The translations under genes and the position numbers were made by a program. From an uncultured Clostridium sp. (lineage in GTDB: Bacteria > Bacillota_I > Bacilli_A > RF39 > UBA660): a DNA stretch of 34,241 bases. Below, piece after piece: positions 1-34,241 of this stretch; the first letter of the stretch is position 1; the number at the start of each line of letters is the position of its first letter. Where the stretch lies: the NCBI GenBank assembly GCA_964652515.1, contig CAZZAK010000002.1, forward strand, positions 1-34,241, in the 5' to 3' direction. Under the pieces are notes generated by a model, which worked only from the letters and a program-made list of their open reading frames with translations, searched no databases and was not told the origin of the DNA.

Positions 1-902
1 TAGAAATGGAATTAAAAGGACTTTATCCTGATAAGAATATTGAGGCTGTTGTGGCTAGGGTAAGAGATATAGAAAGAATGGAAGATGTATTTAAAAAATA
101 TCGTCCTCATATAGTATTACATGCTGCTGCTCATAAACATGTACCACTTATGGAAAATAGTCCTTTGGAGGCTATTCATAACAATATATTTGGTACTTAT
201 AATACAGCAATTCTTGCAGATAAGTATAAGGTAGATAAATTTGTGTTAATATCTACTGATAAGGCTGTTAATCCTACAAACATTATGGGAGCTACTAAAA
301 GATTTTGTGAACTTATAATTCAAGCCAAAGATAAAAAGAGTAAAACAGATTATTGTGCTGTAAGATTTGGTAATGTATTAGGTTCTAATGGTTCTGTTAT
401 TCCACTATTTAAAAAACAAATTGCGAAGGGTGGACCTGTAACAGTAACTGATAAGAATATTACAAGATTTTTCATGACTATACCTGAAGCTGTTAGCTTA
501 ATACTTCAAGCTATTACTTATGCTAATGGTGGAGAAATATTTGTATTAGATATGGGAGAACCTGTTAAGATATATGATTTAGCAGAGACTTTAATTAAGC
601 TTACTGGTTATGTTCCTAATGTAGATATTCCTATTAAAATTACTGGTCTTAGACCTGGCGAAAAACTATATGAAGAGATATTGATGGCTGAGGAAGGGTT
701 AACTTCTACGAAACATGATAAGATATTTATATCTAAACCTACAGAAGTATCTTATAGTGATATAAGGGAGTCTTTAAAAGTGTTATCAATGATTGAATAT
801 AATAAGAATTATTCTATAAAGAGAGTAAAGGATACAATGAAGAAAGTTGTTCCTACATATCATGAATTTACTATGGAGGCTAAAAATGAAAAAAATAAAT
901 AA
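1..902 (+). CDS. CapD/PglF/WbpM-family NDP-sugar (UDP-GlcNAc-type) 4,6-dehydratase, C-terminal part; 5' end lies outside the window
   Basis: Frame 3 is open from the window edge. 'LHAAAHKHVPLMENSPLEAIHNNIFGT' and 'LISTDKAVNPTNIMGATKR' match the catalytic STDKA region of this family. Stop TAA 900-902 overlaps the next gene's start. Confidence 0.85.
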   Translation, partial: EMELKGLYPDKNIEAVVARVRDIERMEDVFKKYRPHIVLHAAAHKHVPLMENSPLEAIHNNIFGTYNTAILADKYKVDKFVLISTDKAVNPTNIMGATKRFCELIIQAKDKKSKTDYCAVRFGNVLGSNGSVIPLFKKQIAKGGPVTVTDKNITRFFMTIPEAVSLILQAITYANGGEIFVLDMGEPVKIYDLAETLIKLTGYVPNVDIPIKITGLRPGEKLYEEILMAEEGLTSTKHDKIFISKPTEVSYSDIRESLKVLSMIEYNKNYSIKRVKDTMKKVVPTYHEFTMEAKNEKNK

Positions 903-2106
903 TATCCCTTTTTCTCCACCTGATATTGGTGAAGATGAAATTAGTGAAGTAGTAGATACTTTGAAGAGTGGGTGGATTACCACAGGACCTAAAACTAAAG
1001 AATTTGAAAAACAAATAGCTAGTTTATGTGGAACTAATAAAGCTGTTTGTTTAGGTTCTGCTACTGCTTCATTAGAATTAATTTTACGTGTATTAGGCAT
1101 AGGGAAAGAAGACGAAGTAATAGTTCCTGCTTATACTTATACAGCTTCAGCTAGTCCTGTTTATCATGTTGGAGCTAAAATAGTTTTATGTGATATTGGG
1201 AAAGATAATCCTGAAATGGATTATGATAAGTTAGAAAAATTAATTAATGAGAACACTAAAGCTATAATTGCTGTTGATTTAGCTGGTATTATATGTGATT
1301 ATGATAAGATATATGAAATAGTTAATAGGAATAAGAAATTATTTCATGGTAATAATGATATTCAAAAGAATTTTGGTAGAGTAATTGTTATTGCTGACTC
1401 GGCTCATGGTATTGGGGCTACAAGATGCGGGATACATTCTGGTAATATTGCAGATTTTACTTCATTTTCATTTCATGCTGTTAAGAATTTAACTACTGCT
1501 GAAGGTGGTGCAGCTACTTGGAAACATACGGATTTTATTGATGATGAAAAATTATATAAAGAATTTCAATTACTATCTTTGCATGGACAAAGTAAAGATG
1601 CCTTTAGTAAAATGGGATTAGGTAATTGGGAATATGATGTAGTGGGATTAAACTATAAATGTAATATGACAGATATTATGGCTGGTATTGGACTTGCTCA
1701 AATGAGAAGATATTCTAAATTAATGAAAAGACGTCATCAAATAATTGATATGTATAATGATGCATTTAAGAAATTACCAGTAAAACTATTGAATCATGAA
1801 GATGAGAAACATTGTTCATCTGGTCATTTATATCTTGTTAGAGTAAATGGAATAGGGGAAGAAGTACGTAATCAAATAATTGTTAAAATGGCAGAATTAG
1901 GAGTGGCTACTAATGTACATTATAAACCACTACCTATGTTTACTGCTTATAAAAATTTAGGATTTGATATTAAAGATTATCCTAATGCTTACGAATTTTA
2001 TAAAAATGAAATTACGTTACCTTTATATAGTTTACTTACTGATGAACAGGTTAAGTATATAATTTCATCATTTAAAGAAGTATTAAAGGAATTAAACCTA
2101 TGCTAA
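886..2106 (+). CDS. DegT/DnrJ/EryC1/StrS-family PLP aminotransferase (PglE/EpsN-like sugar 4-aminotransferase)
   Basis: ATG 886 lies 6 nt after GGAGG 875-879; the ORF-track start at 847 has no RBS. N-terminus 'IPFSPPDIGEDEI..LKSGWITTGPK'. PLP-lysine motif 'SFHAVKNLTTAEGG'. Confidence 0.9.
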   Translation: MKKINNIPFSPPDIGEDEISEVVDTLKSGWITTGPKTKEFEKQIASLCGTNKAVCLGSATASLELILRVLGIGKEDEVIVPAYTYTASASPVYHVGAKIVLCDIGKDNPEMDYDKLEKLINENTKAIIAVDLAGIICDYDKIYEIVNRNKKLFHGNNDIQKNFGRVIVIADSAHGIGATRCGIHSGNIADFTSFSFHAVKNLTTAEGGAATWKHTDFIDDEKLYKEFQLLSLHGQSKDAFSKMGLGNWEYDVVGLNYKCNMTDIMAGIGLAQMRRYSKLMKRRHQIIDMYNDAFKKLPVKLLNHEDEKHCSSGHLYLVRVNGIGEEVRNQIIVKMAELGVATNVHYKPLPMFTAYKNLGFDIKDYPNAYEFYKNEITLPLYSLLTDEQVKYIISSFKEVLKELNLC

Positions 2107-2780
2107 AAAAATATAGTGATTTACCAAAAGAATTTCAGAATAAAAAAGTACGTAAGTATTATGAAATGTTAAGAAAAAAAAGATTATATTTGGTATTTAA
2201 ACGTTTATTTGATATAATTGGTGCTTTAATTTTATTAATAATTTTATCTCCAGTATTCTTAGTATTGGCTATTATGATAAAGTTAGATTCTAAAGGACCA
2301 GTATTTTATAGACAAGAACGTATTACTAAATATGGTAAAAAATTTAGAATATTTAAATTTCGTACTATGGTTGTAGATGCGGATAAAAAAGGTAGTTTAG
2401 TAACTACAAATAATGATAATCGTATTACTAAAGTAGGATATAAAATTAGAAATAGTAGATTAGATGAAATTCCTCAGCTAATTAATGTATTATTAGGAGA
2501 TATGTCTTTTGTAGGTACTAGACCAGAAGTAAAAAAATATGTTGATTTATATACAAATGAAATGTATGCAACATTATTATTACCTGCTGGTATTACATCA
2601 AAGGCTAGTATTAATTATAAAGATGAAGCAAAAATTATAGAAAAATATCAAGGTAAAATGGATGTTGACTCTATATATATGAAAAAAGTTTTACCTGAGA
2701 AGATGAAGTATAATTTAGAATATATTGAAAAGATAAGTTTTATTGAAGATTTAAAAACATGTATTAAGACTATATTATAA
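2100..2780 (+). CDS. Small monotopic phosphoglycosyl (bacterial sugar) transferase, PglC/EpsL/WbaP-C-terminal type; priming enzyme
   Basis: 226 aa with one N-terminal hydrophobic hairpin. 'SRLDEIPQLINVLLGDMSFVGTRPE' is the family signature. ATG overlaps the upstream stop (ATGCTAA, 2100-2106). Confidence 0.9.
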   Translation: MLKKYSDLPKEFQNKKVRKYYEMLRKKRLYLVFKRLFDIIGALILLIILSPVFLVLAIMIKLDSKGPVFYRQERITKYGKKFRIFKFRTMVVDADKKGSLVTTNNDNRITKVGYKIRNSRLDEIPQLINVLLGDMSFVGTRPEVKKYVDLYTNEMYATLLLPAGITSKASINYKDEAKIIEKYQGKMDVDSIYMKKVLPEKMKYNLEYIEKISFIEDLKTCIKTIL

Positions 2781-2796
2781 TAGATTGGAGTAAGGT

Positions 2797-3807
2797 ATGA
2801 CAGTAACATTTATAATTGTGGCATACAATGCTGAAAAATATTTAAATGATCCTTTGAATTGCTTGTTAGAACAAGATTATGATTTAAAAAAAATTGAGGT
2901 AATTCTTGTTGACAGTAATTCTACTGATAAAACAAAAAGAGTAATGTTGAATTTTAAAAAGAATTATGCTGCAAAATTTAAAAGAATAGTTTTATTAGAT
3001 AATCCTAAGAAAACATTGCCATGTGGTTGGAATGTTGCTTTAAAAAAATCAACTGGAGATACAATATTAAGAGTAGATGCTCATACAACATTTCCTAAAA
3101 ATTTTATAAGTGAGGATATTAAAGAAATAAATACAGGTGAGGATATTGTTGGAGGTAAATGTGAAAGCATAACTTTACATAATTCAAGAAAAGAAAAATT
3201 GTTATTAATCGCTGAAGAATCTATTTTTGGTGCTGGTATTGCTGATTTTAGGAGGAAACAATCTAGAGAGTATGTTAATACTTTGGCATTTGCAATGTAT
3301 AGAAAAAAAGTGTTTGATGATGTTGGCGAGTATAATGAAAATTTAGCAAGAACAGAAGATAATGAAATGCATTATAGAATGAGAAAGGCAGGATATAAAT
3401 TTTTGCTTTCTCCAAATATTAGGACATTCCGTTATGCTAGAAGTGATTTCAAAAGTATGTTAAAACAAAAATATGGCAATGGTAAATGGATTGGTATTAC
3501 GATGTATTATTCTCCTAAATGCTTTTCTTTATATCATTTTATTCCTTTATATTTTGTGATTGGGATAATATTTAGTGTAGTACTAGCTATTTTGCATATA
3601 CCAATATTTTTATATCTTTTAGCGGGTGCATATTTATTATTTAATATTATTAATCTAATTATTATTATGATAAATAATGGTTTTCATTTTGAATTTTTAT
3701 TGTTGCCATTTATATTTCTATTATTACACTTGTCATATGGTTTTGGAACTGTTGTTGGATTGTTGAAAGGACCTTTTTATAAATGGAAAAGAAAAAAAAT
3801 GTTATAG
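2797..3807 (+). CDS. Family 2 glycosyltransferase with a C-terminal multi-span membrane region
   Basis: 'VTFIIVAYNAEKYL', 'ILVDSNSTDKT', 'RVDAH' and 'EDNEMHYRMRKAGYK'. The last ~100 aa are strongly hydrophobic. GGAG lies upstream of the ATG. Confidence 0.85.
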   Translation: MTVTFIIVAYNAEKYLNDPLNCLLEQDYDLKKIEVILVDSNSTDKTKRVMLNFKKNYAAKFKRIVLLDNPKKTLPCGWNVALKKSTGDTILRVDAHTTFPKNFISEDIKEINTGEDIVGGKCESITLHNSRKEKLLLIAEESIFGAGIADFRRKQSREYVNTLAFAMYRKKVFDDVGEYNENLARTEDNEMHYRMRKAGYKFLLSPNIRTFRYARSDFKSMLKQKYGNGKWIGITMYYSPKCFSLYHFIPLYFVIGIIFSVVLAILHIPIFLYLLAGAYLLFNIINLIIIMINNGFHFEFLLLPFIFLLLHLSYGFGTVVGLLKGPFYKWKRKKML

Positions 3808-4790
3808 ATGTAACTATTATTGTTCCTGTATATAATGTAGAACATTATCTAAGAAAATGTTTAGATTCGTTAGTAAATCAAGATTATGATAATAAAAAAT
3901 ATGAAATTTTAATTGTTAATGATGCTTCAACGGATAAAAGTATTAATGTTATTTATGAATATCATAAACAATATTCAAATATTAGTGTTTATGATTTGAA
4001 AAAAAATGGTGGTGTTTCAAACGCAAGAAATATTGGTATTGAAAATGCTAAAGGTCAATATCTAATGTTTTGTGATGCGGATGATTATTATGATACCAAT
4101 GCTATTAGTATTATGATGTCTTATGTAAAAAAAGAGAAAGCTGACTTTATTATGGCTAATTATTATATTACTAATGGTATTAATAAAATTTCCGTAGATG
4201 TTTCTGGTTATTTTAGTAATATGATTATATCTAGAGAGGAAATTGTCAGTTATATGACGTTAACTTCAAGTGCTAAATTGATAAAGAAAGATTTATTTAT
4301 TAATAATAATATAAGTTATCCTACTGACTTAAAAAGGTGTGAAGAATTGAGCGTTATTCCTATTGTGGCTTATTTTGCCAATAAGGCTGTTGTTATTAAG
4401 GATACTTTATATTATTATTATCAACGAAGTGATTCTGTTTCCAATACAAATTCTAAAAAAACTCCTATTGGTGATTTAGATTATTTTGATAAATCTTTTG
4501 AGAGATTTGTTGCTAATATAGATTCTTTAAAATATTCTCAGGAAATCGAATTTAGAGCTATTGATCATTTACTATACGGGAAATCATTAGTTATGTTAAA
4601 GTCTGGGGTGCAAAGAAAATATATAGTTAATCATATTAATGATTTTAAAAGAAAGTATTGTAAATTTACCAGAAATATTTATTTTAAAAAATATAATATA
4701 GGTAAAAAAATATTTGTATATTCGTTAAATTGTAAGTTGTTATTTGTTTCTAAATTATTAGCTTATATACACGGAAAATTAACGGGGTGA
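3783..4790 (+). CDS. Family 2 glycosyltransferase
   Basis: 'VTIIVPVYNVEHYLRKCLDSLVNQDY', 'ILIVNDASTDKS' and 'GGVSNARNIGIENAKGQYLMFCDADD'. Overlaps the upstream gene by 25 nt. Confidence 0.9.
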   Translation: MEKKKNVIDVTIIVPVYNVEHYLRKCLDSLVNQDYDNKKYEILIVNDASTDKSINVIYEYHKQYSNISVYDLKKNGGVSNARNIGIENAKGQYLMFCDADDYYDTNAISIMMSYVKKEKADFIMANYYITNGINKISVDVSGYFSNMIISREEIVSYMTLTSSAKLIKKDLFINNNISYPTDLKRCEELSVIPIVAYFANKAVVIKDTLYYYYQRSDSVSNTNSKKTPIGDLDYFDKSFERFVANIDSLKYSQEIEFRAIDHLLYGKSLVMLKSGVQRKYIVNHINDFKRKYCKFTRNIYFKKYNIGKKIFVYSLNCKLLFVSKLLAYIHGKLTG

Positions 4791-4796
4791 AATTAT

Positions 4797-5986
4797 ATGT
4801 TAGAAAAGATTAAGAAAATGAAATTAATTGATTATTGGCATTTCTTAATATTAATTTTATGTTATATTCCAAGTTTGGTTTTAAAATTTATTTATCCTAA
4901 CATTTGGATTGTATCTGAAAATGGCGATGATGCAAAGGATAATGGTTTTGCTTTCTTTAAGTATATGATGACTAGTCATCCTGAAATTAAATGCTATTAT
5001 ATAATAACAAAACAAGCTAAGGATTATAAGAAGGTAGAGAAGTATAGTAAAAATCTTTTAATACATAATTCAATCAAGAGTATAATTTATATAATGGGAT
5101 GTAAGAATTTTGTATCATCACAATTGGCATCTAGTTTTCCATATTCTAATATATTTTTTAATTTGTATATGGCTCATGTTTTTAAATTTAATTATATATT
5201 TTTGCAACATGGTATAACAAAAGAGAATGTTAAATGCTTTTATAAGAACGAGAGCAATATTGACTTATTTTGTTGTGCAGCTAATCCAGAATATGATTAT
5301 GTAAAGGAATATTTTGGCTATAAAGATTATGAGGTTTCTAAACTTGGATTTTGTAGATATGATAACTTGAGTAGTGAGTTTACCAATGACGATAGCATAT
5401 TATTTATGCCTACGTGGCGTAAGTATCTTGAAGCTAGAGATGGTGTAATTAATTCAGACATTGAAAAACAATTTTTGAGTTCTAAGTACTATAAAACTAT
5501 TTATAAGTTGATTAATGATAGAAGACTAATTGAGTCTTTAGAAAAGAATAATAAAATATTGTATTTTTGTCTTCACGATAAAGCTATGATATATAAAAAA
5601 TATTTTACTTCTCCAAGTAAAAATATTATTATTGTGGATAAAAGCAGTTCTAAGACAGTTGATAAGTTAATTAGAGAATGTAAATATTTAATTACTGATA
5701 CATCAAGTGTATCTTTTGATTTTGCTTATCAAAAAAAACGATTATTGTATTATCAATTTGATTACAATGATATAATTAAAGGTCATTGGAGTAAGGGATA
5801 TTTTAATTATGATAAGGATGGTTTGGCAAGGTAGTTAAAAATCACAATGATTGTGTTAATGAAATTATTTTAGCAATTAATGAAAAATTTAAAAATAGTA
5901 AATTATATGAGCAAAGAACTAAAAATTTCTATTGTTTTAATGATAAAAATAATTGTGAGAGAACATTTAATAAGATAAGAGAATTA
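4797..5986 (+). pseudogene. TagF/TagB-family CDP-glycerol (polyol-phosphate) glycerophosphotransferase; reading frame broken by a one-base frame change near 5820-5824
   Basis: Frame-0 ORF 4797-5834 has 'LQHGITKENV', 'FMPTWRKY' and 'LITDTSSVSFDFAYQKKRLLYYQFDY'. It stops at TAG 5832-5834. The family-typical C-terminus ('FGKVVKNHNDCVNEIILAI...NDKNNCERTFNKIREL') continues in the -1 frame from 5822. Confidence 0.75.
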
Positions 5987-6076
5987 TCTGACATTAAAGA
6001 TGTAGAAAGAAAAAATAGGCGTATTAAAAATCATAAAAAAAATTATTTATTTGTTATACTAGTATCTTTACTTATT
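5816..6076 (+). other. Upstream extension of the Wzy-like ORF, with no start and no stop codon, in frame 2
   Basis: I translated this stretch codon by codon. There is no stop and no ATG/GTG/TTG between 5816 and the ATG at 6077. It encodes the TagF-like C-terminus, then the basic cluster 'ERKNRRIKNHKK', then the first half of a hydrophobic helix. Confidence 0.8.
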
Positions 6077-7444
6077 ATGTTGTTGGGAATAACATTTAAT
6101 CAATATATTTTGATGTTATTTGCTACTATTTTATTGTTTTTTCATAATTTATATTATGGTTTATTAATGCCTAAAAAAAATATATTCTTTAATTTATTTC
6201 ATGTATCTATTTTTACCTTTTTATTAGGCAAACCAATTATTCAAACCCTTTCTAGTGTTAAATGGTGGATTAAATATTCTGAATATTCTGAGAAAATGAC
6301 TTTAATTAGTATTTGGTTAACTTTATTAGGATTATTTTTGGGTTCATTTTTGAATAATAATAGAAAATTAAATGTGGATAACAAGTTTATTCTTGGAAAA
6401 AAATACTTTAATGAAAATATTTACTATATTAGAAAATATTCATTCATTATGTTTATGATAACTATATTATTTAGGTATGTTTGTGAGATTGAAAAATATA
6501 TCTTTATGTATGGTAAATCTTATACCGAATATTACTTATCATATTATTCTAGTTTGCCTTCTGTAGTCAATTTAATTGGTGGTATGGCTGTAACTTTTTT
6601 AGTTATATACTTAGTAACATTGCCAAACAAAAAAGCTACAATAGGAGTAGCATTAATATACTTGTGTTCATTTATTCCTAATTTTTTGATTGGTCAAAGA
6701 AATCCTTTAATTTTAGCTGCTTTATTATTCTTTTCATATTATGTAGTACGTGATTGGTATGAAAATTCTAACAAGTGGGTTAATGTTAAGGAAAGATTTT
6801 TGATATTGTTGATTATTCCAGTATTGATTATAGGACTTGATATATATAATTATAAGAGAGATAATGCTAGACTTAATGGTAATATGTTTGAATCTTTTGT
6901 TGATTTCTTTTATACACAAGGCATATCTTTCGATGTGTTAAATATTGGCTATAGCAATATGGATACGATTAGGTCAATGAATAAAAATTATGTTTTTGGA
7001 CCTATAGTAGATTATTACAGAGATAATACAATTGCTAAAAAAGTATTTAAGTTACCTGGCCTTGGTATAGGCAATAATGAAGTAAGAGCATTGAAGGGGA
7101 ATAGTTTTACACATATTTTAGCTTATTTGTCACGTAGTGATTACTTACAAGGTCATGGTTATGGTTCATCTTATATACTTGAGTTGTATTGCAATTATGG
7201 ATTTATTGGCTTGTTTATATTCTCAATACTTTTAGGATTTTTATTAGTTAATATTCCAATTATAATTAAATCTCAGAGTTTATTATCAATTATTGTATTG
7301 CAAATGTGTATGACTATTTATTTTCTTCCTCGAGCTGAAACCATGTCTAGCATTATGTTCATATTTACTCCTCATTTTTTAGGAAGCTTGATAGTAATGT
7401 GGTTTATAATTTATATTAAAAAAAATTTTGAGGTGTTAAGATGA
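6077..7444 (+). CDS. Wzy-like polysaccharide (O-antigen/capsule repeat-unit) polymerase, polytopic membrane protein
   Basis: About 10-12 hydrophobic segments and a large loop ('...NSFTHILAYLSRSDYLQGHGYGSSYILELYCNYGFIGL'), placed between transferases and the flippase. The first ATG (6077) has no SD and sits inside a predicted helix, so the true N-terminus is uncertain. Confidence 0.7.
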   Translation: MLLGITFNQYILMLFATILLFFHNLYYGLLMPKKNIFFNLFHVSIFTFLLGKPIIQTLSSVKWWIKYSEYSEKMTLISIWLTLLGLFLGSFLNNNRKLNVDNKFILGKKYFNENIYYIRKYSFIMFMITILFRYVCEIEKYIFMYGKSYTEYYLSYYSSLPSVVNLIGGMAVTFLVIYLVTLPNKKATIGVALIYLCSFIPNFLIGQRNPLILAALLFFSYYVVRDWYENSNKWVNVKERFLILLIIPVLIIGLDIYNYKRDNARLNGNMFESFVDFFYTQGISFDVLNIGYSNMDTIRSMNKNYVFGPIVDYYRDNTIAKKVFKLPGLGIGNNEVRALKGNSFTHILAYLSRSDYLQGHGYGSSYILELYCNYGFIGLFIFSILLGFLLVNIPIIIKSQSLLSIIVLQMCMTIYFLPRAETMSSIMFIFTPHFLGSLIVMWFIIYIKKNFEVLR

Positions 7445-8964
7445 GAACAAAGAAATCTGCTAGAAATGTGATTGTATCAACATTTAATAGTATTTTAAAT
7501 ATTATTATTAGTTTGTTTGTTCAGAAAATATTTTTAAGGATATTAGGTGAATCTTATTTAGGTTTGAATGGCGTTTTTAGCAATATGTTATCTATTTTAG
7601 CTGTTGCTGAGCTTGGTATTGGTACAGCAATAGTATATAAAATGTATCGTCCAATTGAGGAAAAAAATGAAAAACAAATTGCTAAATTAATGAATTTTTA
7701 TCGTAGATGTTATCGTATTATTATTTCTGTTATGATTTTAATAATATTGATAATATTACCATTTTTAAGGTATATCATTGGCGATACCTCTGATATAAAA
7801 GAAAATATTTATTTATTATATGGGCTCTTTTCATTAGATATTTTAATATCTTATTTGTTAGCTTACAAAAAATCTATTCTTTATGCTGATCAAAATGAGT
7901 ATATATCGAATTTGGTTCATTTAGGATATTTGATTTTCATGAATAGTTTACAAATATTTTTTCTTATTAAAACTCACGAATATTTAATATACTTAATTAT
8001 AAAGATTGCTTGTAGGTTTTTAGAAAATTTATTAATTAACTTTATTGTTAATAGAAAATATGCGTATATAGGTAGAAATAAGAATTTAGAACTTGATAAA
8101 AATGAGCAGAAAGATATATTTAAAAAAATTAAATCATTGTTTTTACATAAATTAGCTGGTTTTGTTGTAACTGGTACGGATACTATATTAATATCATTTT
8201 TTTTGGGAGGATTAGTTACTGTTGGATATTATTCTAATTACAGTTTGATAATTTCTGCAGTAACAACAGTATTTAATCAGGTATTTATTTCTATTACGTC
8301 CAGTGTTGGTAATTTATTAGTTACCGAAAGTAAAGCAAAAAGATTGGAAGTATTTAATAAGATTCAGTTTTTAAATTTTTGGTTTTTTGCTTTTGCTAGT
8401 ATTTGTATATTTTGTATAATAGAGCCATTTATTACTATATGGATTGGTTCAAAATATATTTTGTCAAAATTTGTATTAATATCTTTGGTATTTAACTTTT
8501 TTATGCAGGGTATGCGTAGAACAATGATGTCTTTTAAGGAAGCTGCTGGAATTTTTTATGAAGATAGGTATGTCCCAATTATTGAATCAGTTATTAATTT
8601 GGTTGCTTCAGTTATTTTCTTAAAAATATTTGGTTTGGCAGGGGTATTTTTAGGAACAATAACTAGTACTTTAATTGTGTATTTATATAGTTATCCTAAA
8701 ATTGTGTATGAAACGTTGTTTGGTGAAAAAGGTATAAAGTATGTGTTGTTAATTGGAAAGTATACAGTTGTTGGTACTTTTACTTTAGTAGTTACGTATT
8801 GTATTGTAAATATTATCAATATTAACAATGATTATTTACGTGTTTTGATAAATATGATTATTTGTATGGTTGTTCCCAATGTTCTATTTATGATTATATA
8901 TTGGAATAATTGTAATTTTAAATATTATTTAAATATCGTAAAAAAAATAATTCATAGAAAATAA
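7441..8964 (+). CDS. Wzx-type oligosaccharide flippase (MOP/polysaccharide biosynthesis protein family)
   Basis: 507 aa polytopic protein. N-terminus 'KKSARNVIVSTFNSILNIIISLFVQKIFLRILGESYLGLNGVF' is typical. The start overlaps the upstream stop (ATGA, 7441-7444). Confidence 0.85.
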   Translation: MRTKKSARNVIVSTFNSILNIIISLFVQKIFLRILGESYLGLNGVFSNMLSILAVAELGIGTAIVYKMYRPIEEKNEKQIAKLMNFYRRCYRIIISVMILIILIILPFLRYIIGDTSDIKENIYLLYGLFSLDILISYLLAYKKSILYADQNEYISNLVHLGYLIFMNSLQIFFLIKTHEYLIYLIIKIACRFLENLLINFIVNRKYAYIGRNKNLELDKNEQKDIFKKIKSLFLHKLAGFVVTGTDTILISFFLGGLVTVGYYSNYSLIISAVTTVFNQVFISITSSVGNLLVTESKAKRLEVFNKIQFLNFWFFAFASICIFCIIEPFITIWIGSKYILSKFVLISLVFNFFMQGMRRTMMSFKEAAGIFYEDRYVPIIESVINLVASVIFLKIFGLAGVFLGTITSTLIVYLYSYPKIVYETLFGEKGIKYVLLIGKYTVVGTFTLVVTYCIVNIININNDYLRVLINMIICMVVPNVLFMIIYWNNCNFKYYLNIVKKIIHRK

Positions 8965-8997
8965 AAACTATAAATTAATTTTAATTTATAGTTTTTT
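8965..8997. terminator. Bidirectional intrinsic terminator between convergent genes
   Basis: 12-bp perfect stem, AAACTATAAATT (8965-8976) / AATTTATAGTTT (8983-8994), followed by a T-run on the + strand. The A-rich sequence 8958-8967 supplies the weaker U-tract for the minus strand. Confidence 0.7.
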
Positions 8998-10048
8998 ATT
9001 TAAATAGTGATTCATAGTCGTAGTTTAGATAAAAATTCTTGATATCTTCTATATGCTTTTTATAATTGTCTTTTGTAAGTAAATTATCTTTGGTAGATAT
9101 TTTTTTTAATATAAATGAGTTTATTTTTTCACTGTAATGTCTAATATCTTTGTAATTATTTAAATCAGTGATTATATCATATTCATTTAAAAAGGAATAT
9201 ATATAGATATTTTTATGTTCTAATAGCAATTCTGTTACATACTGAATACAATCTAATTGCATATTTAATACTCCTTCTTGGTTGGCATTATCCCAATAGT
9301 AGATACTGTATGGAGGGTAAAATAAATAAAAATCAATATTTGGATATTTATCTGCTAAATCCGTTACATTTTGTTTAATATTTTCCCAAGCATTTTTGTA
9401 ATCAATTTGAGTAGTAATATATGTTGATTTTTTTGACATCCTAATATATTGTGAATTAGTAGCTTTTTTTGAAAATTCATACTTATTATACCATGATGCG
9501 TAATCATCAAATGATGTGCTATTTTGTTTAGTAGCTGTTTTAATGATTGATTCAAATGCATTGGTTATAGCATTTTTATTTAACAAATAATTAATATCAT
9601 TTAATTTATTATCATCATATAAATATTTTGGATAGTTATTTGAATTATATGCTATAGCATCTTTTGGTTCATTTAATTTATATAAATCTAGACATCTCAA
9701 TATTATTTTTATATTGTCATTGTAATTTGTGGCTGTTATTAAATTATCGTTGATTTCTTTAAACATTGCTCCTGCAAATGGTATTTTAATGCTATTAACA
9801 TTAAATAATTTATTAAATTCAGAAACTTTAAAATTTTCTACCATTGATGTTCCTGTTATTATTGCATTGTAATCAAAATGTTTTATAATACCATCGTTTT
9901 GGTATCTTTCATTATCGAGAATATATGCAATATTTGTTGATGGTTTACGATAATGAAAATATGGGTCAATTATAACTACTATGAATGCGAAAAAAAGAAG
10001 AATAAGTGAAGATATAATTAATAGTGTAATTACAAATTTTTTGCTCAT
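8996..10048 (-). CDS. Membrane-anchored extracytoplasmic protein, DltD/SGNH-like; probable acyl-transfer partner of the MBOAT (paralog 1)
   Basis: N-terminal TM segment. Candidate nucleophile block 'AIITGTSMVENF'. C-terminal D-x-x-H ('KDIRHYSE'). Last gene of the MBOAT operon. The family call is by motif and context only. Confidence 0.5.
   Translation of the reverse strand: MSKKFVITLLIISSLILLFFAFIVVIIDPYFHYRKPSTNIAYILDNERYQNDGIIKHFDYNAIITGTSMVENFKVSEFNKLFNVNSIKIPFAGAMFKEINDNLITATNYNDNIKIILRCLDLYKLNEPKDAIAYNSNNYPKYLYDDNKLNDINYLLNKNAITNAFESIIKTATKQNSTSFDDYASWYNKYEFSKKATNSQYIRMSKKSTYITTQIDYKNAWENIKQNVTDLADKYPNIDFYLFYPPYSIYYWDNANQEGVLNMQLDCIQYVTELLLEHKNIYIYSFLNEYDIITDLNNYKDIRHYSEKINSFILKKISTKDNLLTKDNYKKHIEDIKNFYLNYDYESLFK
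9675..9916. repeat. Near-identical 242-nt block shared by the two DltD-like paralogs (copy 1)
   Basis: Aligns without indels to 10776-11017 at a constant offset of 1101 nt, with about 18 mismatches by hand count. The flanking gene sequence is clearly more diverged. Confidence 0.85.
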
Positions 10049-10090
10049 GCTTTATTTCTCCTTTGATATGATTTCTTTAAAATTTAGTTA

Positions 10091-11152
10091 TTAATTAGAG
10101 AAGAGCTTATCATAGTTGTAATTTGTATAAAATTCTCTAATATCATTTATTTTGCTTTTATAATTATCTTTGTTAATAATCTTTTCATTATTTGCCATTT
10201 TCTGAAGCATAATTGAATTGATTTTTTCACTATAATGCTCGGTATCTTTATAATTATTTAGGTTAGTAATAATCTCATATTCATCTAAAAAAGAATATAG
10301 ATGTATGTTTTTATGTTCTAATAATAATTTTGTTGTATATTCGATATAATCTAATTCTTTATTTAGATCTCCATTCTGATTGAGATTATCCCAATAATAA
10401 ATACTATATGGAGGATAAAATAAATAGAAATCTATGTTTGGATATTTATCTGCTAAATTTGTTACATTTTGCTCAATATTATTTTTTATAGTAATATAGT
10501 CTTTCTTGGTTATTATTCTATTTTTCTTTTTTTTGCTGCTTCTAATATATTGTGAATCTACCATATCTTTTGAAAACTCAACACCAGTATATTTGTACCA
10601 AGCACTATAGTCATCAAATGTAGTGCTGTTTTCATTATCAATTGTTTGTTTTAGGAAATTAATAGAGTTAATAATAATGTCTTTATTTAATAAATATTCA
10701 ATATCATTAAATATATTGTTATCATATAAATATGTTGGATATGTATCATAAGCTATAGCATTTTTAGGTTTATTCAATTTATATAAATCTAAACATCTCA
10801 ATATTATTTTTATATTGTCATTGTAATTTGTGGCTGTTATTAAATTGTCGTTTATTTCTTTAAACATAGCTCCTTCAAATGGTATTTTAATGCTATTAAC
10901 GTTAAATAGTTTATTAAACTCAGAAACTTTAAAATTTTCTGTCATTGATGTTCCTGTTATTATTGCATTGTAGTCAAAGTGCTTTACAATCCCATCATTT
11001 TGATATCTTTGATTATCTAATGTGTAAGTTAAATGTTTTATTGGTTTATGATAATGAAAACAAGGATCAATAATAATAACAAATGAACTTAGTAAAACAA
11101 AAATAGTAATAGTAGATATTAAAGTGATAATTACAAACTTTTTACTTGACAT
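10091..11152 (-). CDS. Membrane-anchored extracytoplasmic protein, DltD/SGNH-like; probable acyl-transfer partner of the MBOAT (paralog 2)
   Basis: Same architecture as 8996-10048 ('AIITGTSMTENF', 'KDTEHYSE'). Immediately downstream of the MBOAT gene. Confidence 0.5.
   Translation of the reverse strand: MSSKKFVIITLISTITIFVLLSSFVIIIDPCFHYHKPIKHLTYTLDNQRYQNDGIVKHFDYNAIITGTSMTENFKVSEFNKLFNVNSIKIPFEGAMFKEINDNLITATNYNDNIKIILRCLDLYKLNKPKNAIAYDTYPTYLYDNNIFNDIEYLLNKDIIINSINFLKQTIDNENSTTFDDYSAWYKYTGVEFSKDMVDSQYIRSSKKKKNRIITKKDYITIKNNIEQNVTNLADKYPNIDFYLFYPPYSIYYWDNLNQNGDLNKELDYIEYTTKLLLEHKNIHLYSFLDEYEIITNLNNYKDTEHYSEKINSIMLQKMANNEKIINKDNYKSKINDIREFYTNYNYDKLFSN
10776..11017. repeat. Near-identical 242-nt block shared by the two DltD-like paralogs (copy 2)
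   Basis: See copy 1 (9675-9916). Confidence 0.85.
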
Positions 11153-11167
11153 AGTAATCCCCCTTTA

Positions 11168-12622
11168 TTAAAAATTGAAATATAAAAATGTACTAATTCC
11201 ACTAAATGATATAATACTCCATACTAGTAGTATAACTACCTTGATAATATTAATAGGTGTTGATTTGAATTTTTTGGCTTTTTCAATTGTATTTAAAGAA
11301 CCTAGCATAATTATAAATGTAATTATAAAAAATAATAGTGGTATGGCATATGGAAAATATAAATCAATTTTTAATGTTTTAAAAATTAAATTTAGTTCTG
11401 GTAATTCAAATGCGTTAATTATATTTTCATTAATTGGCCCAAAGTTACATAAAAGGATACGATAAATAATTCTTAATGCTTGTTTTATTGAATCTGCTCT
11501 AAAGAAAATCCATGCAATATTTACAAAGCCAAATGTTATCATCCAATTAAGAACTGGATGTAATTTGTCAAAGAAATTTTTATATTTTCTAGTAACTACA
11601 GAAAAAATTCCATGTAGTAATCCCCAGAAGACAAATGTCCAATTGGCACCATGCCAAAAACCACTTATTATAAATATGATTAATATATTAATGTATGTTC
11701 TTTTGACTCCTTTCTTGCTACCGCCAAGTGGAATATAAATATATTTTGTGAAGAATCTTGTTAATGTCATATGCCATCTATCCCAAAAATCATTGATATT
11801 TAATGCTTTATATGGTGAATTGAAATTAGTTGGTAAATCAATATTAAACATTTTGCCTAAGCCTATAGCCATATCGGAATATCCAGAGAAATCAAAGTAT
11901 ATTTGAATTGTGTAAGATAGCATTATAATTATAGAATTTGTTGTATTGAGAGTATCAATATTGCTGTAACCCCAGTTGACAGCTATTCCAAATACGTCAG
12001 CAATTAATACTTTTTTTGCAAGCCCTAATGTGAATATATAAATACCTTTGGCTAAATTATCCCAGTTAATGCTTTTGTTTTTTTGGTTTAAAAATTGTGG
12101 TATTAATTCATCATAAGTTACAATGGGTCCAGCAATTAGCTGTGGAAAGAATGCTACGAATGATGCATAGTATAGAAAACTATAGTTCGGAACTTCTTTT
12201 TTGTATGCATCAATAACAAATGATAATTGTTGAAATGTAAAAAAACTTATTCCTAAAGGCAATACAATATTTAAAAGATTAAAATTACAATTAAACAATT
12301 TATTAATATTGTCTATAAAGAAATCCATGTACTTGTAGTAGATAAGTATTCCAATATTAAATAATAATCCTATGTATAGGAGTAATTTTCTTGAATTCTT
12401 TTTTTCTGTGATTTTAAAAATATGGTAAATCAAATAATTTATGATAATACTTAAGATAATAATTAATAAATAATATATATTAAAGTATGCATAAAACCAT
12501 AGTGACATAATTAGTAAAAATGCCTGTGCTAATTTGTATTTTTTAAAATGATTTAAAGTAAAGTATCCTAACAAACATATTGGTAAAAATAAAAATAGAA
12601 AAATATATGAATTAAATAACAT
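11168..12622 (-). CDS. MBOAT-family membrane-bound O-acyltransferase, AlgI/PatA-like
   Basis: Start moved to the ATG at 12622 ('MLFNSYIF...', the canonical MBOAT N-terminus), 7 nt after GGAGG (plus-strand CCTCC 12630-12634). 'DFWDRWHMTLTRFFTKYIYIPLGGS' and 'SGFWHGANW' contain the conserved His. Confidence 0.9.
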   Translation of the reverse strand: MLFNSYIFLFLFLPICLLGYFTLNHFKKYKLAQAFLLIMSLWFYAYFNIYYLLIIILSIIINYLIYHIFKITEKKNSRKLLLYIGLLFNIGILIYYKYMDFFIDNINKLFNCNFNLLNIVLPLGISFFTFQQLSFVIDAYKKEVPNYSFLYYASFVAFFPQLIAGPIVTYDELIPQFLNQKNKSINWDNLAKGIYIFTLGLAKKVLIADVFGIAVNWGYSNIDTLNTTNSIIIMLSYTIQIYFDFSGYSDMAIGLGKMFNIDLPTNFNSPYKALNINDFWDRWHMTLTRFFTKYIYIPLGGSKKGVKRTYINILIIFIISGFWHGANWTFVFWGLLHGIFSVVTRKYKNFFDKLHPVLNWMITFGFVNIAWIFFRADSIKQALRIIYRILLCNFGPINENIINAFELPELNLIFKTLKIDLYFPYAIPLLFFIITFIIMLGSLNTIEKAKKFKSTPINIIKVVILLVWSIISFSGISTFLYFNF

Positions 12623-12641
12623 GCTGTTTCCTCCTTTTTTT

Positions 12642-12670
12642 ATTATATATGTATTCTTTTTGAAAATCAA
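12642..12670 (-). promoter_or_regulatory. Sigma-A-type promoter for the MBOAT operon
   Basis: On the minus strand: TTGATT (12670-12665), 17-nt spacer, TATAAT (12647-12642), just upstream of the RBS. Confidence 0.5.
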
Positions 12671-12696
12671 TTGTATTATGCTATATATAAAATATA

Positions 12697-12726
12697 TTGA
12701 CAATGTTCTTATATACAATTTATAAT
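12697..12726 (+). promoter_or_regulatory. Sigma-A-type promoter for the DUF3048 gene
   Basis: TTGACA 12697-12702, 18-nt spacer, TATAAT 12721-12726. The ATG at 12747 is preceded by AAGGTAGG. Confidence 0.55.
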
Positions 12727-12746
12727 TATATTAAGGTAGGTGTCAT

Positions 12747-13817
12747 ATGAGAAGTAAAATATCTAAGGGTAATGGTAAATCAAAAAGGTTAATATTTATA
12801 TTACTTATTGCAGTAGTGACTATTATAGGAATAGTTCTAATATGTATTAAATTTTTAAGTAAATCTTCTGAATCTAAAAATATTGATGTTAAAAAACCAG
12901 ATGATCCAGTTGTAGAAAAGCAAGTGCAAATAATAGACATTAATTCTAAAACTAGACCATATGCTGTCATGATTAATTGTCTTAATGAAGCGTTACCTCA
13001 ATCTGGATTAGATAAAGCATATATTGTTTATGAACTTATGGTAGAGTATGGAATAACAAGAATGTTTGCTTTATTTAAGGATGTAGACTTTGATAAAGTG
13101 GGATCAGTTAGAAGTGTTAGAAGTCAATACTTACCATATTTATTTGAAAATGATGCAATACTTGTTCATGCTGGTGGGCAAAAAGAAACTATTGATAGAA
13201 TAGCTAATGAAGGAATAACTCATATTGATGTAGATGGTCAATATGGTGTTAGAGATGGTGAACTTGCTAAAAAAAGAGCTTGGGAACATACTTTATTTAC
13301 TAATTCTAATTTGCTTTCTAAAGCTGTATCAAATATGAATATTAGGAGCACTACCGATACTAAAAATTTATTAACTTATAGTGCTTCCGAATTAGATTTA
13401 TCTAAGTATGAAACTAAGGATGCTAAAAACATTAGTATTAAGTATTCTAATTATCGTACTTCTAATTATAGTTATGATGAGAATAGTAAAACTTATTTAC
13501 GTTCCATGAATGGTACTAAGAATGTAGACTTAGTTAGTGGTAAACAATATCAAGTTAAAAATATTATTGTATATGGTGCTAAGTATACGACTTATACTTT
13601 AAGAGGAACTGGATATCAAAAGATAGAGGATATTACTTCTGGGGAGGGATACTATATTACTGATGGGGTAGTTCTTCCTATTACTTGGAGTAAATCTAGT
13701 GAAAAAGCTCAAACTGTTTATAAAATAAAAGAAGATGGAAAAGAATTAGTTGTTAATGATGGTAATACTTATATTCAGATATATCCATCTAATGGTGGAA
13801 ACTTATCTATTAGTTAA
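12747..13817 (+). CDS. DUF3048 (YerB-like) membrane-anchored protein of unknown function
   Basis: N-terminal TM segment. 'RPYAVMINCLNEALPQSGLDKAYIVYELMVEYGITRMFALF' matches the DUF3048 core as I remember it. Confidence 0.75.
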   Translation: MRSKISKGNGKSKRLIFILLIAVVTIIGIVLICIKFLSKSSESKNIDVKKPDDPVVEKQVQIIDINSKTRPYAVMINCLNEALPQSGLDKAYIVYELMVEYGITRMFALFKDVDFDKVGSVRSVRSQYLPYLFENDAILVHAGGQKETIDRIANEGITHIDVDGQYGVRDGELAKKRAWEHTLFTNSNLLSKAVSNMNIRSTTDTKNLLTYSASELDLSKYETKDAKNISIKYSNYRTSNYSYDENSKTYLRSMNGTKNVDLVSGKQYQVKNIIVYGAKYTTYTLRGTGYQKIEDITSGEGYYITDGVVLPITWSKSSEKAQTVYKIKEDGKELVVNDGNTYIQIYPSNGGNLSIS

Positions 13818-13826
13818 TTTAAGTGT

Positions 13827-13859
13827 AAAAAAATATCAATATTTATTGGTATTTTTTTT
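13827..13859 (+). terminator. Possible weak intrinsic terminator
   Basis: AT-rich hairpin (ATCAAT / ATTGGT core with one G-U pair, extended by A/T pairs) followed by a T-run at 13852-13859. Confidence 0.35.
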
Positions 13860-13897
13860 AATTTATATTAATTTATGGTATACTTAATATATGGGAG

Positions 13898-15103
13898 ATG
13901 ATTTTCGTGTATAGGAATACTTATGTTGAGGTTAATTTAGATAATATTATTAGTAATGTTAAGAATATTATTTCTAAATATGATAATTATAAATATTATA
14001 TAGGAGTTATTAAGGGACATGCTTATGGACATGGTGAATATATAGCTAAATATATAATAGAGAATGGTATTAATTATTTAGCAGTATCATCTTTGGATGA
14101 GGCTATAGAAACTAGGAAATATATTTCTATGGATTTTCCTATACTATGTTTAGAACCTATATCTTTGGATTATATAGATAAGGTAATAGAGAATAATGTT
14201 ACTTTAACAGTATCTAATATGGATTATTATGAAGAACTTAAGAAAAAAAATATTAAGATTAAATTTCATTTAAAATTAAATACTGGTATGAATAGGCTTG
14301 GTATTAGTGAAATAGCTGATATTGAAAAAATATATGAAGATACTATTAAGAATAAATCTAATTTAGAGATGGAGGGCATTTATACTCATTTGGCTACTAA
14401 TGGGGTATATGATAAATTATATAAGAGTCAGATAGATAAATTTATTTATTTAACTAGTACTATAGATTTAGAGAAAATTAAAATAGTGCATGTTGGTAGA
14501 AGTACAACATTAGATTTCTTTCCTAAATTATCTTTTGCTAATGGTGTAAGACTTGGAATAATGATGTATGGTATTAAATCTACTTTTCCTAGTAATAAGG
14601 GCATTAGAAATAAATTGAGAAACTGGAAGTATGCTAAGATAAGAGAAAAATATAATTTACCAATTCCTTATACCGAAAATGATTTAGAACTTAAACAATG
14701 TTTTAGCTTATATAGTCAAGTTATTGATATAGTTAAAATTAAGAAGGGTGATACTGTAGGATATGGTTCATCTAATATTGTTCCTAAAAGTGGATTTATT
14801 GCTACGATACCTTTAGGTTATGCTGATGGTGTGTCTACTAACTATAAGAAGATAGAAGTTAATATTAATGGTAAAAAATATCCAGTAGTAGGTACTATAA
14901 ATATGGGTATGATGACAATACTTGTTGATAAGAATGTATCTTTATATGATAAAGTGGAAGTTATTTCTATTAATGAATCATATAAGGAGAAAGCTAGAGG
15001 TATGGGGGTAACTCCTTATGTATTTATGACAGGTATTAATAGTAATGTTTATAGGGTATATATTAAAGATAGAAAAGTAATAAAAGTTATTGGAGGAAAT
15101 TAG
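13898..15103 (+). CDS. Alanine-racemase-family PLP racemase (divergent)
   Basis: PLP-Lys 'VIKGHAYGHG', 'HLKLNTGMNRLG', 'GIYTHLAT', 'VRLGIMMYG', 'VGYG' and 'PLGYADG' align to Lys39/Arg136/His166/Arg219/Tyr265 of the Geobacillus enzyme. The start could instead be GTG 13907, 9 nt after GGGAG. A TGgTATACT extended -10 lies at 13876-13884. Confidence 0.85.
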   Translation: MIFVYRNTYVEVNLDNIISNVKNIISKYDNYKYYIGVIKGHAYGHGEYIAKYIIENGINYLAVSSLDEAIETRKYISMDFPILCLEPISLDYIDKVIENNVTLTVSNMDYYEELKKKNIKIKFHLKLNTGMNRLGISEIADIEKIYEDTIKNKSNLEMEGIYTHLATNGVYDKLYKSQIDKFIYLTSTIDLEKIKIVHVGRSTTLDFFPKLSFANGVRLGIMMYGIKSTFPSNKGIRNKLRNWKYAKIREKYNLPIPYTENDLELKQCFSLYSQVIDIVKIKKGDTVGYGSSNIVPKSGFIATIPLGYADGVSTNYKKIEVNINGKKYPVVGTINMGMMTILVDKNVSLYDKVEVISINESYKEKARGMGVTPYVFMTGINSNVYRVYIKDRKVIKVIGGN

Positions 15104-15104
15104 A

Positions 15105-16322
15105 ATGGATTTTGATGTAGTGTTAATTGGAACAGATATTAATGCCTATTATATGGCTAGAAATTTTCATGAAGAATATGGTATTAATTCACATGTTATT
15201 GGTAGGGTACCTATGTTATTTACTAGTTTAAGTTCTATAGTTGATATAACTATGGTAGAGGATTTATTAGATAATAAAGTTTTTGTTGATACTTTAATAG
15301 ATATGGCTAAGAAAATTAATAAGAAAAAAATAATTCTTATAGGTTGTAATGATGAATATGTATCTTTGATAATTAAAAATAGTAAGGAGTTATCTAAGTA
15401 TTATTTATTTAATTATACTAATCAGGAATTATTATCTAAATTGGTTAATAAAGAGAATTTTTATGAATCATTTAAAGATTCTATATTAGATTTTCCTTTA
15501 ACATATATATATGATGTTAAGAAAGAATTAGATATTAATGAAATAAATAAATTTAGATATCCGATTATTATTAAAGCAAGTAATGTTATAGAATATCATA
15601 TTCATGATTTTGATGGGCAAGCTAAAGTATATAAATTAAATACTTTAGAAGAAGTAGAGGATACTATTAAAATGATAAAAGATTCTGGATATTCTGATAA
15701 ACTTATTATTCAAGAGTATATACCTGGTGGGGATGATAAATTATTTGATAGCGTATTCTATGTATCAAGCAAAGGTAATGTAGAGCTACAATCATTTGGT
15801 CAAATAGGTCTTCAAGAGCATACTAAAACTGGTATAGGGAACTTAACGGTTTTAATTAATGGATATAATCAGTTTGGTGGAACTAAAGAGATACAAGAAA
15901 AATTAAAAAGATTTTTAGAGAGTATTAAATTTAATGGAGCTTGTGAATTTGATTTAAAATATGATATTCGTGATAAGAAGTTTAAAGTATTTGAAATTAA
16001 TCCTAGGCAGGCTAGAAGCAGTTATTATTTAACTAAGTGTGGTTATAATTTAGCTAAGTATTTTGTAGATGATTTAATTTATAATAAAGAACATGATTTT
16101 GTATTTATAGAAAATGAGGTAGCTTTATCTTTTGTACCTGATTATGTTATACGAAAGTATATAAAGAATAAAGAGTATAAAAAGAAATTCTTTTCGTTAA
16201 AAAGAAAAGGATTGTTTACTCATCCGATTGCTTATGATAAAGATATGCCAAAAGAAAGAAAAAAATGGTTATTTAGGAGAAGTTTAAATTATATTAGAAA
16301 ATATCGAGAAGGTAGATGGTAA
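15105..16322 (+). CDS. ATP-grasp ligase, COG3919 / D-aspartate-ligase (Aslfm)-like
   Basis: ATG 15105 lies 8 nt after GGAGG 15092-15096 and 1 nt after the racemase stop. 'VVLIGTDINAYYMARNFHEEYG' resembles the Asl N-terminus as I recall it. ATP-grasp blocks 'IIIKASN', 'LIIQEYIPGGDD' and 'EFDLKYD...FKVFEINPR' are present. Confidence 0.7.
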   Translation: MDFDVVLIGTDINAYYMARNFHEEYGINSHVIGRVPMLFTSLSSIVDITMVEDLLDNKVFVDTLIDMAKKINKKKIILIGCNDEYVSLIIKNSKELSKYYLFNYTNQELLSKLVNKENFYESFKDSILDFPLTYIYDVKKELDINEINKFRYPIIIKASNVIEYHIHDFDGQAKVYKLNTLEEVEDTIKMIKDSGYSDKLIIQEYIPGGDDKLFDSVFYVSSKGNVELQSFGQIGLQEHTKTGIGNLTVLINGYNQFGGTKEIQEKLKRFLESIKFNGACEFDLKYDIRDKKFKVFEINPRQARSSYYLTKCGYNLAKYFVDDLIYNKEHDFVFIENEVALSFVPDYVIRKYIKNKEYKKKFFSLKRKGLFTHPIAYDKDMPKERKKWLFRRSLNYIRKYREGRW

Positions 16323-16325
16323 TTA

Positions 16326-18161
16326 ATGTGTGGATTTGTAGGATTTGTTGATAAGAGTCCAAAAAGTAAAAAAGATAAAATTATTAAGAAAATGGCTGAT
16401 ATTATCAAGCATAGAGGACCTGATTCTGATGGGTATTATACTGATGATGATGTTGCATTAGGTTTTAGAAGGTTATCTATTATAGATTTATCTGGTGGTA
16501 CTCAGCCTATATATAGTGAGAAAAAAGACTATGTAATAGTATTTAATGGAGAAATATATAACTATCAGGAAATTAGGGCTGAACTTAAGAAAAAGGGTTA
16601 TAAATTTAAAACTAATACTGATACTGAAGTAATACTTAATGGATATATTGAGTATAAGGAAAAGATTCTTAATAAGCTTAGAGGTATGTTTGCTTTTATT
16701 GTTTATGATATTAAAAATAAAATAGTTTTTGGAGCAAGAGATTTCTTTGGTATTAAGCCTTTATATTATGGAATACATGATGATTTATTTATATTTGGTT
16801 CTGAAATTAAAAGCTTTTTAGGACATCCTAATTTTAAGAAAGAATTAAATAAAGATGCATTAAAGCCTTATTTAACATTTCAGTATTCTCCATTAAATGA
16901 GACATTTTTTAAGAATGTTTATAAGTTAGATCCTGGTCATTATTTTATATATAAGAATGATAAACTAGAAATTAAAACTTATTATGAGATAGAATATGAC
17001 AATAAGAAAGATGAACCATTAGATAAGGTAATTGATGATATTAATAAATGTATGAAAGAAAGTGTTTTCTATCATAAAATAGCAGATGTTGAAGTAGGAT
17101 CATTCTTATCTAGTGGTGTTGATTCATCATATATTGTTAGTATTTCAGATGTTGATAAGACATATACGGTTGGTTTTAAGACTGATGGTTTTGACGAAAC
17201 GGAACCTGCTAGAGAATTATCGAAAATGTTAAAGAAAAAACATAGGGAAGAATATATTACAGAAGATATGTTTTTTGATGCTATTCCTAAAGTACAATAT
17301 TATTCTGATGAACCTCATGCTAATTTATCAGCTGTTCCTTTATATTATTTATCTAAAATGGCAAGAGAGGACTTAAAGGTAGTATTATCTGGAGAAGGTG
17401 CTGATGAATTGTTTGGGGGATATCTAGAATACTATGAATCTGATTTTGTTAAAAAATATAAAAAGATTCCATATGGTATTAGACATGTTTTAGGAGTTAT
17501 AGCTAAGAAATTTCCTAAGATGTGGGGTAGAAACTTCTTAGTTAGATGTGGTATGCCTTTATATGATCATTATATTGGACAAGCATTTATTATGGATAAT
17601 GAAGAAGCTAATTCATTATTGACAAGTGAATATAAGAATAAATTAACTTATCAAGATGTAGTAAAAGATACTTGTAATAAGGTTAAAGATAAAGAAGAGA
17701 TTATTCAGAAAATGTATTTGGATATGAAATATTGGTTACCTTATGATATATTACTTAAGGCTGATAAGATGACAATGGCTAATTCACTAGAATTAAGAGT
17801 ACCATTTTTGGATAAGGAAGTATTTAAATTAGCTAGTAAGATACCTACTAAATATTTAGTTAATGAAGGTACTACTAAATATGCTTTTAGAAAAGCAGCT
17901 TATGAAAAGATACCAGAAGAATGGTCTAAGAGAAAGAAAATGGGATTTTTAGTTCCTATTCGCGAATGGTTAAGAGAAGAAAAATATTATAATTTAGTTC
18001 ATGATATGTTTAATAGAGAATGGGTTAGTGAATTCTTTAATATAGATAAGATTAATAAGTTATTAGATGATCATTATAACAATCAAAAAAACAATCAAAG
18101 AAAGATATATACTATTTATGCTTTCTTAGTATGGTATAATGAATATTTCATAGAGAGATGA
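16326..18161 (+). CDS. asnB: Glutamine-hydrolysing asparagine synthase family amidotransferase (AsnB-like)
   Basis: N-terminal nucleophile 'MCGFVGF'. PP-loop 'SFLSSGVDSS'. 611 aa. Confidence 0.9.
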   Translation: MCGFVGFVDKSPKSKKDKIIKKMADIIKHRGPDSDGYYTDDDVALGFRRLSIIDLSGGTQPIYSEKKDYVIVFNGEIYNYQEIRAELKKKGYKFKTNTDTEVILNGYIEYKEKILNKLRGMFAFIVYDIKNKIVFGARDFFGIKPLYYGIHDDLFIFGSEIKSFLGHPNFKKELNKDALKPYLTFQYSPLNETFFKNVYKLDPGHYFIYKNDKLEIKTYYEIEYDNKKDEPLDKVIDDINKCMKESVFYHKIADVEVGSFLSSGVDSSYIVSISDVDKTYTVGFKTDGFDETEPARELSKMLKKKHREEYITEDMFFDAIPKVQYYSDEPHANLSAVPLYYLSKMAREDLKVVLSGEGADELFGGYLEYYESDFVKKYKKIPYGIRHVLGVIAKKFPKMWGRNFLVRCGMPLYDHYIGQAFIMDNEEANSLLTSEYKNKLTYQDVVKDTCNKVKDKEEIIQKMYLDMKYWLPYDILLKADKMTMANSLELRVPFLDKEVFKLASKIPTKYLVNEGTTKYAFRKAAYEKIPEEWSKRKKMGFLVPIREWLREEKYYNLVHDMFNREWVSEFFNIDKINKLLDDHYNNQKNNQRKIYTIYAFLVWYNEYFIER

Positions 18162-18165
18162 TAAT

Positions 18166-19599
18166 ATGATAAAACTAAATAAATTATTTAAATGTGATTA
18201 TGATGTAGATATTAATGGTATTTCTGTAAATAGTAAAGATACTAATCCAGGCGACTTGTTTGTATGTATTAAAGGTGCTACAGTAGATAGACATGATTTT
18301 ATAGATGAAGCTATAAAAAACGGTGCAGTAGCATTAGTAACTAGTCATCCTGTTGATAGTAGTGTTCCTTATGTGGTCGTGGATAATCCTAATTTAGAAG
18401 TTTCTAGATTGGCTAAATTAATATATGATAATCCATGTGATAAACTTCATATGTTAGGAGTTACTGGTACGGATGGAAAAACAAGTGTATCTACAATAGT
18501 ATCTAAATTAATTGGACAAGATAAATGTGGATATATGGGTACTAATGGATATGCTACTAGTAAGTTTAATAGAAAAACTGATAATACAACTCCTTCTGCT
18601 GATAAATTATATAAATATTTAGATGATATTTATGATGCAGGGTGTGATAGTGTTTGTATGGAATTATCTAGTGAATCTATGTTATTTAATAGAATTAATG
18701 ATTTATCTTTTGATGTTATTGGTCTTACTAATATAACAAGTGAACACTTGAATAATCATAAAACGTTAGATAATTATATAGAATGTAAGAAAAAAATATT
18801 GGGATTAGTAAAGAAAGATGGTTATGTTATTTTAAATCATGATGATAGTCACTATCAGAAATGCTTTGATTATGTTAAATGTAATATACTAACATATGGA
18901 AAAAGTTATGATTCAGATTTGCAAATAGTAGATTATAATTTAATGGTTAACAAAACTGATATTACATATAAATATAAGAATAAGACATATAATATATCTT
19001 CACCTTTAGTAGGAGAATTTAATGTTTATAATTTAGCTTGTGCACTTCTTATATGTATAGCTAATGGTTATGATATGGAAAAGTTAATTAATAACACTAA
19101 TTTACTACATGTTGATGGTAGAATGGAATTTATAAATTGTGGTCAAAACTTTAGTGTGATAGTAGACTATGCTCATACAGAAGCTGGTATTACTAAATTA
19201 CTTGAGTTTATTCATTCTCTTAAATATAATCATTTAATTGTAGTTATAGGTCAAGCTGGAGAAAGAGATACAGAGAAACGTTCTAAAGTTGGTAAGATAG
19301 TAGCTACTAATGCAGATATGGCAATATTTTGTTATGAAGATCCTCGGAGTGAGGATCCAGCTGATATTATTGATATGATGACTAAGGATATAAAAAATCT
19401 TAATAATTATAAAGTTATTATTGATAGAAGAAAAGCTATTAATTATGCTATTAATAATGCAAAGGAAAATGATATTGTTTTAGTACTTGGTAAGGGTAAT
19501 GAAGATTATCAAAAATTAAGGACTGGTACAATACATTTTAATGACATTGAAGAATGTAAGAAGGCATTAAATAATTTAAAAGTAGTAAATAATATATAA
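18166..19599 (+). CDS. murE: UDP-N-acetylmuramoyl-L-alanyl-D-glutamate : diamino-acid ligase (MurE)
   Basis: Canonical MurE domain 1 ('DLFVCIKGATVDRHDFIDEAIKNGAVALVT'). P-loop 'GVTGTDGKTS', 'DYAHTEAG' and 'GQAGERD'. Specificity motif reads 'EDPR' (19336-19347). Confidence 0.9.
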   Translation: MIKLNKLFKCDYDVDINGISVNSKDTNPGDLFVCIKGATVDRHDFIDEAIKNGAVALVTSHPVDSSVPYVVVDNPNLEVSRLAKLIYDNPCDKLHMLGVTGTDGKTSVSTIVSKLIGQDKCGYMGTNGYATSKFNRKTDNTTPSADKLYKYLDDIYDAGCDSVCMELSSESMLFNRINDLSFDVIGLTNITSEHLNNHKTLDNYIECKKKILGLVKKDGYVILNHDDSHYQKCFDYVKCNILTYGKSYDSDLQIVDYNLMVNKTDITYKYKNKTYNISSPLVGEFNVYNLACALLICIANGYDMEKLINNTNLLHVDGRMEFINCGQNFSVIVDYAHTEAGITKLLEFIHSLKYNHLIVVIGQAGERDTEKRSKVGKIVATNADMAIFCYEDPRSEDPADIIDMMTKDIKNLNNYKVIIDRRKAINYAINNAKENDIVLVLGKGNEDYQKLRTGTIHFNDIEECKKALNNLKVVNNI

Positions 19600-19625
19600 A
19601 AATTAATGGGAAAAGGGTAGTAATA

Positions 19626-20858
19626 ATGAAAAAATTAGGAATTAAAAAAATTATATTTATTGTATTGGGAATAACCATATTATTGGGTGTTAGTATTTAT
19701 TTTTTAGTATTTTATAATAAAACTATCGTATATAAATGTTCAAAAGGTTATACTCAACTTAGGTATTCTAATAAGAGGCTTAATAGGAAATATTGGTCTT
19801 GTAAATTAGCAGGCATATATAAGTGTAAAAATTGTACTGTTAGTGATAATGGCGATGATTATATATTTTTTATGCAATTGCGTGACGGGGAAAAGAAAGA
19901 TTTTGTAAATTCATATGATTATGTTATATTTAATACTAGTACAAAGGAGCAGATAGCTACTATTGAGAAGGCTTCTCCTGGGGATTTTTCACCTTTAGTT
20001 TATAATGATGGTAAATTGGTTGCTCTTAAATTAATAAAATATGATGCTGTCGATGGAAGTGGTCATTCTATTATATATAATTTGAATCAAAATAAAGAAA
20101 CAGTAGCATTAACTTCTGCAAGGGGATTTCATTCTCGTAAGTATGCTGTTTCTTTAAGCGAATATAAAATACTCAATTCTGAGGGTAATGAGGTAAATGA
20201 AGATAATATAGCAAATAATTTAATAATAACAACAGAGGCTGGTGGTAATAATGATAGTATTTTCGATTATCTTAAGTTTGGTTTGACAAATATTGAAACT
20301 GGGGAAGTAGTTATTCCTGTTGAAAATAAAGTGTTGTATAGAACAACTTATGGTAATTTTATAGGTATTATAGATACTCCTAGAAGCCCTATAATAAGTT
20401 TATATAATGCCAAAGGAGAATTGAAATATCAACAAGGTTTGCTTTTGCCAAATCCTGCTTTTGTTGTAGAAGATGCGGGGGATGATTATATTTTGGTTGA
20501 TAATCTAATAGATTATAACTCAAAATATTTTGAGTTAATGGATTATAATGGTAATAAAGTATCTAATAGTAAAATTTATTGGTCAGATATTATAAGTGAA
20601 TTGTTGAAGAAAATAAAACAAACAGAATATTATGATAAGTATGCTAATATTGATGATCTTTATATAATGGAAGCATATAAAACTGGTACTTTTAAGATTA
20701 ATTGTAGTTATGATGAAAATAGTTCTTTTGGTGATAAATTAGAATATATAACGTTTTCTTTGTTTGATGCATATGATACTAAAGCTTATAAACCTTTGAT
20801 TGCTTCAATCACTTATGAATTCAACATGACTAAGAATACTTTAAAAAAAATTGATTAA
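19626..20858 (+). CDS. Hypothetical membrane-anchored protein
   Basis: N-terminal TM ('IIFIVLGITILLGVSIYFLVF'), then a Cys-containing segment and a large domain I cannot assign. Lies 26 nt downstream of murE. Confidence 0.6.
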   Translation: MKKLGIKKIIFIVLGITILLGVSIYFLVFYNKTIVYKCSKGYTQLRYSNKRLNRKYWSCKLAGIYKCKNCTVSDNGDDYIFFMQLRDGEKKDFVNSYDYVIFNTSTKEQIATIEKASPGDFSPLVYNDGKLVALKLIKYDAVDGSGHSIIYNLNQNKETVALTSARGFHSRKYAVSLSEYKILNSEGNEVNEDNIANNLIITTEAGGNNDSIFDYLKFGLTNIETGEVVIPVENKVLYRTTYGNFIGIIDTPRSPIISLYNAKGELKYQQGLLLPNPAFVVEDAGDDYILVDNLIDYNSKYFELMDYNGNKVSNSKIYWSDIISELLKKIKQTEYYDKYANIDDLYIMEAYKTGTFKINCSYDENSSFGDKLEYITFSLFDAYDTKAYKPLIASITYEFNMTKNTLKKID

Positions 20859-20863
20859 TAAAT

Positions 20864-20894
20864 AAAAAAATCACATCATCTGATGTGTTTTTTT
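20864..20894. terminator. Bidirectional intrinsic terminator
   Basis: A-run, CACATCA (20872-20878) / TGATGTG (20881-20887), T-run. Sits between convergent genes and overlaps the DUF378 stop codon. Confidence 0.6.
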
Positions 20895-21087
20895 AATCTA
20901 GGTCATGCATAAGTAAGCCAATATTAACTAATCCTGAAGCAAGTACTAATACATATACTATTCTTGTTAATAATGCTCCATCTCCGAATAGGTATTCAAC
21001 TAAATTAAAGTTAAATAATCCTACTAATCCCCAGTTAATACATCCTACTATAGCAAGTATTAAAGTGGCTTTATATAATGTATTCAT
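20893..21087 (-). CDS. DUF378 small membrane protein
   Basis: Start moved to the ATG at 21087, 6 nt after GGAGG (plus-strand CCTCC 21094-21098). 'LILAIVGCINWGLVGLFNFNLVEYLFG' is the DUF378 signature. Confidence 0.8.
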   Translation of the reverse strand: MNTLYKATLILAIVGCINWGLVGLFNFNLVEYLFGDGALLTRIVYVLVLASGLVNIGLLMHDLD

Positions 21088-21195
21088 AATTTTCCTCCTT
21101 GATAATAATATTTTTACCAAAAATTATAAAATTATTCATCATAATAGAAAAAATGGTCCATATAATTACATAGAAAGATTTGAATGAGGTGAGAT

Positions 21196-22233
21196 ATGAA
21201 AAAAATCTTTTTGACAATACTTTTATGTGGATTATTTTTAACTGGATGTGGGAAAAAGGGAGAAAAGGCTGTTCTATCTGAATTTAAGGATACTGTTGAT
21301 AATACTAAATCGTATTATATTGAAGGACAAATGGAACTTGTGAATAATGAAGATATTTATACATATAATATATATGTATCATATCAAGCGGATGATTATT
21401 ATAAAATACAGTTAATTAATATTATTAATGATCATGAACAGATTATATTGCGAAATGGTGATGGAGTTTTTGTTGTTACGCCATCTTTGAATAAGAGCTT
21501 TAAATTTCAAAGTGATTGGCCTTATAATAATTCGCAAGTGTATTTGCTATCTAGTTTATTAGATGATATATCTAATGATAATGATAGAAAGTTTAGTTCT
21601 GATAGTAGTGGTTATATGTTTGAAACAAAGGTTAATTTCCCTAATAATCCTAAATTAGTTTCACAAAAAGTATATTTTGGTAATGATAATTTACCTAATA
21701 AGGTAGAAGTATTAGATAAAGATGGTAATGTGGAGATAAAGATGGTATTTAATAAGATAGATTTGTCTAAGAATTTTGATAGTAATTATTTTGAATTAAG
21801 TAGTATATTAGATACGAATAATGTTGAAGTTCCTGAAGATGTAACTGATGAAGATAATAAAGAGACAGAAGATAAAACAAAAGAAAGTGCTACTTTAGAT
21901 GATGTAATATATCCTATGTATTTACCAGCTAATACTTATCTAACTAATCAGGAAAAAGTATCTACAGAGGATGGTGAAAGACTTATATTAACGTTTACTG
22001 GCGATAGTTCATTTACAATAGTAGAAGAACCAGTAGTAGTATCTAAGTCCCCTGAAATAATTCCTACTTATGGTGATGTAGAACTTATTGGAGGATCACT
22101 CGCTGTTGTTAGCGAAACATCTCTAAATTGGTTTAGTAATGGTATTGAATATTATATTGCTAGTGATACTATGAAAACTAGTGAGTTATTAGAAGTTGCT
22201 AAATCTATAAGTGTATTACCTGTTGGTAAATAA
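21196..22233 (+). CDS. Lipoprotein, LolA-fold N-domain plus DUF4367-like C-domain (YdcC-like)
   Basis: Signal peptide with lipobox 'LFLTGC'. The LolA-like pattern 'YYKIQL...EQIILRNGDGVFVVTPSLNK' and the C-terminal 'YPMYLPANTYL' are fold-level recollections only. Confidence 0.6.
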   Translation: MKKIFLTILLCGLFLTGCGKKGEKAVLSEFKDTVDNTKSYYIEGQMELVNNEDIYTYNIYVSYQADDYYKIQLINIINDHEQIILRNGDGVFVVTPSLNKSFKFQSDWPYNNSQVYLLSSLLDDISNDNDRKFSSDSSGYMFETKVNFPNNPKLVSQKVYFGNDNLPNKVEVLDKDGNVEIKMVFNKIDLSKNFDSNYFELSSILDTNNVEVPEDVTDEDNKETEDKTKESATLDDVIYPMYLPANTYLTNQEKVSTEDGERLILTFTGDSSFTIVEEPVVVSKSPEIIPTYGDVELIGGSLAVVSETSLNWFSNGIEYYIASDTMKTSELLEVAKSISVLPVGK

Positions 22234-22238
22234 AAATG

Positions 22239-22266
22239 ACAAATACTTGATGTATTTGTTTTTTTA
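22239..22266 (+). terminator. Intrinsic terminator
   Basis: ACAAATAC (22239-22246), loop TTGAT, GTATTTGT (22252-22259), then a T-run. Confidence 0.7.
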
Positions 22267-22279
22267 ATAATTATTAGTG

Positions 22280-22288
22280 TGTTATAAT
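22280..22288 (+). promoter_or_regulatory. Extended -10 promoter element (TGtTATAAT)
   Basis: TG 22280-22281 and TATAAT 22283-22288, about 30 nt upstream of ATG 22318. No good -35. Confidence 0.45.
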
Positions 22289-22317
22289 AGAAAATAATTA
22301 TATTTTTGGAGGTAGTA

Positions 22318-23019
22318 ATGAGTAGTGATATTATGGAGTACCGTGAAGATTTATTGTTATTTGTTAAAAGTGTAATATTAAGATATTGTCCTAATGAAGA
22401 AGATAGGTGGAGTGATAGTCATATAAATCTACTAGATATAAATATTAATATTGGCAATAATTCGCAGATAATGTTTTTATTTGGTGACAAGAATTTTAAA
22501 GAAAGTCTCTCTGAGCGAGTAAAAACTGATCATATTATTGGTTTTGAAGATATAGGGAAAATAATAGACTTTATTTTAAGTGATCATGAAATAATTAGTG
22601 GTATGGGATATATAGATTCTTTATGTGAGGTTAATTTGACATTTGACATTAATTGGTCTCGTGAAAATCTTTCGGGAATTAGTTGTGGTACTATTTGCTT
22701 GAAATTAACATTTGCTAGTATGGAATTGGGGAGAAAGTATTTTTATTTATTAATCCAAAAATATTATGATTATTTGAAAAATACACCATCTTTTAAGAAA
22801 ATAGAGAATGCATATATTGATGGTGTAAAAAAAATATATTTTGATAATGCTTCTAGAGAAAAGATGATGGAATTATTAAAAGTAATGGATGATGAAGAAC
22901 TTAGAAAATTATTAGGTAATTTGGATAATGAGGTATTTAAAGAACTTGTAATTTCTAAGTGGCATAATGTTGATGATGAAGGTGACATTAAGGAAAGAAT
23001 TAGGGGATTACCGGGGTAA
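22318..23019 (+). CDS. Hypothetical cytoplasmic protein
   Basis: ATG 22318 lies 5 nt after GGAGG 22308-22312; the ORF-track start at 22306 is a TTG inside the RBS. No recognisable motif. Confidence 0.6.
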   Translation: MSSDIMEYREDLLLFVKSVILRYCPNEEDRWSDSHINLLDININIGNNSQIMFLFGDKNFKESLSERVKTDHIIGFEDIGKIIDFILSDHEIISGMGYIDSLCEVNLTFDINWSRENLSGISCGTICLKLTFASMELGRKYFYLLIQKYYDYLKNTPSFKKIENAYIDGVKKIYFDNASREKMMELLKVMDDEELRKLLGNLDNEVFKELVISKWHNVDDEGDIKERIRGLPG

Positions 23020-23024
23020 ATTCA

Positions 23025-23053
23025 TTGACTAGATAGACTATCGTTGGTATAAT
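23025..23053 (+). promoter_or_regulatory. Sigma-A-type promoter
   Basis: TTGACT 23025-23030, 17-nt spacer, TATAAT 23048-23053. Confidence 0.65.
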
Positions 23054-23075
23054 TTGTATGAAGGGAATGGCTAGT

Positions 23076-24116
23076 ATGAATGAGAAAGTGAAAGATTATT
23101 TTACTTTTAGAAATTTTTTAAAGTTATTAATAGTAATTAATATTATTTTAATTACTATTATTACTACTAAAGCGGTTTTAATGATAAAAGTATATAATGG
23201 CTTTTCTTCAGATGAAGTTGATAATGATGTGTCTGTTTATCAAAGTATTACTAGCTCTGAAGTTAAGAAGGGAATAGCAGCTTCTTCTTTAGTTAATTGT
23301 ATTAGTTCTAATATAGAAATAGAGAAATTGCCTACTGATATTACAGATATTATTGGGAATATAAATAATTACTATAAAAGTGATAGTCGTCACTTTGCAT
23401 TTAAGTATCAAGATATATATACTGGTTTTACAGTTAGTTATAATGAGAATGGTAAAATATATGGTGCTAGTACTGTTAAAGCTCCTTTAAGTATTTATAT
23501 TTATGAATTGGCTAGTAATGGTGAAATAGATCTTGATTCAGAATTAGTATATTATCCTCGTCATTATCTTGGTGGTACTGGTAAGATAAAAGATATGAAA
23601 CAAAATACATCTTTTAGTATTAGAGATTTAGTTGGTTATGCAATTAAGAATAGTGATAATATTGCTTATACGATGTTAATGGAAGAATATGGTAGAGTTA
23701 ATGTTTTAAATTTTTGGAATAATTTAGGTACAGAAACAATATTTACTACTAATACTAATTGGGGAGCAATATCAGCATTTGATGCTTCAATATATATGAA
23801 AGAACTATATGATTTTTATTTAAAAGATGATGAATATGGTAATGAACTTATGAATTATTTTTTGAATACAACATTTAAACCTCTTAGTGGTAAAAAATAT
23901 AATGTTGCTAATAAAAGTGGATGGGGTGATGGAGTTATACATGATGTTAGTATTGTATTTGCAGATAATCCATATATTCTTGTAGCTTTATCAACGTTAG
24001 GTGATGATGATAATTATCAAGATTATTTTAATTCTGTTAGTAGTTTAGCATATCAGTTACATCATGAATACTGGAAATATAAAATGGAATTGTGTTCTAA
24101 TATAATGCAATATTAA
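23076..24116 (+). CDS. Membrane-anchored serine hydrolase with class A beta-lactamase / PBP-like fold
   Basis: S-x-x-K 'GASTVKAP', S-D-N 'KNSDNIAY' and K-S-G 'NKSGWG' occur in the canonical order. N-terminal TM. The start is set to ATG 23076 because ATG 23058 lies only 4 nt after the -10 box. Confidence 0.75.
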   Translation: MNEKVKDYFTFRNFLKLLIVINIILITIITTKAVLMIKVYNGFSSDEVDNDVSVYQSITSSEVKKGIAASSLVNCISSNIEIEKLPTDITDIIGNINNYYKSDSRHFAFKYQDIYTGFTVSYNENGKIYGASTVKAPLSIYIYELASNGEIDLDSELVYYPRHYLGGTGKIKDMKQNTSFSIRDLVGYAIKNSDNIAYTMLMEEYGRVNVLNFWNNLGTETIFTTNTNWGAISAFDASIYMKELYDFYLKDDEYGNELMNYFLNTTFKPLSGKKYNVANKSGWGDGVIHDVSIVFADNPYILVALSTLGDDDNYQDYFNSVSSLAYQLHHEYWKYKMELCSNIMQY

Positions 24117-24135
24117 AAGGATTTATCCTTTTTTT
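24115..24135 (+). terminator. Possible weak terminator
   Basis: Short AAAAGGA / TCCTTTT hairpin followed by a T-run. Confidence 0.35.
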
Positions 24136-24178
24136 CTTTTTATTTATATGATATACTATTTAAGAAAGAGGAATATGT

Positions 24179-24463
24179 ATGAAAAGAGAAGAAGTAAATA
24201 AATTAGCTAAAACTTTATTATTTGAAGTTAGTGATAGTGAATATGAGGAAATAAATGAAGAGTTGGATAAAAACATTCATGATATAGAAAAAATAAATCA
24301 GGTATCTGGTATTAGTGATGTAGAACCTATGTTTTATCCTTTTGATATTGAAGTTAGTCCAAGAGAGGATAAGGTTATTGATGAGTTATCTAATGATGAG
24401 ATTCTTAGGAATGTGAAGAATAAACAATATAATCAAACTAAGTTACCAAGGGTGGTTGAATAG
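24179..24463 (+). CDS. gatC: Asp/Glu-tRNA(Asn/Gln) amidotransferase subunit C
   Basis: 94 aa. '...VEPMFYPFD...REDKV' has the typical GatC C-terminal pattern. Immediately upstream of gatA-gatB. A TGaTATACT extended -10 lies at 24149-24157. Confidence 0.85.
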   Translation: MKREEVNKLAKTLLFEVSDSEYEEINEELDKNIHDIEKINQVSGISDVEPMFYPFDIEVSPREDKVIDELSNDEILRNVKNKQYNQTKLPRVVE

Positions 24464-24464
24464 T

Positions 24465-25865
24465 ATGAATATAACTGATTTAAGAAATAAGATAGATAAT
24501 GATAAAGTAGATATTAAGGATATATTTTCAGACAGTGTTAATATGGCAAAGAAATATCAAGATGAATATAATTCTTTTGTAACAATATTGGATGATTATG
24601 AAGAAGTTAAATCCGATAGTATTTTATCTGGTATTCCATATGCATTAAAGGATAATGTATCTACTAAAGGTATTTTAACTACTGCTTCTTCTAAAATACT
24701 TTCTGATTATATTCCTGTTTATGATGCTACTGTATATAAAAAATTAAAAGATTCTGGAGCTATTTTAGTAGGAAAAACAGTAATGGATGAACTTGCTATG
24801 GGAGGTACTGGTATGACAGGTCATACTGGTATTGTTCATAATCCATATGATAAAGATAGGATGACTGGAGGATCTTCTGCTGGTAGTGCTGCTTGTGTTA
24901 AGTTAGGAATAGTCCCTTTTGCCATAGGCTCTGATACTGGTGACTCTGTTAGAAAACCAGCTGCTTATACTGGTACTGTTGGTTTTAAACCAACTTATGG
25001 ACGAATATCTAGATATGGGTTACTACCTTATGCATCATCTTTGGATACTGTTGGTGTTATTGCTAATAATGTTTATGATGTGGCAGTTGTTACAGATGTT
25101 ATTAAAGGTAGAGACCCTCGTGATATGACTAGTTTACCTGATGATAATATTAAATATGTAGATAATTTGGATAATGATATTAAGGGAAAGAAATTGTTTT
25201 ATATTAAAGAAATGGTAGATAAAAGTTTATATGGTGAAGAGACTAAGGAAATATTAGATAAATTTGATAAAATGATAGAAAAATGTAAGGAATTAGGTAT
25301 GGAAGTATATGAAGAAAGTGTACATAAGGAATTATTAGAATTAATATATCCTGCATACATGGCTATATCTAATGCTGAAGCTACAAGTAATGATGCTAAT
25401 TTAACTGGTATTCATTTTGGTAATACTATTCCTGGCAAGACAGTAGAAGAAATTATTTCTAATACTAGAACCAATGGTTTTTCTAGTTCTATTAAAAGAA
25501 GATTTATTATAGGAAGTTATATTCTAAACAAAGAAAATCAAGATAGGTTATTTTTAAATGCTTGTAGGTTAAGAAGAATGATTGTGGATAAAATGAACCT
25601 TCTATTTAAAAAATATGATGCTATGATTTTACCTACTACTGAAACTATTGCTCCTAGGATGGATGAAAAAATAGAATTTAAAGAAGAAAAATATATGCTT
25701 TTAGATAGACATTTAATTATAGGTAATTTTGGTGGTTATCCTAGTATTACTATACCATGTGGTGAAGTTAGTAATATGCCTATTGGTTTATCTATTACTG
25801 GTCGTGTGTATGAAGATGCTTTAGTTTTAAATATAGCTTATAAGTTAGAGGGGGGTATTAAATAA
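24465..25865 (+). CDS. gatA: Asp/Glu-tRNA(Asn/Gln) amidotransferase subunit A
   Basis: Amidase signature 'GGSSAGSAA' and 'GSDTGDSVRKPAAYTG'. ATG 24465 lies 9 nt after AAGGGTGG; the ORF-track start at 24456 is a TTG. Confidence 0.9.
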   Translation: MNITDLRNKIDNDKVDIKDIFSDSVNMAKKYQDEYNSFVTILDDYEEVKSDSILSGIPYALKDNVSTKGILTTASSKILSDYIPVYDATVYKKLKDSGAILVGKTVMDELAMGGTGMTGHTGIVHNPYDKDRMTGGSSAGSAACVKLGIVPFAIGSDTGDSVRKPAAYTGTVGFKPTYGRISRYGLLPYASSLDTVGVIANNVYDVAVVTDVIKGRDPRDMTSLPDDNIKYVDNLDNDIKGKKLFYIKEMVDKSLYGEETKEILDKFDKMIEKCKELGMEVYEESVHKELLELIYPAYMAISNAEATSNDANLTGIHFGNTIPGKTVEEIISNTRTNGFSSSIKRRFIIGSYILNKENQDRLFLNACRLRRMIVDKMNLLFKKYDAMILPTTETIAPRMDEKIEFKEEKYMLLDRHLIIGNFGGYPSITIPCGEVSNMPIGLSITGRVYEDALVLNIAYKLEGGIK

Positions 25866-27292
25866 TGAAATATATACCTACTATTGGATTAGAAGTACAT
25901 TGTGAATTGAAAACTAATAGTAAAAACTTTTCTAGTGCTAGAAATAGTTATACGGATATTCCTAATAGTAATGTTAGTCCTATTGATATGGGATTTCCTG
26001 GTATATTGCCAGTAGTTAATATGGAAGCTATTAGAAAATCTATTAAGATGGCACTAGCATTAAATTGTACGATTCCAGAATATTTATCTTTTGAAAGAAA
26101 AAATTATTTCTATCCTGATTTACCTAAGGGATATCAAATTACACAGACAAAGAATCCTATAGGAAAAAACGGTTACGTAATGGTAAATATTGATGGAGAA
26201 GATAAGAAAATAGAAATACTAGATACACATTTGGAGGAGGATACAGCTTCACTTGATCATTATAAGGATTATTCTTTACTTGATTATAATCGTTGTGGTG
26301 TACCTTTACTTGAAACGGTTACTGGTCCTTGTATGCATTCTTCTAGGGAGGCTATAGCATTCTTAGAGACACTTAGAAATATATTTTTGTATTGTGATAT
26401 ATCTGATGCTAGGAGTGATAGAGGACAAATTAGATGTGATGTTAATATATCTCTAGCTCCTGAAGGCTCTGATAAATTGGGTACTAGAACAGAAATGAAG
26501 AATATTAATTCGTTCTCTCTAGTAAAAGAGGCTATTGATGCTGAAATTAAAAGGCAAGAAGAAGTATTAAATGATGGTGGAATTATCAATCAGGAAACTA
26601 GAAGATATGATTCTGAGAGTAATACTACTCATTTACTTAGAACCAAAGAAGACGCCATTGATTATAGATATTTTACTGAACCTAATATACCTAGAATTAA
26701 AATTAGTAAGGAATTAGTTTCAGAAATAAATGATGAAATACCTATACTTCAGTATGATAGGTTAATGAAATATACTAAAGAATATAAAATTAATAATAAG
26801 GATGCTAATACATTAGTTAGGGATAAAGATTTATCTGATTATTATGAGGAATGTATTAAATATTCTGTTGATAAAATAATGGTATCTAACTGGTTGACTG
26901 GTGATGTTTCAGCTTATTTAAATAAGAATAATATTGGTATTAAAGAATTGTTTTTAACACCAGAAATGTTAGTTAGTTTAATTAATTTAATTAGTGATGG
27001 AAAGATATCTGGTCATCAGGCTAAAGAAGTATTATCTAAGTCTTTAGAAGAACAAAAGGATCCAATATCATTAGTTAAATCTATGGGAATGGAACAAATT
27101 AGTGATAAAGATGAAATTGAAAAGATAGTAGATAAAATATTATCTGATAATCCTAATTTAGTTAATGATTATAAAGATGGTAAGAGAGTATTTGATTATA
27201 TGATAGGATTAATTATGAAAGAGACCAGAGGAAAAGTTAATCCAAAGATGGCTTCTTTGACTCTAAAAGAAAAATTGGATAGTTTAAAATAG
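25865..27292 (+). CDS. gatB: Asp/Glu-tRNA(Asn/Gln) amidotransferase subunit B
   Basis: 'PTIGLEVHCELKT', 'KNYFYPDLPKGYQITQ' and 'RCDVNISL'. The start overlaps the gatA stop (TAATG). Confidence 0.92.
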   Translation: MKYIPTIGLEVHCELKTNSKNFSSARNSYTDIPNSNVSPIDMGFPGILPVVNMEAIRKSIKMALALNCTIPEYLSFERKNYFYPDLPKGYQITQTKNPIGKNGYVMVNIDGEDKKIEILDTHLEEDTASLDHYKDYSLLDYNRCGVPLLETVTGPCMHSSREAIAFLETLRNIFLYCDISDARSDRGQIRCDVNISLAPEGSDKLGTRTEMKNINSFSLVKEAIDAEIKRQEEVLNDGGIINQETRRYDSESNTTHLLRTKEDAIDYRYFTEPNIPRIKISKELVSEINDEIPILQYDRLMKYTKEYKINNKDANTLVRDKDLSDYYEECIKYSVDKIMVSNWLTGDVSAYLNKNNIGIKELFLTPEMLVSLINLISDGKISGHQAKEVLSKSLEEQKDPISLVKSMGMEQISDKDEIEKIVDKILSDNPNLVNDYKDGKRVFDYMIGLIMKETRGKVNPKMASLTLKEKLDSLK

Positions 27293-27310
27293 TGTATATT
27301 ACTAGTGAAG

Positions 27311-27343
27311 ATGCTTGACAAAGCATTTTCTTTATGTTAGTAT
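27311..27343 (+). promoter_or_regulatory. Sigma-A-type promoter overlapping a short hairpin that could also terminate gatCAB
   Basis: TTGACA 27315-27320, 17-nt spacer, TGtTAGTAT (TG 27335-27336, -10 27338-27343). The inverted repeat ATGCTT (27311-27316) / AAGCAT (27321-27326), followed by TTTTCTTT, includes the -35. Confidence 0.5.
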
Positions 27344-27374
27344 AGTTGGTAATTTTAAAAGGAGGATTTTAATT

Positions 27375-29315
27375 GTGGATGAAGAAAGAAGTAATGGCAT
27401 ATTAAGATTTTTATTTAAATTAATAATCGTTGTTATATTTATACTTTTTATTATTTGGCTATTATCTATTGCAGTACGTAAGCATAGTGTTGGTAATGAT
27501 ATATCAACAAGTACTAATAAGTCAAATAATAGTACTAAGGTAAGTACAGTATATCAAGATAATTTAGATAGAATGAAAGATGCTGGTATCTCATACTATA
27601 CAATAGAGAGATTACCAAAAAATGTTGGCGATGTTAAGACGATAACATTAGAGGAAATGTATGATTCTCATCTTTTATTAGAAATATATGATGAGAATGA
27701 AAAGAAATGTTCTTCTTATGATTCTTATGTCGAAGTAACAAAACTTGAAAATGAATACAAGATGAAAGTAAGATTAGTATGTCCTAAAAAAGATGCATAT
27801 ATTATTGTTTATTTAGGCTGCTATGATTACTGTAAGGGGTTTGTTTGTGAAAAACAAGAAGAACAAAAACCAAGTAATAGTACTGCTCCAAAGGATAGTA
27901 CTAGTCAAAAACCAAGTTCTAGTCCGAAACCAAGTTCTAGTAATTCTGCTAAGGTAACAGAATATGAGTATGTTAAAAGAACTAGTGGTCATTGGACTGA
28001 TTGGAGTTCTTGGAGTAAATGGCAGAGAAATGCTGTAAGTGAATCAGATACTGTAAAAGTTCAAACTAAAGTAGTTACTGAAGATTATACTTATGAAGAA
28101 GAAATAGAAGATATTTCTTATGAAAGTTATACTTCTAAATGTCCAAGTGGATATGTAGAAAATACTAATGGTAATGGAAAAGATTGCCGTAAGGTAACTA
28201 GTGAGACAAAACCATTGGATTGTCCTATATTAAGTGGATATGAAAAAATTGATAATGATGGAATAATTTGTACATATAAGAGTACTGCATCATTTCCTAA
28301 GGTATGTCCACCAGCACCATCAGGATTTGTATATATAGATGGGACTTCTTGTAAATATAGAAGTACAAAACCTTATGATAAAATATGTAATCCTAAGAGT
28401 GGATATGAAAAAATTGATAATGATGGAACAACATGTACATATCAAAGTACTTCATCAACACCGAAAGAATGTCCACCAGCTGATTCAGGATATACATATA
28501 TGAGTGGGACTTCTTGTAAATATAAAAGTAATGCCACTAAACCTAAAGTTTGTCCTGAGACACCATTGGGATATACTTATGTGGGAATGAGCGGTTCTAA
28601 ATGTGTATATACAAAATATTTAAGAACTGATCAAGGTGAAAATATACCTCAAGATACTTCAACAAGAATATATGTTTATAAATCAGGACCTGTTGTATTA
28701 GAAGATTGTGATTCATGTGGAACTTATTTTGGATATATATATAAAGTTTATGCAAGAAAAGCCTTAGATAAGACATGTCAAAAGGGATATACTGAACTTA
28801 GTGATGGCACTTGTCATATAGTAAAAACTAAAAGTAAAACATGTGTTTCACCAAAAGTATACTTAGATGGAGGTTGTCGTACTAAGATAACAGCTCCTGC
28901 AGTTTGTCCAGATGGAAAGGTTGAACTTAGTGGAGTATGTAGAGTTAGAATAGAAAAACCTATGGAATGTCCGGAAAATACAGAACCATTAAACAGTATT
29001 TGTGTTAAGAAGGCTACTAGACCTGTTATATGTACAGGCAATAATTATGAATTAATCGGTGGTAAATGTAAGAAGGTATTATATGATAATTACGACAAGA
29101 TATGTCCAAAAGGATATAAATTAACAAATGATAAAAAACAGTGTTATAAGAAAGAAATAATAACTGTATTAAAACATGGAACTAGAGAAGTAACATTATA
29201 TAGATATGCTACTCGTAAATATGTAGGAGGTACTGTTGATTATAAATGGAGTACATCTAATCATGATGAAAACTTATTATCACAGGGGTATACATTAACG
29301 GGAAGAACAAGATAA
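27375..29315 (+). CDS. Membrane-anchored, cysteine-hairpin-repeat surface protein (no family assigned)
   Basis: GTG 27375 lies 9 nt after AGGAGG 27360-27365; the ORF-track TTG at 27315 is the -35 box. Order: N-terminal TM, S/P-rich linker, 'WTDWSSWSKW', then 12 modules of C-x(10-16)-C, many starting 'CPxxGY'. Confidence 0.8.
   Translation: MDEERSNGILRFLFKLIIVVIFILFIIWLLSIAVRKHSVGNDISTSTNKSNNSTKVSTVYQDNLDRMKDAGISYYTIERLPKNVGDVKTITLEEMYDSHLLLEIYDENEKKCSSYDSYVEVTKLENEYKMKVRLVCPKKDAYIIVYLGCYDYCKGFVCEKQEEQKPSNSTAPKDSTSQKPSSSPKPSSSNSAKVTEYEYVKRTSGHWTDWSSWSKWQRNAVSESDTVKVQTKVVTEDYTYEEEIEDISYESYTSKCPSGYVENTNGNGKDCRKVTSETKPLDCPILSGYEKIDNDGIICTYKSTASFPKVCPPAPSGFVYIDGTSCKYRSTKPYDKICNPKSGYEKIDNDGTTCTYQSTSSTPKECPPADSGYTYMSGTSCKYKSNATKPKVCPETPLGYTYVGMSGSKCVYTKYLRTDQGENIPQDTSTRIYVYKSGPVVLEDCDSCGTYFGYIYKVYARKALDKTCQKGYTELSDGTCHIVKTKSKTCVSPKVYLDGGCRTKITAPAVCPDGKVELSGVCRVRIEKPMECPENTEPLNSICVKKATRPVICTGNNYELIGGKCKKVLYDNYDKICPKGYKLTNDKKQCYKKEIITVLKHGTREVTLYRYATRKYVGGTVDYKWSTSNHDENLLSQGYTLTGRTR
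28221..28550 (+). repeat. Tandem in-frame duplication, 2 x 165 bp, inside the Cys-repeat gene
   Basis: Units 28221-28385 and 28386-28550 each encode 55 aa with two Cys pairs ('C..SGYEKIDNDG..CTY.ST.S.PK.CPPA.SG..Y..GTSCKY'). 34 of 55 residues are identical by hand count. Confidence 0.85.
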
Positions 29316-29329
29316 GGGGGAAATAATTT

Positions 29330-31075
29330 ATGGAATATAATTTAGATTTTAAAACATTAAAAACAGAAAATGGTGAATTTGCTATAGTAGCTGTAATTAG
29401 TACTAAAGATGGTGTATATAATATGCCAGTGCCTAATTATAGATTTGAAGATGAAGAGAGTGCAAATAATTTTATTAATAATAATCGTATGTCTTTATTA
29501 TCACAATTAGGAATAGTTGCTAATGGCAGTAACGAGAGAAGTACTCCTGGGCAAAAATCTAATGATTCAAGTTACAAGCCTGTTAAAATAACAGTGCCTG
29601 AACCTGATAAGAATGTTGAATATCACGTACTTAAGAATCAAGAAGGTAAATATTATGTAAGAGTAACTTTTTTTGGAAGTGAAGGTGAAATACCAGATAA
29701 ATCATTTGATACTCTTCCTGATGCTGAAAAATTTGTAATAGAAAATTATAAAAACATTGAAAAACTTCTTTATGAAAAATATGGAAATGGAAAAATAAAC
29801 GATGGTTCTACAAAAGTTAAAGGAAAAGGACAGGAAGATGTATTGGAAGTAACTATACCAGGACAAGATGAGAATATTAAATATTATGTTGTAAGAGATG
29901 ATATTGAATATTTGAATTGCTTTTATATATGTGTTGAGGTTCTTGATGCAAATCAGAAAATTAATATATTCAAAAATTTCTTTAATCAAGAAAAAGCTGT
30001 TAAATATATTGAAGAAAATTATGATGAATTGGCAAAAAAAGCTTATAAGAAAGCTAATAAGGGAGTTAGAGGAAAAAACGATGATGGTGAAAAAACTGGC
30101 AAGATTGTTGGTACAGTATGTCTAATAGGAGCTGCTGGTATACTTACTGCCGCATTAGTTAGCTCTTGTCATTCTTGTGCTAAAGGTAGTGGAAAAGCAA
30201 CAGATCCTAAAAATGGTGTTACAGTAAACATTACTAATACACCAAATTCATCTTTAAATCCTTCTCAAACACCTTCTGGAACATCTACTGAGGATGTTGT
30301 CTTGATTCCTTCACAAGCGCCAACAGAGGCTCCTACTGAGGAACCTAATGTTTTATCAATGTCAGATATTGATTTATTAGCAGGTAATGTATTTGATGAA
30401 TATGTTAGTAAAAATGTGAATGTTAAAATTACAGATAATGGTGCTATGAATGGTTCTGTTATTACTTCTAATGATTTAATAGATGTTATTACGATATTAA
30501 ATATTAATAAATTAAGTACAGAAAACTATGATTTATTTAGTAAGTTGGTTTCTGACAAGCAACCAGGGGCATACTTTAAGGGTGTTGACGATTTAGTTGC
30601 TAATTTAATGTCTTTAAATATGCAAAAATATTATGGTGAAAAAACAACAGAAGGTATGATATGGTTTAGTTCAATGATGCTAAATGATAATGACAGGAAA
30701 GACATGAATAGTTTTGAAGGACTTATAGAAGGCATTATGAATGCTAGTTTAGAAGGAAATAAGAGTAAGACTCAAGAATTAACGGATAATCTTATTAAAA
30801 TTTTAGATGATCCAACTATGCTTAATCGTGGAGATGGATTTGATAGAGGATTATATTATGAATTAAGCGTTTTCTTAAATTGTGTTGGGAAAAATATTAC
30901 TAAAAAACAATATGATAGAATTGTTAAAATAATGAGTTCTAAGCGTGAAGCTACTAATGTTAGAATTGAAAAGATTTTATCAAATGTTATGAGTATTGGA
31001 TGTTATGCTATAATTGATTTAGTTGATAAAGGTCGTGTTATAGATTCTGAGTTAGTTAGAATTAGACGTTGCTAA
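29330..31075 (+). CDS. Bitopic membrane protein: three N-terminal repeats, one TM, a P/T/S linker and a helical C-terminal domain (unknown function)
   Basis: AAGGGGGA RBS; ATG lies 14 nt after the upstream stop. Repeats at about aa 1-60, 85-152 and 172-240 ('ITVPEPDKNVEYHV' / 'VTIPGQDENIKYYV'; 'AEKFVIENYKNIEKLLYEKY' / 'EKAVKYIEENYDELAKKAY'). TM 'IVGTVCLIGAAGILTAALV' at about 30101-30178. Confidence 0.75.
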   Translation: MEYNLDFKTLKTENGEFAIVAVISTKDGVYNMPVPNYRFEDEESANNFINNNRMSLLSQLGIVANGSNERSTPGQKSNDSSYKPVKITVPEPDKNVEYHVLKNQEGKYYVRVTFFGSEGEIPDKSFDTLPDAEKFVIENYKNIEKLLYEKYGNGKINDGSTKVKGKGQEDVLEVTIPGQDENIKYYVVRDDIEYLNCFYICVEVLDANQKINIFKNFFNQEKAVKYIEENYDELAKKAYKKANKGVRGKNDDGEKTGKIVGTVCLIGAAGILTAALVSSCHSCAKGSGKATDPKNGVTVNITNTPNSSLNPSQTPSGTSTEDVVLIPSQAPTEAPTEEPNVLSMSDIDLLAGNVFDEYVSKNVNVKITDNGAMNGSVITSNDLIDVITILNINKLSTENYDLFSKLVSDKQPGAYFKGVDDLVANLMSLNMQKYYGEKTTEGMIWFSSMMLNDNDRKDMNSFEGLIEGIMNASLEGNKSKTQELTDNLIKILDDPTMLNRGDGFDRGLYYELSVFLNCVGKNITKKQYDRIVKIMSSKREATNVRIEKILSNVMSIGCYAIIDLVDKGRVIDSELVRIRRC

Positions 31076-31076
31076 T

Positions 31077-31105
31077 AAAAAGTCTTAAAATTTAAGACTT
31101 TTTTT
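31077..31105 (+). terminator. Intrinsic terminator
   Basis: AGTCTTAA (31081-31088), 3-nt loop, TTAAGACT (31092-31099), flanked by an A-run and a T-run. Confidence 0.75.
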
Positions 31106-31113
31106 CTTTATCA

Positions 31114-31122
31114 TGATATAAT
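31114..31122 (+). promoter_or_regulatory. Extended -10 promoter element (TGaTATAAT)
   Basis: TG 31114-31115 and TATAAT 31117-31122. Only 9 nt separate it from ATG 31132, with no SD in between. Confidence 0.45.
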
Positions 31123-31131
31123 ATATTTGTT

Positions 31132-31524
31132 ATGAGAAAAGTAATTATTATAGTATTAATAATATTTATATTAATATTATGTTCTTTAGTTTATATTAAT
31201 AATAGTAATAGTTCTAATATAGATGAATTGATTAAAAAAAATTATGCAGATATAAAACTATTTTATGTGAATAAGTATGATAGTTATTATATATTTATAT
31301 CAGAAAAGAAGTATGGTGTATTAGACAATAAATTTGAAGAAGTATTATTGGTAGATAAAGAAAAATTATGTAAAAAAAAGAAGAATTATGATATTATATA
31401 TAAAAATGAAATGTTAATGTATGAAGAGGAAATATTAAAGAATAAAAAATTAACTTTTAATTATTATGATATAAATGATTGCAAGCTAATTAACTCTATT
31501 TCTTTGGGAGGTTCTAATGGATGA
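31132..31524 (+). CDS. Small membrane-anchored hypothetical protein
   Basis: 130 aa. N-terminal TM 'VIIIVLIIFILILCSLVYI'. Its 3' end overlaps the dnaD start. Confidence 0.55.
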   Translation: MRKVIIIVLIIFILILCSLVYINNSNSSNIDELIKKNYADIKLFYVNKYDSYYIFISEKKYGVLDNKFEEVLLVDKEKLCKKKKNYDIIYKNEMLMYEEEILKNKKLTFNYYDINDCKLINSISLGGSNG

Positions 31525-32164
31525 TAAAATAAAAGAATTACTAATTAATAAACCTTTAATAATACCTAAGTTATTATTTAATAATTATAAAAAATTAAAT
31601 ATTAGTGATAGTGAACTTATTATTTTAATATTTATGATTAATGAAGGTATGGAAATAGAATATGATCCTAGTATATTTATATCTGAATTAAATATGGATA
31701 AGTTTAGAGTTTTGGAAATGATTGATTCGTTGCATAAGAAGAATATTATTTCTTTAGTGATGGAGAAAAGAAATAATAAGGCAATGGAATACATTTCAGT
31801 AAAACCATTATATGATAAATTAGTATCTATTGTAATGGATAAAGAGGAAAATAATGATAAAGAAGTTGATAAGAATTTATATTCTATATTTGAAAGTGAA
31901 TTGGGTAGAACTTTATCTCCTTTAGAATATGAAAAGATTAATGAATGGAGTAATGAAATATCTTCTGAACTTATTGTGGAAGCATTAAAAGAAGCTGTAT
32001 TTTGTGGAGTAAATAATTTTAGATATATAGAGACTATCTTATCTGAATGGAATAAAAAAGGATATAAGAATAAGTCTGATATTATTCGTGATAGGGAAAA
32101 TAGAAAGAATAAGAAAAAAGATAGTGTTAATGTTCCTGATATAGATTGGTTAAATGATGAATAG
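31517..32164 (+). CDS. dnaD: DnaD-domain replication initiation / membrane attachment protein
   Basis: 'GRTLSPLEYEKINEWSNE...ELIVEALKEAVFCGVNNFRYIETILSEWNKKGYK' is the DnaD/DnaB_2 C-terminal domain. The conserved dnaD-nth adjacency is known from Bacillus. GGGAGG RBS. Confidence 0.85.
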   Translation: MDDKIKELLINKPLIIPKLLFNNYKKLNISDSELIILIFMINEGMEIEYDPSIFISELNMDKFRVLEMIDSLHKKNIISLVMEKRNNKAMEYISVKPLYDKLVSIVMDKEENNDKEVDKNLYSIFESELGRTLSPLEYEKINEWSNEISSELIVEALKEAVFCGVNNFRYIETILSEWNKKGYKNKSDIIRDRENRKNKKKDSVNVPDIDWLNDE

Positions 32165-32780
32165 AATATTAGAATATCTTGATATATTATTTCCTAATCC
32201 TAAATGTGAGTTAGAATATAATAAGGATTATGAACTACTAATAGCTATAGTATTAAGTGCACAAACTACTGATAAGAGAGTTAATAAAGTAACTAAAGTA
32301 TTATTTTCTAAATATCCTAGTTTATTAGAATTAAGTAATGCTAATATAAGTGATATAGAAATTATTATTAGGGAGATTGGTACATATAAAAGAAAGAGTA
32401 TTTATGTTCATGATATAGCTAAATATTTTGTTGATAATAATTTGAATTATGTTCCTAATGATAGAAAGTTATTAGAGTCATTACCTGGAGTTGGTAGAAA
32501 AACTGTCAATGTATTTCTTAGTACAATATATAATGAACCAGAAATTGGAGTGGATACTCATGTATCTAGAGTTTGTAAGAGACTTAATATTGCTCATGAT
32601 AATGATTCGGTTAGGGTAATAGAAGGAAAATTAAGAAAAAAAGTACCTATAGAATTAAGAGGTAGAATTCATCATCAATTAGTACTTTTTGGTAGATATT
32701 ATTGTAAAGCAATTAAGCCAGAATGTTCTAATTGTAAACTAAAAGAAATATGTAAATATTATAAAAAAAATAAGTTATAG
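32154..32780 (+). CDS. nth: Endonuclease III (DNA-(apurinic or apyrimidinic site) lyase / glycosylase)
   Basis: HhH-GPD 'LPGVGRKTVNV', catalytic 'VDTHVSRV', and the C-x6-C-x2-C-x5-C cluster 'CKAIKPECSNCKLKEIC'. Confidence 0.92.
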   Translation: MMNRILEYLDILFPNPKCELEYNKDYELLIAIVLSAQTTDKRVNKVTKVLFSKYPSLLELSNANISDIEIIIREIGTYKRKSIYVHDIAKYFVDNNLNYVPNDRKLLESLPGVGRKTVNVFLSTIYNEPEIGVDTHVSRVCKRLNIAHDNDSVRVIEGKLRKKVPIELRGRIHHQLVLFGRYYCKAIKPECSNCKLKEICKYYKKNKL

Positions 32781-32794
32781 TGTTATAACTTATT
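32769..32794. terminator. Bidirectional intrinsic terminator overlapping both convergent stop codons
   Basis: 11-bp stem 32769-32779 / 32784-32794 with a GTGT loop. A-run upstream (32762-32770), T-run downstream (32793-32797). Confidence 0.65.
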
Positions 32795-32999
32795 TTTCTT
32801 CCTCTTTTGCTTTTATTTCTTCGATAGCTTCAACAGGACAGGCTTCTATAGCTCCTTTTACAGTGTTTTCCATATCTTTTGGAATTTCGTCTATTATGGC
32901 CTCAGCCATTCCATCATCATTAAAGCTGAATACTTTTTCTTCAGTCATCATTACACAGTTTCCACAACCGATACAATTTTCATTTACTCTTACTTTCAT
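32790..32999 (-). CDS. Small single-cluster [4Fe-4S]/[3Fe-4S] ferredoxin
   Basis: 69 aa. 'CIGCGNC' plus a distal 'CP'. GGAGGT RBS (plus-strand ACCTCC 33005-33010). Confidence 0.85.
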   Translation of the reverse strand: MKVRVNENCIGCGNCVMMTEEKVFSFNDDGMAEAIIDEIPKDMENTVKGAIEACPVEAIEEIKAKEEEK

Positions 33000-33103
33000 A
33001 AATTACCTCCTTAACTAATTATAAGTGTAAAATTATGAAAAATCAATTAATTTTATTTTATTTAAAAACATTATATGTTATTATGTATTTGAGGAAGTGC
33101 TAT

Positions 33104-33919
33104 ATGGAATCAAGAACGGATAAGTATAAAGATAAAGAGTATAAGCCTTCTAGAGTGGAAAAAAATAAAGATCTATATAAAATGATATATACTGCTTATG
33201 ATGAATTTGATAATTATAAGGTTCCTTTAGAAGAAAAAGAAATAGATTTATCTAAAATGAATAAGAATATTACTAGTCGTGATGAATATATGAAACTGAA
33301 AAAATATGGTGAGTTTACTAATAATAGAATAGTTTCTAGAGAAGAAAAATTAGAGGAAAAGAAACCTAAGAAGGAAGAGGTTTATGATATAAAAGAACTT
33401 TTAGATAAGGTCAAGAATGATAATCCTTCTTTACGTAAGACAGAAATTAGAGAAGAAAAATATTTAGATAAATTACATTTGAAGGATAATGTTAAGACTA
33501 ATTTGGAAAAAATGAAAGAGGAATATGAAGATGTTAAATTAGATAGTTTGGAAGAGGAAAAATTATCTAATACAGCTAATTTATCTTTAGAAATATTATC
33601 TGATTTAAAGAGTGGTGAGGATACAGTGGTTACTCCTCCTATGAAGATTGAGGATGATACAGAAGAAGATATACCATTAAAAAAAATAGCTAAGAAAGAA
33701 AATGTAATTATGGAAGAATCAGAAGAAGATGAAGACGATTCTTTCTATAGTGATATATATAAGTTTAAGAAGAAAGATTTTGAATCTGATAATGAAGAAG
33801 AATATGAAGATGAGTCAGAAGAGAGTAATAAGTTTTTATTTAGAATATTAATTATTATATCAATTATTATTTTAATGGGATTAATTGCTATATATGTGAT
33901 AGGATACTTTAGTAAATAA
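33104..33919 (+). CDS. Highly charged (K/E/D-rich) protein with one C-terminal TM anchor; unknown function
   Basis: ATG 33104 lies 6 nt after GAGGAAG 33091-33097; the ORF-track ATG at 33035 has no RBS. C-terminal 'FLFRILIIISIIILMGLIAIYVIGYF'. Confidence 0.6.
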   Translation: MESRTDKYKDKEYKPSRVEKNKDLYKMIYTAYDEFDNYKVPLEEKEIDLSKMNKNITSRDEYMKLKKYGEFTNNRIVSREEKLEEKKPKKEEVYDIKELLDKVKNDNPSLRKTEIREEKYLDKLHLKDNVKTNLEKMKEEYEDVKLDSLEEEKLSNTANLSLEILSDLKSGEDTVVTPPMKIEDDTEEDIPLKKIAKKENVIMEESEEDEDDSFYSDIYKFKKKDFESDNEEEYEDESEESNKFLFRILIIISIIILMGLIAIYVIGYFSK

Positions 33920-33964
33920 GTATCTTTTTTCTTTTAAAAAGTGTCAAATAAATAACTAGTAGTC

Positions 33965-33993
33965 TTGAAAGAGTTATTTTATTATGTTAAAAT
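33965..33993 (+). promoter_or_regulatory. Sigma-A-type promoter for parC
   Basis: TTGAAA 33965-33970, 17-nt spacer, TGtTAAAAT (-10 at 33988-33993). Confidence 0.55.
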
Positions 33994-34013
33994 CATAATG
34001 ATAATGAGGTGGT

Positions 34014-34241
34014 ATGATGGATGATATATTAAAGAGAATATATGACTATTCATTAGAAGAAATAATGGGAGAAAGATTTGGTAAATATTCTAAGTATATT
34101 ATTCAAGATAGGGCTATTCCTGATGTTAGAGATGGATTAAAACCTGTTCAAAGAAGAATATTATATTCTATGTATAAAGAAAAAAACACATACGATAAAC
34201 CATATAAGAAAAGTGCTAGAGCAGTCGGTGACGTTATGGGT
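34014..34241 (+). CDS. parC: Topoisomerase IV subunit A, N-terminal 76 codons (3' end outside the window)
   Basis: Not in the ORF track because it has no stop. GAGGTGG RBS. '[40 protein letters not shown]' is the ParC/GrlA-type N-terminus (RFGxYSKYIIQ, PVQRR) rather than the GyrA type (SYLDYAMSVI, PVHRR). Confidence 0.8.

What the first reader, a model, noticed from the sequence alone, without database searches (positions are those of the whole stretch)
4797..7444. One-base frame break in the TagF-like gene; its displaced C-terminus runs in frame, with no stop or start codon, into the Wzy-like polymerase
The frame-0 ORF (4797-5834) carries TagF/TagB-family motifs and ends '...YDKDGLAR' at TAG 5832-5834. 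Reading from T5822 in the -1 frame gives 'FGKVVKNHNDCVNEIILAINEKFKNSKLYEQRTKNFYCFNDKNNCERTFNKIREL', which is how this family normally ends. So gat-ggt|ttt-ggc (D-G-F-G-K-V-V) is restored either by one extra base in the GG/TTT runs at 5820-5824 or by a -1 slip. I translated frame 2 codon by codon: it has no stop and no ATG, GTG or TTG from 5816 to the ATG at 6077. The in-frame residues before that ATG ('ERKNRRIKNHKKNYLFVILVSLLI') are a basic cluster plus the first half of a hydrophobic helix. M6077 therefore sits inside a predicted TM segment, and it has no Shine-Dalgarno. Every other junction in this operon overlaps or is at most 16 nt, so this apparent 242-nt gap is the only exception. The simplest reading is an ancestral single ORF 4797-7444 encoding a glycerophosphotransferase fused to a repeat-unit polymerase. 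I do not know of such an architecture. It is now inactivated, phase-varied or mis-sequenced.
Basis: partly seen in the sequence, partly recalled or inferred. Interest (0 to 1): 0.7.

Follow-up and report, generated by a model that had tools for sequence, protein, structure and literature searches.

The report
Broken TagF–Wzy fusion gene
One missing T splits a gene that, in every related assembly examined, encodes a single ~880-residue protein joining a teichoic-acid-type phosphotransferase to a sugar-repeat polymerase; the break is an ordinary mutation or error, but the fused enzyme is a real, conserved design for which four full-text literature searches found no report.

Summary
Frame 0 (4797-5834) stops at TAG 5832. 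Frame 2 is open for 87 codons from 5816 to ATG 6077, with no ATG, GTG or TTG and no Shine-Dalgarno.

Six metagenome contigs carry the same gene, identical or differing by one substitution, with GGTTTTGG where the window has GGTTTGG. A seventh contig, from a 97%-identical strain, also has it intact. All encode one 882-aa protein.

That protein has a PF04464 TagF-like domain (residues 35-394), a 20-residue K/R-rich linker and a PF14296 Wzy polymerase (from residue 416). M6077 is residue 428, inside TM1.

Eighteen more protein clusters (39-63% identity; Erysipelotrichaceae and Clostridia MAGs) keep the fusion in a conserved cell-wall glycopolymer cassette. One protein has the reverse domain order. 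Others fuse the TagF-like domain to PF04932 polymerases. A split version also exists.

The broken allele occurs in one other assembly. There is no slippery site, RNA structure or repeat tract, so recoding and phase variation are unsupported. The most likely cause is a recent loss-of-function mutation; a sequencing error is less likely.

The frameshift is ordinary. The fusion family is a modestly novel variant.

The parts
4797..5834 (+). 5' part of the broken fusion gene. It covers TagF/TarL-like domain residues 1-342, then 3 out-of-frame residues (L-A-R) and TAG. It is called as a 345-aa protein (P0122).
   Evidence: (PF04464).
5820..5826 (+). Break site GGTTTGG. The T run 5822-5824 has 3 T where all seven intact relatives have 4 (GAT GGT TTT GGC = D-G-F-G).
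   Evidence: G342, F343 and G344 are invariant in 19 fusion proteins.
5822..5980 (+). Displaced C-terminal ~53 residues of the TagF-like domain (residues 343-395), now in frame 2 and untranslated.
   Evidence: The Pfam PF04464 match runs through to residue 394 of the repaired protein. Alignments to TarL 8VA1 and TagF 3L7I run across the break.
5981..6040 (+). Linker, residues 396-415 (ELSDIKDVERKNRRIKNHKK), with 8 K/R in 20 residues. It is predicted cytoplasmic and is modelled as one continuous helix with the last TagF helix and TM1.
   Evidence: charges; helix 386-433.
6041..6097 (+). First transmembrane helix of the Wzy part (residues 416-434). It contains ATG 6077 (residue 428), which is not a native start.
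   Evidence: The Pfam PF14296 match begins at residue 419, 9 residues before M428. M428 is not conserved in the family. Stand-alone relatives have 22-34 residues ahead of the start of the Pfam PF14296 match (profile positions 3-15).
6041..7444 (+). Wzy-type repeat-unit polymerase domain (PF14296, TIGR04370), residues 416-882 plus the stop. The portion 6077-7444 is called as a 455-aa protein (P0125).
6..4790 (+). Upstream genes of the same cassette. 6-902: CapD/PglF-like dehydratase, cut by the contig start. 847-2106: DegT aminotransferase. 2100-2780: small polyprenyl-phosphate sugar-phosphate transferase. 2797-3807 and 3783-4790: two GT2 glycosyltransferases.
   Evidence: The same order is seen in distant fusion loci.
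7441..8964 (+). 507-aa protein overlapping the fusion gene's stop. It is the presumed Wzx-type flippase, but the only family hit is weak.
   Evidence: NF041503 WZX_like, E = 6e-4, far below the curated cut-off. A ~510-aa gene is conserved in this position.
8996..12718 (-). MBOAT O-acyltransferase (11168-12718) and two tandem paralogous 350/353-aa partner genes (8996-10048, 10091-11152). This module also accompanies the fusion gene in a distant locus.

Best explanation
Window 4797-7444 is one gene, not two. In its intact form it encodes an 882-residue bifunctional membrane protein with three parts:
- an N-terminal cytoplasmic TagF/TarL-like polyol-phosphate transferase (GT-B-like fold, residues ~35-394);
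- a 20-residue lysine/arginine-rich linker that continues as a helix into the membrane;
- a C-terminal multi-pass Wzy-type repeat-unit polymerase (residues 416-882).

The gene sits in a conserved Wzx/Wzy-type cassette for a cell-wall glycopolymer: dehydratase, aminotransferase, initiating phosphosugar transferase, two GT2, the fusion, a flippase-like protein, an MBOAT module and, at the orthologous locus, an LCP ligase.

Inferred mechanism. The TagF-like domain adds a glycerol- or other polyol-phosphate to the undecaprenyl-linked repeat unit at the cytoplasmic face. After flipping, the Wzy domain of the same polypeptide polymerises the units, giving a teichoic-acid-like polymer.

In this contig the gene has lost one T from a T4 run (GGTTTTGG to GGTTTGG at 5820-5826). 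The transferase is therefore cut 4 codons later, losing its last ~53 domain residues. The polymerase part is left with no start codon or ribosome-binding site. I take this as a genuine, very recent loss-of-function allele in the sampled population, that is a fresh pseudogene, and not a programmed event.

Shown: the single-gene identity, the exact lesion, the domain content and the conservation of the fusion. Inferred: the donor substrate, the order of steps, and that the lesion is real rather than a read error.
For: Identity of the lesion:
- The window gene equals the intact genes of L001-L005 at every base except one missing T. L006 has one further substitution.
- Over 17.4 kb, the window and L001 differ by 2 SNPs and this single gap.
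- A 97%-identical strain (L105, GCA_016648615.1) also has T4 and an intact ORF.

Fusion is native:
- On the repaired protein, PF04464 covers residues 35-394 and PF14296 covers 419-875. TIGR04370 also matches.
- Eighteen further fusion clusters at 39-63% identity have DGFG invariant at the break.
- Eight MAG loci carry uninterrupted ORFs of 862-909 aa.
- The cassette is conserved around fusions of 41-49% identity.
- The AF2 model has pLDDT 83 and pTM 0.72, with helix 386-433 joining the two domains.
- Foldseek's top hits are TagF, Bcs3/Cps3D and TarL.
- H260 aligns with the TagF residue at position 584.

Selection for the link:
- The reverse-order fusion P0021 is homologous in both halves.
- The TagF-like domain is also fused to unrelated PF04932 polymerases.

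Lesion likely real:
- The same T3 allele is in a second assembly. L104 (sample SAMN15829912) is 100% identical to window 4128-5913.
- The rest of the contig shows no other indel against L001.
Against: No reads are available, so a read or consensus error cannot be excluded. L104 may come from the same reads as the window, in which case it is not independent support.

From established knowledge of Wzy-dependent pathways (Und-P sequestration; Xayarath and Yother 2007, listed in the references of PMC5065235), a null polymerase with an intact initiating transferase is usually harmful. That argues somewhat against a fixed real allele.

No CDP-glycerol or CDP-ribitol synthesis gene is in the window or in the related cassettes, so the donor substrate of the TagF-like domain is unassigned.

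The flippase assignment rests on a weak hit.
Confidence: 0.6

Rival explanations
1. Sequencing or assembly artefact. The organism's gene is intact (T4), and the missing T is a consensus error in a low-coverage metagenome contig.
For: The gene is otherwise base-for-base identical to five intact copies. The lesion is a one-base change in a homopolymer. A real null allele of Wzy would be expected to be costly (established knowledge). L104 may derive from the same reads.
Against: The T3 allele appears in two assemblies. No other indel occurs in 17.4 kb against L001. T4 is a very short homopolymer for short-read indel error.
Confidence: 0.3
2. Programmed recoding (-1 ribosomal frameshift) or phase variation. 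The T3 state would be a regulated OFF or low state, from which full-length protein is still made or regained.
For: Both T3 and T4 alleles exist among near-identical sequences. Surface-polysaccharide genes are common contingency loci (general knowledge).
Against: - There is no X XXY YYZ slippery heptamer in the 5816-5832 window where the shift would have to occur (sequence).
- There is no downstream structure: z = 0.29 against shuffles.
- There is no repeat tract.
- T3/T4 is far below the tract lengths that slip at useful rates.
- Every relative is simply in frame, with GGT TTT or GGA TTT.
Confidence: 0.05
3. Two working genes. The 345-aa TagF-like protein and a 455-aa Wzy starting at ATG 6077 (or at a non-canonical codon upstream) would both be functional in this strain, representing a natural fission of the fusion.
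For: A split arrangement exists in a related cassette. In L106/L107 a 394-aa stand-alone TagF-like gene and a separate PF14296 Wzy gene have a GT4 gene between them. Gene callers annotated the window as two proteins.
Against: - The 345-aa product lacks the last ~53 residues that stand-alone homologues (about 394 aa) retain.
- ATG 6077 has no SD and removes half of TM1.
- M428 is not conserved.
- Only ATT/ATA codons lie upstream.
- The lesion is a single base in an otherwise identical gene, so there has been no time for adaptation.
Confidence: 0.04

Closest known systems
TagF / TarL / TagB family (PF04464; structures 3L7I, 8VA1)
   Same: The N-terminal domain matches the Pfam model far above cut-off. 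It folds like TagF in the AF2 model. It keeps the invariant His residues and the ITDxSS motif. The C-terminal tail displaced by the frameshift aligns with the TarL and TagF C-termini.
   Different: Classical members are peripheral membrane proteins that stand alone and often polymerise poly(Gro-P) or poly(Rbo-P) in an ABC-transporter-dependent pathway. Here the domain is covalently joined to a Wzy polymerase and sits in a Wzx/Wzy-type cassette, so it probably adds a single polyol-phosphate per repeat unit (inference). The donor is unknown.
Wzy repeat-unit polymerases (PF14296 O-ag_pol_Wzy; TIGR04370)
   Same: The C-terminal 467 residues match both models. They are multi-pass helical and lie beside a flippase-like gene.
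   Different: Described Wzy proteins are stand-alone (for example the 502-519-aa relatives in L015-L017). This one has a 395-residue cytoplasmic enzyme on its N-terminus.
Multidomain enzymes containing a TagF-like domain: GT2-TagF bifunctional proteins and the capsule polymerases Bcs3/Cps3D (8A0M, 8QOY)
   Same: A TagF-like domain is fused to another enzyme of the same pathway. These are the next best sequence and fold matches.
   Different: In those proteins the partners are soluble cytoplasmic glycosyltransferases or phosphatases. Here the partner is an integral membrane polymerase that acts on the other face of the membrane.
Clostridioides difficile PSII cell-wall glycopolymer locus (CD2775 glycerophosphotransferase, CD2777 predicted polymerase; PMC5065235)
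   Same: It is a Wzx/Wzy-like cell-wall polymer locus in a Firmicute. It holds a PF04464-type gene, GT2 genes, a polymerase, an MviN-type flippase and LCP ligases.
   Different: The transferase and the polymerase are separate genes there. The cassette composition and the initiating sugar pathway also differ.

Membership tests
TagF/TarL-type CDP-polyol phosphotransferase (PF04464) | Sequence match to the family model above its curated cut-off | tested here: met
   105.8 bits against a cut-off of 22.1, covering residues 35-394 and profile positions 15-365 of 367.
TagF/TarL-type CDP-polyol phosphotransferase (PF04464) | GT-B-like two-domain fold resembling solved TagF/TarL | tested here: met
   AF2 model with pLDDT 83. 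Foldseek top hits are TagF 3L7J (E = 2.9e-8, probability 1.00), Bcs3 8A0M and TarL 8VA1.
TagF/TarL-type CDP-polyol phosphotransferase (PF04464) | Conserved histidines corresponding to TagF H444 and H584 | tested here: inconclusive
   H260 (invariant) aligns with TagF H584. H138 in the invariant LQHGIT motif is the likely H444 equivalent, but the HMMER alignment starts at TagF residue 471, so that column was not aligned. That these are the catalytic residues is from memory of the TagF structural work (H444N variants are PDB entries).
TagF/TarL-type CDP-polyol phosphotransferase (PF04464) | Transfers glycerol- or ribitol-phosphate from a CDP-activated donor | not testable with these tools
   No TagD or TarI/TarJ gene is in the window or the related cassettes. 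The donor is unassigned.
Wzy repeat-unit polymerase (PF14296 / TIGR04370) | Match to family models above cut-off | tested here: met
   PF14296: 292.1 bits against a cut-off of 26.6. TIGR04370: 80.9 bits against 40.
Wzy repeat-unit polymerase (PF14296 / TIGR04370) | Multi-pass membrane topology | tested here: met
   About nine or more distinct hydrophobic segments between residues 416 and 871. The AF2 model is all-helical from residue 386 to the C-terminus. The exact TM count was not determined.
Wzy repeat-unit polymerase (PF14296 / TIGR04370) | Context of a Wzx/Wzy pathway (initiating transferase, GTs, flippase, ligase) | tested here: met
   Bac_transf, two GT2 genes, a weakly Wzx-like 507-aa gene, and LCP upstream at the orthologous locus L001. 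The flippase call is weak.
Programmed -1 ribosomal frameshift site | Slippery heptamer, downstream stimulatory structure, and conservation of the frame change in relatives | tested here: not met
   No X XXY YYZ motif in 5816-5832. Fold z-score 0.29. All relatives are in frame.
Phase-variable contingency locus (slipped-strand) | Long homopolymer or short tandem repeat tract within the ORF | tested here: not met
   The tract is only T3/T4, and TRF finds nothing at the site.

The most novel reading that the evidence does not exclude
The TagF::Wzy proteins may define an undescribed class of Wzy-dependent teichoic-acid-like polymer synthases. In this class the cytoplasmic polyol-phosphate capping of the lipid-linked repeat unit would be physically and functionally coupled to polymerisation on the outer face. 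For example, the polymerase might accept only units finished by its own transferase domain, or might use the installed polyol-phosphate as the acceptor.

The pairing has arisen repeatedly: TagF then Wzy, Wzy then TagF, and TagF fused to PF04932 polymerases with or without GT2. This argues for selection on the coupling itself and not on co-expression alone.
Probability: 0.3. Interest if true: 0.6.

Novelty: new variant of a known kind. Interest (0 to 1): 0.38.

Why it matters
For annotation, the two called proteins (345 aa and 455 aa) are halves of one disrupted gene. The 455-aa 'Wzy' start at 6077 is an artefact of the frameshift.

For biology, the intact gene shows that a Wzy polymerase can carry a cytoplasmic TagF-like transferase on the same chain. 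Bacteria have made this link several times, in both orders and with two different polymerase families. This fusion is evidence that the last cytoplasmic step and polymerisation work together in Wzx/Wzy pathways. That idea is hard to test with separate proteins.

It also points to a conserved, uncharacterised teichoic-acid-like wall polymer in uncultured gut Bacilli and Clostridia.

The frameshift itself, if real, is a routine loss of a surface polymer. Such losses are often selected by phage, which is general knowledge and was not tested here.

Tried and rejected
- Programmed frameshifting was rejected. There is no slippery heptamer and no RNA structure (z = 0.29), and all relatives are in frame.
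- Phase variation was rejected. There is no repeat tract.
- An internal start for Wzy was rejected. There is no ATG/GTG/TTG in 87 codons and no SD. M428 is not conserved, and Pfam homology starts upstream of it.
- The window's species was sought among 185k GTDB representative genomes. The fusion-gene scan found only relatives of at most 57% identity. GatB was at most 66% identical, to uncultured Bacilli or 'Tenericutes' MAGs. The organism is therefore only placed as an uncultured gut Bacillus-class bacterium.
- A scan of JGI metagenome contigs for either allele found only the GCA_016648615.1 contig, which has T4.
- Four literature searches found no description of a TagF-Wzy fusion: Wzy + glycerophosphotransferase + fusion; PF14296; TagF + Wzy; Wzy + CDP-glycerol + fused. 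The library does not include most subscription journals.
- No CDP-glycerol or CDP-ribitol synthesis genes were found in the window.
- No solved Wzy-like structure appeared among the 50 Foldseek hits listed, which were all GT-B-fold matches to the N-terminal TagF-like domain.
- P0123, a 186-aa member of the cluster, is only a C-terminal fragment and says nothing about the break.
Full report
**1. Observation**

- The frame-0 ORF 4797-5834 encodes 345 residues ending YDKDGLAR, followed by TAG at 5832-5834.
- In the frame of position 5822, translation reads GWFGKVVKNHNDCVNEIILAINEKF...NKIRELSDIKDVERKNRRIKNHKKNYLFVILVSLLIM and runs on, unbroken, to the stop at 7442-7444.
- The last upstream stop in that frame is TAA 5813. 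The 87 codons from 5816 to 6076 hold no ATG, GTG or TTG, only ATT and ATA codons.
- In this 26% GC DNA, an 87-codon open stretch has a probability of about 1.3e-4 from base composition. None of 2359 off-frame open runs inside the window's own genes reaches that length; the maximum is 69.
- ATG 6077 has no purine-rich motif upstream, unlike its neighbours.
- All other plus-strand junctions overlap or are at most 16 nt apart.

**2. What the repaired product is**

Using T5822 twice, which is equivalent to inserting one T, gives an 882-residue protein.

- Pfam places PF04464 (CDP-glycerol glycerophosphotransferase, TagF family) on residues 35-394, matching profile positions 15-365 of 367 at 105.8 bits.
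- Pfam places PF14296 (O-antigen polymerase Wzy) on residues 419-875 at 292 bits.
- NCBIfam adds TIGR04370, oligosaccharide repeat unit polymerase.
- M6077 is residue 428, so Wzy homology begins 9 residues upstream of it.
- The first hydrophobic segment is residues 416-434 and contains M428. The 20 residues before it carry 8 K/R, which fits a cytoplasmic location.
- The displaced tail is a genuine TagF-family C-terminus. Sequence alignments to TarL (8VA1) and TagF (3L7I) run straight through the break. For example, YESFVPGKIVQSFD in TarL aligns with YDKDGFGKVVKNHN.

**3. The intact gene exists**

Its cluster also contains P0121, P0124 and the window's own two halves, P0122 (345 aa) and P0125 (455 aa), both from a contig of 34,241 bp.

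- P0121 is residue-for-residue the repaired protein. It is encoded on contigs from several independent metagenome assemblies, L001-L005.
- The window gene differs from those five genes at exactly one position. They have GGTTTTGG where the window has GGTTTGG. L006 has one further substitution.
- Over 17,445 aligned bases, the window and L001 differ by two substitutions and this one gap.
- A more distant strain (L105, from GCA_016648615.1, 97.2% identical over 14.7 kb) also has T4 and an intact ORF. Its protein differs by two residues.
- Gene order is the same in all of them.

**4. The fusion is a conserved family, not an accident of one lineage**

- Eighteen further 90%-identity clusters (P0002-P0019; 852-888 aa; 39-63% identity) carry both Pfam domains in the same order.
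- In their alignment, G342-F343-G344, the residues at the break, are invariant. So are H138, H260, T300, D301, S303 and S304 in the transferase half, and many polymerase residues.
- Eight species-representative MAGs contain uninterrupted ORFs of 862-909 aa, with GGT TTT GG or GGA TTT GG at the motif. One is an Erysipelotrichaceae MAG from rumen. The others are labelled Clostridia, Eubacteriales or Clostridiales.
- The neighbourhood is conserved even at 41-49% identity: CapD-like dehydratase, DegT aminotransferase, small Bac_transf initiating transferase, two GT2, the fusion, a ~510-aa protein, then LCP and/or an MBOAT module.
- The ~510-aa protein has no Pfam domain. In the window it hits WZX_like only weakly.

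**5. The same pairing recurs in other forms**

- P0021 (881 aa) has the reverse order, Wzy first and TagF-like last. Both halves are homologous to the window protein, at 29% and 36% identity, and it sits in a different cassette.
- An exhaustive profile search of 1.84 billion representatives followed by Pfam shows close relatives of the TagF-like domain fused to a different polymerase family, PF04932 Wzy_C. These occur with or without an extra GT2 domain (P0204, P0246, P0259). The membrane half of P0204 shows no BLAST similarity to ours.
- That search also shows PF14296 Wzy fused to a GT4 glycosyltransferase (P0169).
- A split state exists too. In L106/L107 the same cassette has a 394-aa stand-alone TagF-like gene, a GT4 gene, and then a separate PF14296 Wzy.
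- Stand-alone Wzy relatives in L015-L017 have 22-34 residues ahead of the start of the Pfam PF14296 match (profile positions 3-15). This confirms that a start at M6077 would be truncated.

**6. Structure**

- AlphaFold2 with the 19-sequence alignment gives mean pLDDT 83 and pTM 0.72.
- The model has an alternating strand/helix domain to about residue 380. One long helix, 386-433, then runs from the last TagF helix through the linker into TM1. The rest is an all-helical membrane domain.
- Foldseek against the PDB ranks TagF (3L7J, E = 2.9e-8) first, followed by the Bcs3 and Cps3D capsule multienzymes and TarL.
- Truncation at residue 342 removes a strand and three helices of the transferase domain. 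I infer, but have not shown, that the 345-aa product is unstable or inactive.

**7. Nature of the lesion**

The missing T lies in a run of only four.

- The shift would have to occur in the 17-nt interval 5816-5832, and no X XXY YYZ slippery motif is there.
- The downstream RNA folds no better than shuffles, with z = 0.29.
- Tandem Repeats Finder sees nothing at the site.
- Every relative is simply in frame.

Programmed frameshifting and slipped-strand phase variation are therefore not supported.

The choice between a real mutation and an error cannot be settled without reads. Two points favour a real allele.
- The identical T3 sequence appears on a second assembly. L104 is a 1786-bp scaffold from sample SAMN15829912 and is 100% identical to window 4128-5913.
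- The window shows no other indel against L001.

Two points weigh against it.
- L104 may come from the same reads as the window.
- From established knowledge of Wzy pathways, a polymerase null with an intact initiating transferase tends to be harmful.

I put a real, recent loss-of-function allele at about 0.6, an artefact at about 0.3, and everything else below 0.1.

**8. How it probably works (inference)**

The cassette has a dehydratase and an aminotransferase but no acetyltransferase. This suggests an amino-dideoxy-hexosamine as the first sugar on undecaprenyl phosphate. Two GT2 enzymes then extend it.

The TagF-like domain is held at the inner membrane face by its tether to TM1. A conserved N-terminal hydrophobic helix (residues 10-32, invariant P25) may also anchor it. 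The domain adds a polyol-phosphate. The unit is then flipped, polymerised by the Wzy domain, O-acylated by the MBOAT module and attached to peptidoglycan by LCP.

No CDP-glycerol or CDP-ribitol synthesis gene is in the window or the related cassettes, so the donor is unknown.

**9. Comparison with what is known**

Both halves pass the membership tests for their families; see the table. What differs is the covalent union of a cytoplasmic TagF-like enzyme with an integral-membrane Wzy.

Known TagF-domain fusions have soluble partners, such as GT2-TagF proteins and Bcs3/Cps3D. The C. difficile PSII locus keeps the glycerophosphotransferase (CD2775) and the polymerase (CD2777) as separate genes (PMC5065235).

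Four full-text searches found no description of the fusion. None of the database copies carries a name. Absence from a partial library is not proof of novelty.

**10. Verdict**

The frame break itself is ordinary. The underlying architecture is a real, conserved and recurrent fusion of two known enzyme kinds, and is best rated as a new variant of a known kind. Interest is modest, at 0.38.

The organism is an uncultured gut member of the Bacilli. Its GatB is at most 66% identical to any species representative. The related samples carry ruminant gastrointestinal metagenome labels.

Noticed in passing
window 8996-10048 (-) and 10091-11152 (-): Two adjacent 350/353-aa genes with no Pfam or NCBIfam hit are about 78% identical to each other at the DNA level. 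This is a tandem duplication directly downstream of the MBOAT gene (11168-12718, -). A distant fusion locus (L102) has a single 349-aa gene in the same position, so they are probably the extracytoplasmic partner of the O-acyltransferase.
   Followed up: partly
window 1-14689 versus L105 (JAEEGL014259120.1): Divergence between the two strains is mosaic. There are 49-115 differences per kb in window 1-3000 and 50-72 per kb in 13000-14689, but only 3-7 per kb across 3000-13000, which covers the GT2 genes, the fusion, the flippase-like gene and the MBOAT module. This suggests recent recombination or transfer of the central cassette.
   Followed up: partly
L106 5211-6321 and L107 4047-5157: In the split-state cassette, the GT4 glycosyltransferase between the stand-alone TagF-like gene and the Wzy gene is called as two pieces (235 + 141 aa, overlapping). 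This may be another frameshifted gene.
   Followed up: no
proteins P0204, P0246, P0259, P0188, P0169, P0134, P0143, P0131, P0196: There are other large fusions around polymerases: TagF-like + PF04932 Wzy_C (with or without GT2), PF14296 Wzy + GT4, and PF14296 Wzy followed by 270-380 residues with no Pfam domain. Wzy fused to cytoplasmic enzymes appears to be a wider, undescribed theme.
   Followed up: partly
L015 7200-8922 and L017 8274-9996: Stand-alone PF14296 Wzy genes related to this one are preceded by a TarJ-like alcohol dehydrogenase gene and, upstream of it, an unexamined 238-aa ORF that I guess to be TarI-like; together these would make CDP-ribitol. This clade of Wzy may be generally tied to polyol-phosphate-containing repeat units.
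   Followed up: partly
window 13898-20858 (+): A run of genes for alanine racemase, an ATP-grasp-like protein (weak hits only), an AsnB-type amidotransferase, a Mur-ligase-family protein and a 410-aa protein with no family hit. It looks like a peptidoglycan stem-peptide or amino-acid-ligation module next to the glycopolymer cassette.
   Followed up: no
window 27315-29315, 29330-31075, 31132-31524, 33035-33919 (+): Four ORFs (666, 581, 130 and 294 aa) downstream of gatCAB have no Pfam hit at E <= 0.001.
   Followed up: no
repaired protein residues 10-32 (window 4824-4892): A conserved hydrophobic N-terminal helix with an invariant proline (P25) precedes the TagF-like domain in all fusions, and is retained in the reverse-order protein P0021. 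If it spanned the membrane, it would conflict with the K/R-rich linker being cytoplasmic. It may instead be a monotopic or re-entrant anchor.
   Followed up: partly

Follow-up and report, generated by a model that had tools for sequence, protein, structure and literature searches.

The locus raises the question of why a PLP-dependent racemase of the alanine racemase (Alr) fold should stand beside an Asl-like ligase, in the place where an aspartate racemase is usual. The window, i.e. the whole stretch of 34,241 nucleotides analyzed here, comes from a gut bacterium that is uncultured and of low GC content. It carries four ORFs separated by gaps of 1, 3 and 4 nt, and the packing of four genes announced by the original prediction is borne out: all lie on the + strand and profile matches, weak ones in the case of the ligase, assign each to a family. 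They encode a PLP racemase of the Alr fold, from a clade linked to the ligase (13898..15103, Pfam and NCBIfam matches), a predicted Asl-family ATP-grasp carboxylate-amine ligase (15105..16322), a glutamine-dependent AsnB-family amidotransferase with an N-terminal MCG (16326..18161), and MurE (18166..19599), the UDP-MurNAc-L-Ala-D-Glu: amino acid ligase, whose specificity motif departs from the canonical ones. We consider it likely that these four genes, probably with two flanking ORFs, form an Asl/AsnH-type module for the side chain of the peptidoglycan stem peptide. MurE would install the position-3 diamino acid (L-Lys or L-Orn, judging by its EDPR motif) and the racemase would produce a D-amino acid; the ligase would activate a carboxylate of the latter as an acyl phosphate and join it to the position-3 side-chain amino group of the UDP-MurNAc-peptide, and AsnB would amidate the remaining free carboxylate. 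This reading draws on sequence homology, on an adjacency that is conserved, on co-divergence and on one naturally occurring fusion, and its substrates are all ones that we infer. A dedicated side-chain pathway, as proposed from the start, is supported and withstood all comparative tests (Asl homology, locus order and pairing).

The four genes do stand together, but the unit, at first limited to them, probably extends further on both sides. Upstream, a sigma-70-like promoter (12697..12726, + strand, TTGACA-18-TATAAT), which is a consensus match only but a 12/12 one, precedes the gene of a DUF3048 protein anchored in the membrane by its N-terminus (12747..13817, + strand) and is a possible start of transcription. 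No terminator-like site was found between the DUF3048 gene and the racemase gene, and the former is possibly co-transcribed with the four-gene set; conservation of the DUF3048 protein is limited to near-identical contigs. Downstream, the ORF of a membrane-anchored protein of 410 aa (19626..20858, + strand), which matches no family among the Pfam and NCBIfam profiles, is probably the final gene of the unit, and a terminator-like hairpin with a T-run follows (20872..20897, + strand, the hairpin itself at 20872-20887). There is no other terminator-like hairpin in the intergenic regions of the + strand, and a weaker match lies within the racemase gene. The short gaps suggest translational coupling of the four genes. 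The ligase start was placed at ATG 15105, preceded by GGAGGA, instead of TTG 15090 as in the automatic ORF list; in metagenome gene calls the racemase begins at GTG 13907 and has 398 aa.

The pairing of racemase and ligase was followed in 80 loci of GTDB species representatives, the best 80 of 442 loci, each with a ligase at least 45% identical to that of the window. A racemase of the same clade lies directly upstream of the ligase, on the same strand, in 67 of the 80 (median gap 9 nt), and 3 of the 13 loci without it are cut by contig ends. Because it recurs in so many species representatives, this adjacency is not due to chance. The pair overlaps or abuts across phyla, the carriers of the module being Bacilli, Clostridia, Coriobacteriia and Saccharibacteria MAGs; some ligase matches come from Erysipelotrichaceae MAGs. 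Pairwise distances of racemase and ligase are correlated (Mantel r 0.80, 0/999 permutations), and in one lineage the two are joined in frame as a single protein of 795 aa (P0406), which occurs on three contigs with asnB as the next gene. The gene upstream of the window ligase has the Alr fold and is not the PLP-independent Asp racemase (RacD, PF01177). No RacD-type gene was detected in any of the 80 loci with a query that does detect racD in reference loci, and these are ordered racD-asl in L. curvatus, asnB-asl in L. crispatus and asl-racD-asnB in S. variabile. The original prediction was therefore right to see an Alr-fold racemase in the usual place of the Asp racemase: racemase and ligase are conserved as a pair, diverge in step and are fused in one case, and the window gene sits where the reference loci have racD. 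Our best reading of these comparisons is that, in this part of the Asl family, the PLP-independent RacD would have given way to an Alr paralogue.

The racemase contains Ala_racemase_N and Ala_racemase_C domains and scores 223 bits with TIGR00492 (cutoff 168), split over two stretches; the canonical Alr of a related locus scores 377 bits in one stretch. With Alr/DadX (G. stearothermophilus 1SFT, B. anthracis 2VD8) it shares the fold at 25-31% identity, its AF2 model (pLDDT 92.4) giving TM scores of 0.82-0.86 to solved Alr, and it retains the catalytic PLP lysine Lys39, Tyr265', Arg136, His166 and Arg219, the window copy also having Tyr354. The clade, which keeps every catalytic residue, differs from Alr/DadX, and from VanT Ser, Lys, His and broad-spectrum racemases, by an insertion of about 27 residues and by loss of the entryway Arg309', absent from all 67 linked copies. 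The basic insertion (14576..14692, + strand) lies at the junction of the barrel and the C-terminal domain, immediately 3' of the MYG strand, and comprises a predicted helix (233-249) and a loop; a G.K.KLR..K pattern is conserved in it. Residues ~224-262 (398-aa numbering) are without counterpart in the closest solved racemases among the alignments listed, each of which breaks at 228/264. The linker from barrel to domain measures 32-42 residues in 67/67 linked copies (41 in the window) and 14 in the six canonical Alr copies that these loci also hold. An NMGM motif (14900..14911, + strand) occupies the position of Alr C311-M312-D313-Q314, so that the window racemase reads GTINMGM in place of the conserved G-R-x-C/S-M-D, Asp313 becoming Gly; this motif is often changed relative to Alr/DadX in the clade, which has NMGM in 22 copies, CMDM in 14, CMGM in 10, and others. 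The atypical features first pointed out in this racemase, namely the extra residues and NMGM replacing CMDQ, are thus real. The enzyme is a specialised Alr paralogue, belonging to a distinct, widespread and previously undescribed branch of the alanine-racemase family, and not a stray alr.

The gene could nevertheless be a housekeeping alanine racemase, the ligase being then a standard D-Asp ligase fed by a RacD encoded elsewhere or by uptake. Such an arrangement agrees with the TIGR00492 score, the catalytic residues and Tyr354, and with public annotations as alanine racemase; since the cutoff is passed and Tyr354 is kept, the enzyme may indeed act on Ala. We regard it as unlikely, given that a conserved insertion and an altered entryway set the clade apart, and that a canonical Alr (14-residue linker, GRxCMDQ) coexists within 5 kb in six loci of ligase-carrying genomes. 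Contact or overlap with the ligase across phyla, co-divergence and the P0406 fusion also speak against a housekeeping role.

For the ligase, Pfam ATP-grasp matches are weak only, and the AF2 model (pLDDT 93) has the ATP-grasp fold, with TM scores of ~0.6 to PurK, biotin carboxylase and L-amino-acid ligases. The likeness to Asl, claimed originally for the N-terminus, was found to be full-length (~400 residues, E 1e-61 to 1e-73) with the orthologues of four species, L. curvatus (31% identity), L. crispatus (34%), L. fermentum (34%) and Subdoligranulum variabile (35%), which stand here for the family. In these species asl has racD, asnB or both as neighbours, and we take their walls to be of the Lys/Orn-D-Asp type. 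On this homology the ligase is a member of the Asl (EC 6.3.1.12) family. An Asp_Glu_race domain is fused to two members of the family that share 33-38% identity with the ligase of the window, and pairings with DegT-like PLP domains and FemAB also occur in the wider family. Systematic polar differences separate the window ligase from RacD-linked Asl (Q237 vs E, G253 vs E, E281 vs N) and could reflect a different donor amino acid.

Homology to Asl also bears on a reading in which the ligase activates a stem-peptide carboxylate (the D-Glu alpha-carboxyl or the mDAP distal carboxyl) and the D-amino acid serves as the amine, as in B-type or D-Glu alpha-substituted walls, AsnB then making a terminal amide. 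Among the Schleifer-Kandler chemotypes are walls with D-Orn/D-Lys bridges on D-Glu and walls with D-Ala-amide or Gly-amide substituents, for which no genes are known to us; these chemotypes, and the matches from Erysipelotrichaceae MAGs, would suit this scheme. Asl, to which the ligase is homologous over its full length, activates the carboxylate of the free D-amino acid however, and the partner AsnB matches the AsnB of Asl loci. We consider activation of a stem carboxylate very improbable.

AsnB scores 539 bits with TIGR01536 (cutoff 267) and has an N-terminal MCGFVG, with Cys2 of the Ntn glutaminase domain, and an Asn_synthase domain; the full-length architecture and the N-terminal Cys are common to the peptidoglycan AsnB family. 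Targets of this family are D-Asp for L. lactis AsnH and mDAP for L. plantarum AsnB1, B. subtilis AsnB and C. glutamicum LtsA. Identity is 46% with the asl-adjacent AsnB of L. crispatus, 50% with that of the S. variabile asl-racD-asnB locus and 48.7% with the C. aerofaciens AsnB. The six best matches in one collection (45.5-50.5%) are from Planococcus, Subdoligranulum, Sporosarcina, Collinsella, L. curvatus and L. crispatus, and the next ones in the same collection from Bacillus, Listeria and Paenibacillus (40-43.5%). Compared by subgroup, the window AsnB has 45-50% identity to the D-Asp-amidating group and 40-43% to the mDAP group, a small gradient. Its gene neighbours asl, an arrangement shared with L. 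crispatus and S. variabile, and also murE, as it does in C. aerofaciens. The protein is probably a side-chain carboxylate amidase of the AsnH type; the target carboxylate is one that we infer, since sequence alone fails to split D-Asp- from mDAP-amidating members.

MurE is complete, with three Mur-ligase domains (TIGR01085, 427 bits, cutoff 257), and shares no more than 35% identity with any of the characterised or named MurEs compared. Its EDPR (19336..19347, + strand, residues 391-394) lies at the DNPR (mDAP) / DNPA (Lys) specificity position. In DNPR the Asn and Arg bind the distal carboxylate of mDAP (PMC3829189). Compared with the DNPR enzymes of E. coli and M. tuberculosis, the mDAP-bonding Asn is replaced by Asp and the first Asp by Glu; EDPR also departs from the D(D/N)P(N/A) of the L-Lys class (DNPA in S. 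aureus), the Arg being retained. It is closest to the DDPR of T. maritima, which likewise keeps the Arg, and to the EDPA of C. aerofaciens (locus order asnB-murE), with which it shares the E-D-P triplet. Among PDB entries, the Lys-adding MurE of S. aureus and the L/D-Lys-adding one of T. maritima are nearest to the window MurE. The S. aureus-type model NF010628 gives 305 (cutoff 536) and the mDAP-ligase model NF001126 gives 438 (cutoff 373), the latter being passed also by MurEs with DDLH and EDAR. None of the module-adjacent MurEs has DNPR, their motifs being EDPR, EDAR, DDLH, EDPG and VDPY. EDPR makes a canonical mDAP enzyme less likely and favours one that would add L-Lys or L-Orn. S. variabile, with its asl-racD-asnB locus, has a MurE with DNPR, so the Asl pathway needs no Lys/Orn MurE. 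The closest relatives lacking the racemase have an arginase-like gene between asnB and murE.

Gene neighbourhoods bear on whether the racemase, ligase and AsnB might decorate the neighbouring polysaccharide, an alternative raised in the original prediction and suggested by a Wzy-type locus at 6-8964 and an MBOAT cassette at 8996-12718. The polysaccharide block is a separate unit, with the divergent MBOAT cassette in between, and it is missing in the nearest relatives, where the module directly follows fusA-tuf. Of the 80 loci, 29 have a homologue of AsnB no more than ~7 kb from the ligase and mostly right next to it, and recurrent neighbours in other genomes resemble murE, murJ-like, murA, GT4 transferase, spoIID and mreB genes, with femX in Saccharibacteria. 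These conserved neighbours are peptidoglycan and cell-shape genes; polysaccharide decoration is not supported, and we hold it to be the most improbable of the explanations considered.

As to the side chain itself, we favour D-Asp as the racemase product, at roughly even odds, which would give a D-iso-asparagine side chain. More tentatively, the same architecture may handle another D-amino acid (e.g. D-Ser, D-Glu, D-Ala or a D-diamino acid), which the ligase would attach to yield a side chain or cross-bridge chemistry so far without assigned genes, AsnB amidating the new residue or another wall carboxylate. Characterised Alr-fold racemases, going by their PDB names, use Ala, Ser, Lys, His or broad neutral/basic substrate sets, and we know of no Alr-fold enzyme that racemises Asp. 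Another donor would also agree with the three candidate specificity positions of the ligase and with the residues next to the racemase active site, which differ among clade members, and the DegT-like PLP and FemAB pairings imply that donors in the ligase family are diverse. On the other side, AsnBs that are 46-50% identical accompany RacD-linked and Alr-linked ligases alike, which fits a donor keeping a free carboxylate; D-Glu and D-Ala have housekeeping sources, so that a dedicated paralogue for them would be redundant; and the replacement of racD in position suggests an identical product.

The D-Asp side-chain pathway was reportedly the subject of studies by Bellais (2006) and by Veiga (2006 and 2009). 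The known examples are Aslfm/Racfm of Enterococcus faecium and AslA/RacD/AsnH of Lactococcus lactis (summarised in PMC13631041). The module has in common with them the ligase family, as judged through the four orthologues (31-35% identity), and an adjacent racemase gene, and an AsnB-family gene belongs to the locus as in L. crispatus and S. variabile. It differs in having murE in the operon, in three polar positions of the ligase, whose donor is a putative one, and above all in the racemase, which is a fold-type III PLP enzyme of the Alr fold, tightly coupled or fused to the ligase within its clade, and not a PLP-independent Asp/Glu racemase. A type of pathway known from enterococci and lactococci would thus operate here with a D-amino acid supplied by a branch of the Alr family instead of an Asp racemase.

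The four genes of the module follow each other on the + strand of the window: an Alr-fold PLP racemase (13898-15103; Ala_racemase_N and Ala_racemase_C, TIGR00492 at 223 bits against a cutoff of 168, in two stretches), an ATP-grasp ligase (15105-16322; weak ATP-grasp matches only in profile searches), AsnB (16326-18161; TIGR01536, 539 bits) and MurE (18166-19599; TIGR01085, 427 bits). The tight packing announced in the original prediction holds, the ORFs being separated by 1, 3 and 4 nt. The same locus was found, identical, on several metagenome contigs, where the racemase starts at GTG 13907 and comprises 398 aa. The window has about 25% GC, and its + strand GC skew is strongly positive. The module is bracketed by two genes conserved in near-identical contigs only: a DUF3048 protein upstream (12747-13817) and, downstream, a membrane-anchored 410-aa protein (19626-20858) with no family match. 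Since a perfect sigma-70 consensus (12697-12726, + strand) lies 5' of the DUF3048 gene and a terminator-like hairpin (20872-20887), the sole one on the + strand in intergenic regions, lies 3' of the 410-aa ORF, a transcription unit may span 12747-20858; these two ORFs appear to have promoter and terminator in common with the four genes. A weaker terminator-like match is present inside the racemase gene. An Rfam scan of the window gave no RNA elements.

The relationship of the ligase to Asl, the ATP-grasp D-aspartate ligase, was established with reference asl loci obtained by tblastn of annotated records (chromosome fragments filed as plasmids). Over essentially its full length (E 1e-61 to 1e-73), the window ligase shares 31% identity with that of Latilactobacillus curvatus (order aspS-racD-ligase), 34% with those of Lactobacillus crispatus (asnB-ligase) and Limosilactobacillus fermentum (ligase by itself), and 35% with that of Subdoligranulum variabile (ligase-racD-asnB). 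These identities bear out the resemblance to Asl first noticed at the N-terminus, and by homology the protein belongs to the Asl family. A review assigns RacD, AslA and AsnH of L. curvatus to the D-Asp side-chain pathway worked out in E. faecium and L. lactis (PMC13631041). A PDB sequence search gave nothing relevant, no curated family was matched, NCBIfam gave one weak CPS-like match, and the AF2 model (pLDDT 93) retrieved generic ATP-grasp folds only with Foldseek, at 16% identity or less. A role as Ddl analogue received no support, the homology being with Asl. An exhaustive representative search yielded 2312 matching proteins. Several close homologues are annotated by JGI as "D-aspartate ligase", and a C-terminal Asp_Glu_race domain is present in two members that share 33-38% identity with the window ligase. 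Three distant members (P0129, P0133 and P0188, 31-39% identity) lack an adjacent racemase and are thus silent on where the partner switches. Elsewhere in the family, P0185, P0245, P0252 and P0168 carry a DegT-like PLP domain N-terminal to the Asl-like one, and P0168 (1235 aa) has a FemAB domain at its C-terminus as well; such fusions suggest that the family includes other donor-supply enzymes, as yet uncharacterised. In one genome a PF06838 (Met_gamma_lyase/YnbB-like) PLP enzyme (L036, 5679-6908) occupies the racemase's usual place directly upstream of the ligase.

To describe the partners of the ligase, one genome per GTDB species was scanned with the ligase-clade alignment; the best 80 of 442 loci were kept. 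Every one of the 80 comes from a MAG or uncultured-isolate assembly, and they are distributed over Bacilli, Clostridia, "Tenericutes", Erysipelotrichaceae, Acutalibacteraceae, Lachnospiraceae, Coriobacteriia and Saccharibacteria. In 67 cases, a homologue of the window racemase (33-60% identity) was present on the same strand directly 5' of the ligase, at a median distance of 9 nt (range -29 to 258); 3 of the other 13 loci are truncated by contig ends. Pairwise distances of racemases and ligases are correlated (Mantel r 0.80, 0/999 permutations). In one lineage the two genes form an in-frame fusion of 795 aa (P0406, L104 6001-8388), found on three contigs and followed by asnB. Its identity with the window proteins is 47% in the N-terminal, racemase part and 52% in the C-terminal, ligase part. 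An aminotransferase and an SDF transporter beside this fusion were considered as a hint of Asp supply and discarded: no other locus has the pair, and by eye the aminotransferase looks like DapL. No RacD-type gene was present in any of the 80 loci, although the same query does find racD in L. curvatus and S. variabile. The adjacency, the correlated distances and the fusion confirm that an Alr-fold racemase is the proper neighbour of this Asl-like ligase; on the sequence evidence, the racemases coupled to the ligase form a separate clade.

All linked racemases keep the PLP lysine, Tyr265', Arg136, His166 and Arg219 (Alr numbering), have a linker of 32-42 residues after the MYG strand, and lack Arg309'. 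The CMD motif is variable (NMGM 22, CMDM 14, CMGM 10, others), and NMGM, i.e. loss of Asp313, was ruled out as a hallmark because CMD is kept in 16 of the 67 linked copies. What is constant is the insertion together with the absence of Arg309'. Six loci have a further Alr within 5 kb, with GRxCMDQ and a linker of 14 residues; one of these proteins matches TIGR00492 at 377 bits in a single stretch. According to its AF2 model (pLDDT 92.4), the window racemase adopts the Alr fold, with a TM of 0.82-0.86 to solved racemases, and the insertion forms a helix (233-249) and a loop. The insertion comes just after the last barrel strand, the C-terminal end of which faces the active site in Alr (structure 1SFT), and is probably located at the substrate entrance. 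The automatic "alanine racemase" label is likely wrong or incomplete for this clade.

No cultured carrier of the module with a published wall chemotype was found among the best 80 of 442 loci, and the clade racemase is absent from the plasmid collection. A Coriobacteriales ligase used as query returned Firmicutes-like metagenomic proteins, not Collinsella or Olsenella. In two termite-gut Coriobacteriales MAGs (L011 and L025) the order is asnB-murJ-racemase-ligase; their ligase is 60-70% identical to ligases of unnamed metagenomic contigs and about 56-59% to those of Bacilli/Clostridia MAGs, with no Coriobacteriia relative ranking near. These sequence affinities suggest horizontal transfer of the module.

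Among the AsnBs of asl loci, that of L. crispatus, adjacent to asl, is 46% identical to the window AsnB, and that of the S. variabile asl-racD-asnB cluster 50%. Its six best matches in the plasmid collection (45.5-50.5%) are from Planococcus, Subdoligranulum, Sporosarcina, Collinsella aerofaciens, L. curvatus and L. crispatus, followed by Bacillus, Priestia, Listeria and Paenibacillus (40-43.5%). Walls of the A4 type, containing a D-dicarboxylic amino acid, occur in the former group, and mDAP walls in the latter. As this gradient of identity is small, the carboxylate targeted by AsnB is one that we infer.

The specificity motif of the window MurE reads EDPR (residues 391-394), against DNPR in mDAP enzymes, whose Asn and Arg hydrogen-bond the distal carboxylate (PMC3829189). 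Among solved structures, the window MurE is closest to the Lys enzyme of S. aureus and to the L/D-Lys enzyme of T. maritima (DDPR). Module-adjacent MurEs of other genomes have EDPR, EDAR, DDLH, EDPG or VDPY, never the mDAP-class DNPR, which occurs at greater distance from the module in three loci. The window MurE does pass NF001126 ("mDAP ligase"); this match was discounted, as DDLH and EDAR MurEs pass the model too. In C. aerofaciens, the order is asnB-murE and the motif EDPA. Kageyama is said to have described the wall of this species in 1999 as A4-beta L-Orn-D-Asp. A4-beta is among the variants in Table 1 of PMC11382707, cited there to a reference group including Kageyama 1999. Against a residue other than mDAP at position 3 stands the DNPR motif of the S. 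variabile MurE. On balance we conclude that the window MurE is no canonical mDAP enzyme, and its substrate is likely L-Lys or L-Orn. In the closest relatives without adjacent racemase (L005, 11123-11983; L017), an arginase-like gene lies between asnB and murE on the opposite strand (TIGR01229, rocF, 221 bits, just below the cutoff of 228), which hints at a supply of L-Orn for the wall. In the closest GTDB representative (L015, a Bacillales MAG), two MurEs flank the module (4347-5804 and 10100-11569), one with EDPR and one with DNNR. This pair is reminiscent of Lysinibacillus sphaericus, where the vegetative wall contains Lys and the spore cortex mDAP, and by analogy the paralogues may make different vegetative and cortex stem peptides.

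In cluster representatives read by eye, the recurrent neighbours of the module look like murE, a MurJ-like flippase, murA, a GT4 (MraY/TagO-like) transferase, spoIID, mreB and M23 peptidases; Saccharibacteria have a FemX-like gene next to it. The original prediction had offered, as an alternative, that racemase, ligase and AsnB decorate the adjacent polysaccharide. This was not borne out: in one close relative the module immediately follows rpsL-rpsG-fusA-tuf, and PBP5, an LCP protein, the polysaccharide cluster and an MBOAT cassette intervene between tuf and the module on the window contig, so the polysaccharide locus is not part of the conserved unit. Extension of the window contig at one end in search of alr, racD and ddl revealed fusA-tuf, PBP5 and LCP only. 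The divergent cassette between the polysaccharide locus and the module (8996-12718, - strand) encodes an MBOAT (DltB/AlgI-like) O-acyltransferase and two membrane-anchored proteins of about 350 aa without Pfam match. Within the polysaccharide locus, TTT at 5822-5824 corresponds to TTTT at 13723-13726 of an otherwise identical metagenome contig (L105); this 1-nt difference, which may reflect a sequencing error, a pseudogene or phase variation, breaks up an 882-aa fusion ORF (glycerophosphotransferase-Wzy) into ORFs 4797-5834 and 6077-7444. Two adjacent large ORFs (666 and 581 aa; 27315-31075), 3' of gatCAB, also match no Pfam family.

In the pathway that we propose, MurE would install position 3 of the stem peptide, the Alr-clade racemase would produce a D-amino acid, the ligase would activate its carboxylate and join it to the position-3 side-chain amine, and AsnB would amidate the carboxylate left over. 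We favour D-Asp as this amino acid because the Alr paralogue occupies exactly the place of racD, because the same type of AsnB accompanies both arrangements, and because D-Asp is the sole wall D-amino acid needing a dedicated source. The assignment is not certain, as three polar positions consistently set the window ligase apart from RacD-linked Asl (Q237/E, G253/E, E281/N), residues adjacent to the active site vary within the clade, and we know of no Alr-fold Asp racemase. It is possible, if less likely, that the clade makes another D-amino acid, which the Asl-like ligase puts on the stem peptide. If so, a side-chain chemistry without assigned genes, or never described, would be common to many uncultured gut Bacilli/Clostridia, some Saccharibacteria and some Coriobacteriia. 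A milder version of this novel reading would make the clade the first bacterial fold-type III, PLP-dependent aspartate racemase.

How the wall is cross-linked and how sensitive it is to lysozyme, endolysins and antibiotics depends on the side chains of peptidoglycan, as do the muropeptides visible to the host immune system. To our knowledge, only a minority of uncultured gut Bacillota and Saccharibacteria have a described wall chemotype. In these lineages the conserved racemase-ligase(-AsnB) module would serve as a genomic sign of A4-type (side-chain-bearing) walls; it also points to an uncharacterised branch of the alanine-racemase family. Should the racemase act on Asp, RacD would have been displaced by a non-orthologous enzyme, and the specificity would be new for the Alr fold; should it not, the wall chemistry itself would be new. 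The literature searched contains no description of an Alr-type racemase paired with Asl. In outline the system is the Asl/AsnH pathway, hence not categorically new; it differs from that pathway by its displaced racemase, its wide spread in uncultured lineages and its non-canonical MurE.
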